Assembly: GCA_964384105.1 (NCBI GenBank)
Contig: CAYLJV010000001.1
Coordinates: 32,001-96,000 of the forward strand
DNA length: 64,000 nt
Direction: 5' to 3'
Source of the DNA: Candidatus Hadarchaeota archaeon
GTDB lineage: Archaea; Hadarchaeota; Hadarchaeia; Hadarchaeales; JAGGTB01
Part shown: piece by piece, positions 1 to 64,000 of the stretch
Numbering within the stretch: the first letter of the stretch is position 1
Layout: every line of letters begins with the position of its first letter
Notes under the pieces: model-generated
The model's input: the letters and a program-made list of their open reading frames with translations, nothing else
Told to the model about the DNA's origin: nothing
Database searches by the model: none
Translations under genes and position numbers: made by a program

Positions 1-278
1 GCATTTTCTATGTTTTCTCCAGCAGCATCACCAGCTATAGGCTCAGTGAGATCTGTATCCAGATATACTTTCTTTATGTTATCTGGAGATGCCGAATTAT
101 TTGTTACATCAACTTCAAAAAGTACTCGAGAATCACCTTTAGCTTCTGTAGGTGTAACTTCAATAGTAGCCGTATGACTACCAGTTGCCAGAGGCAACGC
201 AGCAAGCATGGAAATAATCATAAGTGCCGTTATCGCCGTTCCAGCGATTAGCTTGTGACTGTTTGATATATTATTCAA
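1..278 (-). CDS. Secreted/cell-surface protein, 5' part only (possible S-layer-type protein); absent from ORF track
   Basis: Manual translation from TTG at 278: MNNISNSHKLIAGTAITALMIISMLAALPLATGSHTATIEVTPTEAKGDSRVLFEVDVTNN..., open to the window edge. Sec-type signal peptide; perfect GGAGGTGA SD at 285-292. Confidence 0.75.
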   Translation of the reverse strand, partial: MNNISNSHKLIAGTAITALMIISMLAALPLATGSHTATIEVTPTEAKGDSRVLFEVDVTNNSASPDNIKKVYLDTDLTEPIAGDAAGENIEN

Positions 279-284
279 AATTTT

Positions 285-292
285 TCACCTCC
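285..292 (-). promoter_or_regulatory. Shine-Dalgarno site GGAGGTGA
   Basis: tcacctcc on + strand, 6 nt upstream of the TTG start. Confidence 0.75.
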
Positions 293-709
293 TTTAAGGT
301 CATTTATCGTGATAGATGATATTAGGGATTCAACCCGTCCTTTATGAATTGTTCTGATTCCTTTAAACAATTTACTTCCTCCCTAAAACGCTTTGTTCGC
401 GAACTAACGTTCTATTAAAAGCCCTACTTAAGAGTTTTTGCTTTAAAAACTCCTGATGCCAGAAAAAGCCCTTATTCGCCCCCATTTGGTCGTTGTTCGT
501 TAAAGTCTTAATCGTTGATTGTCGAACCGGAGGTAAAACCGGGGTTTACCCTTCTACTTCCCTAGAGTTAAATCGAAAATTTCTGTGAATGTGTTGTTTT
601 CCATACGGATACCGTCGGGCGGGTTTCAACTAATATATTACCAAGTAATCGTCTCTCTCCTAAAAGCTTTACGCTAAAAAATAATAAAAACCCAAAAGCA
701 ATAAAATCT

Positions 710-726
710 CACAAGATTTATAATTG
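710..726 (+). promoter_or_regulatory. Candidate BRE/TATA promoter of the mbh operon
   Basis: acaagatTTATAATtg about 35-40 nt upstream of the mbhA ATG. Confidence 0.45.
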
Positions 727-758
727 CTAGAGGGTAACCTCATCACGGCTGTGTTAAT

Positions 759-1271
759 ATGTCTGCAGGTAGTAAGGGCGGCAAAGTACTAGCGACCTTT
801 CTATGCATGTGGGCACTGTGGATAGTCTTCACGGGTTCTGTAAGCGGACAGGAACTTCTTGTTGGGGGAATAAGCGCAGCCTTTGTAGCCGGAATATCCT
901 ACGGACTTTTCACTAGAGATCCCGGAAAAATGCTAAATCCAAAGCGTTGGGGTCGCCTTATTGCTTACTTCCCCGCATACGTCTGGGCTGAGATGAAGGC
1001 TCACGCGGACGTTGCAGCCAGAATTCTTAACCCGAGTTTACCCCTGAAACCGGCGATAGTCAAGGTTCCCAGCAAGTTAAAGAGCGATGTGGGATTAACG
1101 ACACTCGCCAACTCCATAACCATGACTCCGGGAACGTTGAGTGTCGATGTTGACGGGGAGAAATCTGAACTTTACGTTCACTGGATAGACGCGAGCACCC
1201 TTGAGGAAGAGGGAGTTCAAAGAGAGGTCGGCGAACCACTCGAAAAGCACATCAGAGGTGGGCTTGATTGA
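759..1271 (+). CDS. mbhA: Membrane-bound hydrogenase subunit A (MrpE/MnhE-like)
   Basis: LANSITMTPGTLSVDV and LYVHWID MnhE motifs; first gene of the operon. Confidence 0.93.
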   Translation: MSAGSKGGKVLATFLCMWALWIVFTGSVSGQELLVGGISAAFVAGISYGLFTRDPGKMLNPKRWGRLIAYFPAYVWAEMKAHADVAARILNPSLPLKPAIVKVPSKLKSDVGLTTLANSITMTPGTLSVDVDGEKSELYVHWIDASTLEEEGVQREVGEPLEKHIRGGLD

Positions 1272-1531
1272 GTGTTATAGGTATCGTTATCGCGGTTATC
1301 ATATTATCCATAATACTGTGTATGATTCAGGCGGTTAGGGGTGCCACGGCCTTCGACAGGATAGTGTCGATAGATGGACTAACCGCACTGGGTGTGGGGG
1401 TTCTGGCCTTGTTTTCAATTCAGTTTGAGCAATCTATTTTCCTTGACATAGCCTTGGTTTACGCCTTCGTAGCATTTATAGCGGACCTGGCCGTAGCTAA
1501 ACACTTGGAAGGAAGGGGTTTGGACGAATGA
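1268..1531 (+). CDS. mbhB: MBH subunit B (MrpF-like)
   Basis: RGATAFDRIVSID and DIALVYAFVAF motifs; 3 TM helices; overlaps mbhA stop. Confidence 0.92.
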   Translation: MSVIGIVIAVIILSIILCMIQAVRGATAFDRIVSIDGLTALGVGVLALFSIQFEQSIFLDIALVYAFVAFIADLAVAKHLEGRGLDE

Positions 1532-1857
1532 TAGACATTATAGCTAAGATATTCCTCGCTGTCGGTGCCTTCTTTGGCCTCGTCGGAAGCATTGGAATAA
1601 TAAGGATGCCAGATGTCTACAACAGGATCCACTCCGAGACGATAGTCGTGGTGGGTGGAACTGTGATGATCCTCCTGGGTGCAGTGCTCCTGAGAGGTTT
1701 CTCGATGTTCTCCCTGAAGGCCCTGATAATTGCTATATTCTTGTTCGTAACCAGTCCCGTGGGGTCTCACGCTTTGGCGAGGGCGGCTCACAAGTCCAAG
1801 GTCAAGATGTACCCCGGTACGATTGGAGATCAACTTGAGGAGGCTGAAGGAAAATGA
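1528..1857 (+). CDS. mbhC: MBH subunit C (MrpG-like)
   Basis: GIIRMPDVYNRIH and TSPVGSHALARAA motifs. Confidence 0.93.
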   Translation: MIDIIAKIFLAVGAFFGLVGSIGIIRMPDVYNRIHSETIVVVGGTVMILLGAVLLRGFSMFSLKALIIAIFLFVTSPVGSHALARAAHKSKVKMYPGTIGDQLEEAEGK

Positions 1858-2108
1858 GTTGGGTCTACATAGCTCTGAATGTTTTGCTCGTCTTCGCTCT
1901 GATAGCGAGTATCGTAGTTGTTCATCTCAAGGATCTATTATACGCGGTTTTCGTCCTGGGTGGTGTTAGCGTAGCTCTGTCCGTAGTCTTCCTGATTCTT
2001 CAGGCCCCCGACGTGGCCATAACAAACGCCGCGGTTTACGGCGCCATAGCTACCGTTCTTTACGTTGTTGCGATCAATAAAACCGAGAGAACGGAGGAGA
2101 TAGAGTGA
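1854..2108 (+). CDS. mbhD: MBH subunit D (DUF4040/MrpA C-terminal-like)
   Basis: LQAPDVAITNAAV motif; 3 TM helices. Confidence 0.9.
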   Translation: MSWVYIALNVLLVFALIASIVVVHLKDLLYAVFVLGGVSVALSVVFLILQAPDVAITNAAVYGAIATVLYVVAINKTERTEEIE

Positions 2109-2527
2109 AGGATAAAGGTAAGAAATCATTGGCCCTGATCCTTGTCTCCGTTATAGGGATTCTTCTCCTTGTGGGAGCTTTGACCAACGTGGTGGATGTC
2201 GGTGATTATCCCGAGCGCAATCTCGGAGAGGATCGAACCGAGGTCTCCTACCGAGAAGCTCTCGAGATGTACGGTTTCAACGAGGAAACCATCCAAAATA
2301 TCCTTGAGAATAAGCCCGAGGATTTCGGCAGTAGGAGTATAAGTGAACAGCTGTTGAAGGATGTACCCTCGGAAGGAGGGGTTTCTGCGGCCAATACTGT
2401 CACGGGTATACTCTGGGATTACAGGGGTTACGATACCGTTGGAGAGGCTACCGTTATATTTACGGCTGTGGCCGGAGTAGTGGCCCTTTTCAGAGCATCC
2501 AAAGAAGAAGAGGAGGATGAGGAATAA
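2105..2527 (+). CDS. mbhE: MBH subunit E
   Basis: NTVTGILWDYRGYDTVGEATVIF signature. Confidence 0.9.
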   Translation: MKDKGKKSLALILVSVIGILLLVGALTNVVDVGDYPERNLGEDRTEVSYREALEMYGFNEETIQNILENKPEDFGSRSISEQLLKDVPSEGGVSAANTVTGILWDYRGYDTVGEATVIFTAVAGVVALFRASKEEEEDEE

Positions 2528-2970
2528 TGTCAGATGAAGACGGCATGACGCTTATAGTAAAGACCGTGTCGAGGCTTTTGTTTCCGATAATGTTCCTTTT
2601 TGGTATCTATATCATAGTTCACGGTCACTTGACTCCCGGAGGAGGTTTTCCCGGTGGAGTTGTAATCGCTACGTCGGTAGCCATGGTGCTACTGGGCTAC
2701 GGCATGCACAAGGCCGAAGGTACGGTCGGAGAGTTCTACACGGAGATTTCCGAGAGTCTCGGAGCCTTGATTATTGTCGTCCTCGGTATTCTGGGAATAT
2801 TCTTCGTGGGAAACTTCCTGGAGGCAATAGTGCCTTTGGGGACCCTGGGAAAGCTCTTCAGCGGAGGTAATCTCTTCGTGTTGAATCTGGGAGTGGGAAT
2901 AAAAGTTGCCGCCGGTTTGGTCTCTATACTTTACGCAATGCTGGCTTTCAAGGGCGGTGGTAAGAAATGA
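2527..2970 (+). CDS. mbhF: MBH subunit F (MrpB-like)
   Basis: HGHLTPGGGFPGG signature; NLGVGIKV. Confidence 0.93.
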   Translation: MSDEDGMTLIVKTVSRLLFPIMFLFGIYIIVHGHLTPGGGFPGGVVIATSVAMVLLGYGMHKAEGTVGEFYTEISESLGALIIVVLGILGIFFVGNFLEAIVPLGTLGKLFSGGNLFVLNLGVGIKVAAGLVSILYAMLAFKGGGKK

Positions 2971-3335
2971 TCGCTCTCCACTATCCCGTGGCCATGATAA
3001 TGGTTGCTCTTGGAATCTACGCTCTACTGTTCAGGAGAAATCTCATCAAGATGATAATCGGTCTCGAGATAATCACCAACGGGATTCATCTTTTCTTCAT
3101 AAGCATGGGTTTCAGGTCCGGTGGAGGACCTCCTATACTCACTGGAGATTTTCTGGATATATCTAGGATCGGAGATTTCGCCTCCCAGTCCGTGGACCCA
3201 CTGCCACAGGTCCTTGTCCTGACCTCGATTGTTATCGATATAGCCATAGTGGCTCTTGCGCTCTCCCTTGCGATATACCTTTATAGGAAGCATGGAACGC
3301 TAAACCCGAGAAAGATAAGGAGGCTCAAAGGATGA
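2967..3335 (+). CDS. mbhG: MBH subunit G (MrpC-like)
   Basis: RNLIKMIIGL and DPLPQVLVLTSIVI motifs. Confidence 0.93.
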   Translation: MIALHYPVAMIMVALGIYALLFRRNLIKMIIGLEIITNGIHLFFISMGFRSGGGPPILTGDFLDISRIGDFASQSVDPLPQVLVLTSIVIDIAIVALALSLAIYLYRKHGTLNPRKIRRLKG

Positions 3336-4846
3336 TGGATCACCTGCCGATAATAGCGATCGCCCTCCCTCTGATTGGTGCTTTCGCGACACCCCTCTTC
3401 AACATTATAGGTAAAAAGGTAGGACAGACGAGGATAAGGGACTTCTTTGCCCTGGCGATAGTCATAGGAACGGCAATAGCGGTGTTCGGGATGGCTTCCA
3501 GGGTATTCGGTGGAGAGATCATAGTCTATCAGCTTGCTGGAAGGATTCCTCCGTGGGGTATCAATCTTGCTATAGATGCTTTCAATATGGTAGTTGCGCT
3601 GGTAATATCCGGTATAAGCGTCTTGGTCATGATTTATTCTCTTGTATTCATGGATCGCCGGAACGGTCTTGGTAAATATTACACACTCTTGCTTCTGCTC
3701 GTGGCGGGGATGATGGGAATTACATTCACGGGCGATATATTCAATCTTTACGTTTTCTTTGAAATTATGTCGATAGCGTCCTATGCGCTGGTCGCGTTCT
3801 ACAGGACGGAGGGCTCCCTGGAAGGTGCATTCAAGTACCTGGTCATGGGGACTCTAGGTACGGCGCTGATTCTTCTGGGAATAGCGATCCTCTATGGTCT
3901 TACTGGAACGCTTAATATTGCCGATCTTGCCGTCAGGTTGAACGCCATGAGCGCTACCCACGGTGGGTTCCCGCTGTCTATGATAATTGCTTTAGGATTT
4001 TTCATCACAGGGTTTGGGCTTAAGATTGCCATGGTTCCGCTTCACGCCTGGTTACCGGATGCCTATCAAACCGCACCGTCCTCTATAGCGTCTGTCTTTG
4101 CTGGTGGAACGGCTATAGTCGGTGTTTATTCTCTTCTGAGGATCAGTTACCTCCCGTTCGGTGCTCTTGACGTCGGGACGATTTTCATCGGTCTCGGTCT
4201 CGTATCCATGGTAATGGGTGCTCTGATGGCCTTGGCTCAGGAGGATTTGAAGAGGCTACTGGCTTATTCTGGAATATCCCAGATGGGGTACATCCTTCTC
4301 GGTGTTGGACTGGGGACCGCATTGGGGATACAGGGTGGACTATTTCACATGCTTAACAACGCTATCTACAAGTCTCTCCTCTTTCTCTGCGCAGGTGCCG
4401 TAATCTATCAGGTTGGTACCTCGGATCTCAATAAGTTGGGAGGGTTGGGGAACAAGATGCCAGTTACCGCCGCCACCTTTATTATCGGCGCGCTCGCGAT
4501 CTCAGGAATACCCCCGTTCAACGGGTTCGCCAGCAAATGGACAATTTACGTTGCGGGTATTGATGCGGGCTATCCCATCCTGACGGTTATAGCAGTGGTG
4601 ATCAGTGCTCTAACACTAGCCTATTTCGTGAAAGTTATCAATCAGGTATTCCTCGGCCAGAGGCCCACACGTTTTGATAACGTTAAAGAAGTTTCACCCG
4701 TAATGTTGTTCCCGATGGTAGTGTTGGCGACATTGTGTGTGATACTAGGGATACTTCCTAACTTGGGAATAGATTTAGTAGAACCTGCTCAAAATGCACT
4801 TATGAATAATGCTGAGTATATACAAGCAGTATTGGGTGGTATATAA
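3332..4846 (+). CDS. mbhH: MBH subunit H (MrpD-like proton-translocating subunit)
   Basis: TGDIFNLYVFFE, KIAMVPLHAWLPDAY, LKRLLAYS, GIPPFNGFASK; about 14 TM helices. Confidence 0.95.
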   Translation: MMDHLPIIAIALPLIGAFATPLFNIIGKKVGQTRIRDFFALAIVIGTAIAVFGMASRVFGGEIIVYQLAGRIPPWGINLAIDAFNMVVALVISGISVLVMIYSLVFMDRRNGLGKYYTLLLLLVAGMMGITFTGDIFNLYVFFEIMSIASYALVAFYRTEGSLEGAFKYLVMGTLGTALILLGIAILYGLTGTLNIADLAVRLNAMSATHGGFPLSMIIALGFFITGFGLKIAMVPLHAWLPDAYQTAPSSIASVFAGGTAIVGVYSLLRISYLPFGALDVGTIFIGLGLVSMVMGALMALAQEDLKRLLAYSGISQMGYILLGVGLGTALGIQGGLFHMLNNAIYKSLLFLCAGAVIYQVGTSDLNKLGGLGNKMPVTAATFIIGALAISGIPPFNGFASKWTIYVAGIDAGYPILTVIAVVISALTLAYFVKVINQVFLGQRPTRFDNVKEVSPVMLFPMVVLATLCVILGILPNLGIDLVEPAQNALMNNAEYIQAVLGGI

Positions 4847-5181
4847 TGGAATTTGGAGAAGGTTTTTGGGGACCGATAATAGCTACCGGAGGAATGATCT
4901 TCGGAGCATTCATTGCTTGGTTAGCCCTTGTCATAAGCCGCAAGTATACTCCGCCGAACCCTAACAGAGAGAAAGATATGACCTACGGGTGTGGTGAAGA
5001 TGTGGATCCGGACAGCACTCAAGCAGATGCCAGTGAGTTTTTCTCTCCGATCAAAAGGACGTTCGGAAAGTTTTACAGTTATATACTTCCCGGTCACAGT
5101 GGTGATTTGAATACGTACCTGCTTTGGGTAGTTGCAGGAATAGTTCTAATATTCGCTTGGATAGCGGTGGAAATGGGGTGA
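4846..5181 (+). CDS. mbhI: MBH subunit I
   Basis: TYGCGE motif, HSGDLNTYLLW C-terminal helix, position in operon. Confidence 0.85.
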   Translation: MEFGEGFWGPIIATGGMIFGAFIAWLALVISRKYTPPNPNREKDMTYGCGEDVDPDSTQADASEFFSPIKRTFGKFYSYILPGHSGDLNTYLLWVVAGIVLIFAWIAVEMG

Positions 5182-5185
5182 TTAG

Positions 5186-5596
5186 ATGGGACTACGTGAT
5201 TACTTTAGAAAGAAGTCTCCATGGGTAATACACTACGACACTGGAGGATGTAACGGCTGTGCTATAGAAGTAGTTGCGGCCTTGACTCCGAGATTCGATG
5301 TCGAGAGATTCGGAATAATAAAAGAAGGATCTCCCAGACACGCCGATGTTTTCGTGGTAACGGGACCGGTGACTCGACAGGCCAAAGATAGACTTGTGAG
5401 AGTCTACGAACAGATGGCGGAGCCGAAGGCTGTTATCGGAGTTGGTTCGTGTCCTACTACCTGTCATCTTTACGACAGGTGTTATAATGTAGTGGGACCG
5501 TTGGACGAAGTTATTCCAACGGCTTCTTTCGTTCCGGGTTGTCCTCCAAAACCCGAGGCGATAATCGATGGTGTCGTGAAGACTTTGGATCTGTGA
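5186..5596 (+). CDS. mbhJ: MBH small subunit J (NuoB-like, one [4Fe-4S])
   Basis: GGCNGCAIE, SPRHADV, GSC and VPGCPPKPE motifs. Confidence 0.95.
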   Translation: MGLRDYFRKKSPWVIHYDTGGCNGCAIEVVAALTPRFDVERFGIIKEGSPRHADVFVVTGPVTRQAKDRLVRVYEQMAEPKAVIGVGSCPTTCHLYDRCYNVVGPLDEVIPTASFVPGCPPKPEAIIDGVVKTLDL

Positions 5597-5600
5597 GGAA

Positions 5601-6200
5601 TTGGTGATTGATGTGAATACTGAAGAAGTTGAAAATATACTCGAAAACTATACTGACGAGGTCGAGATGGTTCAAGAAAGGCGCCTTGTAGCTATGTTAG
5701 ACAAGGGTAACTACAAGGATTTCTTAAAAGAACTTAGGGATCAGGATCTGAGACATCTCACTGCTATAACTGGCACTGACGTGGGCGGTGAGTTCGAGAT
5801 TATTTATCACATATCTATCGATGATGGGACCTTGTTCAACGCTAAAGTGATGCTTGATAAGAAAGATGGAAAATTGGAGACAGTGACTGATATCTTCCCC
5901 GGTGTGATACTTTACGAACGGGAACTGATGGATATGTTTGGTATAGTAATTGAGAATCACCCGGATCCGAGAAGATTGTTCCTCGCCGATGATTGGCCAG
6001 AGGATAAACATCCGCTTAGAGAGGGCATGTTTAATTATCTTAAAATTTCCGAGAAGAATATCTCCGAGATTAAGGATTTGGCCAGGGATGAGGATCTTGA
6101 TTACGAATTATTGTTAGAAGCTGAAAAGAAAAATAAAAATAGAAAATCTTTGAAGGAATGGATAAAAGATAGAATGAAGAATTCAGGAGAGGAGGAATAA
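5601..6200 (+). CDS. mbhK: MBH subunit K (NuoC-like) with extra C-terminal helical domain
   Basis: YERELMDMFGI and HPDPRRLFLADDWP..HPLR; about 55-aa extension. Confidence 0.9.
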   Translation: MVIDVNTEEVENILENYTDEVEMVQERRLVAMLDKGNYKDFLKELRDQDLRHLTAITGTDVGGEFEIIYHISIDDGTLFNAKVMLDKKDGKLETVTDIFPGVILYERELMDMFGIVIENHPDPRRLFLADDWPEDKHPLREGMFNYLKISEKNISEIKDLARDEDLDYELLLEAEKKNKNRKSLKEWIKDRMKNSGEEE

Positions 6201-6201
6201 A

Positions 6202-7374
6202 ATGCCATTTACAGTTCCAGTTGGACCCCAACATCCTGCGCTCCATGAGCCCGAGCGATTCCGAATCGAGGTAGAGGGCGAGGAGATTGTGAACGCTGAT
6301 GTTCGAATGGGTTACATGCACAGGGGAATAGAAAAGGCCCTTTCAGAGAGAAGTTATCAGCGGGGGGTTTATCTGTCCGAGAGAATCTGCGGTATATGCA
6401 GTTTGGCTCACACTACTTGTTATACTCAAGCGGCTGAACGTCTGGCCGAGATGGAGATTCCGGATCGAGCTAAATATCTGAGAACTATAACCGGTGAGAT
6501 GGAGAGGATTCATTCTCATCTTCTGTGGGCGGGAGTTGCCGCCGAGGAGATTGGATTCCAGACGCTCTTTATGACCATATGGCGTGATCGAGAGTTGGTT
6601 ATGGATCTTCTGGAGCTAGTTTCAGGTAACCGTGTGAACTACGCCATCAACAAGGTGGGGGGAGTCAGACGGGATATCAACGAAAATCAGGCTAAAAAGA
6701 TTCTTGAAAATCTGGAGAAATTAAAGAAGCATGCGGAGCATTACGTGGATGTTTTTCCTTCGGATTCCACAGTTAGAGCTCGTTTGAAGGGAAAGGGCAT
6801 ACTCACTAATGAACAGGCAAGAGATCTCTGTGCAGTAGGTCCGGTAGCTAGAGGTTCTGGTGTAGATGTTGATTTGAGGAGAGACGATCCTTACGCTGCC
6901 TACGGGGAGATCCCCTTTGATGTGATGGTTGAGCAGGATGGAGATATCCTAGCTAAAACTATGGTAAGGCTTCGCGAGACTGTGGAGTCTATAAACATTA
7001 TTGAATACGCATTAGATGCTTTGCCTAGTGGTCCCATAATGTCCGAGGAAGTTAAAGGTCTGCCAGTGGGGGTGCAAAAGGGCCTTCCCGAAGGTGAAGG
7101 AACGGGTAGAATCGAAGCTCCAAGGGGCGAGTTAATATACCATATGAGGTCGGATGGAGAAAAGCATCCTTCTAGAGTTAAGGTCAGAACTCCTACTATA
7201 GCCAATATACCTCCTATTCTGGAGATGATGAAAGGAGAGACTATGGCAGAGGTTCCCATAGTTATAGAGAGTATAGATCAGTGTTTCGCTTGCGCCGACA
7301 GGGTTACCGTAGTTGAATCTGGGTCCAATAAAACGGAAGTCATGAGTATGCAACAATTAAAGGAGATGAGATAA
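6202..7374 (+). CDS. mbhL: MBH catalytic large subunit L, group 4 [NiFe]-hydrogenase
   Basis: GPQHP, GYMHRGIEK, L1 ERICGICSLAH, EAPRGEL, L2 DQCFACADR; all four Ni-Fe cysteines present. Confidence 0.95.
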   Translation: MPFTVPVGPQHPALHEPERFRIEVEGEEIVNADVRMGYMHRGIEKALSERSYQRGVYLSERICGICSLAHTTCYTQAAERLAEMEIPDRAKYLRTITGEMERIHSHLLWAGVAAEEIGFQTLFMTIWRDRELVMDLLELVSGNRVNYAINKVGGVRRDINENQAKKILENLEKLKKHAEHYVDVFPSDSTVRARLKGKGILTNEQARDLCAVGPVARGSGVDVDLRRDDPYAAYGEIPFDVMVEQDGDILAKTMVRLRETVESINIIEYALDALPSGPIMSEEVKGLPVGVQKGLPEGEGTGRIEAPRGELIYHMRSDGEKHPSRVKVRTPTIANIPPILEMMKGETMAEVPIVIESIDQCFACADRVTVVESGSNKTEVMSMQQLKEMR

Positions 7375-7375
7375 A

Positions 7376-8317
7376 ATGTGGGGTCTCGATTTCTTGTTTT
7401 CCTATCTAATATTTCCAGGTGTCATATTTGCAACAGTTTTAGGGTTACTTTTCGAAGGAATTGATAGAAAAATTGCAGCCCATATGCAGAGCAGGATAGG
7501 TCCCCCTGTATGGCAGCCCTTCTTCGACCTTGGTAAGCTCCTTTCGAAAGAGGATATCACACCCCAACGTGCCCAAAGGTGGGCTTTCATAGGTGCCCCT
7601 CTAATCGCTTTCGGTGCCGTTATTACTGTAATGACGATGATTCCTGTTAATTCGGCGGTTGCGGCTTTTAGCTCTGCAGCCGATCTATTGGTAATTATTT
7701 ATTTGCTTAATATCCCCGCAGTGGCTTTGATTATCGGCGGCTACGCGTCTTCAAGTCCGTTTGGAGTTATGGGATCTGGAAGATATGTTGTCCAGCTTTT
7801 TGCTTACGAATTTGCGTTCATCGTGGCTGCGCTTACAGTGGTTGCGCAGGTGGGATCATTGGGTCTGGCCGAAATAGTGAACTATCAGGCGTCCAATAGC
7901 TGGTTGCTGTTCGAGATGCCCTTGGCTTTCATTGCGGCTGTGCTAGTAGCTCCAGGTAAACTGCTTAAGACTCCTTTCGATATCCCCGAGGCCGAAACTG
8001 AGATAGTTTCTGGTCCCCTTACCGAATATTCAGGTCCAAAACTAGGTATTTTCAAAACTGTGTTCAATATTGAAATACTTGCTCTGGTAGGATTCATCAC
8101 TGCACTCTTCCTGGGTGGTCCCGTATCCCATACGATTGGAGGAGTTTACATCCCTGGTATAGTGTCTTTCCTGATCAAGGCAGTTGCTCTGCTGATACTT
8201 GTCACGTTGATAAGGTGTGTTACTGCCCGTGTAAGGATCCACCAGGCGTTAAAATTTTACTGGTTACCTGTGGTGGCAATAGCGTTGATAAACTTCATTG
8301 TAGTGGTGGTGTTCTAA
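7376..8317 (+). CDS. mbhM: MBH subunit M (NuoH-like)
   Basis: GIDRKIAAHMQSRIGPP and PFDIPEAETEIVSGPLTEYSG. Confidence 0.95.
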   Translation: MWGLDFLFSYLIFPGVIFATVLGLLFEGIDRKIAAHMQSRIGPPVWQPFFDLGKLLSKEDITPQRAQRWAFIGAPLIAFGAVITVMTMIPVNSAVAAFSSAADLLVIIYLLNIPAVALIIGGYASSSPFGVMGSGRYVVQLFAYEFAFIVAALTVVAQVGSLGLAEIVNYQASNSWLLFEMPLAFIAAVLVAPGKLLKTPFDIPEAETEIVSGPLTEYSGPKLGIFKTVFNIEILALVGFITALFLGGPVSHTIGGVYIPGIVSFLIKAVALLILVTLIRCVTARVRIHQALKFYWLPVVAIALINFIVVVVF

Positions 8318-8318
8318 A

Positions 8319-8648
8319 ATGCCGAGGATAATTCCTGACGTATTGAAGAACCTTTTTAGCAAACCAGTGACCTTAAAGTATCCCTACGAAAGAATTGAGC
8401 CCCCTGAAGATTTCAGAGGAAAACCTGTAGTAGACAAGGATGAATGTGTGGGTTGTGGAATTTGTGCCAGAGTATGTCCTGCGTGGGCTATTACATATAC
8501 TGAGGATAAAAAGCCGATATACGACTATGGTAGGTGTATCTATTGTGGTGAGTGCGCGGATAACTGCCCCACTGACGCCATAAAGATGACAAAGGAATAC
8601 GAACTCGCGGTTCTCGATAAGGAAGATCTGATCGCCGAGCCCGAATAA
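8319..8648 (+). CDS. mbhN: MBH subunit N (NuoI-like, 2x[4Fe-4S])
   Basis: TLKYPYE..FRG, CVGCGICARVCP, CIYCGECADNCP. Confidence 0.95.
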   Translation: MPRIIPDVLKNLFSKPVTLKYPYERIEPPEDFRGKPVVDKDECVGCGICARVCPAWAITYTEDKKPIYDYGRCIYCGECADNCPTDAIKMTKEYELAVLDKEDLIAEPE

Positions 8649-8773
8649 TAGGGATAAGATATATTCCAATTGCTAAGGTCGATCTATTTCCTTAATATGG
8701 CTTTTTAAGTTAATTCTATTACCTGAGAAAATCACAAATAATGTTTTAAGGTAATTTAAAGGAATTATTTATA

Positions 8774-8935
8774 ATGCCTGAAAGTAAAAAAGCCGAGTCC
8801 GGTGGTTTACCCAGGCGCTCTAAGTTAAAAGAAATTGAACCTGTAAGAGAGTCTAGTGGTATAGATCTTATTGCGTTAATTTTATTGTTCGTAGCTTTAG
8901 TTGCTAATATAGTAGTACTACTTTCTTTGTTGTGA
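8774..8935 (+). CDS. Small (53 aa) C-terminally anchored membrane protein; below ORF-track cut-off
   Basis: ATG..TGA gives MPESKKAESGGLPRRSKLKEIEPVRESSGIDLIALILLFVALVANIVVLLSLL; AT-rich promoter-like region upstream and T-run downstream. Confidence 0.6.
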   Translation: MPESKKAESGGLPRRSKLKEIEPVRESSGIDLIALILLFVALVANIVVLLSLL

Positions 8936-9018
8936 TCTTTTTTCTTAGTGTTGTTCTCTCGCTGTTGGTTTCTTCTGGATTCGTAGATGTCTGTGTCTGG
9001 TAATAGGGGGTTTAAAAA

Positions 9019-9330
9019 CTAGCCTTCGTTTTCTTCTTTGGATTTTTCATTTTTACCTTTTTCAAGTACTTTTGCGACTTCGTATCCCGCTAGTATGCTT
9101 AGACCCACAATAGTAAAGAAGGCTATCTGTGACCAAATCAGTCCAGAAGTTTTGTATATGGAGTAAGTTGCACCCCTATAAATTAGAAATGCACCGAAAA
9201 CAGCTCTTATCGCTCTGAATGTGTGTGGGAGAGGAGAGCCTTTGAAGTAGTAGATAATAGAGAATATAGCCTCTGCGATTAAAAAAATACCTATAAAAAT
9301 GAGTATGTTAGACCCTAGTACCACTACCAT
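9019..9330 (-). CDS. Hypothetical membrane protein (3 TM)
   Basis: Hydrophobic segments with charged C-terminal tail. Confidence 0.65.
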   Translation of the reverse strand: MVVVLGSNILIFIGIFLIAEAIFSIIYYFKGSPLPHTFRAIRAVFGAFLIYRGATYSIYKTSGLIWSQIAFFTIVGLSILAGYEVAKVLEKGKNEKSKEENEG

Positions 9331-9394
9331 TCTTTTTTCTTCTCCCTTGCCTGGTTGGACTTTTGGTTTTCGATGCGTAAATACTTATTATCGA

Positions 9395-9850
9395 TCAGAG
9401 GCCGCCAGATTTCTTTCTTCTGGTTCTTCTTCCTTTAAATATTCCAGATTCTCCTACAAGGTACATCATTATCGCTGAGATAAGCCCTATTACTATTCCT
9501 GCAATTACTAGGTAGAGTCCCCATCCGGTAGAAAGTACTTCCGGGATATCGGATGTGAAGATTAACACACCTATCAGGGCTAATATTCCACCGATTATAC
9601 CGAGTCCAGAATCTACGATTGGTTTCATGTTTTCTAATGCTCTACTGTGGAACAGATCATATCCTATCATTGATCCGATAATTGATATCCATCCACCTAA
9701 GAATGTGAGAATTGCTTTATTATCTTCGAATCCTTTGACTTCTAGTGTTCCGGCTTTTGCCCACGGGAAGAAAAATCCGATTATCATAAGTATTCCGGCG
9801 ATTCCCATTAGTCCGATGAAAATCTTTCTATACAAATTCTTTTTAGCCAC
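9395..9850 (-). CDS. Hypothetical membrane protein (4 TM)
   Basis: GFFFPW motif after TM1, GWGLYL before TM4, basic C-terminal tail. Confidence 0.7.
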   Translation of the reverse strand: MAKKNLYRKIFIGLMGIAGILMIIGFFFPWAKAGTLEVKGFEDNKAILTFLGGWISIIGSMIGYDLFHSRALENMKPIVDSGLGIIGGILALIGVLIFTSDIPEVLSTGWGLYLVIAGIVIGLISAIMMYLVGESGIFKGRRTRRKKSGGL

Positions 9851-10011
9851 GAAAACACCTGTTACTCTCTTTTTCTTCTTTTTTTAAAGCCCTTTGGTTT
9901 TTCATTGTTTATATTACTTTCATTAATTTCTTCTTTTGGTGCTAAATCGAGGATTTTCGGCGGCCTAAGATATTTTTTCTTAAAAAATCCCCTTTTTCAA
10001 ACAGTAAATAG

Positions 10012-12921
10012 GTGGTATTCTTTCATTTTTTTTCTAAGAGAGTATTCATACTCTTATCAACTTCTATTATATTATTGGGATTTTCGGGTTGTTCTACTGC
10101 ATCTGAAAGTTGGGATAGAAATTGTGTGCACGATTTTCAAGGAGGATTAGAAGTTAAAGGCAATTTAGAAAATTTAACACTCTCGGAATCAGGGTATCTC
10201 CATCTTCCAGTTAAGAAGTATTTTGGAAATGATTTTGTTATAAGAGATTATAGGACTGATAATACGAAACTCACTTCTCGTGAAATAAAATTATCTTTTA
10301 GATTTGTCACTAAAAGTTCGAAAAAGTTGGTTAGAGTTCTTTTGAGGATATATCAACATGGCTCTGGTAGAACTTGGAATTTTAGGTTGGAAGATGACGA
10401 GATGGGAAAGCCCAGTGGAGATTTAGCTTGGCCGGGGGCTAGAGGTTCCGCTTATATAGACAGTAGTGGAAAGATCGAGATAGACCTAAGTTCTCCCGGT
10501 ACTGTGGAGCAGGGCAATGCCTATCATTTTGTTATTTCTGCTTCAGAATCTGTAAATTCTAACAGTTACATTAATCCGCATACACCTGCTGTGGCTAGTG
10601 AGAAAAAGGGAACAGGGGCATTTTATTCCAAAGATAGGGGTAATTCTTGGTCAAGTTTGTCCAGAGAACCTGTTTACGTCCTTTACTACTCTGACGGATC
10701 TGGTGAAGGTAATCCTTACTACATAGATGGCGTGTCTGAGGTTTATGGTAGTTCCAAGGATAAAGAAGCAAATTTTGTTGGTCAGGTTATTTCTCCGGGG
10801 TCTGAATCCGGGGAATTGCGAGATATCATGAATGTGGGTTTTATGGTTAGACGGAATGGTAATCCGAAAGATAACCTTTATTTTTGGATTTATGATCTTG
10901 CTGAGTCAGAATATTTGATCGACAATACTGTAATTTCAGACAATTCTGTAAGCGAGGAGGTTTTTGAATGGCAGGATGTAAGCTTTCAATCTTTAGACTT
11001 TGAAGCGAATAGAAATTATCTTTTTTACCTCTCATCGCCAGGTTCTGGGGAGGCCGGTTATGAGTTGAAGACCTGTAAATCATACTCAGCTAATCTCTGG
11101 TCCAATCTGACTTACGGTGGAAGAAGTTCTCTTTTTGTAGAAAGTAGGAGCTCTGGAGAAGCCAGATTAGGTGAGGATATTTTTGGAGTCAGTGGAATAA
11201 TCTTCGAGAAGGAAAAAAATGAGGATCTAACTTTTAGGATAGGATCCGAGGCTCCATTCAAACGCGGAGTTTACACTTCACCTGTTATAGATGCTAAAAA
11301 AGAATTTGGTGCAGAAGAACATGTGGGCTGGAAAAGGATATATCCAGATTTTAGCGTTCCGGAAAATACTCTTATTCAGATAGAAACGAGGAGCGGGGAT
11401 TGGGCAGGACATGATGTTACTTGGAATGGCTGGAAGGAAATTTCAAGTTCTGGTGAGATATTTTCTTCTGATTCCAGATATCTGCAATATCGAGCTACCT
11501 TTGCGAGATCCGAAAACTTGGGTTCCCCAGTTTTGAGGGAAATAAAAGTTGAGGTTGAGGATGTTGTAGGTCCTTCTTTTTTGGATTTTTCTCCGGTTGA
11601 GGGCGAAGTTATTGCAAAAAGAAACCCTGAAATCCGAGTTTCGACTTCGGACGATTTTTCCGGAGTTGATCATGGAAAGGTCAGGATGTGGATTAACGGT
11701 GATGAGGTTTTAACCAGTTTTGATGCGGGCAACAGGGAGATCAGATATAATATTTTTAGGCATTTTGAGATGGAGAACATTGAGGTTAAGCTTCGTGTTT
11801 TTGATAGGGCTGGAAATAGTGCGACTAGATCTTGGCACTTTAAAATTGATAGAAAAGCTGTAACTCGCCATCTTACTAAAAAAACTTTCTTAAAAGGCTC
11901 AAGCGAGGGAGTTAGGTATGAACCCGTCTCGGATATTCTATCGCTTGAGAATTCATCTGATGGTTACCATAGCGAGGGAAATTTCGTTTCCCCAATTTTT
12001 GATGTAGGGACACAGGTTGGGTGGGGTCAATTTTGGATGGATAGAAAGGTTTCCGAAGGAACGGGCACTTTTATCGAATTCAGATCTTCTGTCGATAATT
12101 TGAATTGGTCCGATTGGGTGACTCTTGGCAGTAATAAAATTATACCGGGTGTTAGAGGTAGATTTTTTCAATACAGAATAAGTCTTTTTACAGACGATAA
12201 GCGAGAGACTCCGGAGCTTCGAAGAATAGGCGTTGCAGGCTTCGATGTGATAGAGCCCGAGGTTGAGCCGATCTCCTCGCTTTTTGGGGGCTCCACGAAT
12301 TCTTCCAGACCTCTTTTTTCTGTCCACGTTGCGGATGATCTATCTGGGATTTCCATTTCCCGAGTGAAGGCCGGGGTAGATGGAACTGAAATCGAAGGTC
12401 TTGAGTTTGATCGGGAGAACAACAGAGTCTGGTTTCGGCCTAAAGATCCCCTTTCAGAAGGGCGACACACGTTTTCTCTGTATGTTGAGGATAGAGAAGG
12501 AAACTCTTCGAGTAATACTTGGCAATTTCGGATTGACATTACCGAGCCTGAATTGAAAGTAAGCTTTCCTATCTCGGGTTATGAGACAGATAAGAAAGGT
12601 ATTCCAGTAAGGGGAATAGTTTCTGAACCTTCTGCGAAGGTGTTTGTAGAGGGCTCCAGAGCTGTGGTAAAGGATGGTTGCTTTGAAGAAAATGTTATGC
12701 TTTTTGAAGAAAATAACAAGATCACTGTCGTAGCAGTTGATAATGCAGGTAATAGATCAAAGGAGACCGTTACAGTAAACTATGTTGATTCTATTTGGAT
12801 ACTGGAAAATCTTGAAATATTTGCCTATGCAGTTTTTGGCCTAATTATCGGATTTTTACTTTCTCATTTTGATATCAGGACAATAATTTCTAAAAAAATT
12901 GATTTTCTGAATTCTAGGTGA
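10012..12921 (+). CDS. Large secreted, C-terminally anchored surface protein with repeated beta modules and Ig-like domains
   Basis: N-terminal signal; two G.(F/Y).SP..D...W...RS.....W..W...QYR....P.L..I modules; Ig-like D..GN repeats; C-terminal TM. Confidence 0.8.
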   Translation: MVFFHFFSKRVFILLSTSIILLGFSGCSTASESWDRNCVHDFQGGLEVKGNLENLTLSESGYLHLPVKKYFGNDFVIRDYRTDNTKLTSREIKLSFRFVTKSSKKLVRVLLRIYQHGSGRTWNFRLEDDEMGKPSGDLAWPGARGSAYIDSSGKIEIDLSSPGTVEQGNAYHFVISASESVNSNSYINPHTPAVASEKKGTGAFYSKDRGNSWSSLSREPVYVLYYSDGSGEGNPYYIDGVSEVYGSSKDKEANFVGQVISPGSESGELRDIMNVGFMVRRNGNPKDNLYFWIYDLAESEYLIDNTVISDNSVSEEVFEWQDVSFQSLDFEANRNYLFYLSSPGSGEAGYELKTCKSYSANLWSNLTYGGRSSLFVESRSSGEARLGEDIFGVSGIIFEKEKNEDLTFRIGSEAPFKRGVYTSPVIDAKKEFGAEEHVGWKRIYPDFSVPENTLIQIETRSGDWAGHDVTWNGWKEISSSGEIFSSDSRYLQYRATFARSENLGSPVLREIKVEVEDVVGPSFLDFSPVEGEVIAKRNPEIRVSTSDDFSGVDHGKVRMWINGDEVLTSFDAGNREIRYNIFRHFEMENIEVKLRVFDRAGNSATRSWHFKIDRKAVTRHLTKKTFLKGSSEGVRYEPVSDILSLENSSDGYHSEGNFVSPIFDVGTQVGWGQFWMDRKVSEGTGTFIEFRSSVDNLNWSDWVTLGSNKIIPGVRGRFFQYRISLFTDDKRETPELRRIGVAGFDVIEPEVEPISSLFGGSTNSSRPLFSVHVADDLSGISISRVKAGVDGTEIEGLEFDRENNRVWFRPKDPLSEGRHTFSLYVEDREGNSSSNTWQFRIDITEPELKVSFPISGYETDKKGIPVRGIVSEPSAKVFVEGSRAVVKDGCFEENVMLFEENNKITVVAVDNAGNRSKETVTVNYVDSIWILENLEIFAYAVFGLIIGFLLSHFDIRTIISKKIDFLNSR

Positions 12922-15900
12922 TCCTTCTGAAAAGGTTGTTATCTCTTATTGTGATTTTTCTTGTTTCGCTTTCATTTATTCAGGTAGTTTCTGCTGATTC
13001 TATCGACCTTGATTTTGATAATCCAGATGTATATTTTGAAAATATTGAAATGGGATCTTCAGAAAATGAAGATTTTCTTTTTTTGGACAGCAAAATAGAA
13101 GTTTGGAACCAGACGGTGTGGGAAGAAAATGTCGGATACTCCTTTAAGGAGAATATAGTTGTTGGAGAAAAACTTTCTTTAAGATCGATCGGTTCTAGAA
13201 GTGTCGCGGATCATATAGTCATATCCGAAATCTGTGTTGGTACGAAGGATTCCACTGAGGAATATGTTGAACTTTACAATCCTGATAGTTCTCCCGAAAA
13301 TTTGAAATCTTTGACTAGGAGCGGGAATGGAGAACTCGACCTGAAGTTTTTGAATTCTGATAATTCTTTTGTTAGTAAGGAAATAAAGTGGATCAACGAC
13401 TTGATACCTCCACACGGATATTTTCTCTTTGGCAGTGATAATTCTGTCTCCGGAACAGAAGCTGACGCTGTATTTTCTGAGGACTTGTCCAGACGAGGTG
13501 CAGTGAAGATTTCTGATGAAGAGGGAATAGTCTTGGACAAAGTTGGGTGGGGTTCACCGATTCCGAGTAGCGCGTTTGAGGGTACCGGAATTTCAAAGGA
13601 ATTGAAGACTGGAGAGAGTATCGAAAGAAAATCCAAAATGAATTCCACGGAGGCGGGAATGAAATTTGAGAATAATAATTATGGAAATGGATACGATTCA
13701 GATAATAATTCAAATGATTTTGTCTTTCATGAGGATTTCTATAGCCCAAATAATGATAACTCCGAGGCGGGGTATTCAAAATCTTTTTCATATTTTAAAT
13801 CAGGTTTCTTACAGTCTCCTACTTTCAGTATCGGTGAGTCCATGGAGTGGGAAAATTTGGAGTGGACTGAAACCGAACCTTTCTTTGGATTACGTTCACC
13901 GGAAAATCTAGTAGTCGATGATAGGAGATTGAACGAAGGCTTCCTGTTGGAGAATATTGTGGGATCCGATAATGAAGATAATTTTTCCTCTGAGATTTCT
14001 GAGATATCTCAGAACAGGAATGTCGTTTCTAACTCCGAATTCGAAAATTGGTCTTCAGGTTCTCCAGTTGGTTGGGACTCATATTTTCTTGAGCAAGATA
14101 AAGCAGATGATCTGAGTATAGAAGAGGAGGGTGGCTCTTTGGAGATTAAGTGTCAAGCATCTTTACCTGGCTTGATCGGAGGTGGGGTGGAACAAAATGT
14201 CTGCGAGGAAAATATTACTCATGAAAATGAACCTGAATTGAATTACTCCGTTTTCTATAACTACGGGAGTGATACCGAGAACCTTAATCTCAGAGGAGGT
14301 GCTCTGGAGGTCGAACTCTGTTCTGGCGAGAGGTTGAGATACGTTGACTGGTACGAGGATAACAACATTCCAGAAAATAGAGAGAACTTGAAGTACATCG
14401 ATTTTGGGAACTTAGGATACAGAAGTTGGAGAGATCATAATGTAAATCTTCATAGCGGTTTGGAGAAAGCATTTGGTAGTCGATATGGTTGTATCGAGTG
14501 GATCAGACTACTCAACATAGAAAACAACGAAAATGGCCGAGGTTCAAATGTCCAGTGGTTTTTTGACAATATTGGCTTGATCTCCGAGTTTCGTGGAGAA
14601 ATAAATAGAACAATTCTTCGAAACTTTTCAGAGCCTATTTCTGGTAGGTCCAGGAATGTGGATAATTTGTATATTCCCTTGAGTATTTCTACCTTCGAAA
14701 ATTCCGTAAATTACCGTTTTAGTTTATATGATTGGTCCAGTAAAGATTGGAAATTTTTGGGATCGGGAACAGCGGGGGCTTCGGGTTCTAAAAGATTTTT
14801 TGAAATTTCGGAGAACAATAAAAGATATTTTTCGGAAAATAAAGTTGTTCTTACTACACTGGTTGCCGAAAATTCCCTTAGTCCCTTCTCGGTCTCGGTT
14901 GATGATCTGGATTATATTGTCGATTATAGACCCTCTGCATATGTTAATTCTTTCGAAAATTTCGATGGCGAGGTTTTGGGCTCTACTTCTGCGGATGTTT
15001 ATTTTAGAACGAGTTCGGATTCTGAAAACTGGTCAGCTTGGAAAGGTCCTTTTGAAGACCCTAATAGAGAGATTGGTCTATTAGAAAATAATTATTTTCA
15101 GTACAAAGTCACTTTTGAGAGTGAGAGTTCTTTTATAACTCCTACTTTGAGTGATATTAAATTGTCTTATATAATCCCATCTAGTAGTGGCGCTTTCATC
15201 TCTAAACCATTTAAAATGGGATATGTTTCTGAACTCGAATTTGACTGGCTTTTGAAGAATCGATCTGGTTCATTGGATTTTAGGTTCCGAAGTTCTGAGA
15301 ATGGAGATGAGTGGACAGATTGGTCCGAGCCGTTAACGCAAGGTTCTGTTGTGGGGAGCTCCATTTATGGAAAAAAGTTCTTTCAGGTCAGAGCCGATTT
15401 TTATAGGAAAGGGGGGAGGAAACCTTCTCCTATTCTAAAAAAATTCGAAATCTCCTACGTCCCAGATTCTGAACCACCGAAGATCAAGATTTTGGATAGA
15501 GCGAGCACAGAAACTATGGCCAGAGTTGCCGCTAGGATTTCGGATAATAGTGGTGTTTCAAGAGAGGATATAGAGTTTCTTATAGACGGCTGCGAAGTTC
15601 AACCGCATTACGATTCTAAGGGTGGAGAAATTTGGACCCGGATAGCCCTGGATGATGGTATTCACTCATTCTTTCTTGGAACCGCGGATGTTCACGGTCA
15701 GAAGGGCGAGAGATCTTGGGATTTTACAGTTAATTCCGAACCACCAGAGGCACCTCGATTGGATAATCTTCCTACTTTCGTGAATTCTGATGAGCTTCAA
15801 GTCACCGGGAGTATAGATTTAATGAAGAATTTTGGGGAATCTTGGAGCGATTTACCAGCGGATCCACCTGTGGGAGTTGGAAGTTGCAACGGGCACAGAC

Positions 15901-17546
15901 TAGCCGTCACTAATGGTATGATCTATTTCTGGCCGGCTTATGGAGGGTCTCCGGGAGAAAAAGGAGAAGTTCTCCGAGATTTCTATAGGTACAACCCTGT
16001 TAGAAATGCTTGGAAGAGACTTGAGAACGCTCCTTTTGGCAGTGGATATGGCCTAGCTACTTCTTCTGGTATAACGCCTTCTGGGGATAACGCAGTATAC
16101 ATACTCAAAGGAAGTCCTTTTGGTCAGAAATCTTGGTTCGCCAGGTATACTCAAGAGAGTGGTTGGAAAATGCTGAACCACCGGATTCCTTTCGAGAAGT
16201 CCTCTACATCGAGTCAGAGTCATCCCCGAAATGGCTCCACTTTGGTTTGGGACGGGGAAAATCATATCTACCTTTTTCCCGGATCAAGTTATTCTCATCC
16301 GGGGCAGACGGATTGGTACCGATACTCTATTCCGGAGGATTCTTGGGAATTTATGGGTCAGTTGCCTCACTGGAATGGCCCGGGTAACGCCGCGGTTTTA
16401 GTGAAGCGGGACAATAAAGAGTACATCTATGCTATGATCGGAATGTATCATTTTGGAGAACCCTACTTCGGAGGTTACAATCTCCTTGGTAGCATTGACA
16501 ATTATAACGGTACAAAGTTTGCTAGATACGACCTCGACTCCGAAGAATGGAATGTTATAGATAACTGTGGCCCTGATTCGGATCATAAATATGGGGCAGA
16601 TGATGCGTCTTCTTTAGTTTGGACCGGTGGTGATTATATCTATCATACTCCAGGTGCATACGAGGAGACGGTGACGGATTTGGAGAGGTTCAACCAGAAG
16701 AGAAAGTTCATGCGTTACTGCATGGAGACCGGTGAGTGGGAGGAACTAGGTGAGACATTTTACAGTGAGTATGGTGGATGGGACGATGGGGGTGGGGTCG
16801 TGTTTGTGGATAACAAAATATATGGCCTCAAGGGTGGAGATGACGTAGCGAGAATCCACGACTTTGAAGTGGTTGGTGGAGGTGGTGTCTCATCAAACGA
16901 GTTCTGGAGTTATTCTTTACCGAAGAGTGCTAGGTCGGTGAAGAATTTGATTTGGATATATCGGGATAATAAACGCTTGGCACAGGTACCCGTCGATGAG
17001 TCTGGTTGTTTCAGCGAAAATATAAAACTCGAATTGACTCATTTCAATTCTATTAGGGCGAGGTCCGTTGATCTGGATGGAAATCCCGGTGAATTTTCCA
17101 AGGTCCAGAGAGTGAAAGTTGATTCGGTTCCTCCCGAAGTTATTATCGAATCTCCTTCCTCTGGATTTTTCCGCCGTGATGGGAATTTAAAATTAGTTGG
17201 TCGTGTTTCTGATTCTAACTTGAAAAACGCTGGTGTGAGCGTTAATGGGAAGGAAAAACCTCTGGAAGTTGATAAAGACCAGTTTGAGATATTATTGGAT
17301 TTGGACAGTGGAGGAAATTTGATCAGTGTTTGGGCCGTGGATTCGGCTGGGAATATGGGGGAGGATAATATAATTGGTAATTTTTCATTTTCCCAAACCT
17401 GTAGTTCTCCTTCGGAGCAGGAGCGATGGTATAAGGAGTTCTCAGAATTTCCTAAAAATAAGATTTTAATACCGATTTTTACACTAATTTCGCTTCTTTC
17501 TGTGGTAATTTATAAGTCAGGACCATTTCAGAATTTATTCTCTTAA
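12918..17546 (+). CDS. Giant surface protein: lamin-tail domain, Kelch-like beta-propeller, Ig-like domains, C-terminal TM anchor
   Basis: Signal peptide; HIVISEI..EYVELYNP..IPPHGYFL..DKVGWG..SIER (LTD); repeated IY..G..F.RY....W blades; C-terminal hydrophobic helix. Confidence 0.82.
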   Translation: MILLKRLLSLIVIFLVSLSFIQVVSADSIDLDFDNPDVYFENIEMGSSENEDFLFLDSKIEVWNQTVWEENVGYSFKENIVVGEKLSLRSIGSRSVADHIVISEICVGTKDSTEEYVELYNPDSSPENLKSLTRSGNGELDLKFLNSDNSFVSKEIKWINDLIPPHGYFLFGSDNSVSGTEADAVFSEDLSRRGAVKISDEEGIVLDKVGWGSPIPSSAFEGTGISKELKTGESIERKSKMNSTEAGMKFENNNYGNGYDSDNNSNDFVFHEDFYSPNNDNSEAGYSKSFSYFKSGFLQSPTFSIGESMEWENLEWTETEPFFGLRSPENLVVDDRRLNEGFLLENIVGSDNEDNFSSEISEISQNRNVVSNSEFENWSSGSPVGWDSYFLEQDKADDLSIEEEGGSLEIKCQASLPGLIGGGVEQNVCEENITHENEPELNYSVFYNYGSDTENLNLRGGALEVELCSGERLRYVDWYEDNNIPENRENLKYIDFGNLGYRSWRDHNVNLHSGLEKAFGSRYGCIEWIRLLNIENNENGRGSNVQWFFDNIGLISEFRGEINRTILRNFSEPISGRSRNVDNLYIPLSISTFENSVNYRFSLYDWSSKDWKFLGSGTAGASGSKRFFEISENNKRYFSENKVVLTTLVAENSLSPFSVSVDDLDYIVDYRPSAYVNSFENFDGEVLGSTSADVYFRTSSDSENWSAWKGPFEDPNREIGLLENNYFQYKVTFESESSFITPTLSDIKLSYIIPSSSGAFISKPFKMGYVSELEFDWLLKNRSGSLDFRFRSSENGDEWTDWSEPLTQGSVVGSSIYGKKFFQVRADFYRKGGRKPSPILKKFEISYVPDSEPPKIKILDRASTETMARVAARISDNSGVSREDIEFLIDGCEVQPHYDSKGGEIWTRIALDDGIHSFFLGTADVHGQKGERSWDFTVNSEPPEAPRLDNLPTFVNSDELQVTGSIDLMKNFGESWSDLPADPPVGVGSCNGHRLAVTNGMIYFWPAYGGSPGEKGEVLRDFYRYNPVRNAWKRLENAPFGSGYGLATSSGITPSGDNAVYILKGSPFGQKSWFARYTQESGWKMLNHRIPFEKSSTSSQSHPRNGSTLVWDGENHIYLFPGSSYSHPGQTDWYRYSIPEDSWEFMGQLPHWNGPGNAAVLVKRDNKEYIYAMIGMYHFGEPYFGGYNLLGSIDNYNGTKFARYDLDSEEWNVIDNCGPDSDHKYGADDASSLVWTGGDYIYHTPGAYEETVTDLERFNQKRKFMRYCMETGEWEELGETFYSEYGGWDDGGGVVFVDNKIYGLKGGDDVARIHDFEVVGGGGVSSNEFWSYSLPKSARSVKNLIWIYRDNKRLAQVPVDESGCFSENIKLELTHFNSIRARSVDLDGNPGEFSKVQRVKVDSVPPEVIIESPSSGFFRRDGNLKLVGRVSDSNLKNAGVSVNGKEKPLEVDKDQFEILLDLDSGGNLISVWAVDSAGNMGEDNIIGNFSFSQTCSSPSEQERWYKEFSEFPKNKILIPIFTLISLLSVVIYKSGPFQNLFS

Positions 17547-18092
17547 GTATAGATTATTTCCTTTGGTGTCTATTCCCACAGTTAATGGTCCGAAATTTTT
17601 CACTTTTAGTACCCATATTGCTTCTACTACACTCAGGTCCTCCCATATTACTTTCTCTATAGATTTTATCGATTTCGCTGCTAGAGCGGCTGCTCCCCCG
17701 GGAAATGAAAGATAAACACATTTTAAAGAGGGAAGTTCAGAAGCGACTTTTTTACCAACTCCTCCCTTTCCTATTATGGCTTTAACACCGGTTGTTTTTA
17801 GAAAATCTACCTGAATGCTGTCTAATCTTGCACTTGTAGTAGGTCCCGCCGAAATTATCTCCCATCCATCTTTTGTAGATTTTGTGAGGGGTCCACAGTG
17901 GTAAATCACTCCGTTTTTGAGATTGACAGGTATTTTTTTTCCTTCTTTGGAAAAATCCAGTACCCTTTTATAGGCTTTGTCTCTTGCAGTGAATATCTCG
18001 CCCGAAATTTGTACTATATCCCCGGCTTCTAGGTTTTGGACCTCTTTTTCTGTTAGAGGAGTCTTTAGCGTCTTGATGTTCTCTTTGTTCAC
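17535..18092 (-). CDS. Class I fumarate hydratase / L-tartrate dehydratase beta subunit
   Basis: TARDKA, YHCGP, AGPTTSAR, IGKGG. Confidence 0.9.
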   Translation of the reverse strand: MNKENIKTLKTPLTEKEVQNLEAGDIVQISGEIFTARDKAYKRVLDFSKEGKKIPVNLKNGVIYHCGPLTKSTKDGWEIISAGPTTSARLDSIQVDFLKTTGVKAIIGKGGVGKKVASELPSLKCVYLSFPGGAAALAAKSIKSIEKVIWEDLSVVEAIWVLKVKNFGPLTVGIDTKGNNLYLRE

Positions 18093-18961
18093 TTCGGCAC
18101 CCTTATTTTAAATTCTCCATCTGAAAAGCTGGCTTTGGCTCTCCGAGCCGCCCAACATTGAAAATTGACCGCTACTGGGAGACTAGCGGTGTGGCATCCG
18201 GCTTTTTCTATTCTTGTTCCTAAAACCGTTGTTTTTCCTCCCAGTCCCATTGGCCCGATTTCTAGCTCGTTTGCCGATTTCGTGATTTTTTCTTCCATTT
18301 TTCTAAGGTTTCTGTCCTCATTTTCTTCATCTAATGGTCTTAGAAGAGCTTTTTTTGCCAAGAAACTTGCCTTGTCAGAAGTCCCTCCGATTCCTATACC
18401 TACTATAGAAGGTGGACAAATCTGACCTTCAGCTTTATCTATCAGTTGAACGGCTCTTTCTATTATCTCATCTTCTGTGTCTGTAGGATTTAGCATGTAA
18501 AGTCTGCTCCAGTTTTCGCTTCCGGCTCCTTTTAACATTAGTTCGATTTCAAATTCCTCTTTTGACTGTATTTCTGTGTAAACAAGCGGATGTCCTCTTC
18601 CTGTATTGTTTCCTGAATTCTCCCTGGTAAGTGGGTCGACGACGTTGGGTCTTAGTGGAATAGATTCCGTTGCTTTTAATATGGATTCTTTAATGGCCTC
18701 CCTTACATTAAATCCGATTTTTCGAAAATTATTTATTTTCAAGAAGAAAATAGGAAGTCCTGTATCTTGACATAGAGGCTTTTTTTCCTTTTTTGCTATT
18801 TTTGTGTTTTCTAGTATGGCTTCTAACTGCTTTTTAGCTATAGGCTTCTTTTCAATTTTCAGTGATTTTTTCAGTCTTTCAAAGACATCTTTCGGAATTC
18901 TAGTTGCTGCAAGTGTTAACATCTCTTCTATTGTCCTTCGAAATTCTTCCTTTGTTATCAT
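18089..18961 (-). CDS. Class I fumarate hydratase / L-tartrate dehydratase alpha subunit (Fe-S)
   Basis: PLCQDTG, KGAGSEN, CPP, GPMGLGGKTT, CHTASLPVAVN.QCWAAR. Confidence 0.92.
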   Translation of the reverse strand: MITKEEFRRTIEEMLTLAATRIPKDVFERLKKSLKIEKKPIAKKQLEAILENTKIAKKEKKPLCQDTGLPIFFLKINNFRKIGFNVREAIKESILKATESIPLRPNVVDPLTRENSGNNTGRGHPLVYTEIQSKEEFEIELMLKGAGSENWSRLYMLNPTDTEDEIIERAVQLIDKAEGQICPPSIVGIGIGGTSDKASFLAKKALLRPLDEENEDRNLRKMEEKITKSANELEIGPMGLGGKTTVLGTRIEKAGCHTASLPVAVNFQCWAARRAKASFSDGEFKIRVPK

Positions 18962-19018
18962 CGGTAGACCCGATTTCTTGATAAGTTTTGAAAGATAAAA
19001 AATGTTAGAGGGGTTTCT

Positions 19019-19372
19019 GTGTTAGTAAATAAAACTACTGGAGAGATATTGGCCGAGGAGGTCGAGATAGCCGATTCTTTTTGGACTCGGTTTAGAGGCT
19101 TGATGTTCAGGCGGAGTTTCGAATTTGGAAATGCTATTCTGTTTGAAATTCCGACACCAAGAAAATTTGGTATTCATACTTTCTTTGTTTTTTTCCCAAT
19201 AGATCTTATTTATTTAGACGAGGACTTTGATGTGTTAGAATTAAAGAAAGACCTGCCTTCTTGGAGATTTTACAGTCCTAGTGTAAAGTCCAAGTATCTG
19301 ATAGAACTTCCTGGTGGTAAACTAAGAAATTCTGATGTAAATGTCGGAGATAGATTAGGTCTCAGAGATTGA
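19019..19372 (+). CDS. DUF192 family protein
   Basis: ADSFWTRFRGLMFR, IHTFFVFFPIDLIYLD, IELPGG. Confidence 0.88.
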   Translation: MLVNKTTGEILAEEVEIADSFWTRFRGLMFRRSFEFGNAILFEIPTPRKFGIHTFFVFFPIDLIYLDEDFDVLELKKDLPSWRFYSPSVKSKYLIELPGGKLRNSDVNVGDRLGLRD

Positions 19373-19464
19373 AGTTTACTTTTTGATATTTTGACCAAAA
19401 AATTTCTAAATTTAGCTGAAATTGATTTTATTAAGTATTAAACCGCAAATAGGATTTGGTCCCT

Positions 19465-20328
19465 ATGAATGTCCAAGAGAAGATTCTTATTTCTGCTGCT
19501 GATCTGGCTGAGGAAGTCAAGGCAGATGCGATCTTAGTCTTAACCGAAAAAGGAGATTCCTACAATTTTCTTAAGGAGCGGGTTAAGAGTAGAGAGGTCA
19601 TTGCTTTCACACCTAATAGAGAAACTTACGAAAAGTTGAGTAAAGATCCAGATTCCACCGTTATAGATCTAACTGTAAGGGATTCAAGTCGTATGGGGCA
19701 AATAAGACAAGCTGTTTGGTGGGGACTTAACTCAGGGCTTCTAAGCCCCGGCGATATTGTAGTATGTCTGTCTGGAGAGCTGGGTTTGTCTCAGGGTACT
19801 GATACTATCTCCGTGTATCTTATTTCGGAGACCGAATCTACGCTTGCGGGGATCATTGAAGCGGACTCTGTTATGAACGCTGTCGTAAACATTTCAACTG
19901 AACTTGGTTGGAAGGGCAGAGAAGGAGAGCCATTGGGTACTGCTTTCATAATTGGTGATGTTAAGAACGTGATGGAAAAATCTCATCAACTTGGCTTAAA
20001 TATTTTCGAGGGTCACGAGGATCTGAATATTACAAATCGCGAAAATTGGGAATTGATCAAGAGATATGCTTTCTTAGATGGAGCATTTGTTTTAGACGAA
20101 GAAGGAAACTTTGTTGCTGCAGGGCGTTATCTTGATGCCGATGTCGATGTTGATATAAAAGCGGGTCTTGGAACCCGTCATATTGCGGTGGCAAAAATAA
20201 CTGCTGCTACGGGGGCAAAGGGAGTAACTGTTTCTGGGACAGATGGAGTGATTAGGATATTTTCTGGTGGTAAGATCATGGGGGAAATTGATCCTAGAAG
20301 CAAAATGTTGAAAGAAGTCAGCATATAA
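19465..20328 (+). CDS. dacZ: Diadenylate cyclase DacZ (PK_C-like N-terminal domain plus DAC domain)
   Basis: GREGEPLGTAFIIGD, DGA motif (FLDGAFV), GLGTRH; N-terminus resembles pyruvate kinase C-domain. ATG at 19465 preferred over TTG at 19456. Confidence 0.87.
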   Translation: MNVQEKILISAADLAEEVKADAILVLTEKGDSYNFLKERVKSREVIAFTPNRETYEKLSKDPDSTVIDLTVRDSSRMGQIRQAVWWGLNSGLLSPGDIVVCLSGELGLSQGTDTISVYLISETESTLAGIIEADSVMNAVVNISTELGWKGREGEPLGTAFIIGDVKNVMEKSHQLGLNIFEGHEDLNITNRENWELIKRYAFLDGAFVLDEEGNFVAAGRYLDADVDVDIKAGLGTRHIAVAKITAATGAKGVTVSGTDGVIRIFSGGKIMGEIDPRSKMLKEVSI

Positions 20329-20362
20329 ATCTTCAGAAAATTTGGTTTTTTAGGGGAAAATC

Positions 20363-20614
20363 TTGTATAATGTTTACATTTTGCGACTCTCTGACGATTC
20401 TTTATACTGTGGGATCACTAACGACCTTAAAAGGCGTTTGAGGGAACATCGGCAAGGAAGAGGTAGTAAGTATGTTAAAGGAAGACTTCCTCTAGAGTTG
20501 GTTTACCGTGAAAAAAGGGATAGTAGAAAGGAAGCTATGAGGAGAGAGGCAGAAATCAAAAGTTGGAGTAAGGACAGGAAGGAAAAAGTTGTTGAAGAAC
20601 ATGGAAATTCTTAA
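20363..20614 (+). CDS. Small GIY-YIG nuclease (UPF0213/YhbQ-like)
   Basis: VYIL..LYCGITNDLKRRLREH..G.GSKY..P.ELVY.E...A.RRE.IK. Confidence 0.9.
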   Translation: MYNVYILRLSDDSLYCGITNDLKRRLREHRQGRGSKYVKGRLPLELVYREKRDSRKEAMRREAEIKSWSKDRKEKVVEEHGNS

Positions 20615-20618
20615 ATTA

Positions 20619-21479
20619 TTAATTTTTGATCTCGTCTAAGATTTTCTCTACGTCTCTAGTAACACCAAATTTTTTTTCAAAAAACCGGATAACGTTTTTC
20701 AAATCTCTTTTGAGTAGCTTATCTGCTTCTGGATGATCTTTTTCTTCCCATTGGGGCCAATCGATAATTAGAATCTCTCCATTTTTCTTTATTATGATAT
20801 TATATTCACTCAAGTCTCCGTGAATCACACCGGTTTGATATGCTTCTTTTGCATTTCTTATAATCTCATCTAGAACAGGTTCTGGGAAGTCTATATCTGA
20901 GACCTCGGCCAATTCTTCTCCTTCTATTAGTCCCATCACTATGACGTGTCTGTTGTATGCGACTGGTTCGGGAACTTCTACTTTTGGATAGAGTTTTTTT
21001 AAAGCCTCAAATTCCTTTCTTGCAGCTTTTTTTGAAGCATTAATCCAGTTTGGAACTGATCCATAGGATCTCTTTTCTTTTACGTCAGTAAATGTAAGCC
21101 CAAGGCGATTAAATTTTATAGCTACTCTTCGATTTTTGGGATCGAGCGCATCGTAGATATCTGCTTCTTTTCCTATTCCCATTTCCCTACCGAAAGCTTC
21201 TATTACGTCTTCTTGAACTAAATCCCAAATTGCTAGAACATCGTAACCAGAAGGTAGGACTTTATATCCTCTATATTTGGTTATTTTGCCTTCTACAAGT
21301 TTGAATTTGTTTACTCTTTCTAGCCGATATTTGATATCTTGCTCGGGTTTTTCGCTGATCTTCTTCAGTTTGTCTTCAGGGATCCATTCGTATCTTTTGG
21401 AGGCTTTTTCCAGCTCTTTTAGAAATTCTATATCTCCCTTTTCTATTTCAAGAAATCTTTTAATCGCTTCTAGTGTCAT
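20619..21479 (-). CDS. rio2: RIO2-type atypical Ser/Thr kinase
   Basis: N-terminal winged helix (GYDVLA), GIGKEADIY, IHGDLSEYNI, IIDWPQW. Confidence 0.92.
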   Translation of the reverse strand: MTLEAIKRFLEIEKGDIEFLKELEKASKRYEWIPEDKLKKISEKPEQDIKYRLERVNKFKLVEGKITKYRGYKVLPSGYDVLAIWDLVQEDVIEAFGREMGIGKEADIYDALDPKNRRVAIKFNRLGLTFTDVKEKRSYGSVPNWINASKKAARKEFEALKKLYPKVEVPEPVAYNRHVIVMGLIEGEELAEVSDIDFPEPVLDEIIRNAKEAYQTGVIHGDLSEYNIIIKKNGEILIIDWPQWEEKDHPEADKLLKRDLKNVIRFFEKKFGVTRDVEKILDEIKN

Positions 21480-21660
21480 GTTCTCTAAAAGTGTTTTATT
21501 TTATTTATTAGTAAAATCGACTTTTTGTAGTTAATTTCTAATCAATAAATTTCAATAAGTGTGGAAAAAGGAGAAATTTACTATAGAAATCTTTTAAAAA
21601 CTACTTGTTTTAGATTTAAAGGAGAATTTAAATAGCGAAGGTGAAAATCTGCTACATTCA

Positions 21661-23064
21661 TTGGGGCTTATACTAATCATAATAGCGGGGGTTTTGTCCG
21701 TACCGGCTCCAGTATCTCTCTTTTTTTCTGAATATTCACTCATTCCCTATTTTTTGATACCAGCCGCTATCTGCTTAGTTTTGGGTTTTTTATTCTATAA
21801 GAAATATGAGAGAGAGGATATTGTTTTCGGCAAGGCTATGGTTTTAGTAGCCACAACCTGGTTGATTTTAGCGTTTCTAGGTGCGATACCTTACATCTTT
21901 GGCCATAATATGGGGATAATTGAATCTATTTTTGAAAGTATGTCTGGTTTTACTGCTACAGGTTTGACAGTTTTACAAGGTGAAGCTGGATGGATAGGAA
22001 GTGTTCCAGAGAGTACGATATTGTTCTGGAGGAGTTTTACTCAATGGATTGGTGGTCTAGGTGTGATCGTGCTGTTTTTGGCGGTATTCATAGGTACCGG
22101 AAAACTTGCTAGGAAATTGTACGCCTCGGAAGCTCGAGAAGATCGGATTTACCCTAGTATTAGAGATACGGCAAGATTTCTTTGGAAAAGTTACTCCGTG
22201 TTCACCATAGCAGGAATACTAGGTTTTGTGCTTACAGGGATGGGTATTTTTGCAGCGATAAACCACAGTATGACCGCTATTGCTACCGGTGGATTTACTG
22301 TCACCCCGGACAGCTTTGCAGGTTACGGAATACCGAGTTACGTAGTGGCTTTTGGCCTGATGACTGCCGGTGGGATAAGTTTTGCTGTTCATAGGAAAGC
22401 TTGGGACAAGGATTGGAGAGAGCTTTTCAGAAGTATAGAAGTTAGGCTGATGTTTGCTTTTATCATAATAGCGTCAGTGGCTCTTTTCTGGAGCATAGGT
22501 TTAAGGCACGCGATATTCCAGTCTACCTCCGCTTTGACTGGTACAGGATTTTCGAGTACGGGGTTGATTCCTAGTAGTTGGGGAGCTTTTCAAAGGGGTG
22601 TTTTAACCGTTTTGATGGTTGTTGGTGGAGGATATGGGTCCACGTCGAGTGCGATTAAGCTCATTAGGACTATTATAATAATCAGTGCAGTGGCTTGGCT
22701 TTTAAAGAGGAGCTTTTTACCCGATAGAGCGGTTGTTCCCTTGGAGATCCGGGGGGAAACTTATGCAAAAGAGGACGTTATGGAGGCCTCCTTGTACGGC
22801 TTTATCTATATAATGCTCTTAACGGCAGGGTCTTTGATAGTAATGCTGGCAATGCCTGATTGGAGTGGCATGGATGTTATTTTTGAGACTGCTTCTGCAC
22901 AGGGGAATGTCGGACTCTCTGTGGGCATCACTGCTGTTTCTCCACCTGTGGTCAAGATTGTGTATATCATTCAAATGCTTGCCGGAAGGTTAGAAATACT
23001 GCCGGTTGTAGCACTTTTCAGAATCTTTATTGAAAAGATTCCTCGTCGCAGGGAACCGTTCTAA
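21661..23064 (+). CDS. trkH: TrkH-family K+ uptake membrane protein
   Basis: Four pore loops FESMSGFTATG, IATGGF, LTGTGF, QGNVGLS; GRLE motif. Confidence 0.92.
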   Translation: MGLILIIIAGVLSVPAPVSLFFSEYSLIPYFLIPAAICLVLGFLFYKKYEREDIVFGKAMVLVATTWLILAFLGAIPYIFGHNMGIIESIFESMSGFTATGLTVLQGEAGWIGSVPESTILFWRSFTQWIGGLGVIVLFLAVFIGTGKLARKLYASEAREDRIYPSIRDTARFLWKSYSVFTIAGILGFVLTGMGIFAAINHSMTAIATGGFTVTPDSFAGYGIPSYVVAFGLMTAGGISFAVHRKAWDKDWRELFRSIEVRLMFAFIIIASVALFWSIGLRHAIFQSTSALTGTGFSSTGLIPSSWGAFQRGVLTVLMVVGGGYGSTSSAIKLIRTIIIISAVAWLLKRSFLPDRAVVPLEIRGETYAKEDVMEASLYGFIYIMLLTAGSLIVMLAMPDWSGMDVIFETASAQGNVGLSVGITAVSPPVVKIVYIIQMLAGRLEILPVVALFRIFIEKIPRRREPF

Positions 23065-23216
23065 GCTCTTAGATCAGTTCTGTTTAGTCTAAATATTTTT
23101 ACTTGTCTATTATTTTTTAATTTTTTAGAATTCCAAGAGATAATAGGTATAATTTTTTTTACCAATTTACGATTAGATTTTTATAGTATGATTCTACAAC
23201 ATATGAGAACGATAAA

Positions 23217-25835
23217 ATGGCAAAGTATGTTTATTCCTTTGACGAAGGAAACGCTGACATGAAGGATCTTTTGGGGGGTAAAGGATCCAATTTAGCAGAA
23301 ATGACTTCTATGGGATTAAATGTTCCACCGGGTTTTACTATTACTACGGAAGCTTGCTTGAATTATCTGGAAGATAAGGAGATTACTCAGGAAGTTAAGA
23401 ATCAGATTAAGGAGAAGATGAAAAAACTCGAGGAAGAGTCCGAAAAGGAATTTGGGGATCCGAAAAATCCTCTTTTAGTATCCGTAAGGTCTGGTGCAGC
23501 GGTCTCTATGCCGGGAATGATGGATACGATACTAAATTTGGGATTGAATGATGAAACTGTCGATGGTTTAGTGCGTAGAACTAATGAAAGATTTGCTTAC
23601 GATAGCTATCGAAGATTCATTAATATGTTCGGTGAGGTAGTTCGAGGTATAGACCATTCTGAATTCGAAGAAATAATGGATGAGTTCAAAGAGAAAAGAG
23701 GGGCCAAAACCGATCTGGGTCTGAAGGCGGGGGATTTGAAGGAGATAACCGAGCGTTACAAGGAGTTAGTGGGTGATGTCCCTTCGGATCCGTGGGATCA
23801 ACTTATAGAGGCTGTAAAGGCTGTTTTCTCATCATGGGAAAATGAGAGAGCCGTTAGATATCGAGAGATCAATAACCTCCCTCACGATATGGGGACTGCA
23901 GTCAACGTTCAGGAAATGGTGTTCGGTAACACTGGAGAGAACTCGGGGAGTGGTGTTGCTTTTACCAGAAATCCTTCCGATGGCGAGAACAAGATTTACG
24001 GTGAGTTCCTGCAGAATGCTCAAGGAGAGGACGTAGTTGCAGGTATAAGAACCCCATTGAATCTTGATGATCTAAAGGATATCTGGCCGGATATATATTC
24101 GGAACTGGTGGATATTTCAGAAATTCTCGAAGAAAAGTACAAGGATATGCAGGATTTCGAATTCACGATCGAAGATGGAGAACTCTATGTTTTACAGACT
24201 CGGACTGGTAAGAGAACCCCTAACGCGGCCGTCAAGATAGCTTACGATATGGCTCAGGATGGAATTATCAGTAAGGAAGTGGCTATATTGAGAGTTAAAC
24301 CTGAGCAAGTCGAAAAGATGCTTCATAAGAAGGTCGATCCAGATGCTGATGTTAAGAAGATTACTAAAGGTCTAAATGCTTCACCTGGTGCGGCTTCTGG
24401 AAAGGTCGTATTTAATACCGACGAGGCAGCTCATAGAGGTTCTAGTGAAAAGATAATTCTTGTCAGACCCGAAACGACACCTGAGGATATTCACGGGCTT
24501 TCTGCTTCTCAGGGAGTCTTGACGAGCAGAGGTGGAATGACAAGTCACGCTGCTGTAGTGGCTAGGGGAATGGGTAAGCCCTGTGTTGTGGGCGCGGAGA
24601 ATATTGAAATAGATCTTAAGAAAGAGGAGTTTGTTGTTGGAGATCGTACTATAAAGAAGGGCGATTACCTCACGATTGATGGTACTACTGGAGATGTCAT
24701 TCTTGGGAGAACTCCCCTTGTAGAACCGGAGTTCACCAATGAATTTAAGCAACTGCTGTCTTGGGCTGATGAAGTTAAGAAAATGGGTGTTTGGGCCAAC
24801 GCTGATACGGTTGATGAATTAAAGAAGGCCCTTGAACTTGGTGCTGAAGGGGTTGGTCTCTGCAGGACTGAACATATGGTCTTTAACCCAGAGAGATTGG
24901 GTGCGGTCCATGATATGTTCGTTGCGGAGAGTGAAGAAATAAGGGAGAAGGCTGTCGAAAAACTGATGCGATTGCAGAAGAATGATTTTAAAAAATTGTT
25001 TGAAGTGATTAACGGTCTACCTATCAAGATAAGATTATTGGATTTACCACTTCACGAATTTTTGCCTACTGATGAGGAGGCTCAAGTCCAGATGGCAGAA
25101 AGGGTTGAGATGGACCTGGATGAAGTTAAGAAGAAAGTGTCCCGACTTAAAGAGGTCAATCCTATGCTGGGTCATAGAGGTTGTCGCCTTGGTATAACGA
25201 ATCCGGAGATCTATAGAATGCAGGTTAGGGCGATACTTGAAGCTGCTATCGAAACAAAGAAAAAAGGGATAGAAGTTGACCCCCATATCATGGTGCCGTT
25301 AGTTGGCTACGTAAAGGAATTAGAAATTTTGAAAGATGAAATATTTGATCCTGTCGAAAAAGAGGTATTCAGCGATAAGGAAGCGATAGACTACTTGGTT
25401 GGGACTATGATTGAGATACCAAGAGCAGCTCTCACAGCTGATGAGATAGCGAAAGAGGCTGACTTCTTTTCTTTTGGCACTAACGATCTAACTCAGATGG
25501 GAATGGGTTATAGTCGTGACGATGTTAAGGCTTTTATACCCGAGTACATAGACCGGGGAATACTTGATAATGACCCGTTCCAGGTGCTCGATAAGTCTGG
25601 TATAGGTCAGTTGATTGAGGTGGCGACGAAAAAGGGTAGAGAGACCAAGAAGGGTCTAAGCATTGGAATATGTGGAGAACATGGTGGAGAACCTTCTTCT
25701 ATAGAGTTCTGTTATAGAGCTGATTTGGATTATACCAGCTGCTCACCTTATAGGATTCCTATAGCGAGAGTGGCTGCTGCTCGGGCAAGAATAGAAGAGG
25801 AAATGGAAGTTGACAAAGGAGCCGCTGGCTACTAG
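23217..25835 (+). CDS. ppdK: Pyruvate, phosphate dikinase
   Basis: LGGKGSNLAEM, SMPGMMDT, GGMTSHAAVVARG (phospho-His), GLCRTEHM, FSFGTNDLTQ, GICGEHGG. Confidence 0.97.
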   Translation: MAKYVYSFDEGNADMKDLLGGKGSNLAEMTSMGLNVPPGFTITTEACLNYLEDKEITQEVKNQIKEKMKKLEEESEKEFGDPKNPLLVSVRSGAAVSMPGMMDTILNLGLNDETVDGLVRRTNERFAYDSYRRFINMFGEVVRGIDHSEFEEIMDEFKEKRGAKTDLGLKAGDLKEITERYKELVGDVPSDPWDQLIEAVKAVFSSWENERAVRYREINNLPHDMGTAVNVQEMVFGNTGENSGSGVAFTRNPSDGENKIYGEFLQNAQGEDVVAGIRTPLNLDDLKDIWPDIYSELVDISEILEEKYKDMQDFEFTIEDGELYVLQTRTGKRTPNAAVKIAYDMAQDGIISKEVAILRVKPEQVEKMLHKKVDPDADVKKITKGLNASPGAASGKVVFNTDEAAHRGSSEKIILVRPETTPEDIHGLSASQGVLTSRGGMTSHAAVVARGMGKPCVVGAENIEIDLKKEEFVVGDRTIKKGDYLTIDGTTGDVILGRTPLVEPEFTNEFKQLLSWADEVKKMGVWANADTVDELKKALELGAEGVGLCRTEHMVFNPERLGAVHDMFVAESEEIREKAVEKLMRLQKNDFKKLFEVINGLPIKIRLLDLPLHEFLPTDEEAQVQMAERVEMDLDEVKKKVSRLKEVNPMLGHRGCRLGITNPEIYRMQVRAILEAAIETKKKGIEVDPHIMVPLVGYVKELEILKDEIFDPVEKEVFSDKEAIDYLVGTMIEIPRAALTADEIAKEADFFSFGTNDLTQMGMGYSRDDVKAFIPEYIDRGILDNDPFQVLDKSGIGQLIEVATKKGRETKKGLSIGICGEHGGEPSSIEFCYRADLDYTSCSPYRIPIARVAAARARIEEEMEVDKGAAGY

Positions 25836-25885
25836 TCACTAATTATCAGATTCTGTACGGAATTTTCTAAATTATTAGAAATTGA

Positions 25886-26944
25886 TTATAAAACTTCTTC
25901 TAGGGCTTCCAGCATTAGGTCTATTTTCTCAAAAGTTACATATCCCATGTTTCCTATTCGGAAGGTTTTCTCGGATAGATCCCCATAGCCTTTCGCTAGT
26001 TCAAAGCCTTTTTCACGCATTTCGTTGTAGACCTCTAGGCCACTCTTTCCTTCGGGAGCGTTTACACAAGAGACGGTTGGACTCTCGTATCCCTCTTCTG
26101 GGAAAAGCGATAGGCCTAAATCCTCAATCCCCTCTTTGATTTTCATACTTCTATTTTTATACATTTCAAAGTGCTTTTCTTTTCCTTTTTCTTCTATCAT
26201 TTTGAGACTTTCATTTAGAGCCAAGACCTGTGGTACCGGTGGGGTCATATGAGTTCCGCTTTTTTTCTTGTCATAGTCCTCGTAGCGCGAAAGGTCAAAG
26301 TACCATCCTTTGTTTTCTGCTTTTCTCGCTTTTTCAAGAGCTTCTTTGCTTACGCTACCGACAGCTAGGCCTGGTGGAACTCCGAAGCACTTTTGCGAAC
26401 TCGCAAAACAGATATCGATGTTCCATTCGTCCACCTTGATTTCCGCGCCACCCATTCCACTTACTGCATCGACAAAGAGAAGCTTATCGTGTTCTTCTAC
26501 TACTTTTCCGAGTTCTGATAGTGGATTCAATAATCCTGTACTGGTTTCGTTGTAAGTTATGGTGACGGCTTCTACGTCGGGAAGTTTAGACAACTTTTCA
26601 TCTAGTTCTTCAGGAGGTATTGGTTTTCCAGATTCGATCTCTAATTTTTCTACTTCCCTTCCGTTTGCTTCAGCGACGTTTGCGTATCTTCTTCCGAAGG
26701 CTCCATTAGTACAACAAAGCATTTTTTCGTTTACACAATTTCTCACGGAGCTTTCCATTACTCCAGAACCTGAACTAGGAAAGGTGAAAACTTTTTCTTC
26801 TGTTTCAAGAAAGTCTTGTAATCTTTTGGTTATTTCTCGATGAGTTTCTCTGTATTCTTTGCTTCGATGGCTGAACATTTGTGTGTCCATCACATCTAGT
26901 ACTCTAGGATAGCAAGCTACTGGACCTACAGTGAATAACTTCAC
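25886..26944 (-). CDS. Class V PLP aminotransferase (serine-pyruvate / phosphoserine aminotransferase-like)
   Basis: FTVGP, SHRS, NETSTG, VDAVS, SSQKC..PPGL, FRIGNMG. Confidence 0.9.
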   Translation of the reverse strand: MKLFTVGPVACYPRVLDVMDTQMFSHRSKEYRETHREITKRLQDFLETEEKVFTFPSSGSGVMESSVRNCVNEKMLCCTNGAFGRRYANVAEANGREVEKLEIESGKPIPPEELDEKLSKLPDVEAVTITYNETSTGLLNPLSELGKVVEEHDKLLFVDAVSGMGGAEIKVDEWNIDICFASSQKCFGVPPGLAVGSVSKEALEKARKAENKGWYFDLSRYEDYDKKKSGTHMTPPVPQVLALNESLKMIEEKGKEKHFEMYKNRSMKIKEGIEDLGLSLFPEEGYESPTVSCVNAPEGKSGLEVYNEMREKGFELAKGYGDLSEKTFRIGNMGYVTFEKIDLMLEALEEVL

Positions 26945-27843
26945 ATTAATTCCTCCTTTATTTTTTGGGCTACTAGTATTGAAAGTTTTTCCTGTGCTTC
27001 TTTCGTGGATGCGCCCAAGTGAGGAGTTGGGAAAACATTATCTAGTTTGGGCAAAGTATAATCTTCTGGAGGCTCTTTGGAATAAACATCGACACAGGCT
27101 CCTGCAATCTCTTTTTCTTTCAATGCTTTTGTGAGAGCTTTTTCATCTACTATGGCGCCCCTGGCAGTATTTATTAATACAGCCGTTGGTTTCATCATTT
27201 TGAGCTCTTTCTCTCCGATCGTACGTTTAGTTTTTTCTGTTAATGGAAGATGAATAGTAACGTAGTCCGATTTTTTAAGTACTTCATTTAGGCCGATGTA
27301 TTCTCCTCCGGCTTCTGTAAAATCGTCGTATTTGGTCCTGTTGTATCCTACTATTTTCATGCCCAGTGAGTTAGCTTTTCTAGCTACTGCTATACCGATC
27401 TTTCCCGTACCTATTACTCCGAGAGTTTTATCATCTATCTCTGATCCTTTCAGCTGACTTTTTATCCACTTTTCTTCTTTCATAGATTTGTAAGCCATCC
27501 CGAGGTTTCTTGACCAAGCGAGCATTAGTCCGATTGTTAGCTCTGCTACAGGGTTTACGGAGGCTTCTGGTGTGTTTAGGACTTTGATATTTTTTTCTTC
27601 TGTTGCTTCGAGGTTGATATTATCTAATCCTACTCCCGCTCTTACTATCAGCTTCAAGTTTTCTGCCTTCTCTAGAACTTCTTTAGTTACATTAGTCCCA
27701 CTTCTTACAACCAAGGCATCTGCAACATGTATTTTTTCCAAAAGCTCTTTTTGAGAAAGTTCTGTGGCTATTTCCACTTCTGCGAATTCTTTCATCTGAT
27801 TTATTCCTGTCTCGTGAACTTTATCGGTGATTAAAATTTTCAT
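26941..27843 (-). CDS. serA: D-3-phosphoglycerate dehydrogenase-like D-2-hydroxyacid dehydrogenase (no ACT domain)
   Basis: VVRSGT, RAGVGLDNI, GTGKIG, NTARG, TPHLGAST.EAQ. Confidence 0.8.
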   Translation of the reverse strand: MKILITDKVHETGINQMKEFAEVEIATELSQKELLEKIHVADALVVRSGTNVTKEVLEKAENLKLIVRAGVGLDNINLEATEEKNIKVLNTPEASVNPVAELTIGLMLAWSRNLGMAYKSMKEEKWIKSQLKGSEIDDKTLGVIGTGKIGIAVARKANSLGMKIVGYNRTKYDDFTEAGGEYIGLNEVLKKSDYVTIHLPLTEKTKRTIGEKELKMMKPTAVLINTARGAIVDEKALTKALKEKEIAGACVDVYSKEPPEDYTLPKLDNVFPTPHLGASTKEAQEKLSILVAQKIKEELM

Positions 27844-27971
27844 TATTTTTCTCCTAGGTTAGACTATGATTTAATTTTACATCATTTTAATTTTTTCTAC
27901 AAACCTTAAGTATCTGTTAGAAATTCTCAAAGAGAAATTTAAAAGTGATGAAGTAGCTATATGATAGAGAC

Positions 27972-29306
27972 GTGGTTTTAATGGGAAAAAGCCTAGATGA
28001 AATCAAGGATCTTATTAAGAGCCATCATGAGATGTTTAGTAACGCTATCCCGTTGATAGCTAGCGAAAATGTGACTAGCACTCCTGTTAAAGAGGCTACT
28101 ATCTGCGACTTTTCTCATAGGTACGCTGAAGGGTGGCCAGGAGAAAGAGTTTATGCTGGAGTCAAATATCTTGATGAAGTAGAGCTTACCTGTATAGATT
28201 ATGCAAAGGAACTCTTTAACGCAGATTTTGTAGATGTAAGACCCATATCGGGTGTCTGTTCTAATCTAGTGGTCTATACTGCTTTGACTCGTCCAGGTGA
28301 CTTGATGTTGACTTCACCAATCACTAAGGGTGGTCATATTACAATGGGACCCCATAAGTCTCCAAAGAGTGGTACCTTTATTGGGGGAACAGCCGGTTCT
28401 GTTCACGGACTTGATGTTAGATATTTCGAATTCGATGAAAACGAAATGAATATTGATGTGGACAAGACAGCTGCGAAGATAAGAGAACTAGAACCAGACC
28501 TTTTGATGTTTGGCGCTTCTGTGTTTCTTTTCCCACATCCAATCGAAGAGCTTAGTGATATAGCAAAGGAAGTCGGAGCTAACATAGCTTATGATGCGGC
28601 TCATGTTTCTGGTTTGATCGCTGGCGGAAGGTTCCAGGATCCTCTCAGAGAGGGTGCGGATGTTATGTCAATGAGTACTCATAAAACGCTTCCAGGACCT
28701 CAACATGGTATGGTTGCAGCTCAAGAGGAATATGCGGATAAAATAAAGACAGCTACTTTCCCATCTATGGTAAGTAATCATCATCTTCATAATGTGGCAG
28801 GTTTGACAGTTGCTTTAGCCGAATTTTCGAAGTTTGGAAAAGACTATGTCGATCAGATAATTAAGAATGCCAAAGCAATGGGTCAGGCACTTTCGGAAAG
28901 AGGACTTAACGTTTTGGCGGAGCATAAAGGATACACTGAATCTCATATAGTTCTCCTAGATATAACCGACCTCAAGGATGATGTTGGTTTAGGAAAAGAT
29001 GTGGAAAAAGAGTTAGAGAAAGCTAATATTATTCTTAACAGAAATCTTCTGCCGTGGGATATTAAAGAAGGCCGTCATTTCGAAAATCCTGGCGGAATAA
29101 GAATCGGTACTTCTGAAATAACTAGGTTAGGTATGAAAGAGAGTGATATGGAAGTAATAGCGGACTTTATCGCTCAGATCTTGAAGGAGCAGAAGGACCC
29201 CGAGAAGGTAAAAGAGGAAGTATCTGATTTCAGAAAAGATTTTCAAGATCTCCATTACTGTTTCGAGTCTTCAAAGGGCGCTCACGAGTACATAGAGATT
29301 CGTTAA
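27972..29306 (+). CDS. glyA: Serine hydroxymethyltransferase, archaeal type
   Basis: LIASEN, RYAEG, DAAHV, STHKTLPGPQ (PLP Lys), GIRIGT. Confidence 0.96.
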   Translation: MVLMGKSLDEIKDLIKSHHEMFSNAIPLIASENVTSTPVKEATICDFSHRYAEGWPGERVYAGVKYLDEVELTCIDYAKELFNADFVDVRPISGVCSNLVVYTALTRPGDLMLTSPITKGGHITMGPHKSPKSGTFIGGTAGSVHGLDVRYFEFDENEMNIDVDKTAAKIRELEPDLLMFGASVFLFPHPIEELSDIAKEVGANIAYDAAHVSGLIAGGRFQDPLREGADVMSMSTHKTLPGPQHGMVAAQEEYADKIKTATFPSMVSNHHLHNVAGLTVALAEFSKFGKDYVDQIIKNAKAMGQALSERGLNVLAEHKGYTESHIVLLDITDLKDDVGLGKDVEKELEKANIILNRNLLPWDIKEGRHFENPGGIRIGTSEITRLGMKESDMEVIADFIAQILKEQKDPEKVKEEVSDFRKDFQDLHYCFESSKGAHEYIEIR

Positions 29307-29339
29307 TTGAGTTACATTTACTAATTGTAGGGGTTTTAA

Positions 29340-30476
29340 TTGGGCCTAAATACGACTGCTTTAAATGAATGGCATAAGGAACATGGGAAAGTAGTTTCCT
29401 TTTCTGGCTGGGAACTACCAGTTAAGTTCTCAGGTATACAAGACGAGCACATGACTGTTAGAGAGAACGTAGGTCTTTTTGATATCTCACATATGGGTAG
29501 GGTTCTAGTTGAAGGTGAAGATGCAACTCCCTTCCTCGAGTACCTCCTTACGAGAGATGTTGATGGCCTGTCTAACGGTAAGTGTGGTTATTCTCTTGTT
29601 TGCAATGAAATGGGAGGAATAAAAGACGATCTTGTAATCAATAAGTTTTCTGACGAGAAATACTTGGTTATCTGTAATGCGGTTAATCGTAAAAAAATCT
29701 TGAATTGGTTCATTTTCCTAGAGGAATTTCTAGAGTTCTATGGTGAAGTCGATCTTGATCTAAAAATAGAAGATAAAACAGATTCAACTATTTTAATAGC
29801 GGTTCAGGGTCCTAAATCAGAAAGTACTTTGAACAAGCTTGTTTCTGGGGACCTCCCTGATGGTAGATATACCTTTAAGACTATGGATGTATTAGGGCAC
29901 GAATCTATTGTCTCAAGAACAGGTTATACTGGTGAGGATGGATTTGAGATTATTCCTTTAGACATCCCGAATGAGCCTTCCGAGTCCGCTGTTGAATTAT
30001 GGAGTTCCATTTTGGAGGCGGGTGAGGAATTTGATATCAAACCTTGTGGGCTAGGTTCTAGGGATACTCTTAGGCTTGAAGCTGGAATGCCTCTTTACGG
30101 TCATGAACTTTCGGAGTATATCACACCGTTGGAAGCTAAGCTAACTTTTGTTGTGGATTTAAGTGAGGGGAAAAAGTTTTTCGGAAAAGCTCCTTTGGTC
30201 GAGCAGAAAAAGAACGATTTAGAAAGAGTGCGGGTTGGTTTCGAGGTAGTTGAAAAGGGAGTTCCGAGAGAAGGGATGGAGATAAGAAGAGACGGCGAAA
30301 AAATAGGTGAGGTAACTAGCGGGACGTTCTCCCCTGTTTTGAAGAAAGGTATAGGAATGGGATATGTTCCGTTTGAATATTCTGAGCTTGGTACTTCACT
30401 TGATTTACTGATAAGAGGAAAAGAAAATGAAATAGAAATAGTTAAGTGGCCGTTTTATACTGATCGGGGCGAATGA
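29340..30476 (+). CDS. gcvT: Glycine cleavage T protein
   Basis: FSGWELP, GLFDISHMG, AVQGP, SRTGYTGEDGFE, RDTLRLEAG.PLYGHE. Confidence 0.96.
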   Translation: MGLNTTALNEWHKEHGKVVSFSGWELPVKFSGIQDEHMTVRENVGLFDISHMGRVLVEGEDATPFLEYLLTRDVDGLSNGKCGYSLVCNEMGGIKDDLVINKFSDEKYLVICNAVNRKKILNWFIFLEEFLEFYGEVDLDLKIEDKTDSTILIAVQGPKSESTLNKLVSGDLPDGRYTFKTMDVLGHESIVSRTGYTGEDGFEIIPLDIPNEPSESAVELWSSILEAGEEFDIKPCGLGSRDTLRLEAGMPLYGHELSEYITPLEAKLTFVVDLSEGKKFFGKAPLVEQKKNDLERVRVGFEVVEKGVPREGMEIRRDGEKIGEVTSGTFSPVLKKGIGMGYVPFEYSELGTSLDLLIRGKENEIEIVKWPFYTDRGE

Positions 30477-31864
30477 AGTTGACGCATCACTATATCTCTG
30501 TTTCTGATGAAGAAAGAAAAGAGATGTTGAAAGAAATTGGGATAGAGAACGTTGAGGATTTGTATTCTGATATTCCGGAGAAATTTAAGCTTGATGAGAA
30601 TGTTAAGATTCCTGCAAAAATGTCCGAACTTGAGGTAAAAAATCATTTAGAGAAAATCTTATCGGGTAATAATGCTTCTGGAGAAAAGTTATCATTCTTA
30701 GGCGGTGGAGTTTGGAATCACTATATACCGGAACATGTTTTTGAGATAACGAATAAAGCAGGCTTCAAGACCTCCTATACCCCATATCAGGCAGAGGTTA
30801 GTCAGGGAACGCTCCAAGCTCTTTTCGAGTACCAAAGTATGATGTCGGAGCTGATAGGTCTTCCGATTGTAAATGCTTCTATGTATGATTGGGGCTCGGC
30901 TCTTGGCGAAGCGGCTTTAATGTGTTCAAGAATTACGGGTCGAAACAGGTTTATGGTGCCAGAATACATATCCCCTAACAGGCTCTCAGTTCTAGAGATT
31001 TATTCTTCTGGTCCAGAGTTAGAGATTGTGAATATTCCCCAGTCTGAACAGACCGGCGAGTTAGACTTGGAAGCTTTGAAAGAGATGGCTGAAGATGATA
31101 CAGCTGGAATTTATATTGAGAACCCATCCTATCTGGGGTTTTTAGAAACTCAGTTGAAAGAGATATCGGAAATCACTGATGAAGTAGGAGCCCTTTTCGT
31201 AGTTGGGGTTAATCCTCTCTCCCTTGGATTTTTAAAACCCCCTGAGGAGTACGGCGCTGACATTGTTGTAGGTGAAGGCCACCATCTTGGTAATCCCATG
31301 AATTTCGGCGGACCCCTTTTGGGTATATTTGGATGCAGGGACGATAGAAAATTCATTAGACAGTTTCCTGGCAGAGTTTCAGGAATTACAATTACATTAG
31401 AGGATGACGAGCGGGGGTTTGTTATAGCGTTACAGACTCGAGAGCAACATATTCGAAGAGAAAAAGCCACATCTAATATATGTACAAATAACACTTTGTG
31501 TGCGATAGCATCAGCAGTCTACTTAGCTTCTCTGGGCCCTAAAGGTCTTAGGAACTTGGCGCTAAAGTGTGCAGGAAACGCAGATTATGCAATGAAGAGA
31601 TTCAATAATGTTGAGGGTGTCGAAGCACCCGTTTTTGATAATTCTCACTTCAATGAGTTCACTGTTTCTTTTGAAGCCTCTGAAGCTTCTGCGAAAGAAG
31701 TGAATTTGGAACTTTTGAAAAGAGAAATCTTTGGGGGAAAGCTTATTGGCGAACACTTTCCGGAATTGAAAGATGTTTCACTTTGGTGCACTACCGAACT
31801 TCATAGTAAAGAAGATATTGATCTAACGGCTGATCTGATTGAGGATATATTGGAGGGTTTTTAG
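30473..31864 (+). CDS. gcvPA: Glycine decarboxylase P protein subunit 1
   Basis: YTPYQAEVSQG.LQALFEYQ, NASMYD, LQTREQHIRREKATSNICTN. Confidence 0.96.
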   Translation: MKLTHHYISVSDEERKEMLKEIGIENVEDLYSDIPEKFKLDENVKIPAKMSELEVKNHLEKILSGNNASGEKLSFLGGGVWNHYIPEHVFEITNKAGFKTSYTPYQAEVSQGTLQALFEYQSMMSELIGLPIVNASMYDWGSALGEAALMCSRITGRNRFMVPEYISPNRLSVLEIYSSGPELEIVNIPQSEQTGELDLEALKEMAEDDTAGIYIENPSYLGFLETQLKEISEITDEVGALFVVGVNPLSLGFLKPPEEYGADIVVGEGHHLGNPMNFGGPLLGIFGCRDDRKFIRQFPGRVSGITITLEDDERGFVIALQTREQHIRREKATSNICTNNTLCAIASAVYLASLGPKGLRNLALKCAGNADYAMKRFNNVEGVEAPVFDNSHFNEFTVSFEASEASAKEVNLELLKREIFGGKLIGEHFPELKDVSLWCTTELHSKEDIDLTADLIEDILEGF

Positions 31865-31865
31865 T

Positions 31866-33356
31866 TTGAAGGATTATCAACAGCAGAAGTGGACTGAACC
31901 CCTAATCTTTGAAAAGAGTAAGGAGGGTCATGAAGGATATTCACTTGATCTGGACACTCCGGGATCCGTGGATATACCAGAAGAACTTTTGCGCAAAGAC
32001 TTAAATTTACCTCAACTTTCTGAGCCGGAGATAGTTCAGCATTTTACGAGGCTTTCTCAGATGAACTATGGGGTGGACTGGGGGATATATCCGCTTGGTT
32101 CCTGTACTATGAAGTATAATCCTAGAATTTCTGAGAAACTTGCATCTCTATCGAACGTTCAATCAGTACACCCAGATCAACCTTTAGAGACTATTCAGGG
32201 ATCTTTGAAATTGATTTACAGGTTAGAGGGGCTCCTTTCTGAGATTACCGGAATGAGTGATTTTACCCTACAGCCTTCTGCAGGAGCCCAAGGTGAGTTT
32301 ACGGCGATGTCGATTGTGAGAAAATTTCATGAGACTCGAGGTGATGAGAGTAGGAAAGAGGTAATAGTCCCCGATTCAGCTCATGGGACTAATCCAATTA
32401 GTGGAAGAATGGCTGGTTTTGAAATTGTTGAGATTCCGTCTAATGACCGAGGTAGAGTGGATTTAGAAGCTCTTGACTATGCTGTTTCTGAAGAAACCGC
32501 GGGTGTAATGTTGACCAATCCCAATACTTTGGGTCTCTTTGAGGATGAGATAGAGGATATAGTAGAGATCGTTCACGACCGTGGTGCTTTGCTTTTCTAT
32601 GATGGGGCCAATTTGAATTCAATAATTGGGAAGGTTAGACCGGGTGACATGGGGTTTGACCTACTGCATCTAAATCTTCACAAGACCTTCTCTACACCCC
32701 ATGGTGGTGGTGGCCCGGGTAGTGGACCCGTGGGAGTTAAAGAAGAGTTGAAGGAATATCTACCTGTTCCTCGAGTTGAATATGAGGATAAAGAAGATTT
32801 TTATTATTTCAGCGAGGACTATCCGAAGTCGATAGGAAAGATTCATCCGTACTATGGAAATTTTGGGGTTCTCGTAAAAGCTTACGTATACATACTTCTT
32901 CTGGGTCCCGAAGGGTTAAAGGAAGTTTCGGAAACCGCGGTCCTGAATGCTAACTATATTCAGGAAAAAGTCCGGAAGATAAAGGGTTACGATTTGAAGT
33001 ACGGTGCGGATAACCACTGTAAACACGAGACGGTACTTAGTAGTGAACCTCTTAAGTCAGAAATGGACGTCAGAGCGGGAGATGTGGCGAAGAGATTGCT
33101 TGATTTTGGGGTTCATGCTCCAACTATCTATTTCCCATTAATAGTTCCAGAGGCGCTTATGATAGAACCTACTGAAACAGTTTCTAAAGCTGAACTCGAT
33201 AGGTACTGTGAGGCTCTAAAAACTGTGTCGGAGGAAGCATATTCTGATCCAGAGAAGGTAAAATCTGCCCCCCATAGGATCGCTAGCAGAAAGTTGGATG
33301 ACACAAAAGCTGCTAGGAATCCTATTTTAAGCTGGAAGATGCTTACTAAAAAATAA
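31866..33356 (+). CDS. gcvPB: Glycine decarboxylase P protein subunit 2
   Basis: YPLGSCTMKYNP, SAHGTNP, HLNLHKTFSTPHGGGGPG, MIEPTE; TTG at 31866 just after the gcvPA stop is the likelier start. Confidence 0.96.
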   Translation: MKDYQQQKWTEPLIFEKSKEGHEGYSLDLDTPGSVDIPEELLRKDLNLPQLSEPEIVQHFTRLSQMNYGVDWGIYPLGSCTMKYNPRISEKLASLSNVQSVHPDQPLETIQGSLKLIYRLEGLLSEITGMSDFTLQPSAGAQGEFTAMSIVRKFHETRGDESRKEVIVPDSAHGTNPISGRMAGFEIVEIPSNDRGRVDLEALDYAVSEETAGVMLTNPNTLGLFEDEIEDIVEIVHDRGALLFYDGANLNSIIGKVRPGDMGFDLLHLNLHKTFSTPHGGGGPGSGPVGVKEELKEYLPVPRVEYEDKEDFYYFSEDYPKSIGKIHPYYGNFGVLVKAYVYILLLGPEGLKEVSETAVLNANYIQEKVRKIKGYDLKYGADNHCKHETVLSSEPLKSEMDVRAGDVAKRLLDFGVHAPTIYFPLIVPEALMIEPTETVSKAELDRYCEALKTVSEEAYSDPEKVKSAPHRIASRKLDDTKAARNPILSWKMLTKK

Positions 33357-33375
33357 TCTTTGGAAGTGTGTTCAA

Positions 33376-34473
33376 TTGTCCAGAAAAGAAACTAAAATTT
33401 TTAGGGATTTGAAGAGGGAAGTAATCGATCAAGACTTTTGTCTTAGATGCGGTGCTTGCGTTGCTTCATGTCCAGTAGATTCTTTGGAGTTTGAAGTTGA
33501 TACACCATCACTGAAGGACCGTTGTATAGCTTGCGGTTATTGTTACGCTCAATGTCCTGAACTCGTATCCGACGAGAAATTGAAAAAGAAATTTTTCGGC
33601 GAATCCTCTTCTTCGAAAATTGGTCCATACATGGAAGCGTTTTCTGGAAGGGCCAATTCATCTTCCGTAAAAAAATCGGCACAGGATGGTGGTGTAGTAA
33701 CTGCTTTACTTGTTTCTCTTCTTAAGGAGGGTTGGATAGATGGAGCAGCTCTTATGGATAGAGATTCTGAATGGAGACCTCAGCCAAGGGTTGCAAAAAC
33801 GAAGAAATCTATGATCGAATGTGCAGGCACTAAGTATACTCCAGGTCCTATTTTGACAGCTCTTAGAGAAGCCGTTGATGTTCATGGTCTTGAAAAAATT
33901 GCTCTAGTAGGCACCCCCTGCCAGATTAAAGGTTTTAGGAATATGGAGTTTGGAAAGAAACCGTTTAAGAAGATTTCCGAGAAAGTCGTTTTAACGATTG
34001 GACTGTTCTGTACGAAGAGCTTTACTTATGAAGGATTGATTGAAAAGGTAGTAGTTGATCAATTGGGGATTGATTTGAGGAAGATTTCAAAATTTGATAT
34101 AAAAGGGAAAAATTTGACTATTTATCTGAAAGATGGGGAAGAAGAAAAAGTGCCTTTGAGGGAGATAGGAGAATTTGCTCTTAAACCGTGTGGAACCTGT
34201 ATGGACTTTTCTGGAGAACTGGCCGATATATCGGTCGGGAGTGTGGGTTCTCCGGCAGGCTGGTCTACAACTATCTTGAGGACTGAAAGAGGAAAAGAGG
34301 CTTTCGATTTAGGAAGAAAATCCAAAGCATATGAAATCAAAGAGTTGGATGAAGTAAAACCGGGTATGAGCTTGGTAGAAAAGCTCTCTAATATTAAAAG
34401 AAAGAAATCTGAGAAGAAAATCGGAGAGTATAGAAAAAGAGAAGGAGGATCTCTTCCTTCAAAATATGAATGA
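33376..34473 (+). CDS. F420-dependent oxidoreductase subunit, FrhB family with N-terminal 2x[4Fe-4S] ferredoxin (FpoF/FqoF-like)
   Basis: CLRCGACVASCP, CIACGYCYAQCP, QDGGVVTALL, GTKYT, VGTPCQ, IGLFC, C..C.DF..ELADISVGSVGSP.GWST. Confidence 0.9.
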   Translation: MSRKETKIFRDLKREVIDQDFCLRCGACVASCPVDSLEFEVDTPSLKDRCIACGYCYAQCPELVSDEKLKKKFFGESSSSKIGPYMEAFSGRANSSSVKKSAQDGGVVTALLVSLLKEGWIDGAALMDRDSEWRPQPRVAKTKKSMIECAGTKYTPGPILTALREAVDVHGLEKIALVGTPCQIKGFRNMEFGKKPFKKISEKVVLTIGLFCTKSFTYEGLIEKVVVDQLGIDLRKISKFDIKGKNLTIYLKDGEEEKVPLREIGEFALKPCGTCMDFSGELADISVGSVGSPAGWSTTILRTERGKEAFDLGRKSKAYEIKELDEVKPGMSLVEKLSNIKRKKSEKKIGEYRKREGGSLPSKYE

Positions 34474-34483
34474 TAAATTAGTT

Positions 34484-35584
34484 TTATAGTATTTCGTAAG
34501 TAGTGGTTCGCTGTTTTGGTATCCTGTTTGAGTCTAAAATTATTTTTTCTAGCTGTTTTGGTGTCATCTCTTGTTTTTTTCCTCCTGCTGCTTTTGTTAT
34601 GTTTTCTTCCATTAGAGTTCCAGATAAATCGTTGGCTCCGGCGTTTAGCATTGCCTTGGCTATGTTCGGCCCGAGCTTTACCCAAGAAGTCTGTATATTC
34701 CGGATTTGATTGTTTAGCATTAACCTTGCAACTGAATGGATTTTGAAATGGTCTATTGTTGATATTTCATGGACAAGGTTCTCTAATTCTGTATTTTTAT
34801 TTGCAAAAGCTAGTGGGACTAGTTCGGTAAAACCGCTGGTTTCTTTTTGTATTTTTCTTATTTTAACTAGGTGCTCAGATATTTCTTTTGGGGTTTCTAC
34901 ATGCCCGTACATTATAGTAGCTGTTGTGGGAATTCCCAAGTGGTGACAGGATTTTATTGTCTCTTCCCATTTTCTTGCTTCGATCTTTTTAGGACAGATT
35001 ATTCTTCTTACTCTATTGACCAGTATCTCTGCTGCTGTTCCAGGTACGGAGTTCAGTCCATTTTCTTTTAGAATATTCAAAATCTTCTCTACTTTCTCGC
35101 CTTCTTTCTCTGCTATGTGGTTGATTTCTGCTGGAGAAAATGCATGAATATGGATACTTTCGGATACTTTTCTAACTGCTTCTAGAAATTCTACGTATTC
35201 TTTTAAGCCGAGAGAGGGGTTAATCCCTCCTTGCATGCATATTTCAGTGGCTCCTTTTTTTATCGCTTCCTTGGTTTTTTTCTTTACTTGCTTGGGGGTA
35301 AGTAGATAAGCTTCTTTATTATCTTCCGATCGATAAAAGGCGCAAAATTTACACTTATTATAGCAGATATTGGTGAAGTTTATGTTTCGATTGATTACGT
35401 AAGTTACAACATTGCCAACCGACTTTTTTCTTAGGTAGTCTGCGGCTTTAATTATCAGTCTAGTTTCATTTTCATTGGATTTTAGTAGTGTTTCACCGTC
35501 TTCTACATCAAGGTCCTCGCCCGCGAGAGCTTTTTCTATCACTCTTCCAATTTCTGGTTTTACTTTCCCGGTTAGTTTTTTCAA
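34484..35584 (-). CDS. cofH: FO synthase subunit 2 (radical SAM, CofH)
   Basis: VTYVINRNINFTNICYNKCKFCAF, PGTAAEIL, TTATIMYGHVET, FTELVPL, IQTSWVKLG, GANDLSGTLMEENI. Confidence 0.82.
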   Translation of the reverse strand: MKKLTGKVKPEIGRVIEKALAGEDLDVEDGETLLKSNENETRLIIKAADYLRKKSVGNVVTYVINRNINFTNICYNKCKFCAFYRSEDNKEAYLLTPKQVKKKTKEAIKKGATEICMQGGINPSLGLKEYVEFLEAVRKVSESIHIHAFSPAEINHIAEKEGEKVEKILNILKENGLNSVPGTAAEILVNRVRRIICPKKIEARKWEETIKSCHHLGIPTTATIMYGHVETPKEISEHLVKIRKIQKETSGFTELVPLAFANKNTELENLVHEISTIDHFKIHSVARLMLNNQIRNIQTSWVKLGPNIAKAMLNAGANDLSGTLMEENITKAAGGKKQEMTPKQLEKIILDSNRIPKQRTTTYEIL

Positions 35585-35704
35585 ATTTTAACCTCGATAA
35601 TTAGTATCTTATCGATTAGTTGTCTGAGTCCTGGTTTTATAAAAGTTCTAATTCCCGAAAAAAAATTTAAGGTTGTTATTAAGAAGTATTACCCACAACT
35701 ACAT

Positions 35705-35712
35705 GGAGGTGA
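35705..35712 (+). promoter_or_regulatory. Shine-Dalgarno site GGAGGTGA
   Basis: 6 nt upstream of the ATG at 35719. Confidence 0.75.
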
Positions 35713-35718
35713 AAACAA

Positions 35719-36975
35719 ATGACTTTGATAAGATCTGAAGAAGTTGGACGTAGATATGAAACGCCTCCTTTTCCCGATTTTCCAAAAAGCGAATGGAGAA
35801 GAAGAATAGATAGTGTCCAAGAACGGATGAAAGAAGAAGGGATAGATGTACTTGTTCTTTGGATGCGAGAGAATTGTAGGTACTTTTCGGGATTCCAATC
35901 TGTTCACTGGCTCACTGATATACATCCAGTGATAGATGTGATTCCTGTAGAGGGTGATCCCACTTTGATTGTTCCAGAGCTTTTCAAATGTAATGCTGAA
36001 GGTATATGTTGGGAACGGGATATCAGAGCTCAAAAGAAACCCCATAAACTCACGTCGATAAGAGAGCTTCCAAAAGATGTAGCTAGTGTAGTAAAGGATC
36101 GTGGTTACGAAAGTGCAACCATTGGTCTTGAAACTGGGTCTCTAGGTGGAATGTGGATACCTAGGCCTCTCAGCGATATAGAAGTTTTCAAGAATGAGCT
36201 ACCAGATGCAGACTTCGCTGATGCTGATCGAGTTATATGGGATTGTAGAATGATAAAATCCGCTTTCGAGATCGAGAGATTGAGAAGAGCATCCCAGGAT
36301 ATTGGAAGAGCTCTTACTCGGATAAGAGATGAATTCAGACCGGGTATGATGGAAAAAGATGTTCAAAATATATGGCTTGAAGAAGCTGCTATGGAGAATA
36401 TTCGAGGTGAAGATTCTTACGTCGGATCCCATATAGTCTGTGGATTGTCAAAGGAGGGAATGGCAGATGTTCTGGCCTTTGATAATATAACTATTGATAG
36501 TGACAGCTATCTATCTGTGGATTTATTCCAGAAGCACAAGGGTTACATACTTGATAGAGCAAGAACTTTCCAGGTGGGGTCTGTTTCGAAGGAAGTTGAA
36601 GAGGCCCACAGAGCCGTGAATGAAGGACTTGTGAATGCTGAAGAGATATTAGAACCAGGAATAAAGGCGAACGACATCTTTAAAGCTGCTTATGAACCAA
36701 TAGCAGAGATAGGTTACGATGAATTGGACATGGCAGGTCATGGAGTCGGTTATGTTATGCATGAACCTCCGTATATCACTGAAGAGAATGAGATGACAAT
36801 AAAAGAAGGAATGGTTTTATCCATAGAGCCATGGATTTGGGAACCGAAGGAGCAGGGAGGAATTGGAGTAATCGGAATTCAAGACAATTATGTGATTACA
36901 GACGATGGATACGAGATTTTGGATGAAAACCCGTCTATTTGGAAGTATAAGGTTGCCCATCCTTTTCGTGAATAG
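35719..36975 (+). CDS. M24 (creatinase/Xaa-Pro peptidase-like) hydrolase, paralogue 1
   Basis: Creatinase N-domain (ENCRYFSGF), RMIKS..E, D..(10)..D, GHGVG..HEPP, SIEP, GIQD. Confidence 0.88.
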   Translation: MTLIRSEEVGRRYETPPFPDFPKSEWRRRIDSVQERMKEEGIDVLVLWMRENCRYFSGFQSVHWLTDIHPVIDVIPVEGDPTLIVPELFKCNAEGICWERDIRAQKKPHKLTSIRELPKDVASVVKDRGYESATIGLETGSLGGMWIPRPLSDIEVFKNELPDADFADADRVIWDCRMIKSAFEIERLRRASQDIGRALTRIRDEFRPGMMEKDVQNIWLEEAAMENIRGEDSYVGSHIVCGLSKEGMADVLAFDNITIDSDSYLSVDLFQKHKGYILDRARTFQVGSVSKEVEEAHRAVNEGLVNAEEILEPGIKANDIFKAAYEPIAEIGYDELDMAGHGVGYVMHEPPYITEENEMTIKEGMVLSIEPWIWEPKEQGGIGVIGIQDNYVITDDGYEILDENPSIWKYKVAHPFRE

Positions 36976-37000
36976 TAAAACATCTATCCATAATTGACTC

Positions 37001-37030
37001 GAGTTCTTTCTTTATTTTTTTATTTTTTAG
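37001..37030 (+). terminator. Oligo-T archaeal terminator-like tract
   Basis: ttctttctttatttttttattttttag downstream of M24 paralogue 1, between convergent genes. Confidence 0.45.
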
Positions 37031-37174
37031 TAAATATTCAAGATTTAGTTTCTTTAAGCCAAGTGGATTCTCTAGAGGTCTAGATTTCCTTAGTTGTTAG
37101 AATGGTACTAAAATAATATTTTTCCTAAAAATTATGAAATAAAAAAGTAGGGGGAGAAGGTTAGTTGAAGGACT

Positions 37175-38506
37175 TTACTTGAGAGGTCCAACGACTCCTT
37201 CTACGAAGTAATCCATAGTAAGAAGGTGGTTTATAGAAGGCATTTCACCCTCTGGACTTTGTACGTTTCCGTCACGATCAACTACCTCTTGCATGAATGG
37301 GTCCCAAACTCCTCTTCTCATTTGTTCTCTTAGGTTAGAAACTTCTTCAACTACATCGTCTGCGACGTTGTCTCTCCAATGTGGTGAAATCGCGTTTGTC
37401 CCTACTCGTCCGTTTTGTCTGAGGTCACAGATACTCCGGTTGTCTATCTCTGTATATAGGATCTCGTCCATGCCTGGGAAGTGTATAGGCTGTGGATATC
37501 CTCCAGCGAGGTAATCTTTTAGGACTTCGTCTAGGATGACTTCCCAGCGCATTTCATAGCATACTGCTACTTCTTCTTCTGTTGCCCATCCTGCGCGAAC
37601 GTAGTCCAGAGATTTACCGATGAAGGGTATTCCGGCCTCGGAAGCGACTCTGACTGGTGACTGCGAGTCGGTTACTTCCCAGAGTACTGATACGTTTCTA
37701 TCTTCGATTAGGGTTGTTGCGAGTTCTCTTTCTGTTGTGGGGTTGAACCATTCACCAGACCAAAGTACATGAACTTCTGCTTCTGGATCTACGTGTCTTG
37801 CGCCCATTGTGAAGGCGTTTATGCGCCTATAATTTATGGATGCGGGCATTGAAGCTACACATCCTATTCTACCGTTGGGGGATAGAGAGCTTGCTATCAT
37901 CCCAGCTAAGTAAATGGCCTGATATTCCCTTCCATTTGCTCTGATGAAATTGTTCCCATACGGTTTATATGATCCGACAATTTCTGGAACAAAGTATACG
38001 TCTGGATATTGCTGGGAGAGTTCCTCTAATGCAAGTCCAATGTATTCTGCGTTACAGAATATTATGTCAGCTCCACTGTCTTCAATCATACTTGTTGCTA
38101 CATCCTCAACGTCTTCTACAGTCACAGATTCTCTGACTACGGTATTTAGCCAGGGATATTCGTTTTCCATCCACTTTCTTGCAGCGTCACAGGCGGTCGT
38201 CCAAGATTCTGGTCCGACCGGTGCATAGTAGATCCATCCCATAGTTATCTGGTCTTCACCGTCTCCTGTTGTAGCTAATTCATTGATTATACTTTGTGGG
38301 ATTGAGTTTTGCGCTATGTTTCGGATATCACTTTCAGACGCTTCTTGTAGGTAGTTCTGAACATCTGTACTGGTGACTTCTCCTTTTGCTCCACCGTCTT
38401 TGGGAGTTAGAGTGTAAGTCCCTACTCCAACAATTGCTGCAGTAATCACTACAGCAATGATGATTACTCCTGTTGTTGCTAGACCTCTTTTGTCTAGTCT
38501 TTTCAT
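37175..38506 (-). CDS. BMP (PnrA/Med-like) ABC substrate-binding protein, paralogue 1
   Basis: GWIYYAPVG..SWT, YLAGMIA, RINAFTMGA, WFNP..ERELA..L; N-terminal TM preceded by KRG. Confidence 0.9.
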   Translation of the reverse strand: MKRLDKRGLATTGVIIIAVVITAAIVGVGTYTLTPKDGGAKGEVTSTDVQNYLQEASESDIRNIAQNSIPQSIINELATTGDGEDQITMGWIYYAPVGPESWTTACDAARKWMENEYPWLNTVVRESVTVEDVEDVATSMIEDSGADIIFCNAEYIGLALEELSQQYPDVYFVPEIVGSYKPYGNNFIRANGREYQAIYLAGMIASSLSPNGRIGCVASMPASINYRRINAFTMGARHVDPEAEVHVLWSGEWFNPTTERELATTLIEDRNVSVLWEVTDSQSPVRVASEAGIPFIGKSLDYVRAGWATEEEVAVCYEMRWEVILDEVLKDYLAGGYPQPIHFPGMDEILYTEIDNRSICDLRQNGRVGTNAISPHWRDNVADDVVEEVSNLREQMRRGVWDPFMQEVVDRDGNVQSPEGEMPSINHLLTMDYFVEGVVGPLK

Positions 38507-38655
38507 TCTGTTCTCCTTTGTTGGTCTTTAGCTTATGTGCGCTGGCTTTTTAAAATATTTGAGTAGGGCTAAGTTTTCTATAGAAGTCTTAGTGAAGCGT
38601 ATAGGAAAATTTATAAATTCCTATCGTCACATAACCTCTTCGAGTTTAACGGTGG

Positions 38656-39789
38656 TTGCTTTTGTTATTAAAAAATAAAAACGATATAGAGGATTTTGTT
38701 CGAGGATGTACATTCTATGGAACTGGTGGTGGTGGGTCTCCGGCAAACGGATTGAGTATTCTAATGGATGCCTTTGAAGACAAAGGCGAAATTGAAGTCA
38801 AGGACCCATCCGAAATCGAGGATGATTCGTGGACAATTTGTGCATATGGTATGGGTTCCATAGCTCCGAGAACTTCCGAACAAAAGAAGGAAATGAAAAA
38901 TCTAGGTTTAGTTAAAGAAAAAATTCGTTATAAGCTAGTCGAAGCCGTGAAGGAATTTGAGGAATATACTGGCGAAAAAATTGGTTCAATAGTCCCATTG
39001 GAACTAGGTGGGATGAATACTCCTGCTCCAGTGGCTGCAGCAGTTAGACTTGGTATAGATGCGGTAAATGGAGATTATGCAGGAGGTAGAGCGATCCCGG
39101 AGGTTGTTCAGACGATGCCTCACATACATGGAGAGAGAATGAGTCCTTTGGTAAGTGTTGATCAGTGGGGTGATAAGGTAATAATCAAGGAGTCGATAAA
39201 CAACGAAGTTGCTGAAAAGATAGGCAAACTAGTTTCCAATCTTACTTATGGAGAGCTCGCAGGTAATGCTACTTATCTTATCAAAGGAAGTAGAATGAAA
39301 GACTTAGTAGTACCTGATACTTTAAATGAAGCTCTTGAAGTAGGGCGTGCAGTTAGATTAGCTAGAGAAGAAAATGAAGACGTAGTGGAATCTATTGTCG
39401 AATCTACTGGTGGTTATCTGTTATTTGAAGGCGAGATAACTGAAAAGGATGACTACGACAGGGAAGGTTACTACTGGGGTACTAATACTGTTAAAGGAAC
39501 AGGAGAATTTGAAGGCAAGGAATTCAAGTGTTGGTTCAAAAACGAAAACCATGTTTCTTGGTTAGATGGCGAACCATACGTTACTAGTCCGGACTTCATG
39601 ACATTCGTCGATTCTAGTACTGGAGAACCATATACCAATACAGAAATTAAACCAGGAATGGAAATGAGTGTGATAGGTATTAAATCGCACGAAAGCTTCC
39701 GGAAAAAAGAGGCAATAGAGGTTCTTGGTCCCAGGCACTTTGGTCATGATATTGAGTATGTGCCGATAGAGAAGAAAGTCAAAAAATGA
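38656..39789 (+). CDS. DUF917 family protein (thiohydantoin desulfurase-like)
   Basis: GCTFYGTGGGG, ELGGMNT, GDYAGGRAIPEV, FKNEN, SPD. Confidence 0.87.
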   Translation: MLLLLKNKNDIEDFVRGCTFYGTGGGGSPANGLSILMDAFEDKGEIEVKDPSEIEDDSWTICAYGMGSIAPRTSEQKKEMKNLGLVKEKIRYKLVEAVKEFEEYTGEKIGSIVPLELGGMNTPAPVAAAVRLGIDAVNGDYAGGRAIPEVVQTMPHIHGERMSPLVSVDQWGDKVIIKESINNEVAEKIGKLVSNLTYGELAGNATYLIKGSRMKDLVVPDTLNEALEVGRAVRLAREENEDVVESIVESTGGYLLFEGEITEKDDYDREGYYWGTNTVKGTGEFEGKEFKCWFKNENHVSWLDGEPYVTSPDFMTFVDSSTGEPYTNTEIKPGMEMSVIGIKSHESFRKKEAIEVLGPRHFGHDIEYVPIEKKVKK

Positions 39790-39969
39790 GTCTAGATTTT
39801 CATCCTTCACTTTTTTCTATTTTTTCTTGGGGTTCTCATAGACTATTTTCAATCTAGAAAAGGTATTGATTAAAAACATATATACTATCAAAACCGCTAT
39901 TTAGTAAAGGATTGCCTCCAAATTGTTGGAAACGGCTAGAGATGAGTGAAATAAGGAGAGTTGGATTAA

Positions 39970-41487
39970 ATGGAATCCGATGAGTATATCTTTGAAATGA
40001 GGAATATTACGAAAAGGTATCCCGGGGGAGTACTTGCTAATAAGAACGTAGATTTTAATGGAAAGTTAGGTGAGATTCATGCTCTGGTGGGGGAGAACGG
40101 TGCGGGAAAGACAACTTTAATGCATATTCTTTCTGGATTGTATAAACAGAACGAGGGAGAGATTTACGTTGATGGGGAAAAGGTCAATATAAAGTCCCCA
40201 AGGGAAGCTCTTAAACATGGGATCGGAATGGTCCACCAAGAGAGATTTCTTATTCCCGCTCATTCTGTGATAGAGAATATAGTACTCGGAGCTCCAGAGG
40301 GCTGGAAGCCTGATAAGAAAAAGGTAAAGAAACAAGCCGAAGAGATCTGCAAAAAATATAATTTGAAATTGGATTTAGATGCGAAGATTAGCGAGCTTTC
40401 AGCTGGAGAGAAACAACTGGCAGAGATTTTGAAGGTATTGTATCTAGATACTAATATAGTCATACTGGATGAGCCTACTTCCGTCTTGACTCCTGAAGAG
40501 ACAGAAAGATTTCTTGGGTCTATTAAGAAGATGGCTGAAGAAGGAAATGTCTGTATAGTTTTTATATCTCATAAGCTTCCGGTTGTTCTGAATATTAGTG
40601 ATCGTATAACTGTTCTTAGGGGAGGCGAGATAGTAGGGACTACGACTCCTGAAGAGAGCTCGCTTAAGGAACTCTCTAAGATGATGGTGGGCCGAGAAGT
40701 TCTTATGGATTTGGAGAGGGAGACTCAAGAGTCCGGGGAAGTAATACTCGAGCTCGAGAATATTTCCGCTAAAAATGATCGTGGTATAGAGGCTCTAAAG
40801 GATGTTTCTTTGGAAGTTCGGGAAGGTGAGATTTTGAGTATTGCTGGGGTTTCTGGTAATGGACAAGGTGAGTTGATGGAGGTAATAATGGGTTTAAGGA
40901 AACCTACTAAAGGAAAAATTATTTTTAGAGGTGTAGATGTTACCAATCTCTCAGTACAGGAAAGATGGAAAAAAGGCCTAGCTTATATTCCGTCAGAAAG
41001 GGTTGAGGTTGGGGTAATAGAAGAGTATAACTTAGTAGATAACGTCTTAATGTGTTTTTACCACGACGAAAGATATTGTAATCGAGGGGTATTGGACTAC
41101 AGTAAGTTGGGAGAAATTACAGAGAAATTCATTTCAGAATATAAAATAAAGGCGGAGGGTACTGACACACTTGTTGGTCACTTGTCTGGTGGGAATATCC
41201 AGAAACTTATCTTAAGCAGAGTTCTGGCAAGAAATCCAGATTTGTTGCTTGCGGAAGATCCTACCCATGGACTCGATGTAGCATCTATGGAGTTTGTGCG
41301 TAAGAAGCTTCTTGAGTTGAGACGTAATGGAAAAGGAGTTTTACTTGTTTCTAAAGATCTCGATGAGGTTATATCTATAAGCGATAGAATAGCTCCAATT
41401 TATGAAGGTGAAATCATGGGAGTTGTCTCTGCTGAGGATGCTACCAAGGATAAAATTGGTCATATGATGATGGGTGAAAAAGAATAA
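39970..41487 (+). CDS. ABC transporter ATPase, CUT2/nucleoside type (two NBDs)
   Basis: GENGAGKTT, LSAGEKQ, ILDEPT, ISHKL, GVSGNGQ, LSGGNIQK. Confidence 0.95.
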   Translation: MESDEYIFEMRNITKRYPGGVLANKNVDFNGKLGEIHALVGENGAGKTTLMHILSGLYKQNEGEIYVDGEKVNIKSPREALKHGIGMVHQERFLIPAHSVIENIVLGAPEGWKPDKKKVKKQAEEICKKYNLKLDLDAKISELSAGEKQLAEILKVLYLDTNIVILDEPTSVLTPEETERFLGSIKKMAEEGNVCIVFISHKLPVVLNISDRITVLRGGEIVGTTTPEESSLKELSKMMVGREVLMDLERETQESGEVILELENISAKNDRGIEALKDVSLEVREGEILSIAGVSGNGQGELMEVIMGLRKPTKGKIIFRGVDVTNLSVQERWKKGLAYIPSERVEVGVIEEYNLVDNVLMCFYHDERYCNRGVLDYSKLGEITEKFISEYKIKAEGTDTLVGHLSGGNIQKLILSRVLARNPDLLLAEDPTHGLDVASMEFVRKKLLELRRNGKGVLLVSKDLDEVISISDRIAPIYEGEIMGVVSAEDATKDKIGHMMMGEKE

Positions 41488-41504
41488 TTTGAGATATAGA
41501 TAAA

Positions 41505-42545
41505 ATGAGGCTTGTAAGAAAATTAAAACAGTCATCTACATCTACTCTGGCCATTTCTCTTATTTCTTTGGCTATTTCTATTGGGATTTTTAGTATCATT
41601 TTTTGGGGTGCTGGAATTAATATTCTGGACGGTTATTCTGAACTATTAAAATCTGGTTTTACAGGAGGAGGTTTGAATACAACTATCAGAAGGACTGGAA
41701 CTTTATTCCTTTTGGCTTTAGCTTTCATAATACCAAATAAAGCCGGATTGTGGAATATAGGAGGACAAGGACAATTCTTTTTGGGGATAATAGGTGCAGC
41801 AGGAATTTCTTATGCTTTTTCCGGTATGTCTGGCTATTTACTTATTCCAATAATGGCAATAGCTGCTATGGTAACAGGGGGAATCTGGGGTCTAATTCCA
41901 GGATATTTGAAAAGTAAGTTAGATGTTAATGAAATTGTTGTTTCACTAATGCTTAACTATGTTGCGATTCAGTTAGTAAACTATCTAGTGGTTCGTGGTC
42001 CTTGGATGTCGCCGTCAGGAAGACCAGAAAGTATGCCGATCCCTGAGCAAGCGCATATGCCTATGATTGGGGGGACGAGCATTCCTATTTCTATAATTGT
42101 TCCGATTGTGGCTTTGATAGTTTTCTTCTTTGTCTTCAAGAAAACTCGCTTGGGTTATGAAATTACCACGATAGGATCTAAATTTAGATCTGCGAGATAT
42201 GCAGGCATAAGCCATACGAAAATATATTTGTTTACCATGGTTATAGGAGGAGCTTTAGCTGGTTTTGCAGGGATGTCTCATTTAACCGCTGTAACTGGCT
42301 TCTTTAGATCTAATATTATTCCTCCGTGGGGTTATTACGCTATTGTTTTTGGTTTGTTTGTAGGTTTAGATTTGGTTTCGGCTTTACTCTACACATTCAT
42401 AATTACTGGTTTCTTAGTAGGAACCAAAGCTCTTCAGATAACTTTTGGTATGCACCATGGCATCAGCCTTTTATTTGTGGGATTGATAATTGTTGTCAAC
42501 ATTGCTCTCCAAGTATTCCGAGAGTACAATATTAAGAGGTCATGA
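41505..42545 (+). CDS. ABC permease (nucleoside-type, BPD_transp_2)
   Basis: GLWNIGGQGQ, VNEIVVSLMLNY, TRLGYE, ARYAGI. Confidence 0.92.
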   Translation: MRLVRKLKQSSTSTLAISLISLAISIGIFSIIFWGAGINILDGYSELLKSGFTGGGLNTTIRRTGTLFLLALAFIIPNKAGLWNIGGQGQFFLGIIGAAGISYAFSGMSGYLLIPIMAIAAMVTGGIWGLIPGYLKSKLDVNEIVVSLMLNYVAIQLVNYLVVRGPWMSPSGRPESMPIPEQAHMPMIGGTSIPISIIVPIVALIVFFFVFKKTRLGYEITTIGSKFRSARYAGISHTKIYLFTMVIGGALAGFAGMSHLTAVTGFFRSNIIPPWGYYAIVFGLFVGLDLVSALLYTFIITGFLVGTKALQITFGMHHGISLLFVGLIIVVNIALQVFREYNIKRS

Positions 42546-42555
42546 AGGTGGATAT

Positions 42556-43431
42556 ATGGTAGCAGTAGCAAGTACAATCACTATGATACTTCAGTCTTCC
42601 ATTATCTTCCTACTTCCCGCTTTAGGTGAGCTATACAGCCAGAGAGGTGGAATACTAAATATCTCTTTAGAAGGCTTAATGCTCACAGGTGCTTTGGTTT
42701 CCGTTGCAGTTGCAGTTACAACTTCAAATGTATGGTTGGGCATTATTGGTGGAATGGCTGCGGCGGGTTTACTTGGTTTTTTCCACGGTTTCCTGTCAAT
42801 TTCTTGTAAGGTTTCACAAGTGGCAAGTGGATTGGGTATATGGCTATTTGCTATTGGTTTTACTACATATTTAGGGAAACCTTTTGAAGGGCCTGTTAGA
42901 TTTACAATACCTAAAATTGCCTTTGGCCTTACTCCGATTTTCTTTATAGCGATAGCTTTAGTTCCTGTATTTTGGTTTATTCTAAACAGGACTAGTTTTG
43001 GAATAGGAGTTAGATCCGCGGGTGAGGACCCTTTGATTGCAGAAGCTTGGGGTGTTAATGTTACTAAGGTTCGATATGTTGGAGTTATTGTTGGTGGTCT
43101 TCTAGCTGGCTTGGCTGGTGCTTATCTTTCTTTGTCTTATACTAGTTTGTGGTCTCCGGGAATAACAGGGGGCCGTGGTTGGATAGCTCTTGCTCTTATA
43201 TTCTTCTCGTTATGGAGTTCTCGGATTCTAATATTCAGTTCGCTATTTTATGGAGTGTTGTGGGTGGCTACCTTTAAACTACAACTGTCTCTTCCAGGGA
43301 TTAATGTGGCGATACTTCAGGCTTTACCTTTCGTAGTAGTGATTATTGCTTTAACTGTTATCAAACTCGGAAGGTTTGGAATGGAACAGGCAATGCCTGC
43401 GTCCTTAGGTGAACCATTCATAAAGGAATGA
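42556..43431 (+). CDS. ABC permease (nucleoside-type), second subunit
   Basis: ALGELYSQRGGILNISLEG, RSAGEDP, GRGWIALA, MPASLGEPF; ATG at 42556 is the likely start. Confidence 0.92.
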   Translation: MVAVASTITMILQSSIIFLLPALGELYSQRGGILNISLEGLMLTGALVSVAVAVTTSNVWLGIIGGMAAAGLLGFFHGFLSISCKVSQVASGLGIWLFAIGFTTYLGKPFEGPVRFTIPKIAFGLTPIFFIAIALVPVFWFILNRTSFGIGVRSAGEDPLIAEAWGVNVTKVRYVGVIVGGLLAGLAGAYLSLSYTSLWSPGITGGRGWIALALIFFSLWSSRILIFSSLFYGVLWVATFKLQLSLPGINVAILQALPFVVVIIALTVIKLGRFGMEQAMPASLGEPFIKE

Positions 43432-43517
43432 TTTTCTAAAGTCTTTGTCTCTTGGTTATTGCCATAGACGCAGAATTTATATCTAATAGACAATCATTAT
43501 CTGCAATAGGTAATAAC

Positions 43518-44762
43518 ATGGTAATAAAGAAACCAGGTAGAACTTATTACAAAAAACCCGTTTTCCCAGATTTTCCAAAAAGTGAGTGGGAATCTAGAAT
43601 CGACAAGGCACAAGAGATAATGTCCGACAGTGACATAGACTGTTTGTTAGTTTGGCAGAGAGAAAATGTGAGATATTTCTATGGCTTCCAGACAATACAT
43701 TGGTATCTTAAGAGTCTTCAGCCCGGAGTAGGTATAATTCCTGCTGAGGGAGAGCCTACTTTGGTAGTACCTGAACTGTTTCAGGGAAATGTTGAAGGTC
43801 TTTGTTGGTTAGATGATATTAGGGTACAAGAAGACCCGCATCAGCCAAAAGTTCAGCGAGAACTACCCAAAGAAATTGCAGAAATAGTTAAAGAAAAGGG
43901 CTATGGAGATGGAAACATTGCCCTAGAAAAAGGTCCTCTTGGATGTACTTGGATTCCGAGGCCGTTGAACGATATTGAGACGCTTAAGAATTCCTTGCCA
44001 GATGCGAATTTTGTTGATGGCGACAAAGTTATTTGGGGCTGTAGAATGATAAAGAGCCCATTGGAACTAGAGAGAATTAGAAAATCTATTAATGGAATAA
44101 AGAAAGTGCAAGCTGCTATTGTTGAGCAGTATCGACCAGGAATGATGGAAGAGGACATACAGAAGATAATTGACAGGACTAGAGCTGAATTGGAAGGTAA
44201 CTCGCTAGGACATGATGGAGTTTCTTGGGAACACTTTATCGCAGGAACGAAAAAACAGTCGTTTGCTGACATAAAGGCTTTGGAAGGTGCTACCATAGGA
44301 AAGAACGATCCTATCCAGTATGATGGCGCTTTCTACTACAAAGGCTACTGTCCGGATAGCGCGAGAGTATGGCAAGTTGGTCCAGTAACGGAGCAAATAG
44401 AAGAATACTATAGTATAATCTTTGAAGGTGAGGATAACGTCGAAGAGATGTTGCGTCCGGGAGTCAAGGCTAACGAAGTTTACGAAGCTATGTACAAGCC
44501 AATAAAAGATAGAAATCTTAAAGGCCTAGACATGGGTGGTCATGGTACCGGGATGGATACTCATGAACCCCCCTCGATAGATGAATGGAATGAACAGAAG
44601 ATAGAAGAGGGAATGGTTCTTTCTATTGAGCCTTGGTTAGTTTCCGACGAAGGAGTATTGTTCGGAATACAGGATACTTTCGTCGTCACTAGAAATGGCT
44701 GTGAGAAAATTGAGGCCCTTAACAGAGATATTAAACAAGTCTATCATCCATATACCTACTAG
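43518..44762 (+). CDS. M24 (creatinase/Xaa-Pro peptidase-like) hydrolase, paralogue 2
   Basis: Collinear with 35719 protein (FPDFPKSEW..RID, WIPRPL.DIE, CRMIKS); D..D, GHGTG..HEPP, SIEPW, GIQD; ATG at 43518 is the likely start. Confidence 0.88.
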   Translation: MVIKKPGRTYYKKPVFPDFPKSEWESRIDKAQEIMSDSDIDCLLVWQRENVRYFYGFQTIHWYLKSLQPGVGIIPAEGEPTLVVPELFQGNVEGLCWLDDIRVQEDPHQPKVQRELPKEIAEIVKEKGYGDGNIALEKGPLGCTWIPRPLNDIETLKNSLPDANFVDGDKVIWGCRMIKSPLELERIRKSINGIKKVQAAIVEQYRPGMMEEDIQKIIDRTRAELEGNSLGHDGVSWEHFIAGTKKQSFADIKALEGATIGKNDPIQYDGAFYYKGYCPDSARVWQVGPVTEQIEEYYSIIFEGEDNVEEMLRPGVKANEVYEAMYKPIKDRNLKGLDMGGHGTGMDTHEPPSIDEWNEQKIEEGMVLSIEPWLVSDEGVLFGIQDTFVVTRNGCEKIEALNRDIKQVYHPYTY

Positions 44763-44774
44763 GAGGTGTGAGTT

Positions 44775-45749
44775 TTGGAAAATTTAGGTGTAGTGTTTCC
44801 CGGTGATTATCCTAGTAATAAGGTAGTAAAACAGTCTAAGTTTATAGATAAGAAGGGATTGGATTCGGTCTGGGTTATAGAGGATTATTTCTTCAGAGCT
44901 TCTTTCCCGTTAGCGGGAGCTGTTATGGCAAATACTGAAAACGTTAAAGTGGGAGTAGGTTGTCCCAATGTCTATACAAGGACCCCTGCTCTGACAGCTA
45001 TGTCTGCTGCTACGGTCGACGAGATTTCGAGTGATCGATTTATTTTGGGATTAGGTGCCGGCGTAAAAGGTTGGATCGAACAGCAGGGTATCGAGTGGAA
45101 CAAGAATCTTGGTAGAGTGCGAGAGTTCATTGATGTAGTTAGGAAGATTTTAGCTAACGAAAAGGTAGATTATTCGGGTGACTTCTATACAGCGAAGGAT
45201 ATAGAACTCGAGTTTGAACCACCCAGCAAAAAGATTCCGATCTATATAGCCGCTATGGGTCCCAAAATGACGCAGCTTTCAGGAGAGATTTCAAATGGTG
45301 TGCTTTTGTCAGTATGTACTCCGGCAGAATGGCTAGATGTTGTTAAACAAAACTTGGAGAAAGGTGCGAAGAGATCAGGAAAATCTTTGAATGATATTAA
45401 TATAGCGTCTTACATCCTCGTTTCGATGTCAGAGGACCGGAAAAAAGCGATGGAGAAAGTGAAGCCAATGATAGCTTTCTATCTATCTTTGCCAATATTC
45501 GATGCTATTCTCGAAGACATCGGAATGACTGATGAAGTTGCACCTGTAAGTGAGGCCTATTCAAAGGGAAACAAAGAAGAAGCTTTTGAGTATATGACAG
45601 AGGATATCATTGATACATTTGCCGTGGCCGGAACACCTGAAGAATGTAGAGAAAAGTTAGAAGGATTCGTAGAAGCTGGAGTAAACGAGCCATTGGCTTG
45701 GCCCATAATGGATGTAAAAGAAATGGTAAACGGGTTAGCAGAGGATTAA
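44775..45749 (+). CDS. LLM-class (Mer-like) probable F420-dependent oxidoreductase
   Basis: NVYTRTPALTAMSAATVDEIS.DRFILGLGAG, IPIYIAAMGPKM, AGTPEEC; SD GGAGGTG at 44762. Confidence 0.87.
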   Translation: MENLGVVFPGDYPSNKVVKQSKFIDKKGLDSVWVIEDYFFRASFPLAGAVMANTENVKVGVGCPNVYTRTPALTAMSAATVDEISSDRFILGLGAGVKGWIEQQGIEWNKNLGRVREFIDVVRKILANEKVDYSGDFYTAKDIELEFEPPSKKIPIYIAAMGPKMTQLSGEISNGVLLSVCTPAEWLDVVKQNLEKGAKRSGKSLNDINIASYILVSMSEDRKKAMEKVKPMIAFYLSLPIFDAILEDIGMTDEVAPVSEAYSKGNKEEAFEYMTEDIIDTFAVAGTPEECREKLEGFVEAGVNEPLAWPIMDVKEMVNGLAED

Positions 45750-45793
45750 TTTCCTCTCACTTCTTTTTTATTTTTCAGTTTGATTGTGGCAGT

Positions 45794-46114
45794 TTATTTT
45801 TCTCCAGGATACTTTATCTCTTCGCCGAAGAATGCTTTGCTTTCACCGATGTATTCGCTCCACTGCTCCAATAATTTTTTAGCTTCTTCTGATTCTAGGT
45901 CTTTCTTGTAATTTTCCGAGTTGGTTATTTTTATGTGTTCGATGTAATCGTAGGGAACTTCATTCTGTAGACTCTCTGTTATCCGATAGACTCTATAGAA
46001 TATTATAGAATCGATTTTCCGAGCAATGGAGTAATCAGATTCTTTTACCCATTTTTCATAATCCTTTTGTTTTGCGTCGTCCTTTAGTTTGGTCAAGAAA
46101 AAAGTTGCAGACAT
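45794..46114 (-). CDS. REDY-like/HapK (EthD-like dimeric alpha-beta barrel) protein
   Basis: LKD....DYEKWV.ESDY and PYDYIE motifs; 106 aa. Confidence 0.72.
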   Translation of the reverse strand: MSATFFLTKLKDDAKQKDYEKWVKESDYSIARKIDSIIFYRVYRITESLQNEVPYDYIEHIKITNSENYKKDLESEEAKKLLEQWSEYIGESKAFFGEEIKYPGEK

Positions 46115-46285
46115 TTTATCTGCTTCTTAAGAAGGGACATATTTTTAATAAGTTTTTGGTTTTGATTTGTTTGATTTTAAATTTTGATACTCGCAACTTT
46201 CGTAAAAAGTCAGCTCTGTTTTTGTATCATTATATCTATGTTAATAAAAAAGAAAAAAGGAAGAAAGAAAAAAGTCAAAGCCTAC

Positions 46286-47644
46286 CTATTGTAGTGATCC
46301 GACGACTCCCTCTACGAAGTAATCCATAGTTAGTAGGTCTTCTCCAGATGGCATTTCTCCTTCTGCGCTTCTTACATTACCGTCTCTATCTACTACTTCC
46401 TGAATGAATGGGTCCCAAACTCCTGTTCTTAGCTGGTTTCTGGTGGCAGTAATTTCGTCGATTACATCCTGCGGAATTTCATCTATCCAATGAGGCGAAA
46501 TCGCGTCTACACCTATCCTATCGTTTTGTCTTAGATCGGTAACACTTATCCTATCGCTTTCTCCGGCGTATAGTGATTCACTCATTGTGGGGAAATGTAT
46601 TGGTTCTGGATCTCCGCCTCTCAAGTAGTCTTTTATTACTCGGTCCAATATTATTTCCCAACGTGACTCGTAGCTAACAGCTACTTCTTCGTCAGTCGCC
46701 CATCCTTCTCGAACATAGTCCAAAGATTTACCTATGAAAGGTATTCCGGCATCAGAAGCCACTCTGACTGGTGACTGTGAGTCGGTTACCTGCCAAAGTA
46801 CTGATACTTCCCTGTCTTCGACTAGTGTCGTTGCTAGTTCTCTTTCTGCCGTTGGGTTGAACCATGATCCTTCCCAGAGCACGTGAACTTCTGCTTGTGG
46901 GTTCACGCTTCTTGCTCCCATGGTGAATGCATTGATTCTTCGGTAATTCAATGAGGCGGGCATTGATCCGACACATCCAATTTTGTCGTTAGTGGCTAGT
47001 GAACCAGCTATCATGCCAGCAAGATAGATAGCTTGGTATTCCTTGGGGAATGCTCTAATGAAGTTGTTTGGGACATCAGCCATTCCTCCATGTGGCTCGA
47101 ATTGCCCGACAATTTCAGGAACGAAATATACGTCGGGGTAGTCTGCTGATATTTCTTCTAGTGGAAGACCAATATATTCTGCATTGCAGAATATTATGTC
47201 GGCGCCACTGTCTTCAATCATACTCTTTGCTACATCTACAACATCTTCTACTGTTACAGATTCCCTAACTACTGAGTTTATTTCTAATGGATAGTTACTT
47301 TCCATCCAAGTTCTAGATGCGTCACAAGCGGTCGTCCAGGATTCAGGTCCTACTGGTGCATAGTAAATCCATCCGAGTGTTAGTTCTTTGGTACCGTTTC
47401 CAGTTGGTGTGGCCAGTTCGTCTATTATGCTTTGTGGGATTGAATTTTGGGCTATATCTCGAACGTCGGTTTCTGATGCTCCCTGCAAATAATTCTGAAC
47501 GTCTGATTTGTTGACTTCTCCTTCTGCTCCTCCGTCTTTGGGAGTTAGAGCGTAAGTTCCTACTCCAACTACTACTGCTGTAACTATCACTGCTATTACA
47601 ACAACGCTAATGGTAGCTAATCCTCTTTCGCTAAATTTAATCAT
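46286..47644 (-). CDS. BMP ABC substrate-binding protein, paralogue 2
   Basis: Closely collinear with the 37175 protein; SD tcacctcc at 47647-47654 supports ATG at 47644. Confidence 0.9.
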   Translation of the reverse strand: MIKFSERGLATISVVVIAVIVTAVVVGVGTYALTPKDGGAEGEVNKSDVQNYLQGASETDVRDIAQNSIPQSIIDELATPTGNGTKELTLGWIYYAPVGPESWTTACDASRTWMESNYPLEINSVVRESVTVEDVVDVAKSMIEDSGADIIFCNAEYIGLPLEEISADYPDVYFVPEIVGQFEPHGGMADVPNNFIRAFPKEYQAIYLAGMIAGSLATNDKIGCVGSMPASLNYRRINAFTMGARSVNPQAEVHVLWEGSWFNPTAERELATTLVEDREVSVLWQVTDSQSPVRVASDAGIPFIGKSLDYVREGWATDEEVAVSYESRWEIILDRVIKDYLRGGDPEPIHFPTMSESLYAGESDRISVTDLRQNDRIGVDAISPHWIDEIPQDVIDEITATRNQLRTGVWDPFIQEVVDRDGNVRSAEGEMPSGEDLLTMDYFVEGVVGSLQ

Positions 47645-47780
47645 TATCACCTCCTTAAAACTGCAATACTAACCTATTAGCTCGTTATACGTTATATATT
47701 TATAACTTACTCAGCAAGCTGTATATTTCAATAAATTAAAAAATAAGCTTTATTGCTACTCAAATAGCGAAAATAAGCTT

Positions 47781-48752
47781 TTAGAAATCAATCTTCCATT
47801 TTCCATCTTTAATTATAGTTTCTCTATCTAGTTTGAGTGTTGGATTTGATATTATACAATCTATGTGAATATTGCTTTTTTGCTTTCCACCCATGTGGGA
47901 GTTATCTCCAAATGCTATATGAACGGTTCCCATTATCTTTTCATCTATTAACATACTTCCCATAGGTTCTGCTTGTGGGTTTGTTCCTATTCCCAACTCA
48001 GCTATTTTATTCGAGTTCGTATCACCGGCTTCTTTGAGCATTTTCTTGAGCGTATTTGCTTCAGTACCTCCGATTATTTCAGTGGCTGAACCGCTCTCGA
48101 TTTTACATTCGACTGTCTTTGAGAGTTTTCCGATTGTTGTGATAACTGTATCTATTATGATTTTTCCTTTTCCAGTGTTTTCAACAGGTGCTATGTATGC
48201 TTCTCCAGCTGGTAAATTTCCGAAATCACCTTTATTTCTTAGTATTCCTGAATCAGAAATTCCAGTTCTACCTTTAAGGTTTAATACTAATTCGGTACCT
48301 ATTTCCGTTTTTATTTTTGCTTCCTTACTTTCGGTAAGTTTTTTTGCTAGTGCGTCTGACCGCGATTTTATTTTTTTATAGTCCGCTTTCATAGGTCCCT
48401 TTATCATTTCCTTGGTTATTCCCGGCATAGAAGCAACTCTTGCTCCTTCTCTACACGCTTCTTCTCTGGCTTGGGTGTGGGATAAGGATTTGGTAGTGGG
48501 TATTAGTATCACGTCGGCGTTTTTCATAGCGGCAGCTACTGTTTTCGGCGGTTCGTTTCCATCAAGTTTTCTCGGTTTTATTATACTGAGAATTGTCTCA
48601 GCTCCTAGGCTGGAGGAGACCTCTGCAAATGAGTTTGCTATTGAGACTCTTTCGGAATCTCCTATAATTAGCACTTCTTCTGTGGGCTTAACGCCAAGAC
48701 AGGTCTCAAGAGCGATTCTTATTCCTTCAAGATGGTCAAATTCTCCAATCAA
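47781..48752 (-). CDS. M29-like (aminopeptidase T/thermophilic metalloprotease) family protein
   Basis: NLPAGEAYIAP, IAELGIGTNP, DEKIMGTVHIAFGDN, HID. Confidence 0.85.
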   Translation of the reverse strand: MIGEFDHLEGIRIALETCLGVKPTEEVLIIGDSERVSIANSFAEVSSSLGAETILSIIKPRKLDGNEPPKTVAAAMKNADVILIPTTKSLSHTQAREEACREGARVASMPGITKEMIKGPMKADYKKIKSRSDALAKKLTESKEAKIKTEIGTELVLNLKGRTGISDSGILRNKGDFGNLPAGEAYIAPVENTGKGKIIIDTVITTIGKLSKTVECKIESGSATEIIGGTEANTLKKMLKEAGDTNSNKIAELGIGTNPQAEPMGSMLIDEKIMGTVHIAFGDNSHMGGKQKSNIHIDCIISNPTLKLDRETIIKDGKWKIDF

Positions 48753-48871
48753 TTTCCTTCCTCTGTTTTTTTCTCATATTTTCTTAATAAAATTCTTTGT
48801 CTAGCTGAGATGAGGGTCAGTCGGTTAACAAAATATTTATTAGAAAAGGAGGAAGTTATCTTAGAGTTCCA

Positions 48872-50770
48872 ATGAGTTTTGGCTGTATTAATGGGAAGTA
48901 TGTTGACATTGATCTTAGTAACGGTAGTGTCAGCGAGAGAAATATTGATAAATCCCTTATAGAAGATTATTTGGGCAGCAGAGGAATAAACGCAAAGATA
49001 CTTTGGGAAGAGACGGATGAGGATACGGATCCCCTCGGCCCAGATAATGTCTTGATAATTTCTCCTGGGATATTGGCTGGTACGGGGGCTCCAGTTGGAA
49101 GATTAACTGTAACTGCGCTGAGTCCTGCTACTGGGATATACTTGAAGAGTAGCGTAGGTGGAACTTGCGGTGGACCGATCAAAAGAAACGGTTGTGATGG
49201 TATTGTGTTCAAAGGTAAGGCCGCCGATCCGAAGTATTTGTTGATAGATGACGGCAAGGTTGAAATTAAATCTGCCGAACATCTTTGGGGAAAAGATGTG
49301 AGAGAGACTGTAGAGACCTTGAAGGATGAATTGGGTGATGATACAGAAGTTGCTTGTATAGGTCCGGCTGGAGAGAATGAGGTTAAGATTGCTTCTATCA
49401 TGTTTAATACGTATCACGCTGCAGCTAGGGGTGGAATTGGAGCGGTTATGGGTTCAAAGAATTTGAAAGCAATTTGCGTAAGGGGGGGAGACGAGAAGAT
49501 AGAGATCCCCGACCCCGAGAAATTCAATGAAGTAAGGAAAGAGATGGTACGGGGCATTTTGGAGGATTCATCTTATGAGAGTCTGTCAGAGTTCGGAACT
49601 CCTGGTTTGGTTCCGGCGGTGAATGAGATAGGGGCTATTACGGCTTATAATTTTAGAGAAGGTAGCTTTGAAGGTGCCTACGAGTTAGGAGGACAATACA
49701 TAAAGGAGAATTACTCCTCCAAGATGTATGCTTGTGAGAGATGTCCGATTGGATGTCATCTCTTTACCGAGTTTAAAGATGGTCTTTCTGGAGGGCCGGA
49801 GTATGAGACTCTGCTTTCCCTGGGTATTGGTACAGGAGTTGGGGATACAGAAACTGTTTTGAAAGCTAATGAGCTTTGTAACATTTACGGTCTAGATACG
49901 ATATCAACTGGTGGGGTTATCCAATGGGCTATGGAGAGTTACGAAAATGGAGTACTTTCAGATGAGGAGACGGACGGTCTCGAACTTAACTTCGGTAATG
50001 GAGGAGTGGTTATCGAATTAATTAATAAAATAGCTAATAGGGAGGGCATTGGGGATTTGCTTGCCGAAGGTACGAAAAGAGCTTCTGAGAGAGTTGGGAA
50101 AGGCTCGGAGAAGTGGGCAGTTCAGTCCAAGGGATTGGAACAGTCTAGAGTTGATACGAGAGCTGCAAAGAGTTATGCTTTGGCGTTTGCTGTTAATCCG
50201 AGGGGGCCAGATCATCTTCATACTGAGTGTCTCGCAGAATTTGGAACTACACAGGAGATGGTTGACCTTATCGAAAAAATTACAGGCGACAAAAAATACG
50301 CAAATCCGTATACTATAGAGAAAAGGCCTGAGATAGTCAGGTGGCACGAGGACTGTTATGGTGCAACTGATGCTTTAGGTTTCTGTGCATTCTATACTAC
50401 TTTCCTATACGGAGTTACTCCGGATAATATGGCGAGGATGTTTGAATATGCCACAGGAATCGAGATGGATGAGGATAAGATTATGGAGGCTGGCAGGCGA
50501 ATTGTTACGCTTGAAAATTGCTACAACATCAGATTGGGGATTGATAGAAAGGATCATAGACTCCCATGGAGATTAATGAACGAGGAAACTGAAAAAGAGG
50601 AAGCATCGGCTAATACAGAAGAAGAATTAAAGGAAATGTTGGATGGGTATTTCAAACTTCACGAGTGGGATGTTGAAACAGGAAAACCTACTGCTGAAGT
50701 CCTAGAGAAACTTGATATGAAAGAAGTTGGTGAAGAACTTCTGGAAAAAGGTTTGATTTCTGAGAAATAA
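48872..50770 (+). CDS. aor: Tungsten-dependent aldehyde:ferredoxin oxidoreductase family enzyme
   Basis: SPATG, CIGPAGEN, AARGGIGAVMGSKNLKA, CERCPIGC, GPEYET, GLDTIS, RGPDHL, DALGFC. Confidence 0.92.
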   Translation: MSFGCINGKYVDIDLSNGSVSERNIDKSLIEDYLGSRGINAKILWEETDEDTDPLGPDNVLIISPGILAGTGAPVGRLTVTALSPATGIYLKSSVGGTCGGPIKRNGCDGIVFKGKAADPKYLLIDDGKVEIKSAEHLWGKDVRETVETLKDELGDDTEVACIGPAGENEVKIASIMFNTYHAAARGGIGAVMGSKNLKAICVRGGDEKIEIPDPEKFNEVRKEMVRGILEDSSYESLSEFGTPGLVPAVNEIGAITAYNFREGSFEGAYELGGQYIKENYSSKMYACERCPIGCHLFTEFKDGLSGGPEYETLLSLGIGTGVGDTETVLKANELCNIYGLDTISTGGVIQWAMESYENGVLSDEETDGLELNFGNGGVVIELINKIANREGIGDLLAEGTKRASERVGKGSEKWAVQSKGLEQSRVDTRAAKSYALAFAVNPRGPDHLHTECLAEFGTTQEMVDLIEKITGDKKYANPYTIEKRPEIVRWHEDCYGATDALGFCAFYTTFLYGVTPDNMARMFEYATGIEMDEDKIMEAGRRIVTLENCYNIRLGIDRKDHRLPWRLMNEETEKEEASANTEEELKEMLDGYFKLHEWDVETGKPTAEVLEKLDMKEVGEELLEKGLISEK

Positions 50771-50782
50771 AGATTTGAAGAA

Positions 50783-51073
50783 ATGACGGTAGAAGTAAAT
50801 ATAAGATTTTATGGTACTATAAGGGCTCCTTCTCCACCAAAGGATTTTACTATTATTGTAGAAGAAGACTCTACTATAGAAGATGTTTTTAGAAGAGTGA
50901 AGAGGGATATTGGACTTAAAGTTTCGAAAGACGAGTTGAACATTATTCATAATGGTAGCTTGGTTCAGGATTTTAATTTAGATAAGATAGTAGGGGACGG
51001 AGACAGGATAGTTTTAATGCCTTTAGTGGGTGGTGGATTAGGTTCTTTTTTTACTATTAGGCTATTTGAATAG
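50783..51073 (+). CDS. MoaD/ThiS/SAMP ubiquitin-like protein; GG motif followed by an 11-aa extension
   Basis: Beta-grasp pattern V.IRFYG..R...NG...DGD.I.LMPLVGGG; directly after aor. Confidence 0.82.
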   Translation: MTVEVNIRFYGTIRAPSPPKDFTIIVEEDSTIEDVFRRVKRDIGLKVSKDELNIIHNGSLVQDFNLDKIVGDGDRIVLMPLVGGGLGSFFTIRLFE

Positions 51074-51967
51074 GCATAGTTTTTCGTCGTGTTTTCTTCC
51101 TTCAAAGAAGCTCCCGCTGGGCAATACTTCTTTTTTCTTTTCTTTTAAGAACTGAGTGAGGAGAGAGTCGACTTCTTCTATAGATCTGGTGGTTTTTAAC
51201 CATTCTAGGGGAATTTGTATCTTGGTTGGTCTGCTAGGAAATTTATGTCTTGTAGTTTTTGGGGGGAGTACATATTCCGATGAAGCAATTTCGATAACTT
51301 CTTTTTTTACTGGTACAGGTAAGAGTAAGGCTGTTCCGTTTGTTTCAGATTTTTTAATAATATTTTCTCTTTTTTCATAGATTATTTTCACTCCTTTCTT
51401 TTTCAGTTCTTCTTCAGTTTCCCCAATAAGGAAATAGATCTCAATTTTATTTTTATCTTCTTTTTTAAGAACGTAGCATTTATCTTCTGCCAAGGCTATT
51501 ACGTCTTTTCCACCTTTTTCTGCCATTTGTTTTTCTAATTGACAACTTTCGATACTAAAGTTTCTTTTTTTGAATAATTCTAGAAGGTCTCCTATATCCA
51601 GATTCTTGAAAAGACGGTCCCAAGTAAGTACTTTTATTCTTGGATCTTGGTAGTTTACGAAGCAAACAGGTGCGAATTTACAACCTAGTTCATTTAATGC
51701 GGTTGCTCTATGCATTCCATCTAGGACTGTTAGAGTCTTCTTGTCTACTATGATAGGGTCTTTTAGTTCTCCATTGTTTCTTATTGATTTTTTCAATCTT
51801 CCTAGAGATGAGGATATCGTTTCTTCGTGCAATAGAAGGCTTTCTACTGGAGCGATCCCTATTTCCATTTCGAAGTTCTCGATTGAGAAAGAATAAGACA
51901 ATTTTTCACCTGGCTGCTGTTGAGTTTGCGGATCGGACTTCTGAATCACGATTTCTTTTTTTAACAA
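51062..51967 (-). CDS. serK: Free L-serine kinase SerK-like (ParB/Srx-fold kinase)
   Basis: LHEE, PIIV...LDGMHR, P...VNY, KVLTW, PPKTTRH.FP..P.KI.IPLE.L match the Thermococcus SerK motif order. Confidence 0.72.
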   Translation of the reverse strand: MLKKEIVIQKSDPQTQQQPGEKLSYSFSIENFEMEIGIAPVESLLLHEETISSSLGRLKKSIRNNGELKDPIIVDKKTLTVLDGMHRATALNELGCKFAPVCFVNYQDPRIKVLTWDRLFKNLDIGDLLELFKKRNFSIESCQLEKQMAEKGGKDVIALAEDKCYVLKKEDKNKIEIYFLIGETEEELKKKGVKIIYEKRENIIKKSETNGTALLLPVPVKKEVIEIASSEYVLPPKTTRHKFPSRPTKIQIPLEWLKTTRSIEEVDSLLTQFLKEKKKEVLPSGSFFEGRKHDEKLCLFK

Positions 51968-51973
51968 GCTTTT

Positions 51974-53170
51974 TCATACCCATCCCCTTCCCTCCATTGT
52001 TTCTCTGAGCCTTTGTGCGGAAACCACCATAGCCGCTTCTCGATAGGTTAAGTCTTCTTCTTCGTAGATCTTTAGAGTTTCTGAGAAAGCCTCACATATA
52101 CTGGATTTTATCGTTTGATATGTTTCTTCTCTCTTTGTTTTGCTCCCTGATTTTCCTCCTCTCCATTCAACATAGCTTGCTATTACCCCTCCTGCGTTTG
52201 CCAGAATATCGGGTATTACAGGAATGTTTCTCTCTGAGAGGATTTTCTCTCCTTCTTTGGTTGTGGGGGCATTTGCTCCTTCTACGATTATCTTTGCTTC
52301 TATTTTGTCGGCGACTTCACTGGTTATTACTCCGCCTATTGCTGCAGGTATTAGTATGTCTGTATCCAATTCTAGCAGTTCTTGGTTTGAGACTTTGTTG
52401 TTACTGTATCCCGCTATAGAACCTTCAGTTTGTTTGTATTCCTCCAGTTCGTCTATGTCCAGACCATCTTGATTTATGACTCCACCGCTGGAGTCTGAGA
52501 CGGCTATAACTTTCAGATTACTTTCTTCCAGAAATTTACTCGCCCAATATCCAACATTTCCGAAACCTTGAATTGCTACCGTGAGTTCTGATTTACTTTT
52601 ATCGATTATGTTCTCCGCTGCGTACAGAGTAGCTTCGACAACTCCGTATCCAGTCGCTTCTTCTCTTCCAGGAAGTCCCCCTATTCCTACTGGTTTTCCC
52701 GTGACTGATGCCTGAATGTGAGTTTCGTCAAATATTTCGGCCATTTCTCTTGGGCCAGTTCCTATATCGGGAGCAGGAACGTAAGCGCCTGAGTAGAGTT
52801 CTTCCCTTATTTCGTGTGTAAATCCACTTATTACTTTGGATTTAGCTTCCGGAGGGAGCTTTCTACTTGCTGCTATGCCGGATTTGCCTCCTCCGAAGGG
52901 TAGGCCCATGAGAGAATTCTTGTATGTCATTATTTCGGCTAATTGGGCGGTTTCTTCAATTGTAACGTCTTCGGAAAGTCTTATTCCACCTTTGCAAGGG
53001 GGCCCCCTTGCTGTGCTGTGATATACTAGAAAACAGTCTATGGGTTTATCATCCGGTGTGTGTTTTCTCAATTTGAATTGAATTATTCTATCGGGTTCTT
53101 TGAGGATTTCTAGAGCTTTTTCAGAAAGATTTACAATGTCTGTGATTTTTTTATTCAATATCATTCCCAA
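51974..53170 (-). CDS. gdhA: Glu/Leu/Phe/Val dehydrogenase, most likely glutamate dehydrogenase
   Basis: KGGIR, MTYK, GGGKSG, VPAPD, GREEATGYG, QGFGNVG, EGAN, PDILANAGGV..S. Confidence 0.85.
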   Translation of the reverse strand: MGMILNKKITDIVNLSEKALEILKEPDRIIQFKLRKHTPDDKPIDCFLVYHSTARGPPCKGGIRLSEDVTIEETAQLAEIMTYKNSLMGLPFGGGKSGIAASRKLPPEAKSKVISGFTHEIREELYSGAYVPAPDIGTGPREMAEIFDETHIQASVTGKPVGIGGLPGREEATGYGVVEATLYAAENIIDKSKSELTVAIQGFGNVGYWASKFLEESNLKVIAVSDSSGGVINQDGLDIDELEEYKQTEGSIAGYSNNKVSNQELLELDTDILIPAAIGGVITSEVADKIEAKIIVEGANAPTTKEGEKILSERNIPVIPDILANAGGVIASYVEWRGGKSGSKTKREETYQTIKSSICEAFSETLKIYEEEDLTYREAAMVVSAQRLRETMEGRGWV

Positions 53171-53281
53171 AACAGGTCCCGGATTAGTCCATTATTGGTA
53201 TCTTTCTTTCTAAAATACTACTTTTAGGGTTTTCGGTCTATCCTCTTATTTCTCGAATTAAATTTCGCTATTAAAGCAGGT

Positions 53282-54694
53282 TTACTGTTTACGTTCTTTA
53301 GGGTCTTCTTCCATCAGTAGTTGTTCAAATTTTCGAAGAAGTTTAGAAACCTGCTCTCTATCAACTTGGGCTCCACAGGCGACAGCATGTCCTCCTCCAT
53401 CGCCCCCAACGCTTTTCGCTGCTAGTTTCATGGCTTGACCTAAGTCCAGTCCTTTGAGAAATAGTAACTTGGAGCATCTAGCGGATATTTTAGCTACATC
53501 ATCGTGCTTTACTATGCCTACCATTGGCTTGTAGGGGTCGGCTTTTTCCTGTCCGAGTAACAGATTTGCTATAGTTCCAACAAAAGTTTCTTTCAGAACG
53601 TCAGAAGCATCGAAGTATTGAATGTATCCGTTGGGTCCTGTCTCTATTCCTTTTTCTTTAATGTGACTCATACCTTTGGCTATACAGCGACGATGATATC
53701 TGAGCAGTTTTAGCATTTGTCTGTAGTAGACATCTCGATCTCCTTTGGCTACTTCTAAGCCTATTAATGGCTGTTCGTGTCTTGCTGTGGAGTTTATGCA
53801 GGTTGAGAACTCGTCTGCATCTCTGAGAAGCGATCTTTCTTCTTCGGTTAAAATGGTATAAACTTCCCCCACTATTAGACCGGGTATGTATTCGACTAGT
53901 TCTTCAGGTGCACTTGATATTGAACGTGTTATTAGCTCTGTGGCTAATTTTTTCTTTTCTTCTTTGGTTAGGTCTACGGGCCTTCTATATCCGTCGTCGG
54001 TTTTGTAGGGAATACCTAAATCCTTCAACATACTGACGCAGCCTTCAGTATTGTTGCTTATTCCAGGAATGGGGGGATCAGTTAAGTTTTTCAGAGTTTG
54101 AAATATTGGCTTTGTATGGCGTCCATAGAGTAAGAGATCTTTTTTCTTTTTCACCACACCAGCTTCTATTCCGTCTTGGGCTATTTTTCGGTTGAAACCT
54201 TTTAGTTTTCCCCAGCCGTTCTGGATATCTCCTATTGCACCGATTAAGGCTAGGGCAGAGAGAACTTTGTTTTCGGGGTCCAATTCTTTAGCTATTAGGT
54301 AAGCCATCCCCGCGCCGCTTATCTCTTCTACTCCATCAAGGTTCTCTAGATGGGCGTTAAAATGGATAAGGTTGGACCACTCCTCTTCTTTTTCTGGCGA
54401 GTGATGATCTGCTATTATTACGTCGCTGTTTCCGAACTTTGATTTCAAATTTTTCAATTGGGAGCTTCCGAGATCCGTGAAAATCGTGAGTTCTCCGATT
54501 TCAAGCTCTTCTATTGTTTCAGGATATAACATTTGAACAAATTTTACGTGATGTCTTATCTCTTTCCGATCTAGCGCTTTTGATATGATGGCTGCGGCAG
54601 TGATTCCATCGGGGTCCATATGAGAGATAAGATTAATTGAATCATTTTCGTGGTTTAGAATCATTTCTGCAGCTCTTCTAGCATTTTTAAACAT
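53282..54694 (-). CDS. RecJ/GAN-like DHH-DHHA1 nuclease
   Basis: SHMDPDG, FTDLGS, DHH, ISGAG, GAIGD, SAR, GGGHAVACG. Confidence 0.9.
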   Translation of the reverse strand: MFKNARRAAEMILNHENDSINLISHMDPDGITAAAIISKALDRKEIRHHVKFVQMLYPETIEELEIGELTIFTDLGSSQLKNLKSKFGNSDVIIADHHSPEKEEEWSNLIHFNAHLENLDGVEEISGAGMAYLIAKELDPENKVLSALALIGAIGDIQNGWGKLKGFNRKIAQDGIEAGVVKKKKDLLLYGRHTKPIFQTLKNLTDPPIPGISNNTEGCVSMLKDLGIPYKTDDGYRRPVDLTKEEKKKLATELITRSISSAPEELVEYIPGLIVGEVYTILTEEERSLLRDADEFSTCINSTARHEQPLIGLEVAKGDRDVYYRQMLKLLRYHRRCIAKGMSHIKEKGIETGPNGYIQYFDASDVLKETFVGTIANLLLGQEKADPYKPMVGIVKHDDVAKISARCSKLLFLKGLDLGQAMKLAAKSVGGDGGGHAVACGAQVDREQVSKLLRKFEQLLMEEDPKERKQ

Positions 54695-54770
54695 AGTTGG
54701 CTCTACCGAAGATTGTTTTTAATTTAGGTTTCTAAAAAACTGCCCATCGGCGGGATGTTAAATGCTTAGA

Positions 54771-54995
54771 TCAAACTGCCTCGACTTCTTTCACTTCAGG
54801 TATTTTCTCTTTGATTGTTTTTTCTATTACTGCTGCTAAAGTCAATGTGGACATGGGACATCCTGCACAGGCACCTATTAGTTGTACCTTAACTTTGCCT
54901 TCATCTGTAACTTCTATAAGTTCTACGTCTCCTCCATCGGCTTGAAGTTGGGGTCTTATTTCCTCTATTACTTTTTCTACCTTTTCTTTATCCAT
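54771..54995 (-). CDS. NifU C-terminal/Nfu-type Fe-S carrier
   Basis: IRPQLQADGGDVEL and GACAGCPMS. Confidence 0.93.
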   Translation of the reverse strand: MDKEKVEKVIEEIRPQLQADGGDVELIEVTDEGKVKVQLIGACAGCPMSTLTLAAVIEKTIKEKIPEVKEVEAV

Positions 54996-55014
54996 AACAA
55001 TTCCTCTTTTCTTT

Positions 55015-55635
55015 TTACGTGATGTGTTTTAAAACCTCTTTTAAATCTCGGGACTTGATGATAATATCTGCATGTCTTTCTATTATACTTTGGGAGTTAA
55101 AGGCTATCTTTAGATCTGCATTTTCAAAAAGCTTAAGATTATTTGCTCCATCAGCTAGTGCTACTACTTTTTTCTTTTTCGCTTCTTCTTTCTCTAGAAT
55201 ATGCTCTAGGCCTTCGATGAAGTCACAGTTTACTCTCAGATTTTTTAAACCTACTAGTTTGTCCTGACTAAATTCGAGTTCATTTGAGATTACATAATCT
55301 AATCCTAGAACTTTCTTCACTCTATCAGAAAATATGTTAAATCCCCCAGTGACTCCGATTAGGGTATAATCCCTTTTTTTGAGAGAATTACAGAGAGTTG
55401 ATGCACCTTTCATAAGGGGCATTTGTTTTCCAACTTTTACCGCTTCTTTATGGTCTGTTCCGGATAGTATCTTGAGCCTCTTTTTTAGTGATTCTTCCCA
55501 GCGTATTTCACCACGGATACCTTTTCTGGTAATCTCTTGAACTATTTCCTTTTTACCCTGATGCTCTGCGAGATTTGGTAGATACTCGCCATCAGGGAGG
55601 ACGCCTTCAATGTCTGAGATTAGTATTCCTTCCAT
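55015..55635 (-). CDS. serB: Phosphoserine phosphatase (HAD)
   Basis: DIEGVL.D.EYLP motif I variant, IT.KGI.GEI.WEESL..R, VTGGF, DGANN; ATG at 55635 with a GGAGG SD. Confidence 0.8.
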   Translation of the reverse strand: MEGILISDIEGVLPDGEYLPNLAEHQGKKEIVQEITRKGIRGEIRWEESLKKRLKILSGTDHKEAVKVGKQMPLMKGASTLCNSLKKRDYTLIGVTGGFNIFSDRVKKVLGLDYVISNELEFSQDKLVGLKNLRVNCDFIEGLEHILEKEEAKKKKVVALADGANNLKLFENADLKIAFNSQSIIERHADIIIKSRDLKEVLKHIT

Positions 55636-55752
55636 TTTCTTCCTCCTTCTCCTCTGCAATAGGTTTTTTAATATTTTCGAGTAGAACTGGCTCTATGGAT
55701 GTTTTCGATAAAATGTAGAAGTATTGAAATTTTTAAAATCGGAAATTTATAA

Positions 55753-56961
55753 CTACGTCACGATTTTTTCTATACTTTCAGTTGATATTGCTTTTTTTAT
55801 CTCCATCATAGAAAGATCAAGTGGGTCTTGAATGTTCCAGTTTGAAGGCATGAATTTCTCGTATTCTTTCGAATGCTTGATGTCTAGATATCTTAAGTAA
55901 GGCGATGTTGGTCCCATTGCAGGGTCTCCGGGAACTCTAAAGCTGAGATCAAAAACTACAAATTCTGGCCGATTATCTTTATCTGTGGGAACGGCTCCCT
56001 GAATTCCTATGGGGCCGATTATTCCAGGAGGTACTTCATTCTTTAGAGTATCTATGAGTTTCTCTGCATTTTCGTATATCATTTCTAGCTTGGATTCGCG
56101 CAATGTCTTACCTCTGTGACATATTTCTTCGTTTGTTCTTTCGAGATTATTCTCTATCAGATCAAGTTGTAAGTCAGCTGGTAAGCTCCTGAAGCCGGTT
56201 TCATTTGTCTGTTCTCGATCACTAAAACCAACGAGGTCTATATCGTTCTCGAATCCTTGAGACCCAGATAGATTTAGAGAGTAGGAATGGAAATTGGCAT
56301 TTAGCATCGGTCCGATTACAAATTCTTCTATCGAGGCCTTTTCTAACCCGTCTCGGCTTATTTCTCCAGATTTTATTTTTTTCTCGGCTATTTTTTCGTA
56401 TTCTTCAGGACTATCAGGATAGAAATAAGCTCGTTCTAAAGGATTGTCTTTTTGATGCACTTTTACTACGGATAGTCTGTCTATTTCTTTTGGGTTCTCA
56501 AAGATTTTAGGAGTTCTTATGCCGGCTCTTTTCAGTAAGTAATATTGATTTCTAGGAGGTTTTGCTTTTCTTTCCTCGGCCCTGAATAATTTTCTTGCTC
56601 CGTAAATTGGTATTTTAAAATTTTTTTCTATTTCTTCTAGTCCAACGTATACGACGAATGACCTATTTGGGATAAAAATAACATTATTTTCTCTCATCCA
56701 TTCTTGATTCTTTTGCGATGAGATTTCGGACCAATCTTCTAAGACTTTTTTTTCATCGTATAATTTGGAATTATGTTTAACGTAAGTCTCTTCTCTTCCT
56801 TTCTTGGTGAAAATAATTGTGGGGAATCCTGATTTTTTTGCTGAGTAGCCAATCGGGAGTGCAGAGTGAGAACCAAAAATACCGATACGTATATTATCTT
56901 TGTTGTAATCAGCAGCTATCTCTTGTACTTCGGACCTTTTTATTTCGTTTTTGGATTTCAT
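55753..56961 (-). CDS. PurP-like ATP-grasp protein (DUF1246/DUF1297)
   Basis: GSHSAL, FIPNRSFVVY, ERAYF, TLRES, GIIGP, VFDLSFRVPG. Confidence 0.88.
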   Translation of the reverse strand: MKSKNEIKRSEVQEIAADYNKDNIRIGIFGSHSALPIGYSAKKSGFPTIIFTKKGREETYVKHNSKLYDEKKVLEDWSEISSQKNQEWMRENNVIFIPNRSFVVYVGLEEIEKNFKIPIYGARKLFRAEERKAKPPRNQYYLLKRAGIRTPKIFENPKEIDRLSVVKVHQKDNPLERAYFYPDSPEEYEKIAEKKIKSGEISRDGLEKASIEEFVIGPMLNANFHSYSLNLSGSQGFENDIDLVGFSDREQTNETGFRSLPADLQLDLIENNLERTNEEICHRGKTLRESKLEMIYENAEKLIDTLKNEVPPGIIGPIGIQGAVPTDKDNRPEFVVFDLSFRVPGDPAMGPTSPYLRYLDIKHSKEYEKFMPSNWNIQDPLDLSMMEIKKAISTESIEKIVT

Positions 56962-56971
56962 TGAAACGCCT

Positions 56972-58075
56972 CTAATAGATTATCCTATTTAATTGTTCTT
57001 TTTCTATACCTTTTTTTATTTCCCTAGCTATTCTTCGTCCTGTGGACATAGGCTCGTCGAAGAGATAAGGGGAGTAGGGGGAACCCATGGGGAAAAGATT
57101 AGTCCCTGCTACTATTCTTCCAGAAATTTCGAAAACAGTGAATCCTCTATTAGGATGATAGATGGTTTCTAAACAAAAAGGACCGATTATACCGGGATCA
57201 AAAAGCTCTTTAGAAGCCTTGACTACACCAGTTGCTATTTCTATTAGGTCTACTAGGTACTTTTCCCTTACTATCAGAGGTTCGTTTCCGGTTACGGAAT
57301 AGTCAAAAAATTCAGATGGTATATCGGGTAAAGCCCTATAGCTTTCATCTATTGGCTCTATCCTTCTGTCCATTCCAAGTATTTCAATGGCACCGTCTTC
57401 TACTTCGGCTCCTCTTTTGTCTAATATTGAAAAGAAGTAGTGAGGGTAATATCTGACTCCTGGAACAAATTCTTGTATAGTTGCGTCTTTTGCTTCCGTT
57501 TCTGTTATTAACCCCTTTTCCAGTTTATCCTGAAGTTTTTCTTCGAAATCTTCGGGTGATCTGGCTGTAAAGAAGCCTCTTCCCCCTTTTGCCCCACTAA
57601 ATTTAACAAATACTCTCTGGTTTATCTCCGAAGGTTTTTCATATAGTTTGGGTATTTTAACTCCCGCTTTTTTCAACCATTCCCTCTGTTTTTTTCTCTT
57701 TCCCTCCCACTTTAGCGATCCTCTGTTTCCGAAGATCGGTACTTTAAAACTTTTTAGAAGGTTTTCTGCTCCGATGTATTCTACGAATGATCCATGTGGT
57801 ATCATTATGGTATTTTTCTCAAGTAATTTCCTTTGGTTCTCTTCTTCTAATATTTCGTTGAATTTTTCTACTATCATGAATTCGTCTGCTTTCGCTTTTG
57901 GAAAAGAACTGTACGCTTTTTTTCTTTCTTCGGGACATATCCCAATTGTTTTGAAACCCTCTAACTTTGCTCCATGTATAAGCTGAAGAGCAGAATGGGA
58001 GCAAACTACTCCGAGAGTGATATTACTTTTATCGTAATCAGAAAGAGCCTCTTCAATTTTCTTTTTTTCTATCAT
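56972..58075 (-). CDS. purP: Formate-dependent FAICAR synthase PurP
   Basis: CSHSALQ, IPHGSFVEY, GAKGGRG, VTGN.P...RE, IGPFCLE, FEISGRIVAGTN, MSTGRRIA. Confidence 0.9.
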   Translation of the reverse strand: MIEKKKIEEALSDYDKSNITLGVVCSHSALQLIHGAKLEGFKTIGICPEERKKAYSSFPKAKADEFMIVEKFNEILEEENQRKLLEKNTIMIPHGSFVEYIGAENLLKSFKVPIFGNRGSLKWEGKRKKQREWLKKAGVKIPKLYEKPSEINQRVFVKFSGAKGGRGFFTARSPEDFEEKLQDKLEKGLITETEAKDATIQEFVPGVRYYPHYFFSILDKRGAEVEDGAIEILGMDRRIEPIDESYRALPDIPSEFFDYSVTGNEPLIVREKYLVDLIEIATGVVKASKELFDPGIIGPFCLETIYHPNRGFTVFEISGRIVAGTNLFPMGSPYSPYLFDEPMSTGRRIAREIKKGIEKEQLNRIIY

Positions 58076-58153
58076 TCTACACAGAACCTTCTAACAGAAT
58101 TAATTTACTTAAACTTAATTAGTTTCTGTATCACATTTAGTAATTGTGATAAT

Positions 58154-59170
58154 TTGGGGAGTGTTAAAGACCTAGAAGTAATTGAAAATCCAACTCCCAG
58201 TTCTATAGGTCATGGTGTATTCTATTTTTCCGATAGATATTCAGTTTTTGATTGGGGCCGTATGCCCGTTGAGATAGATAGAAAAGGGGAGATTTTGGCT
58301 TTAATGGGAGCGTACACTTTTGAAATTATGGAAAAGGGTGGTATTAAAACTCATTATCGGGGTATGGAAGAAGATGGGGAGACAAAAAAGATTGATGATC
58401 TTGAGGGGCCATCTAAAATGATGCATGTAGATTTGGTAAATGTTTTAAAACCCGATTTTAAGGGAGATAGATACGATTATTCAGTATTCGTTGAACCGCC
58501 CGTTAATAATTATTTAGTTCCTCTTGAGATCATTTATAGGAATAGAATACCGATTGGTTCTTCTGCAAGGGGAAGATATAGTCCAAAGGATTTGAACTTG
58601 AACTTATCAGCTTGGCCGGAAGAGGCTGTATCTTTAAAAGAACCTTTAATAGAGCCCTCTACAAAGCTTGAGGAGCAAGATGTGTATTTAGATAAGAGTG
58701 AAGCTGAGGAAATCACTGGAAATGTTTCTATCCAGGAGATATACGATCTGACTAAGAGAGTAAACACAATAATAACGTCAAGAGCAGAAAAAGCGGAGAT
58801 GACTAACGATGATGGAAAATTAGAATTTCTTTATATAGGTGGTGACATCGTTTTGGGTGATGTGGCAGGTACCTTTGACGAGAACAGATTTACTTTTGAA
58901 GGATTTCAAGTGAGCAAGGAAGTTCTGAGGCAGGCATATAAAAAACATCAACCTGAATGGGTTGAAGAAGTGAAAGAGGCAAAGAAGAAGGCTAGAGAAG
59001 AGGGTATAAAAGATTGGAAAAAACTTGTTAGTTCCAAACCGTCTCCGTTGGGTATAGAGGATTTGGTAAGTGAGATGTATCAGGCTGGAGCTAATAGGTA
59101 TATCGGGAAAGAATTTTTTGATGTTAGAGATTTAAGTGAAGTAATTGGGGATATCAAATCTAGTATATGA
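58154..59170 (+). CDS. purC: SAICAR synthase
   Basis: GSVKD, FSDRYSVFDWG, PLEIIYRN, GSS, STKLE, DGKLEF, GTFDENRF, SKE; TTG at 58154 is the likely start. Confidence 0.93.
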   Translation: MGSVKDLEVIENPTPSSIGHGVFYFSDRYSVFDWGRMPVEIDRKGEILALMGAYTFEIMEKGGIKTHYRGMEEDGETKKIDDLEGPSKMMHVDLVNVLKPDFKGDRYDYSVFVEPPVNNYLVPLEIIYRNRIPIGSSARGRYSPKDLNLNLSAWPEEAVSLKEPLIEPSTKLEEQDVYLDKSEAEEITGNVSIQEIYDLTKRVNTIITSRAEKAEMTNDDGKLEFLYIGGDIVLGDVAGTFDENRFTFEGFQVSKEVLRQAYKKHQPEWVEEVKEAKKKAREEGIKDWKKLVSSKPSPLGIEDLVSEMYQAGANRYIGKEFFDVRDLSEVIGDIKSSI

Positions 59171-59234
59171 TAAAATTTTGAGATAGAGTTAAAATACTTC
59201 TTTGTTAATCTTAATCTGTGGTTCGACTTTGAGT

Positions 59235-59714
59235 ATGGAAAAAGTAATTGTAATAATGGGTTCCGAAAAGGATCTTGATTTTATTGAGCCTGCTATAGAT
59301 CTACTAAGTGATTTTGAGATTCATTACGAAGTCAGAGTCGCTTCGGCCCATAAAACCCCGAGGAAACTTTTGAGAATCATAGAAGATCACGAATCAGAGG
59401 ATTCTTTAGTTTATATAACGGTTGCTGGAAGATCTAATGCACTCTCTGGATTTGTTGACGCTAATACTTCTTTCCCCGTGATAGCTTGCCCGCCTTATTC
59501 GAATAAGTTTGGAGGAGCAGATATCTTTTCATCGTTGCGTATGCCTAGTGGGGTAGGACCTTTAGTAGTATTAGATCCAAGGAATGCTGCTATTTCTGCT
59601 TTGAAGATTCTTTCTCTTTGTAACTCTGATCTCTCGGAAAGAATAATTGATTATCAAAAGAAATTTAGGGAAAAGGTAGAAGAAAGTGACCAAAAAATTT
59701 CTGAACAAAATTAA
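59235..59714 (+). CDS. purE: N5-CAIR mutase/AIR carboxylase
   Basis: IMGSEKD, VASAHKTP, VAGRSNALSG, PVIACPP, SSLRMPSGV. Confidence 0.95.
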   Translation: MEKVIVIMGSEKDLDFIEPAIDLLSDFEIHYEVRVASAHKTPRKLLRIIEDHESEDSLVYITVAGRSNALSGFVDANTSFPVIACPPYSNKFGGADIFSSLRMPSGVGPLVVLDPRNAAISALKILSLCNSDLSERIIDYQKKFREKVEESDQKISEQN

Positions 59715-59767
59715 TTTTGTCATCCTTCCGTTGAACCTTTTAGTACTCTGTTAAAATAGGTAACAAA

Positions 59768-61240
59768 ATGTTAGAAAATTTAAAAGAATCTTGCGGTGTT
59801 TTTGGCGCTTTTGATTATGAAGGAGGACAAGTATTTCCGTCTCTTTATTGGGCGATGATTTCTCAAAACCATAGAGGCCATCAATCTTATGGATTTACTA
59901 CATTTGACGGAGATTTTAAAACGAAGAGTGGATTAGGCCTTTTGCCAGTTACCAGAGATAAATCAGAGGATTGGTTTTGCGACCTTCCAGGAGATAGAGG
60001 GATCGGTCATGTTAGATATGCTACTTCAGGTGAAAGGGAAAAAATCGAAGATGTCCAGCCTTATATATGCAAACATGATGGGGTCAAAATTGCTCTCGGT
60101 TATAATGGTAATTTGGTTAATAATATTCAACTTAGAAAGGATTTAAAAGAGAGATTTGGTGGTCTCTCTTCGACTTCTGATACTGAGTTACTTTGTAAGA
60201 AGTTACTTGAAGGTTTGGAGGGCGGAGATCTTGTCTCAGCTGTCGAGTTATGTATGAAGGAAATCGAGGGATCATTTTCAGTCGTGGGATTAGATCAAGA
60301 TGGAAGGATGTTTGCATTTAGGGATCCATTGGGCAATAGACCGTTTTGTTATGGTAAGAAAAAAAACGGAAAGATACAGGCGGTATCTTCTGAGAGCGTA
60401 GGTTTGAGTATAAATGGTTTCGATTATTACGGGGAAATAAAGCCTGGAGAACTTTTGATTTTTACCGAGGAGGGTCTTCAGAGGGAGAGAGTTGTCAAAA
60501 GGAGGAAGAAGGCTTTCTGTTCTTTTGAGTATGCCTATTTTGCTCGTCCCGATTCGATATTTGACGGAAAACCAGTTTACAAAGTTCGCGAAGAGTTTGG
60601 GAAAAATCTAGCCAGAGAGAATAAAGATTTGGTCCAGAAAGCAGATCTTGTTCTTTCAATCCCTCAGACTGCGGATGATGCTGCGTACGGTTTTCATATA
60701 GAAAGCGGTTTGCCATGGGAGCGAGCTGTGAGGAAACATAGATACGTAACCAGCAGATCTTTTATTTCTCCTCCTGATAAAAGAAGCGAGATAATTGATA
60801 AGAAGATAAATGTCGATTGGGGAAGGATAAGAGGTAAAAATATCGCCGTTGTCGAAGATAGTATCGTGAGAGGAAGTACCTCTAAAGGAGTGGTAAAGAA
60901 GATGAAGAATGCTGGAGTTGGGGATATCTATTTATTCGTAACTTTCCCCCGCATCATTTCGCCTTGTTTTTATGGAATTGATATGACTACCTATAGAGAG
61001 CTTATTGGTTCCACCCACACCCCGGATGAAATTGCAGAGGAACTCGGAATAGAAAATGTTAGATATCAGTCTCTGGAGAGTTTCATAAAATCTACTGGCT
61101 TGAAAAGGAACGAGATATGCCTGGCCTGTGTTACTGAGGATTACCCTACCCCTTTAGCCCAAAAACTAGCTAACAAATTTAAATCTAAATTTGAAAGAGG
61201 AGAAAGGGAACCTGAAAGAATTTATGAGGGCGTGGTATGA
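59768..61240 (+). CDS. purF: Amidophosphoribosyltransferase
   Basis: ESCGVFG (N-terminal nucleophile Cys after propeptide), HRG, GHVRYATSG, NGN, CSFEYAYFARPDS, EDSIVRG. Confidence 0.96.
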   Translation: MLENLKESCGVFGAFDYEGGQVFPSLYWAMISQNHRGHQSYGFTTFDGDFKTKSGLGLLPVTRDKSEDWFCDLPGDRGIGHVRYATSGEREKIEDVQPYICKHDGVKIALGYNGNLVNNIQLRKDLKERFGGLSSTSDTELLCKKLLEGLEGGDLVSAVELCMKEIEGSFSVVGLDQDGRMFAFRDPLGNRPFCYGKKKNGKIQAVSSESVGLSINGFDYYGEIKPGELLIFTEEGLQRERVVKRRKKAFCSFEYAYFARPDSIFDGKPVYKVREEFGKNLARENKDLVQKADLVLSIPQTADDAAYGFHIESGLPWERAVRKHRYVTSRSFISPPDKRSEIIDKKINVDWGRIRGKNIAVVEDSIVRGSTSKGVVKKMKNAGVGDIYLFVTFPRIISPCFYGIDMTTYRELIGSTHTPDEIAEELGIENVRYQSLESFIKSTGLKRNEICLACVTEDYPTPLAQKLANKFKSKFERGEREPERIYEGVV

Positions 61241-62662
61241 ATGGCTGATATAATGGTTGTTGACGGAGGAGGAAGGGGAAATGCTATTGCCCATTCTTTT
61301 TCTAAGAGTGAAAATGTAGATTGTGTTTATGTTACTCCCGGAAACGCTGGTGTGTTTGAGTACGGCGGAAAGCAGGTCCAACTTGAAAAAGAATCGATGC
61401 AGGAAAGAATCTCGGAAATAATAGATAATGCAAGAGAACTTGATGTTGATCTAGTGGTTCCTGGACCTGAGGGTTGGATTTCTGCGGGTATAGTGGATGA
61501 ATTTAGATCAAGAACGGACATACCTATTGTTGGTCCCACTCGAGATGTCGCTTTCCTGGAAACCAGTAAATGTGATGCGAAAGATTATCTCAAGTCTATT
61601 GGAGTTCCGGTGCCGGAGTACAAAAACTTTGATGACCCGGCGGAAGCAAAGGAGTGGGCCGAGCAGTTTTATCATGATAATCCTGATAAAAATCTTGTTC
61701 CCAAAGCTGACGGAATTGCTGCAGGTAAAGGTGCTTTTGTCTGTGATTCTCTAGATGAGACCATAACTGCGATAGATCAAATTAGTAGTGAAGAATTTAA
61801 TGAGAAGTTCGATAATGCAGGGAGAAGGATAGAAATTGAGGAGAGATTGGATGGCCATGAGTTATCGTTTTTTGTGATAACTGATGGTGAAACAGCTAAG
61901 TTTTTTGGTACCGCCAGAGATTACAAGAGAAGATTCTCAGATCCTGATCATTTTTTCATAGATCGTTACTTCAATGGTATAAATCCTAATACGGGAGGAA
62001 TGGGTTCTTTTTCTCCGGAAGAGCTTGGAGAAGATTTGAAAGATAAAATAATGAATGAAATAGCCAGGCCGACGGTCGAGAATCTTGATGGTGAGTATCA
62101 AGGGATTCTGCATTTCGTCTTAATGGCTATGGAAGAAGATGGTGAATACCAGCCGTATGTTCTTGAGATAAATGCGAGGGACGGAGACCCAGAAGCTCAG
62201 TCTAGACTTCCAAGGTTAAAATCTGACTTGTACGATATATACGAGTCCGTGGTCGAAAAGGATCTTGATAAAGTTGAAATTGAATGGAAGGGTGAGTATT
62301 GTGTAGCGGTTTGTGTGGTTAGCGGCCGTCCTTGGAGTAACGGAAAGCCAGTTGAGGGATATGCAGGTTATCCAGGAGACTACTATAGCAAGCAACCTAT
62401 TTTCCTAAAAGGAAAGCAAAAGGAGAGAGTAGGTAAAGAAGGAATTGGGGAATACATTGATGGTTTTGTTTATCACAACGGCACAGATCTGCATAACGGT
62501 CATTTGAGGACTAGGGGTGGAAGGGTCCTAACTTTTGTGAATAAAGACGAAACTTTGAAGGAGGCAAGAGAAAAGGTATACAGAGATATAGAAGGGGAAG
62601 AAGGATCAGGTATACATTTCAGTTTTATGGATTATAGGAAAGATATTGGTGAGCAGAAGTAG
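61241..62662 (+). CDS. purD: Phosphoribosylamine-glycine ligase
   Basis: GGGRG.AI, PGNAG, GPE, LETSK, KADGIAAGKG, NTGGMGS, LEINARDGDPE, GYP, GGRVL. Confidence 0.95.
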   Translation: MADIMVVDGGGRGNAIAHSFSKSENVDCVYVTPGNAGVFEYGGKQVQLEKESMQERISEIIDNARELDVDLVVPGPEGWISAGIVDEFRSRTDIPIVGPTRDVAFLETSKCDAKDYLKSIGVPVPEYKNFDDPAEAKEWAEQFYHDNPDKNLVPKADGIAAGKGAFVCDSLDETITAIDQISSEEFNEKFDNAGRRIEIEERLDGHELSFFVITDGETAKFFGTARDYKRRFSDPDHFFIDRYFNGINPNTGGMGSFSPEELGEDLKDKIMNEIARPTVENLDGEYQGILHFVLMAMEEDGEYQPYVLEINARDGDPEAQSRLPRLKSDLYDIYESVVEKDLDKVEIEWKGEYCVAVCVVSGRPWSNGKPVEGYAGYPGDYYSKQPIFLKGKQKERVGKEGIGEYIDGFVYHNGTDLHNGHLRTRGGRVLTFVNKDETLKEAREKVYRDIEGEEGSGIHFSFMDYRKDIGEQK

Positions 62663-62664
62663 TT

Positions 62665-63483
62665 CTATTTAAAGTTCTTTTTTAGATGGTTTATCATAGA
62701 CTCAAATACTAATCTTCCATCTCCATATCGAGGTACTTTATCTCTAGCAGTCCAGTCTGGAAGATGAAGGCCATAGTAGGCTCGCTCTGGATGGGGCATC
62801 ATACCAAAAATTTTCCCACTGGGATTGCATATTGCTGCTATGTCGTCTAGAGAGCCGTTGGGATTTTCGGGATAACTGCCATCGGCGTATTCACCGTTCT
62901 CGTTGCAGTACCTAAATACCACTTGATCATTTTCATAAAGCTTTTCTAGCAGTTCTTTTTCCCTATCTTTTCTTAGGATAAATCTTCCTTCTTTATGGCC
63001 TATTGGTATGAAAATCTGTTCTTCTTTTTCTATCTCTTGAGAGAATATACAATTTTCTTTATTCACGTTCTTTAGGTATATCCATCTGCATTCATACCGG
63101 GCGGATTCATTGATTGCTAGAGAGGCTTCAGGAAATTCACTTATGCCTTCGACTCCGGGTAATAACCCGGTTTCTATCAGTACCTGAAATCCGTTACATA
63201 TGCCCATGATAGGTTTTCCGTTTTCGGCAAAGTGATATAATTCCTCTGCGAGCATAGTCTTGATTTTTTGAGCAAATACCGACCCAGCTCTTATGTGGTC
63301 TCCGTAGGAAAATCCACCGGGAATGATTAGTCCGTCGTAGTCGATCAGATTTTTGTCTTCCTTTAGCTGGTTTATCCTTATTATCTCTGATTCCATTCCT
63401 TCAAAGTCATCGATAGTTCTTTTAGTTTCTAGATCACAGTTGGTTCCCCCAACTCTAAGAATACAAATCTTTACGTTATTCAA
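62665..63483 (-). CDS. purQ: FGAM synthase glutaminase subunit
   Basis: GTNCD.E, PGGFSYGD, GICNGFQ, NPNGS, MMPHPER. Confidence 0.96.
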   Translation of the reverse strand: MNNVKICILRVGGTNCDLETKRTIDDFEGMESEIIRINQLKEDKNLIDYDGLIIPGGFSYGDHIRAGSVFAQKIKTMLAEELYHFAENGKPIMGICNGFQVLIETGLLPGVEGISEFPEASLAINESARYECRWIYLKNVNKENCIFSQEIEKEEQIFIPIGHKEGRFILRKDREKELLEKLYENDQVVFRYCNENGEYADGSYPENPNGSLDDIAAICNPSGKIFGMMPHPERAYYGLHLPDWTARDKVPRYGDGRLVFESMINHLKKNFK

Positions 63484-64000
63484 AATCAGTACCTCCTTTC
63501 CACGCTTTTCTCAAATCGGATAGTTTTGAATTAATCACTTCTTCGCCGTTTAGGCCTTTTATTCGGAGCGAATCTTCACCGTTTACTTTCCCTATTCTTG
63601 AAATAGTGCAGCCTTTCATCAAGTTCTCAAATTCTTCTTTTCTGTTTTCTTTGATTTCCATCAAAAATCTGCCACTTGTTTCTGAGAATAAAATAGAATC
63701 ATTTCTATTCAGGTTGGTCTTAACTTCACTAAGATCTATTTCTACTCCTAGATCTCCTGAAAACGTCATTTCGCTTATTGCTACTCCCATTCCTCCGTCC
63801 GATAGATCATGGCAAGATTTTACGAGTTTTTTATCGATTGCTTTTGGGATCAATTCGATTTCTTTTTTTATTTCATCAGTCCTAACTTTCGGCACATCTT
63901 TTCCTAAATATCCCATAGAACTATAGTATTCTGATCCCCCGAGTTCATCGTGAGTTTCCCCGATTAAGTAAATTGGATTCCCTTCTCTCTTTACTTCCAT
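63476..64000 (-). CDS. purL: FGAM synthase PurL, C-terminal part (truncated by window)
   Basis: LGGSEY, CHDLSDGG, LFSET..RF, IGKV. Confidence 0.93.
   Translation of the reverse strand: MEVKREGNPIYLIGETHDELGGSEYYSSMGYLGKDVPKVRTDEIKKEIELIPKAIDKKLVKSCHDLSDGGMGVAISEMTFSGDLGVEIDLSEVKTNLNRNDSILFSETSGRFLMEIKENRKEEFENLMKGCTISRIGKVNGEDSLRIKGLNGEEVINSKLSDLRKAWKGGTDFE

Follow-up and report, generated by a model that had tools for sequence, protein, structure and literature searches.

The FrhB-like protein FRHB_A, encoded behind the glycine cleavage genes of a Candidatus Hadarchaeota archaeon, is a member of a one-carbon/F420 gene neighborhood that is conserved in the archaeal order of the host. In 14 of 40 related genomes, which belong to three families, gcvT is located directly upstream of an orthologous FrhB-like gene (FRHB), with the stop codon of the former coupled to the start codon of the latter. 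The tie of FRHB to glycine and C1 metabolism is not accidental. Judged from its domains, FRHB_A would be a stand-alone F420-reductase module and most likely a ferredoxin:F420 oxidoreductase. Its proposed role as a ferredoxin-linked F420 reductase, feeding a Mer-type methylene-folate reductase that acts on the C1 units of the glycine cleavage system (GCS) and serine hydroxymethyltransferase (SHMT), is given a probability of about one half.

FRHB_A was found in a stretch of 64,000 nucleotides, here called the window, in which glyA, gcvT, gcvPA and gcvPB are followed by FRHB_A and a convergent cofH (Table 1). This layout had been described earlier from the letters alone (the sequence-only reading), and the open reading frames are present at the coordinates it gave. 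Also the reported gap of 19 nt was found, as gcvPB ends with a TAA at 33354-33356 and FRHB_A starts with a TTG. The Shine-Dalgarno-like motif in this gap, 7 nt upstream of the start, could serve as a ribosome-binding site and suggests translation of FRHB_A as an internal gene of the operon, and gcvPB and FRHB_A are presumably co-transcribed. Two sequencing runs that share their study with the likely source sample cover parts of this region: in run X2, one contig covers 33235-33545 and a second contig 33717-34683, and in run X3, a contig covers 34458-34660. The operon junctions are no single-sample assembly artefact. The class-V aminotransferase gene is divergent from the gcv operon, and the top NCBIfam matches of its product are under their cut-offs; for the neighboring dehydrogenase, TIGR01327 gives 340 bits and stays below the cut-off of 454.

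Table 1. Features of the gcv operon and its surroundings, with positions counted from the first letter of the window.
Feature	Position	Strand	Evidence
Class-V aminotransferase (serine/glyoxylate-type)	25886..26944	-	Pfam Aminotran_5, 94.6 bits
D-2-hydroxyacid dehydrogenase (phosphoglycerate dehydrogenase- or glyoxylate reductase-like)	26941..27843	-	Pfam 2-Hacid_dh_C, 199 bits
glyA, serine hydroxymethyltransferase (SHMT)	27972..29306	+	NF000586, 452.5 bits (cut-off 335)
gcvT, aminomethyltransferase (T-protein)	29340..30476	+	TIGR00528, 370.6 bits (cut-off 235.85)
gcvPA, P-protein subunit 1	30473..31864	+	NF001696, 566 bits (cut-off 364)
gcvPB, P-protein subunit 2	31839..33356	+	NF003346, 734 bits (cut-off 441)
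Shine-Dalgarno-like GGAAGTG	33362..33368	+	Sequence read
FRHB_A, FrhB-like protein, 365 aa	33376..34473	+	2x[4Fe-4S] and FrhB-type F420-reductase domain, Pfam and NCBIfam
cofH, subunit of FO synthase (F420 biosynthesis)	34484..35584	-	NF005609, 455 bits (cut-off 426)

FRHB_A contains the Pfam domains Fer4 (residues 12-65), FrhB_FdhB_N (89-163) and FrhB_FdhB_C (173-326), which place it in the FrhB/FdhB/FpoF superfamily (PF04422, 82.2 bits against 22; PF04432, 142.5 bits against 23.3). In an alignment of 28 sequences, two CxxCxxCxxxC motifs, C22/C25/C28/C32 and C50/C53/C56/C60, are conserved. In addition, C182, C212, C272, C275, Q103 and G105 are invariant and D104 and G106 are conserved in at least 90%, leaving twelve cysteines and the motif Q103-D104-G105-G106 invariant or nearly so. 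By analogy with solved relatives, these residues are putative cofactor ligands. The AF2 model of FRHB_A has a pLDDT of 91.6, and its top full-length structural matches in Foldseek are 8RIU_B (TM 0.88) and 8RJA_E (TM 0.83), followed by FrhB and the N-terminal part of Fsr. With a 2x[4Fe-4S] domain at the N-terminus and the reductase domain fused behind it, FRHB_A is built like zeta/FwdI, FpoF and the N-terminal part of Fsr.

FrhB-like F420-reductase modules attach to very different enzymes, and most paralogs have no assigned role. The two-part layout of FRHB_A is shared with the zeta subunit of the F420-reducing CODH (8RIU_B, 370 aa, 33% identity) and with FwdI of the F420-reducing formylmethanofuran dehydrogenase (8RJA_E, 359 aa, 30% identity). 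Both proteins are from Ca. Ethanoperedens thermophilum, and excerpts of PMC11493965 describe this layout, with residues 1-83 forming the ferredoxin part next to an F420-reductase domain. However, the genes of zeta and FwdI accompany those of CODH or Fwd, to which the two proteins bind, whereas FRHB_A has no Fe-S partner gene nearby; CODH and Fwd genes are absent from the loci of FRHB_A and of its paralog FRHB_B, and a search of the 90%-complete genome did not recover CdhC. With soluble FpoF/FqoF, FRHB_A has its domain content and proposed reaction in common, and for soluble FpoF of Methanosarcina mazei, Fd:F420 oxidoreductase activity has been reported (cited in excerpts of PMC9012536). An assignment to FpoF/FqoF was rejected, with 209.8 bits for NF040616 (cut-off 475) and 211.7 bits for NF006808 (cut-off 444), and neither FRHB locus has an Fpo/Fqo context. 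Over the F420-reductase domain, the best sequence match is FrhB, the beta subunit of F420-reducing [NiFe]-hydrogenase (9R51_B, 4OMF_C; 220 bits, residues 82-359, about 40% identity). FrhB has FrhA and FrhG as partners and lacks the N-terminal ferredoxin domain that FRHB_A has; FRHB_A scores below the FrhB equivalog cut-off (TIGR03289, 255.5 against 331.5 bits), and frhA and frhG are beside neither FRHB copy. The N-terminal half of Fsr (PDB 7NP8) has the same ferredoxin and F420-reductase layout (TM 0.79 over the query), but FRHB_A stops at 365 aa after the reductase domain, while Fsr continues to ~620 aa with a fused C-terminal sulfite-reductase half. An FrhB linked to F420-dependent glutamate synthase (FGltS) was also considered and rejected, as none of the nine downstream neighbors scanned at six loci was GltS-like.

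The sequence-only reading had started from the adjacency of gcvPB and the FrhB-like gene, which recurs in none of the 24 relatives with gcvPB. In relatives gcvPB is part of gcvH-gcvPA-gcvPB at a separate locus, and it is the gcvT-FRHB adjacency that is conserved. In all 13 aligned loci, FRHB starts -8 to +2 nt from the gcvT stop, and the coupling was also observed in 4 of 80 metagenome loci. The usual block is (folate genes<) gcvT> FRHB> mer< cofE> cofD> cofH< cofG<, where mer is directly downstream of FRHB and convergent in 7 of the 14 gcvT-FRHB relatives and the loci of 3 others stop at a contig edge. Because mer is on the opposite strand, the operon partner of FRHB is gcvT and not mer. Co-occurrence of FRHB and mer is loose: four relatives have mer without FRHB (G014, G015, G018 and G032) and nine have FRHB without mer, namely the six f2-family genomes, with copies from another clade, and G022, G031 and G039. 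The closest named homologs of the neighborhood are from Hadarchaeota and MSBL1.

The second copy in the same genome, FRHB_B, is 53% identical to FRHB_A and is located in the order FRHB_B> mer< cofE> cofD> .. cofG<. In the tree, both copies are sisters (SH-aLRT 92), and all 13 gcvT-linked rows fall within one 17-row clade (SH-aLRT 83). FRHB_A is placed in the gcvT/mer-linked clade and not among the subunits of another complex, the latter being a grouping that the sequence-only reading had named as evidence against itself. The ancestral gcvT-FRHB-mer-cof block is split in this genome, probably following duplication of FRHB. FRHB_A would then have retained gcvT and cofH, with gcvPA-gcvPB inserted and glyA added, and FRHB_B would have retained mer, cofE, cofD and cofG.

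The absence of gcvH, lpdA and lipoate genes from the window holds, as all genomic matches to GCV_H, lipoamide dehydrogenase and LplA fall outside G000:C1:32001-96000. The claim built on it, that the FrhB-like protein stands in for the H- and L-proteins, is contradicted by the rest of the genome, where the canonical set was found; the sequence-only reading had itself listed such a set as counting against its proposal. Two GcvH proteins are encoded (150.7 and 130.6 bits), one of them directly adjoining lpdA (C1:638107-639870; 422.3 bits against the NCBIfam cut-off of 408.8). The other gcvH adjoins the genes for LplA/LplB and LipS1/LipS2 on contig C5, with LipS1, LipS2 and LplB being assigned via clustering with annotated orthologs. 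The canonical P, T, H and L components are thus all present, with P as PA and PB, H in two copies and the lipoylation genes in addition. In contrast to the canonical system, the genes are found at four separate loci, with an F420 reductase gene closing the P/T operon. The suggestion that the reductive, glycine-forming direction is favored also fared poorly, as formate-THF ligase (Fhs), acetyl-CoA synthase (ACS), Mtd and Mch were not found in the 90%-complete genome.

In the same genome, FolD and Mer (359 bits, cut-off 348.7) are present, MetF was not found and no Fno was above the cut-off; these absences are provisional because the genome is 90% complete. Only two FrhB-family genes are encoded, neither of them beside frhA or frhG. 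In the proposed scheme, the GCS and SHMT would put C1 units on a folate-type carrier in the methylene form, and the Mer-type enzyme would reduce these with F420H2 to the methyl form in a genome without MetF. Reduced ferredoxin would yield the F420H2 via FRHB, in a genome without Fno or F420-reducing hydrogenase, with electrons passing from the two N-terminal [4Fe-4S] clusters to the FrhB-type domain ([4Fe-4S] and FAD) for hydride exchange with F420. In haloarchaea, F420-dependent reduction of methylene-THF has been proposed for a Mer homolog (excerpts of PMC8305020). For this scheme, we infer the ferredoxin partner, the folate specificity of Mer and the direction of electron flow; the carrier, judged from the gene inventory, may be folate or a methanopterin-like pterin. 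The sequence-only reading proposed a coupling to the F420/ferredoxin pool, and this coupling is kept, but its site is best moved from the lipoyl H-protein to the C1 unit and the Mer-type reductase. Against the Mer-feeding role, besides the loose co-occurrence with mer and the opposite strand of mer, a freely diffusing F420 pool leaves the stop-start coupling to the non-redox T-protein unexplained, and anabolic methyl supply seems too modest a task for two copies of FRHB. The gcvT-coupled FRHB clade, flanked by mer, cof and folate genes, suggests that folate C1 metabolism of non-methanogenic archaea lacking MetF has an F420-dependent branch, and FRHB is a concrete candidate for F420 reduction in cells without Fno and Frh.

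Other roles of FRHB have to be weighed against feeding of Mer. FRHB is unlikely to dock as a subunit onto an Fe-S enzyme whose genes lie at another locus, such as a ferredoxin-dependent oxidoreductase, hydrogenase or glutamate synthase, with the gcvT adjacency reflecting only shared regulation or nearness of the F420 gene island. The docking subunits zeta and FwdI are its nearest full-length structures (8RIU_B and 8RJA_E, excerpts of PMC11493965), and sister clades of FRHB in the relatives have other conserved contexts. Excerpts of PMC9012536 place FrhB paralogs in many conserved clusters (HdrA, PFOR, CODH, GltS and NuoF-Trx) as well as with Fsr, Fpo/Fqo, Fdh and Frh, and a gcvT or mer context is absent from these excerpts. 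However, no Fe-S enzyme gene is conserved beside the gcvT-linked clade, whose only conserved neighbors are gcvT, mer and the cof/folate genes; the genes downstream are variable and unrelated (permease, DUF169, B12-radical SAM protein, AAA ATPases, TIP49 and deoxyhypusine synthase), and a GOGAT link searched for among them was not found. A function in F420 biosynthesis or maturation, for example in the reduction of a biosynthetic intermediate, would account for the position among the cof genes, as FRHB is one to three genes from cofE, cofD, cofH and cofG in most loci and FRHB_A is separated from cofH by 10 nt. This is nevertheless very improbable: cofD (340-353 bits) occurs without FRHB in G014, G015 and G018, gcvT-FRHB is present in G031 and G039 where cofD was not found, and the characterized relatives of FRHB all use F420 as a redox substrate.

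It is also doubtful that FRHB replaces the L-protein, with the lipoyl arm of GcvH being reoxidized (or reduced) with F420 or ferredoxin instead of by dihydrolipoamide dehydrogenase. A lipoamide dehydrogenase-like gene (TIGR01350, E<=1e-60) was found in only 7 of 40 relatives, namely all six of the genus of the window and G040, and was not found in 20 of 22 relatives bearing gcvT. No such gene was found in the 14 gcvT-FRHB-coupled genomes despite the presence of gcvH-gcvPA-gcvPB and lipoylation genes, and the two gcvT-bearing relatives that do have one (G004 and G040) lack the coupling. In G004, the operon gcvT-gcvPA-gcvPB terminates in gcvH, at the place of FRHB_A in the window. The conserved stop-start coupling to gcvT also argues for this substitution, and so does the midpoint potential of F420, as by textbook values F420 and NAD are about equally distant from the lipoamide couple. 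The host genome, however, has its canonical lpdA-gcvH operon alongside FRHB_A, and lpdA presence tracks phylogeny (one genus and one genome), which counts as no more than two or three independent events. Both FRHB and an lpdA-like gene are missing from five gcvT-bearing relatives (G012, G015, G025, G035 and G038), and therefore some other solution exists in the order. In family f2, FRHB homologs are present and the GCS is absent. In addition, the 28-sequence alignment of FRHB has no further conserved cysteine pair or disulfide-active motif besides the cluster ligands, and we know of no dithiol-acting enzyme of the FrhB family. It is similarly improbable that the gcvT-coupled FRHB is the missing fourth GCS component, passing lipoyl-H electrons to F420 to be spent by Mer on methylene-folate of the same turnover; glycine and folate would then be converted to CO2, NH3 and methyl-folate in a redox-neutral, F420-looped manner.

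For the ferredoxin side, the membrane-bound group-4 [NiFe]-hydrogenase-like (MBH-like) cluster noted earlier in the window is indeed present at about 2105-8317, with the subunits at 3332-8317 scored and the small open reading frames at 2105-3335 counted by position only. Ferredoxin-linked enzymes encoded in the window, namely this MBH-like hydrogenase and an aldehyde:ferredoxin oxidoreductase, speak for the ferredoxin-linked role of FRHB.

The window covers C1:32001-96000 of an archaeal genome assembly (G000) that has 1.62 Mb in 12 contigs and is 90% complete. In its gcv operon, glyA, gcvT, gcvPA and gcvPB are followed by FRHB_A, a gene for an FrhB-like protein, and by a convergent cofH, and all six open reading frames lie where the sequence-only reading had placed them. 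Between gcvPB and FRHB_A there are 19 nt, and a GGAAGTG (33362-33368) is read 7 nt ahead of the TTG start of FRHB_A. Because this gap is too small for a separate promoter, the two genes are likely co-transcribed. Both junctions of FRHB_A are bridged by contigs of other samples from the same study.

[quoted passage not shown]
Feature	Position	Strand	Score or remark
glyA	27972-29306	+ (co-directional with gcvT, gcvPA and gcvPB)	above NCBIfam cut-off
gcvT	29340-30476	+	above NCBIfam cut-off
gcvPA	30473-31864	+	above NCBIfam cut-off
gcvPB	31839-33356	+	above NCBIfam cut-off
FRHB_A, 365 aa	33376-34473	+	Fer4 12-65, FrhB_FdhB_N 89-163, FrhB_FdhB_C 173-326
cofH	34484-35584	- (convergent with FRHB_A)	10-nt gap to FRHB_A
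gcvH copy 1	C5:7669-8052		150.7 bits
gcvH copy 2	C1:638107-638484		130.6 bits
ATP-NAD-kinase-family gene copy 1	C5:6407-7564	-	follows gcvH
ATP-NAD-kinase-family gene copy 2	C1:~188805-189953	+	follows second gcvPB
FRHB_B	C1:432948-434015		53% identical to FRHB_A

It had been proposed that FRHB_A ends this operon instead of H and L proteins, resulting in a glycine cleavage system (GCS) coupled to F420 and ferredoxin. The 64 kb indeed contain zero GCV_H, lipoamide dehydrogenase or LplA matches. A search of the full genome located all of the corresponding genes, and for G000 the proposed replacement is wrong. The lipoamide dehydrogenase gene (lpdA; 422.3 bits, curated cut-off 408.8) lies directly upstream of gcvH copy 2 on the same strand, and the gene order around copy 1 is lplB-lplA-lipS1-lipS2-gcvH, in which the lpl and lip genes were named by clustering with orthologues scoring as LplB, LplA-large, LipS1 and LipS2. 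Because two gcvH genes, lpdA and lipoylation genes are encoded elsewhere in the genome, the GCS of G000 has a complete, canonical set of components. The genome also has another, divergent pair of gcvPA and gcvPB (C1:~185800-188750; 46% and 41% identity to the pair in the window), followed by an NAD-kinase-family gene.

The neighbourhood of FRHB genes was compared in 40 relatives from the same order, which represent 17 genera in five families. The named homologues closest to FRHB_A come from Hadesarchaea/Hadarchaeota and MSBL1, and among the relatives homologues are full-length in 31, fragmented in one and absent from eight. In one genome the homologue (G019:C16:12736-13806, locus L034) has a single in-frame TGA, which could be due to a sequencing error, to pseudogenisation or to recoding. 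gcvT is present in 22 of the 40 relatives, 17 of which also have FRHB, and in 14 of these 17, from families f1, f3 and f4, FRHB directly follows gcvT in the same direction. With the FRHB start set at the start codon closest to the conserved N-terminus, -8 to +2 nt separate it from the gcvT stop in all 13 aligned loci; at L048 and L056, for example, the two genes overlap. The three exceptions are G004 and G034, in which FRHB is not coupled to gcvT of the operons gcvT-gcvPA-gcvPB-gcvH and gcvT-gcvH-gcvPA-gcvPB, respectively, and G040, in which gcvT adjoins mer and FRHB is 6.9 kb away. A convergent gene scoring as Mer (NF002619, 389 bits against 276) follows FRHB in seven of the 14 coupled loci, with cofE, cofD, cofH and cofG after it; three other loci are cut off by the end of the contig, and in four the downstream genes are unrelated. 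Upstream, a DHPS-like gene and a gene for a CofE-like, folate-type glutamate ligase are observed in several loci.

The gcvH-gcvPA-gcvPB genes of the relatives form a separate locus, usually behind lplB-lplA-lipS1-lipS2. None of the 24 gcvPB-bearing relatives showed an FRHB gene 1.5 kb or less from gcvPB, so the exact gcvPB-FRHB_A adjacency is peculiar to G000, whereas the broader link between gcv and FrhB genes holds in the form of the 14 gcvT-FRHB pairs. Gene order indicates that this adjacency arose when gcvPA-gcvPB were inserted into an older gcvT-FRHB pair. In a set of 80 metagenome loci retrieved with the FRHB alignment, gcvT precedes FRHB in four and a convergent mer follows it in five; since all of these rank among the most similar matches, the arrangement looks confined to this lineage. 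A search of genome contigs with FRHB_A as a single protein gave just two irrelevant bacterial ferredoxin-domain matches. A link to GOGAT was also considered, as genes 3' of FRHB in the relatives were suspected to be glutamate synthase parts, and was rejected; Pfam showed no such parts and identified a permease, DUF169, a B12-radical SAM protein, AAA/TIP49 ATPases, a GFO/IDH/MocA-family oxidoreductase, an FMN reductase and deoxyhypusine synthase.

As far as literature searches reach, the gcvT-FRHB-mer-cof neighbourhood is conserved and previously undescribed. No link between FrhB, glycine cleavage and F420 was found in the portions of the literature covered, and a clade of this kind might be listed in the supplementary trees or tables of PMC9012536 and PMC11493965; "glycine cleavage" has zero occurrences in the MSBL1 paper (PMC4725937).

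G000 has exactly two FrhB-family genes. The paralogue FRHB_B is followed by a convergent mer, co-directional cofE and cofD and, further on, an opposing cofG. In a tree of 36 rows, with three flagged long-branch rows kept, FRHB_A and FRHB_B are sisters (SH-aLRT 92), with the G004 copy next (93). All 13 gcvT-linked rows lie inside one 17-row clade (SH-aLRT 83), and copies in other gene contexts group apart from it, in clades of their own. The tree and gene order point to a split of an ancestral block after FRHB duplication, with copy A retaining gcvT and cofH and copy B retaining mer, cofE, cofD and cofG.

The 28 aligned FRHB sequences show no or almost no variation in the eight ferredoxin-motif cysteines, four more cysteines and a Q-D-G-G motif. 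FRHB_A was placed relative to FpoF, FqoF, Fsr-N and FGltS by HMM cut-offs and PDB scores, and it falls short of the curated cut-offs for both FrhB proper and FpoF. The best full-length structural matches of its AF2 model (pLDDT 91.6, pTM 0.91) are the zeta subunit of F420-reducing CODH (8RIU_B, TM 0.88) and FwdI (8RJA_E, TM 0.83), both from Ca. Ethanoperedens, followed by FrhB and the N-terminal part of Fsr. In the parts of PMC11493965 covered, zeta and FwdI have the same layout of ferredoxin domain and F420 reductase, which makes ferredoxin-type enzymes F420 reducers. That FRHB is likewise a docking subunit of another Fe-S enzyme is rather unlikely. The predicted complex of GcvT and FRHB_A scored 0.00 against a mark of 0.32, without controls, and weighs neither way.

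The preferred reading, with a probability of about one half, is that FRHB is a ferredoxin:F420 reductase serving Mer-type C1 reduction. Methylene-folate from the GCS and SHMT would be reduced by Mer with F420H2, which the FRHBs would regenerate from ferredoxin. The FRHBs are the only recognisable F420 reductases in G000, which also encodes FolD and Mer (C1:434043-435005; 359 bits against 348.7). For haloarchaea, F420-dependent reduction of methylene-THF has been proposed as the role of a Mer homologue (PMC8305020), and soluble FpoF has been reported as a ferredoxin:F420 oxidoreductase (cited in PMC9012536). FRHB-mer co-occurrence among the relatives is loose, and the operon partner of FRHB is gcvT, not mer, which fits this reading poorly. 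With cof genes in the neighbourhood, a role in F420 biosynthesis itself has been weighed and is very improbable. In the 90% complete G000, Mtd, Mch, MetF, FTHFS and CdhC were not found, and no Fno scored above cut-off. A C1 pathway based on H4MPT was rejected, as Mtd and Mch were not found and FolD is present; a reductive glycine direction, which the sequence-only reading had thought could be favoured, and a Wood-Ljungdahl direction were dropped because FTHFS and CdhC were not found.

A modified form of the original idea, with FRHB as a substitute for the L-protein, is kept alive by the rarity of lpdA. An lpdA-like gene (TIGR01350, E<=1e-60) was found in only seven of the 40 relatives, namely the window's own genus (6/6) and G040; none was found in 20 of the 22 gcvT-bearing relatives, in 21 of the 24 with gcvPB or in any of the 14 with gcvT-FRHB coupling. 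However, gcvT occurs without either FRHB or lpdA in five genomes, G000 has a canonical lpdA-gcvH operon, and FRHB is without a disulfide-active motif; no additional conserved cysteine pair is seen in the 28-sequence alignment. The substitution is therefore quite unlikely. In 13 of the 20 relatives' loci (L216-L234), a gene of the ATP-NAD-kinase family (~370 aa; PF01513, PF20143; DAGK-like fold) sits directly behind gcvH-gcvPA-gcvPB or at most three genes on, and it occurs in genomes without lpdA.

Other genes of the window were also recognised. The MBH noted from the sequence corresponds to an MBH-type group-4 hydrogenase cluster at ~2.1-8.3 kb, with scores for the subunits at 3332-8317 and the preceding small ORFs assigned by position only. 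Two very large co-directional ORFs of 969 and 1542 aa (10012-17546), with Ig-like, Kelch, LTD and glucodextranase-B domains, probably encode surface or secreted proteins. The gene at 19456-20328 has the layout of a DacZ-type diadenylate cyclase, in which PK_C/DacZ_P sensor domains precede a DAC domain. A BMP-family ABC transporter (37175-43431) and an M24 creatinase/prolidase-type hydrolase (43452-44762) come directly before a second Mer-like oxidoreductase of the F420-dependent LLM class (44775-45749; TIGR03555 226.6 bits, below cut-off). Together these genes may serve to degrade an imported nitrogen compound, with the oxidoreductase as a further F420-dependent step. A divergent gene pair, for a class-V aminotransferase and for a PGDH-like dehydrogenase, sits between pyruvate phosphate dikinase (23217-25835; TIGR01828, 1313 bits) and glyA, and the region 23217-27843 reads as a serine/glycine/C1 island.

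Follow-up and report, generated by a model that had tools for sequence, protein, structure and literature searches.

A lineage-specific catabolic island of a probable Hadarchaeon, probably for uptake and breakdown of a flat nitrogen-containing ring compound

Hydantoin-utilisation (hyu) operons combine an NCS1 permease, a hydantoin racemase, a hydantoinase and an N-carbamoyl-amino-acid amidohydrolase. Relatives of the DUF917 protein analysed here keep the same logical layout (NCS1 permease, Asp/Glu/hydantoin racemase, M29-like or M20 metallohydrolase), with DUF917 in place of the amidohydrolase-superfamily hydantoinase. The two-domain DUF917 architecture is also that of the desulfurases of ergothioneine catabolism, a route that ends in glutamate. 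CUT2 transporters are classically a carbohydrate importer family. For the binding protein AtzT, affinities of 110 nM for guanine and 2.2 µM for 2-hydroxyatrazine are reported (PMC6834077). NicX and Hpo are 2,5-dihydroxypyridine dioxygenases; NicX cleaves the pyridine ring, and the account in PMC3831237 describes both as lacking aminopeptidase activity, an example of an AmpS-like domain acting on an N-heterocycle and not on peptides. DUF917, hydantoin racemases, Dpp transporters and peptidases are reported to be enriched around non-CDPS CDO-like genes, and the part of that report used here mentions neither AOR nor M24 (bioRxiv 10.1101/2023.09.25.559410). AorABC of Aromatoleum aromaticum is described, in the parts of the sources cited here, from phenylalanine-grown cells and not with DUF917 (PMC6365974; bioRxiv 10.1101/2023.01.23.525143).

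We analysed a window of 64,000 nucleotides from a genome labelled Candidatus Hadarchaeota archaeon (90% complete). A sequence-only reading had proposed an import and catabolism cluster with no regulator at 35719-47644. All eleven genes that it described are present, each where it had placed them according to Pfam and NCBIfam, and HTH and regulator families gave no match inside 35719-47644; gene families and recurring gene pairs confirmed that the island is real (Table 1). DUF917, the ABC ATPase, both permeases, M24b and the luciferase-like oxidoreductase (LLM) share a strand and are separated by 180, 17, about 10, 20-86 and 12 bases. Being co-directional and tightly spaced, they look like one operon. 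A 149-base spacer separates the divergently oriented BMPa and DUF917 genes, and one of 119 bases lies between the M29-like gene and AOR, which are likewise divergent. The unit should be extended through AOR and its MoaD-like partner, and probably includes GDH as well (about 35719-53170). Glycine-cleavage genes lie upstream of the island.

Table 1. Genes of the island, with positions counted from the first base of the window.
Feature	Position	Strand	Basis and remarks
M24a, Creatinase_N + Peptidase_M24 hydrolase	35719-36975	+	Pfam
BMPa, solute-binding protein with a membrane anchor, from a rare subfamily of long BMPs	37175-38506	-	Pfam Bmp, 78.7 bits
DUF917 'A-type', S-Me-THD_N + _C, first gene of predicted operon	38656-39789	+	Pfam
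CUT2-type ABC ATPase, two ABC domains	39970-41487	+	Pfam, NCBIfam
CUT2 permease 1, BPD_transp_2	41505-42545	+	Pfam
CUT2 permease 2, BPD_transp_2	42490-43431	+	Pfam; true start probably ATG at 42556 (translation)
M24b, same M24 subfamily as M24a	43452-44762	+	Pfam; likely start 43518
F420-class luciferase-like oxidoreductase (LLM), last gene of predicted operon	44775-45749	+	Pfam, NCBIfam
HapK/REDY-like small alpha+beta protein	45794-46114	-	Pfam, 52.7 bits
BMPb, second binding protein of BMPa's subfamily	46286-47650	-	Pfam
Short M29/NicX-like metallohydrolase	47781-48752	-	Pfam M29, C-terminal half of profile only
Aldehyde:ferredoxin oxidoreductase (AOR) family enzyme	48872-50770	+	Pfam
MoaD/ThiS-like small protein coupled to AOR	50783-51073	+	Pfam, NCBIfam
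Glu/Leu/Phe/Val-type amino-acid dehydrogenase (GDH)	51974-53170	-	Pfam; probable, not certain, island member

The importer is a CUT2 system of the BMP/PnrA type: its Bmp-domain protein is accompanied by a double-domain ABC ATPase and a pair of BPD_transp_2 permeases. BMPa and BMPb are 73% identical, and a third binding protein is located elsewhere in the genome. Members of their subfamily are rare, with just 28 representative clusters out of 1.84 billion reaching E <= 1e-30. A profile search of the PDB gave AtzT (6pi5, E 1.3e-42) and Brucella 3s99 (6.5e-41) as the best solved relatives, and the nucleoside binder TmpC (2fqw) scored 2.9e-7. By this comparison, the window BMPs are closest to proteins that bind purine bases (AtzT, 3s99) and not to nucleoside binders, matching the nucleobase-binding type within the nucleoside/nucleobase importers suggested earlier. 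Profile alignment, rather than a structure, indicated that the aromatic sandwich common to AtzT and 3s99 is retained, the ring-stacking W103 and W261 being invariant in 8 of 8 sequences. In the profile alignment, the AtzT residues that hydrogen-bond guanine (Ser97, Glu165, Asn218 and Asn220) correspond to Asn, Leu/Ile, Val and Asp in BMPa and BMPb. Besides these four changed positions, the window proteins exceed their solved relatives in length by about 90 residues and carry a membrane anchor and linker at the N-terminus. An orthologous importer in another genome, G034 (ATPase 55%, permease 1 46% and permease 2 53% identical), adjoins an XDH-like Mo enzyme, FdrA and AllG.

The DUF917 protein carries PF06032 and PF20906 over their gathering scores (139.9 and 181.5 bits). 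Its structure model (pLDDT 93.7) resembled a single structure, 2o3i (Z 38.5, rmsd 2.4 Å, 334 residues aligned), which places it in the DUF917/S-Me-THD-like superfamily. Homologues at 49-60% identity occur across many phyla, and a transporter commonly adjoins 'A-type' genes. In 79 loci of this subtype, the partners were M29-like proteins (35), Asp/Glu/hydantoin racemases (30), Dpp components (31-44), CDO-like nitroreductases (18), DUF6092 (11), NCS1 permeases (11) and M20 peptidases (7), peptide-type Dpp systems being the commonest importers. In loci of this DUF917 type, the setting reported for non-CDPS CDO-like clusters (bioRxiv 10.1101/2023.09.25.559410) is the one seen most often. The window itself falls outside the CDO-like group: a tblastn search with the CDOB protein (DUF6092, PF19585) of locus L045 found nothing in the genome, and nitroreductase matches there (tblastn, 29-34% identity) were all away from the island. 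Racemase and NCS1 genes are absent from the window and were not found in the genome with L045 queries. Unlike hyu operons, the window has a BMP/CUT2 system for import, and AOR, LLM and M24 genes are present in addition.

The M29-like protein covers only positions 183-405 of the 406 in the Pfam M29 profile and is 47% identical to a DHVE2 copy in L045. Its sole PDB relative was NicX (7cn3, E 5.5e-12), with the C-terminal His-x-Asp aligned; no classical M29 peptidase appeared among its PDB matches at E <= 0.01. At what we take to be an iron-ligand position of NicX, the alignment places His in NicX and Glu in the window protein. Because NicX requires O2, whereas the window gene content indicates an anaerobe, and because Glu replaces His, a hydrolase is more likely than a dioxygenase.

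M24a and M24b are paralogues (48-49% identity). The database version of M24b has 414 aa, starting 22 codons later, at 43518, and its homologues at 60-66% identity come from metagenomes. Both proteins have Gln instead of Glu as the fifth metal ligand; among 30 subfamily members this ligand was Gln in 20, Glu in 8 and Gly in 2. We rejected the Xaa-Pro dipeptidase PepQ (NF040821; 94.9 and 80.7 bits for M24a and M24b against 630, with an incomplete five-ligand set) and the ectoine hydrolase DoeA (TIGR02993 and NF038259; 55-83 bits against 575 and 613, M24a scoring 78.4 against 613). M24a was under every NCBIfam cut-off. Creatinase was not among the 60 PDB matches listed for M24; Pfam did detect the shared Creatinase_N domain. 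The subfamily forms a separate module with an FMN_red flavoprotein, its usual partner (22 of 42 well-flanked loci), and was found together with DUF917 in just one of 97 loci with a subfamily member at >=37% identity (111 M24 loci were fetched overall). These counts speak against the earlier proposal that M24 enzymes act in place of a hydantoinase.

The LLM is Mer-like yet under both Mer cut-offs (233.5 against 276 bits for NF002619, 226.6 against 348.7 for TIGR03555), and we rejected it as the methylene-H4MPT reductase Mer. Its ten best NCBIfam matches were all F420 classes, and FMN-dependent groups reached at most 62 bits. The genome encodes CofG (424 bits), CofE (274.6 and 223.6) and CofH (455). 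With CofG and CofE above their thresholds and an adjacent CofH, the genome has the means to make F420. By its family matches the LLM belongs to the F420-dependent class, as had been proposed, with cofactor use predicted. Its nearest relatives among 5.8 billion proteins were 39-41% identical at most; the best locus match (L105) was 42%. The HapK-like protein matched PDB 2jdj (E 4.2e-8).

The AOR, which the sequence-only reading had placed outside its finding, proved to be the best-conserved partner. Its AFOR_N and AFOR_C domains are over cut-offs (247.6 and 392.8 bits), which assigns it to the AOR family. It is 48-58% identical to AORs in 79 loci across bacteria and archaea, 78% identical to that of a Hadarchaeota record (L226) in which a CUT2 importer, Amidohydro_1 and a carbamoyltransferase adjoin AOR, and at most 36% identical to 8 paralogues in its own genome. 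The 80 loci of the orthogroup, from about 11 phylum-level labels, contain Fer4 (70), DUF917 (55), LLM (32, mostly directly beside AOR), FMN_red (32), CUT2 ATPase (29), racemase (23), Pyr_redox_2 (22) and BMP (8) genes, with ThiS-family genes adjoining AOR in at least 17; these counts overstate independence because about a third of the loci are Thorarchaeota sharing one arrangement. Most AOR-adjacent DUF917 proteins are of a different subtype (<36% identical to that of the window), and AOR lies within three genes of only 5 of 88 DUF917 proteins at least 42% identical to it. Bacterial members resemble AorABC in sharing Fer4, FAD (Pyr_redox_2) and ThiS/MoaD-like genes (PMC6365974; bioRxiv 10.1101/2023.01.23.525143), whereas Pfam detected neither an AorABC-type Fer4 nor an FAD subunit gene in the window.

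The full window gene set was absent from all 270 loci examined. The set of DUF917, M24, LLM and HapK, which had been singled out for a neighbourhood check, was found nowhere else among them, essentially the outcome that the sequence-only reading had named as counting against it; HapK recurred solely in L145, beside a 64% identical M24 homologue and FMN_red. The closest match, L105 from a Bathyarchaeia, has LLM (42%), M24 (61%), AOR (52%), ThiS and DUF917 (33%). Two further loci (L244 and L267) combine AOR with ThiS, an M29-like protein (42-43%), AlaDH and an ELFV dehydrogenase, and the last occurs in the AOR-DUF917-ThiS-M29 loci L236 and L267. GDH was not found in five congeners at E <= 1e-40. 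Within its own genome, CUT2 importer genes come close to C-N hydrolases (Amidohydro_1 or _2, M20, arginase-family, cyclase, AllG) in four further stretches, and an AOR is also present in three. Recurrence of pairs of these families in many phyla indicates that chance does not account for the grouping.

We weighed four other explanations against import, reduction and hydrolytic ring opening of an N-heterocycle with oxidation of an aldehyde product by AOR, to which we give about an even chance. Salvage of peptides or cyclic dipeptides (diketopiperazines) would have DUF917 open a cyclic dipeptide or lactam, with prolidase-like dipeptidase activity in the M24 proteins, aminopeptidase activity in the M29-like protein, and fermentation of the released amino acids by GDH and AOR, as in other peptide-fermenting archaea. 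The M24 profile's best solved relatives are indeed archaeal prolidases (1wy2 and 1pv9, E 1e-38), with 4 of 5 metal ligands kept; however, both proteins are far under the PepQ cut-off with Gln as fifth ligand, and an ordinary prolidase-like M24 is already encoded elsewhere (C1:531 kb). Likewise, the Dpp-type importers and M20 peptidases of the DUF917 loci fit peptides, as do the CDO-like nitroreductase/DUF6092 pairs that partner this DUF917 type, whose characterised relatives oxidise cyclic dipeptides, but the window BMPs resemble purine-base binders and not peptide binders. The genome has nine AOR paralogues, and GDH beside the island and the glycine-cleavage genes also suit amino-acid fermentation; the M29-like protein, however, matches NicX, which is described with Hpo as having no aminopeptidase activity (PMC3831237). 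We consider this explanation unlikely, though less so than the remaining three. If the substrate were instead a sugar acid, an amino sugar or a hydroxy-amino acid, it would be converted to a 4-hydroxy-2-oxo acid, with DUF917 at an early step; an aldolase would release pyruvate from this acid, and AOR would oxidise the aldehyde formed alongside. Such a sugar-acid or hydroxy-amino-acid route fits as well with the PfkB kinase (16 of 80), KDPG/KHG aldolase (14) and class I/II aminotransferase (19) genes of bacterial AOR-DUF917 operons. AOR loci also hold IclR (14), HpcH/HpaI or DHDPS-type aldolases, GlcD/GlcF-like pairs and, in some bacterial AOR-DUF917 operons, sugar-type binding proteins (Peripla_BP_4), and the carbohydrate tradition of CUT2 agrees with them. 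Nevertheless, in the ORFs between 29340 and 54694 Pfam and NCBIfam detected neither an aldolase of these kinds nor a PfkB or FGGY kinase nor such an aminotransferase, the BMPs are of the base-binding type, and the racemase, NCS1 and M29/NicX-like partners indicate ring amides; we regard this route as quite improbable.

The island might instead be a patchwork, in which importer, M24 peptidases, LLM and AOR are unrelated in function and came to adjoin one another by chance when an accessory region was rearranged. There is no synteny around CofH with five congeners, and the parts have differing evolutionary partners. Yet AOR with DUF917, LLM or CUT2/BMP, DUF917 with M29, and M24 with a redox partner were observed to recur independently in distant lineages, and a single predicted operon unites DUF917, importer, M24b and LLM, making a patchwork very unlikely in our view. 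The least probable explanation is that of the sequence-only reading, in which a thio-nucleobase or ergothioneine-like compound is imported, reduced, desulfurised by DUF917 and ring-opened by M24. The window DUF917 does share both Pfam domains with the characterised thiohydantoin and S-methyl-thiohydantoin desulfurases, its sole NCBIfam matches, and a GDH lies near, glutamate being the known route's final product. However, its scores are far under both curated cut-offs (64.3 against 440 bits for NF058529, 46.1 against 450 for NF058532), and do not support a desulfurase function. Its gene partners also differ from those of the known desulfurases. Urocanase and HAL/ergothionase (PF01175, PF00221) had no match in the 90%-complete genome, although control genomes matched, Pfam and NCBIfam detected no sulfur-handling gene in the island, partners indicating sulfur chemistry occurred in 0 of 270 related loci, and M24 almost never adjoins DUF917. 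What stands of that reading is the import and catabolism island, the BMP type and the F420-class LLM; desulfurisation, M24 for hydantoinase and general recurrence of HapK are not supported.

For the preferred N-heterocycle pathway, we infer the substrate, each chemical step and their order as follows. The BMP/CUT2 importer, with its two local binding proteins and the third elsewhere, would take up a flat N-heterocycle that may be kin to purine bases, hydantoins or ureides and would be neither guanine nor adenine. The LLM would reduce a C=C or C=N bond with F420H2, at a step where bacteria have the FMN_red flavoprotein. Ring opening and cleavage of amide or ureido bonds would then fall to DUF917 and the M29/NicX-like metallohydrolase, and both M24 enzymes, perhaps together with HapK, may supplement or broaden this hydrolytic capacity. 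A tungsten AOR with its MoaD-like partner would oxidise the aldehyde product to an acid and reduce ferredoxin, and GDH would deaminate an amino-acid product. The locus is thus a lineage-specific catabolic island of a probable Hadarchaeon, built from uncharacterised modules that are widespread on their own, and it probably serves the uptake and breakdown of a flat nitrogen-containing ring compound.

Pfam and NCBIfam scans recovered every gene that the sequence-only reading had listed, each at the position assigned to it. Its statement that no regulator is present also held, as the regulator families had no match within 35719-47644. The genes from DUF917 to the luciferase-like oxidoreductase (LLM), namely DUF917, the ATPase, both permeases, M24b and the LLM, are co-directional with short gaps and therefore resemble a single operon. 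Two pairs are divergent, BMPa with DUF917 and the M29-like gene with that of the aldehyde:ferredoxin oxidoreductase (AOR). The fetched loci L244 and L267 carry AOR with ThiS, an M29-like gene (42-43% identity), AlaDH and an ELFV dehydrogenase. Because they mirror the right-hand side of the window, the unit is extended rightward to AOR, MoaD and, probably, the ELFV-type amino-acid dehydrogenase gene (GDH).

Genes of the island, identified by Pfam and NCBIfam scans (window coordinates)
Feature	Position	Strand
M24a, atypical M24 hydrolase	35719-36975	+
BMPa, binding protein	37175-38506	-
DUF917 (current Pfam name S-Me-THD_N/_C)	38656-39789	+
Double-domain ABC ATPase	39970-41487	+
Two BPD_transp_2 permeases	between ATPase and M24b	as DUF917
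M24b, atypical M24 hydrolase	43452-44762 (start probably 43518)	+
F420-class LLM	44775-45749	+
HapK/REDY-like protein	45794-46114	-
BMPb, binding protein	46286-47650	-
M29-like protein, AOR, MoaD/ThiS-like protein	after BMPb	

Between MoaD and GDH, a minus-strand gene (51062-51967) encodes a 301-aa protein without a Pfam match. Its NCBIfam similarities are weak and point to the regulator/kinase SbnI and to SerK, an ADP-dependent serine kinase (84.7 bits, where the cut-off is 380). Immediately upstream of the island (29340-35584) lie glycine-cleavage genes (T, P-alpha, P-beta), a gene for an FrhB-like F420-reactive iron-sulfur protein, and CofH. The FrhB-like, GcvT, CofH, SerK/SbnI-like and DHH genes recurred in none of the 270 related loci, and the flanking genes were therefore not counted as island parts. 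The FrhB-like protein was considered as a ferredoxin-to-F420 electron carrier for the LLM and set aside, as this recurrence gave no support. A shared operator motif was likewise rejected: ten intergenic regions yielded one 11-mer, present in the BMPa/DUF917 spacer and upstream of BMPb, and we estimate that chance alone would yield about three of this kind among 45 pairs.

The island is lineage-specific. The window's genome (G000; 1.62 Mb, 90% complete) belongs to a phylum represented by just 66 species genomes in the collection searched; one of these has the window's DUF917 type, three others have paralogues of 33-34% identity, and four have the BMP subfamily. An M24b orthologue was not found among 40 relatives (best match 29%). 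The base composition of the window is unremarkable. The sequencing runs listed with its DNA are microbial-mat metagenomes from a single study, one of them possibly its source; no RNA run was among those listed. CofH was present in all five congeners (51-61% identity) with none of the window's neighbours beside it, so the island borders cannot be defined by synteny; GDH was found in none of the five.

To place DUF917, 26 homologues were aligned (A1) and species genomes were searched, giving 79 loci; a single-protein locus scan had returned just one partial 38-residue match (L001), which was set aside. ORF clustering and Pfam identified as partners Dpp-type ATPases (44 loci), an M29-like hydrolase (35 loci; 25 by tblastn at ≥50% coverage), Dpp permeases (32), SBP_bac_5 (31), an Asp/Glu/hydantoin racemase (30), nitroreductase (18), DUF6092 and NCS1 permease (11 each) and M20 peptidase (7). 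No subfamily-level M24, HapK or BMP was detected beside these 79 loci by tblastn with the window proteins. A compact form occurs in L045 (a DHVE2 archaeon), L014 and L063 (Thermoplasmata), L004 and L059, in which a window-type DUF917 gene is followed on one side by NCS1, a small protein and the racemase, and the opposite side carries two further DUF917 genes, the M29-like gene, nitroreductase and DUF6092. Passages of a cyclodipeptide oxidase study (bioRxiv 10.1101/2023.09.25.559410) mention such a 'non-CDPS CDO-like' context. The window keeps two of its features, DUF917 directly upstream of the importer and the M29-like partner, which is 47% identical to the L045 copy. With window and L045 proteins as queries, no second DUF917 was found in G000, and DUF6092, racemase and NCS1 were not detected. 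In an archaeal record, L022 (3079-4665), a short hydantoinase-A-like ATPase gene lies between two DUF917 genes. The structural model of DUF917 was confident (pLDDT 93.7). Foldseek and VIA-align matched it just to 2o3i, itself uncharacterised; the next match, a CbiG/CobE-like domain (Z 5.6), was within the tool's noise range, and the fold comparison gave no readable mechanism.

The window AOR is at most 36% identical to its eight G000 paralogues, and 49-55% identical to the DUF917-adjacent AORs of loci L041, L042, L078 and L105. These four were aligned (A5), and a locus scan returned 80 loci spanning about 11 phylum-level labels, as judged by record titles. The partner counts are not independent, since about one-third of the loci are Thorarchaeota sharing one layout; by tblastn they were Fer4 (70), DUF917 (55), LLM and FMN_red (32 each), CUT2 ATPase (29), racemase (23), CUT2 permeases (11-12), BMP (8), M29-like (2) and M24 (1). 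Clustering with Pfam added Pyr_redox_2 (22), class I/II aminotransferase (19), PfkB (16), IclR and KDPG/KHG aldolase (14 each), and Flavin_Reduct and class V aminotransferase (10 each); ThiS-like genes were present in at least 17 of the 80 loci. Of 88 DUF917 cases with 42% identity or more to the window protein, only 5 lay within three genes of AOR, and most AOR-adjacent copies are of a different subtype. Overall, L105 (a Bathyarchaeon, also fetched as L242) comes closest to the window, with LLM (42%), an amino-acid permease, M24 (61%), Fer4, AOR (52%), ThiS and DUF917 (33%). The closest AOR orthologue (78%) lies in a record titled Candidatus Hadarchaeota, L226, which makes the host of the window probably a Hadarchaeon; there it and its MoaD adjoin a CUT2 importer, Amidohydro_1 and a carbamoyltransferase. 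An MtmB-like (monomethylamine methyltransferase family) gene fragment (L226:2-1090) stands beside the latter two. In bacteria, a long conserved operon surrounds this AOR orthogroup (L289:793-15868 and L292, both Clostridium records; L228; L274). Its order is IclR, KDPG/KHG aldolase, PfkB, class I/II aminotransferase, Flavin_Reduct, DUF917, CUT2 importer (Peripla_BP_4 or Bmp), AOR, Fer4, FMN_red, ThiS, Fer4, Pyr_redox_2, and an HpcH/HpaI or DHDPS-type aldolase; pyruvate aldolases of three different families recur in it. Records titled Lutispora saccharofermentans, Clostridium thermobutyricum and Moorellaceae AZ2 carry the AOR-DUF917 operon.

M24a and M24b, at 48-49% identity, fall into one subfamily (alignment A2). 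We fetched 33 genome and 78 metagenome loci, and 97 of them matched at 37% identity or more. Of these, 32 had an FMN_red gene (PF03358) within 3 kb of M24; among the 42 loci flanked by 1 kb or more on each side, the number was 22. A DUF6506 small protein followed M24 in nine loci, an LLM in three and a HapK-like protein in one (L145). DUF917 was present in L105 only. With FMN_red as the recurrent partner and DUF917 confined to one locus, the M24 pair is a module of its own, in which the window's LLM, and perhaps HapK, occupy the usual places of FMN_red and DUF6506. Tandem M24 pairs are common (e.g. L146, L168, L176), and varied importers adjoin M24 genes, including a BMP/CUT2 system in L163. 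The combination of this often tandem subfamily with FMN_red and DUF6506 was seen at L146:9168-12735, L163:9953-12249, L168, L159, L201 and others; no mention of DUF6506 was found in the literature searched. Four of the five prolidase metal ligands are kept in the subfamily, and the fifth is Gln in 20 of 30 members, including both window proteins. The alignment thus points to atypical M24 proteins that do not show a creatinase-like loss of the metal site. ESM Atlas returned generic M24 cluster names only for M24b.

Identity among BMPa, BMPb and a third paralogue (C1:673085-674446) is 73-76%. The third (L225:9085-10446; 75-76% to BMPb) is an orphan flanked by the genes for a CCA-adding enzyme and a LigT-like protein; no transporter adjoins it. 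The subfamily is rare, with 28 representative clusters at E ≤ 1e-30 among 1.84 billion and a best non-self match of 46% identity. Its profile matched the purine-base binders AtzT (6pi5, E 1.3e-42) and 3s99 (6.5e-41), and far more weakly the nucleoside binder TmpC (2fqw, 2.9e-7) and TpN38(b) (4iil, 6.6e-8). Passages on AtzT (PMC6834077) describe a ligand sandwiched by Tyr45 and Trp194 and hydrogen-bonded by Ser97, Glu165, Asn218 and Asn220. The sandwich positions are invariant Trp in the BMP alignment, whereas the four polar positions are changed to Asn, Leu/Ile, Val and an invariant Asp. As the ring-sandwich aromatics are kept and the polar positions altered, we read the ligand, from this profile alignment, as a flat ring that is neither guanine nor adenine.

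Gene context for the BMPs came only from G034 (a genome of the same order), G000 and incidental matches. The orthologous importer of G034 (ATPase 55%, permeases 46% and 53%, BMP 41-44%; L222, G034:C88:1-15254) adjoins a three-subunit XDH-like molybdenum enzyme, FdrA, AllG, two CoA-transferase subunits and a cyclase. In G000, four further stretches with CUT2 importer genes (C1:364-424 kb) have Amidohydro_1 or _2, M20, arginase-family, cyclase or AllG genes nearby, and AOR in three of the four. Importer, C-N hydrolase and AOR thus look like a repeated theme of the organism. This 60-kb region outside the window (C1:364001-424000; L305-L307) holds four groups of CUT2 importer genes, four AOR paralogues, four Amidohydro_1, Amidohydro_2, M20, arginase-family, cyclase, AllG, two class III aminotransferases, RidA, ETF and a NiFe hydrogenase module.

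NCBIfam assignment upheld the F420 class proposed for the LLM, which is Mer-like but scores under the Mer cut-offs; even the closest relatives found, AOR-linked archaeal ones included, are 39-42% identical. CofG, CofE and CofH all scored above their cut-offs, so the organism can, as judged from its genes, make F420.

From the observed gene content, layout and co-occurrence we infer a route to which we give about an even chance. A planar N-heterocycle would be taken up and reduced with F420H2. DUF917 and the M29/NicX-like enzyme, aided by the M24 pair, would then open the ring and cleave the amide or ureide, after which AOR would oxidise the resulting aldehyde and GDH would deaminate the amino-acid product. 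Hydantoin utilisation and nicotinate fermentation ('reduce, hydrolyse, oxidise the aldehyde') are the models for this chemistry. Salvage of peptides or diketopiperazines appears unlikely; the sole solved relative of the M29-like protein is NicX, and passages of one report (PMC3831237) assign NicX and its relative Hpo an AmpS-like domain and no aminopeptidase activity. The bacterial AOR operons suggest a sugar-acid or hydroxy-amino-acid route, which is markedly unlikely, and a chance patchwork of neighbours is very improbable. The slimmest chance falls to the thio-heterocycle route of the sequence-only reading. It had cast DUF917 as a desulfurase, a role left unsupported by scores far below the curated cut-offs of both characterised desulfurases of ergothioneine catabolism. 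Urocanase and HAL-type lyase families were not found in G000 (90% complete).

A tentative and doubtful reading is that the island, with the widespread AOR-DUF917-flavoprotein operons to which it belongs, encodes an anaerobic pathway not yet described. Its substrate would be a ring derived from a purine or a ureide, for example xanthine, urate, allantoin, or an imidazolone or hydantoin intermediate. The M29/NicX-like protein, DUF917 and the atypical M24 enzymes would act as ring amidohydrolases for which no genes are known to have been assigned; F420H2 or a flavoprotein would drive the reductive step, and a tungsten AOR specific to the pathway would oxidise an aldehyde of the glyoxylate type, conserving the electrons as reduced ferredoxin. 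Hints come from the importer orthologue beside the XDH-like enzyme and AllG, the closest AOR orthologue beside an amidohydrolase and a carbamoyltransferase, and the aldolases recurring in AOR loci, whose families include enzymes splitting or joining pyruvate and glyoxylate.

Catabolic islands that are tied to a transporter and serve a nitrogen-rich compound are a known kind of system; this enzyme set is undescribed in the literature searched. The titles, abstracts and passages covered held no link of DUF917 to AOR or M24. Anaerobic bacteria and archaea widely carry each of DUF917, the M24 subfamily and the AOR orthogroup, with hundreds of homologues and, for the link of AOR to DUF917 alone, about 11 phylum labels; the same literature assigned none of them a substrate in these contexts. 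The window joins these modules behind one importer, and its expressible binding proteins offer a practical handle on the substrate of all. If that substrate is a purine- or ureide-type ring, the finding would bear on the O2-free fermentation of nitrogen-rich heterocycles and on the actual substrates of the numerous AOR paralogues in uncultured archaea.
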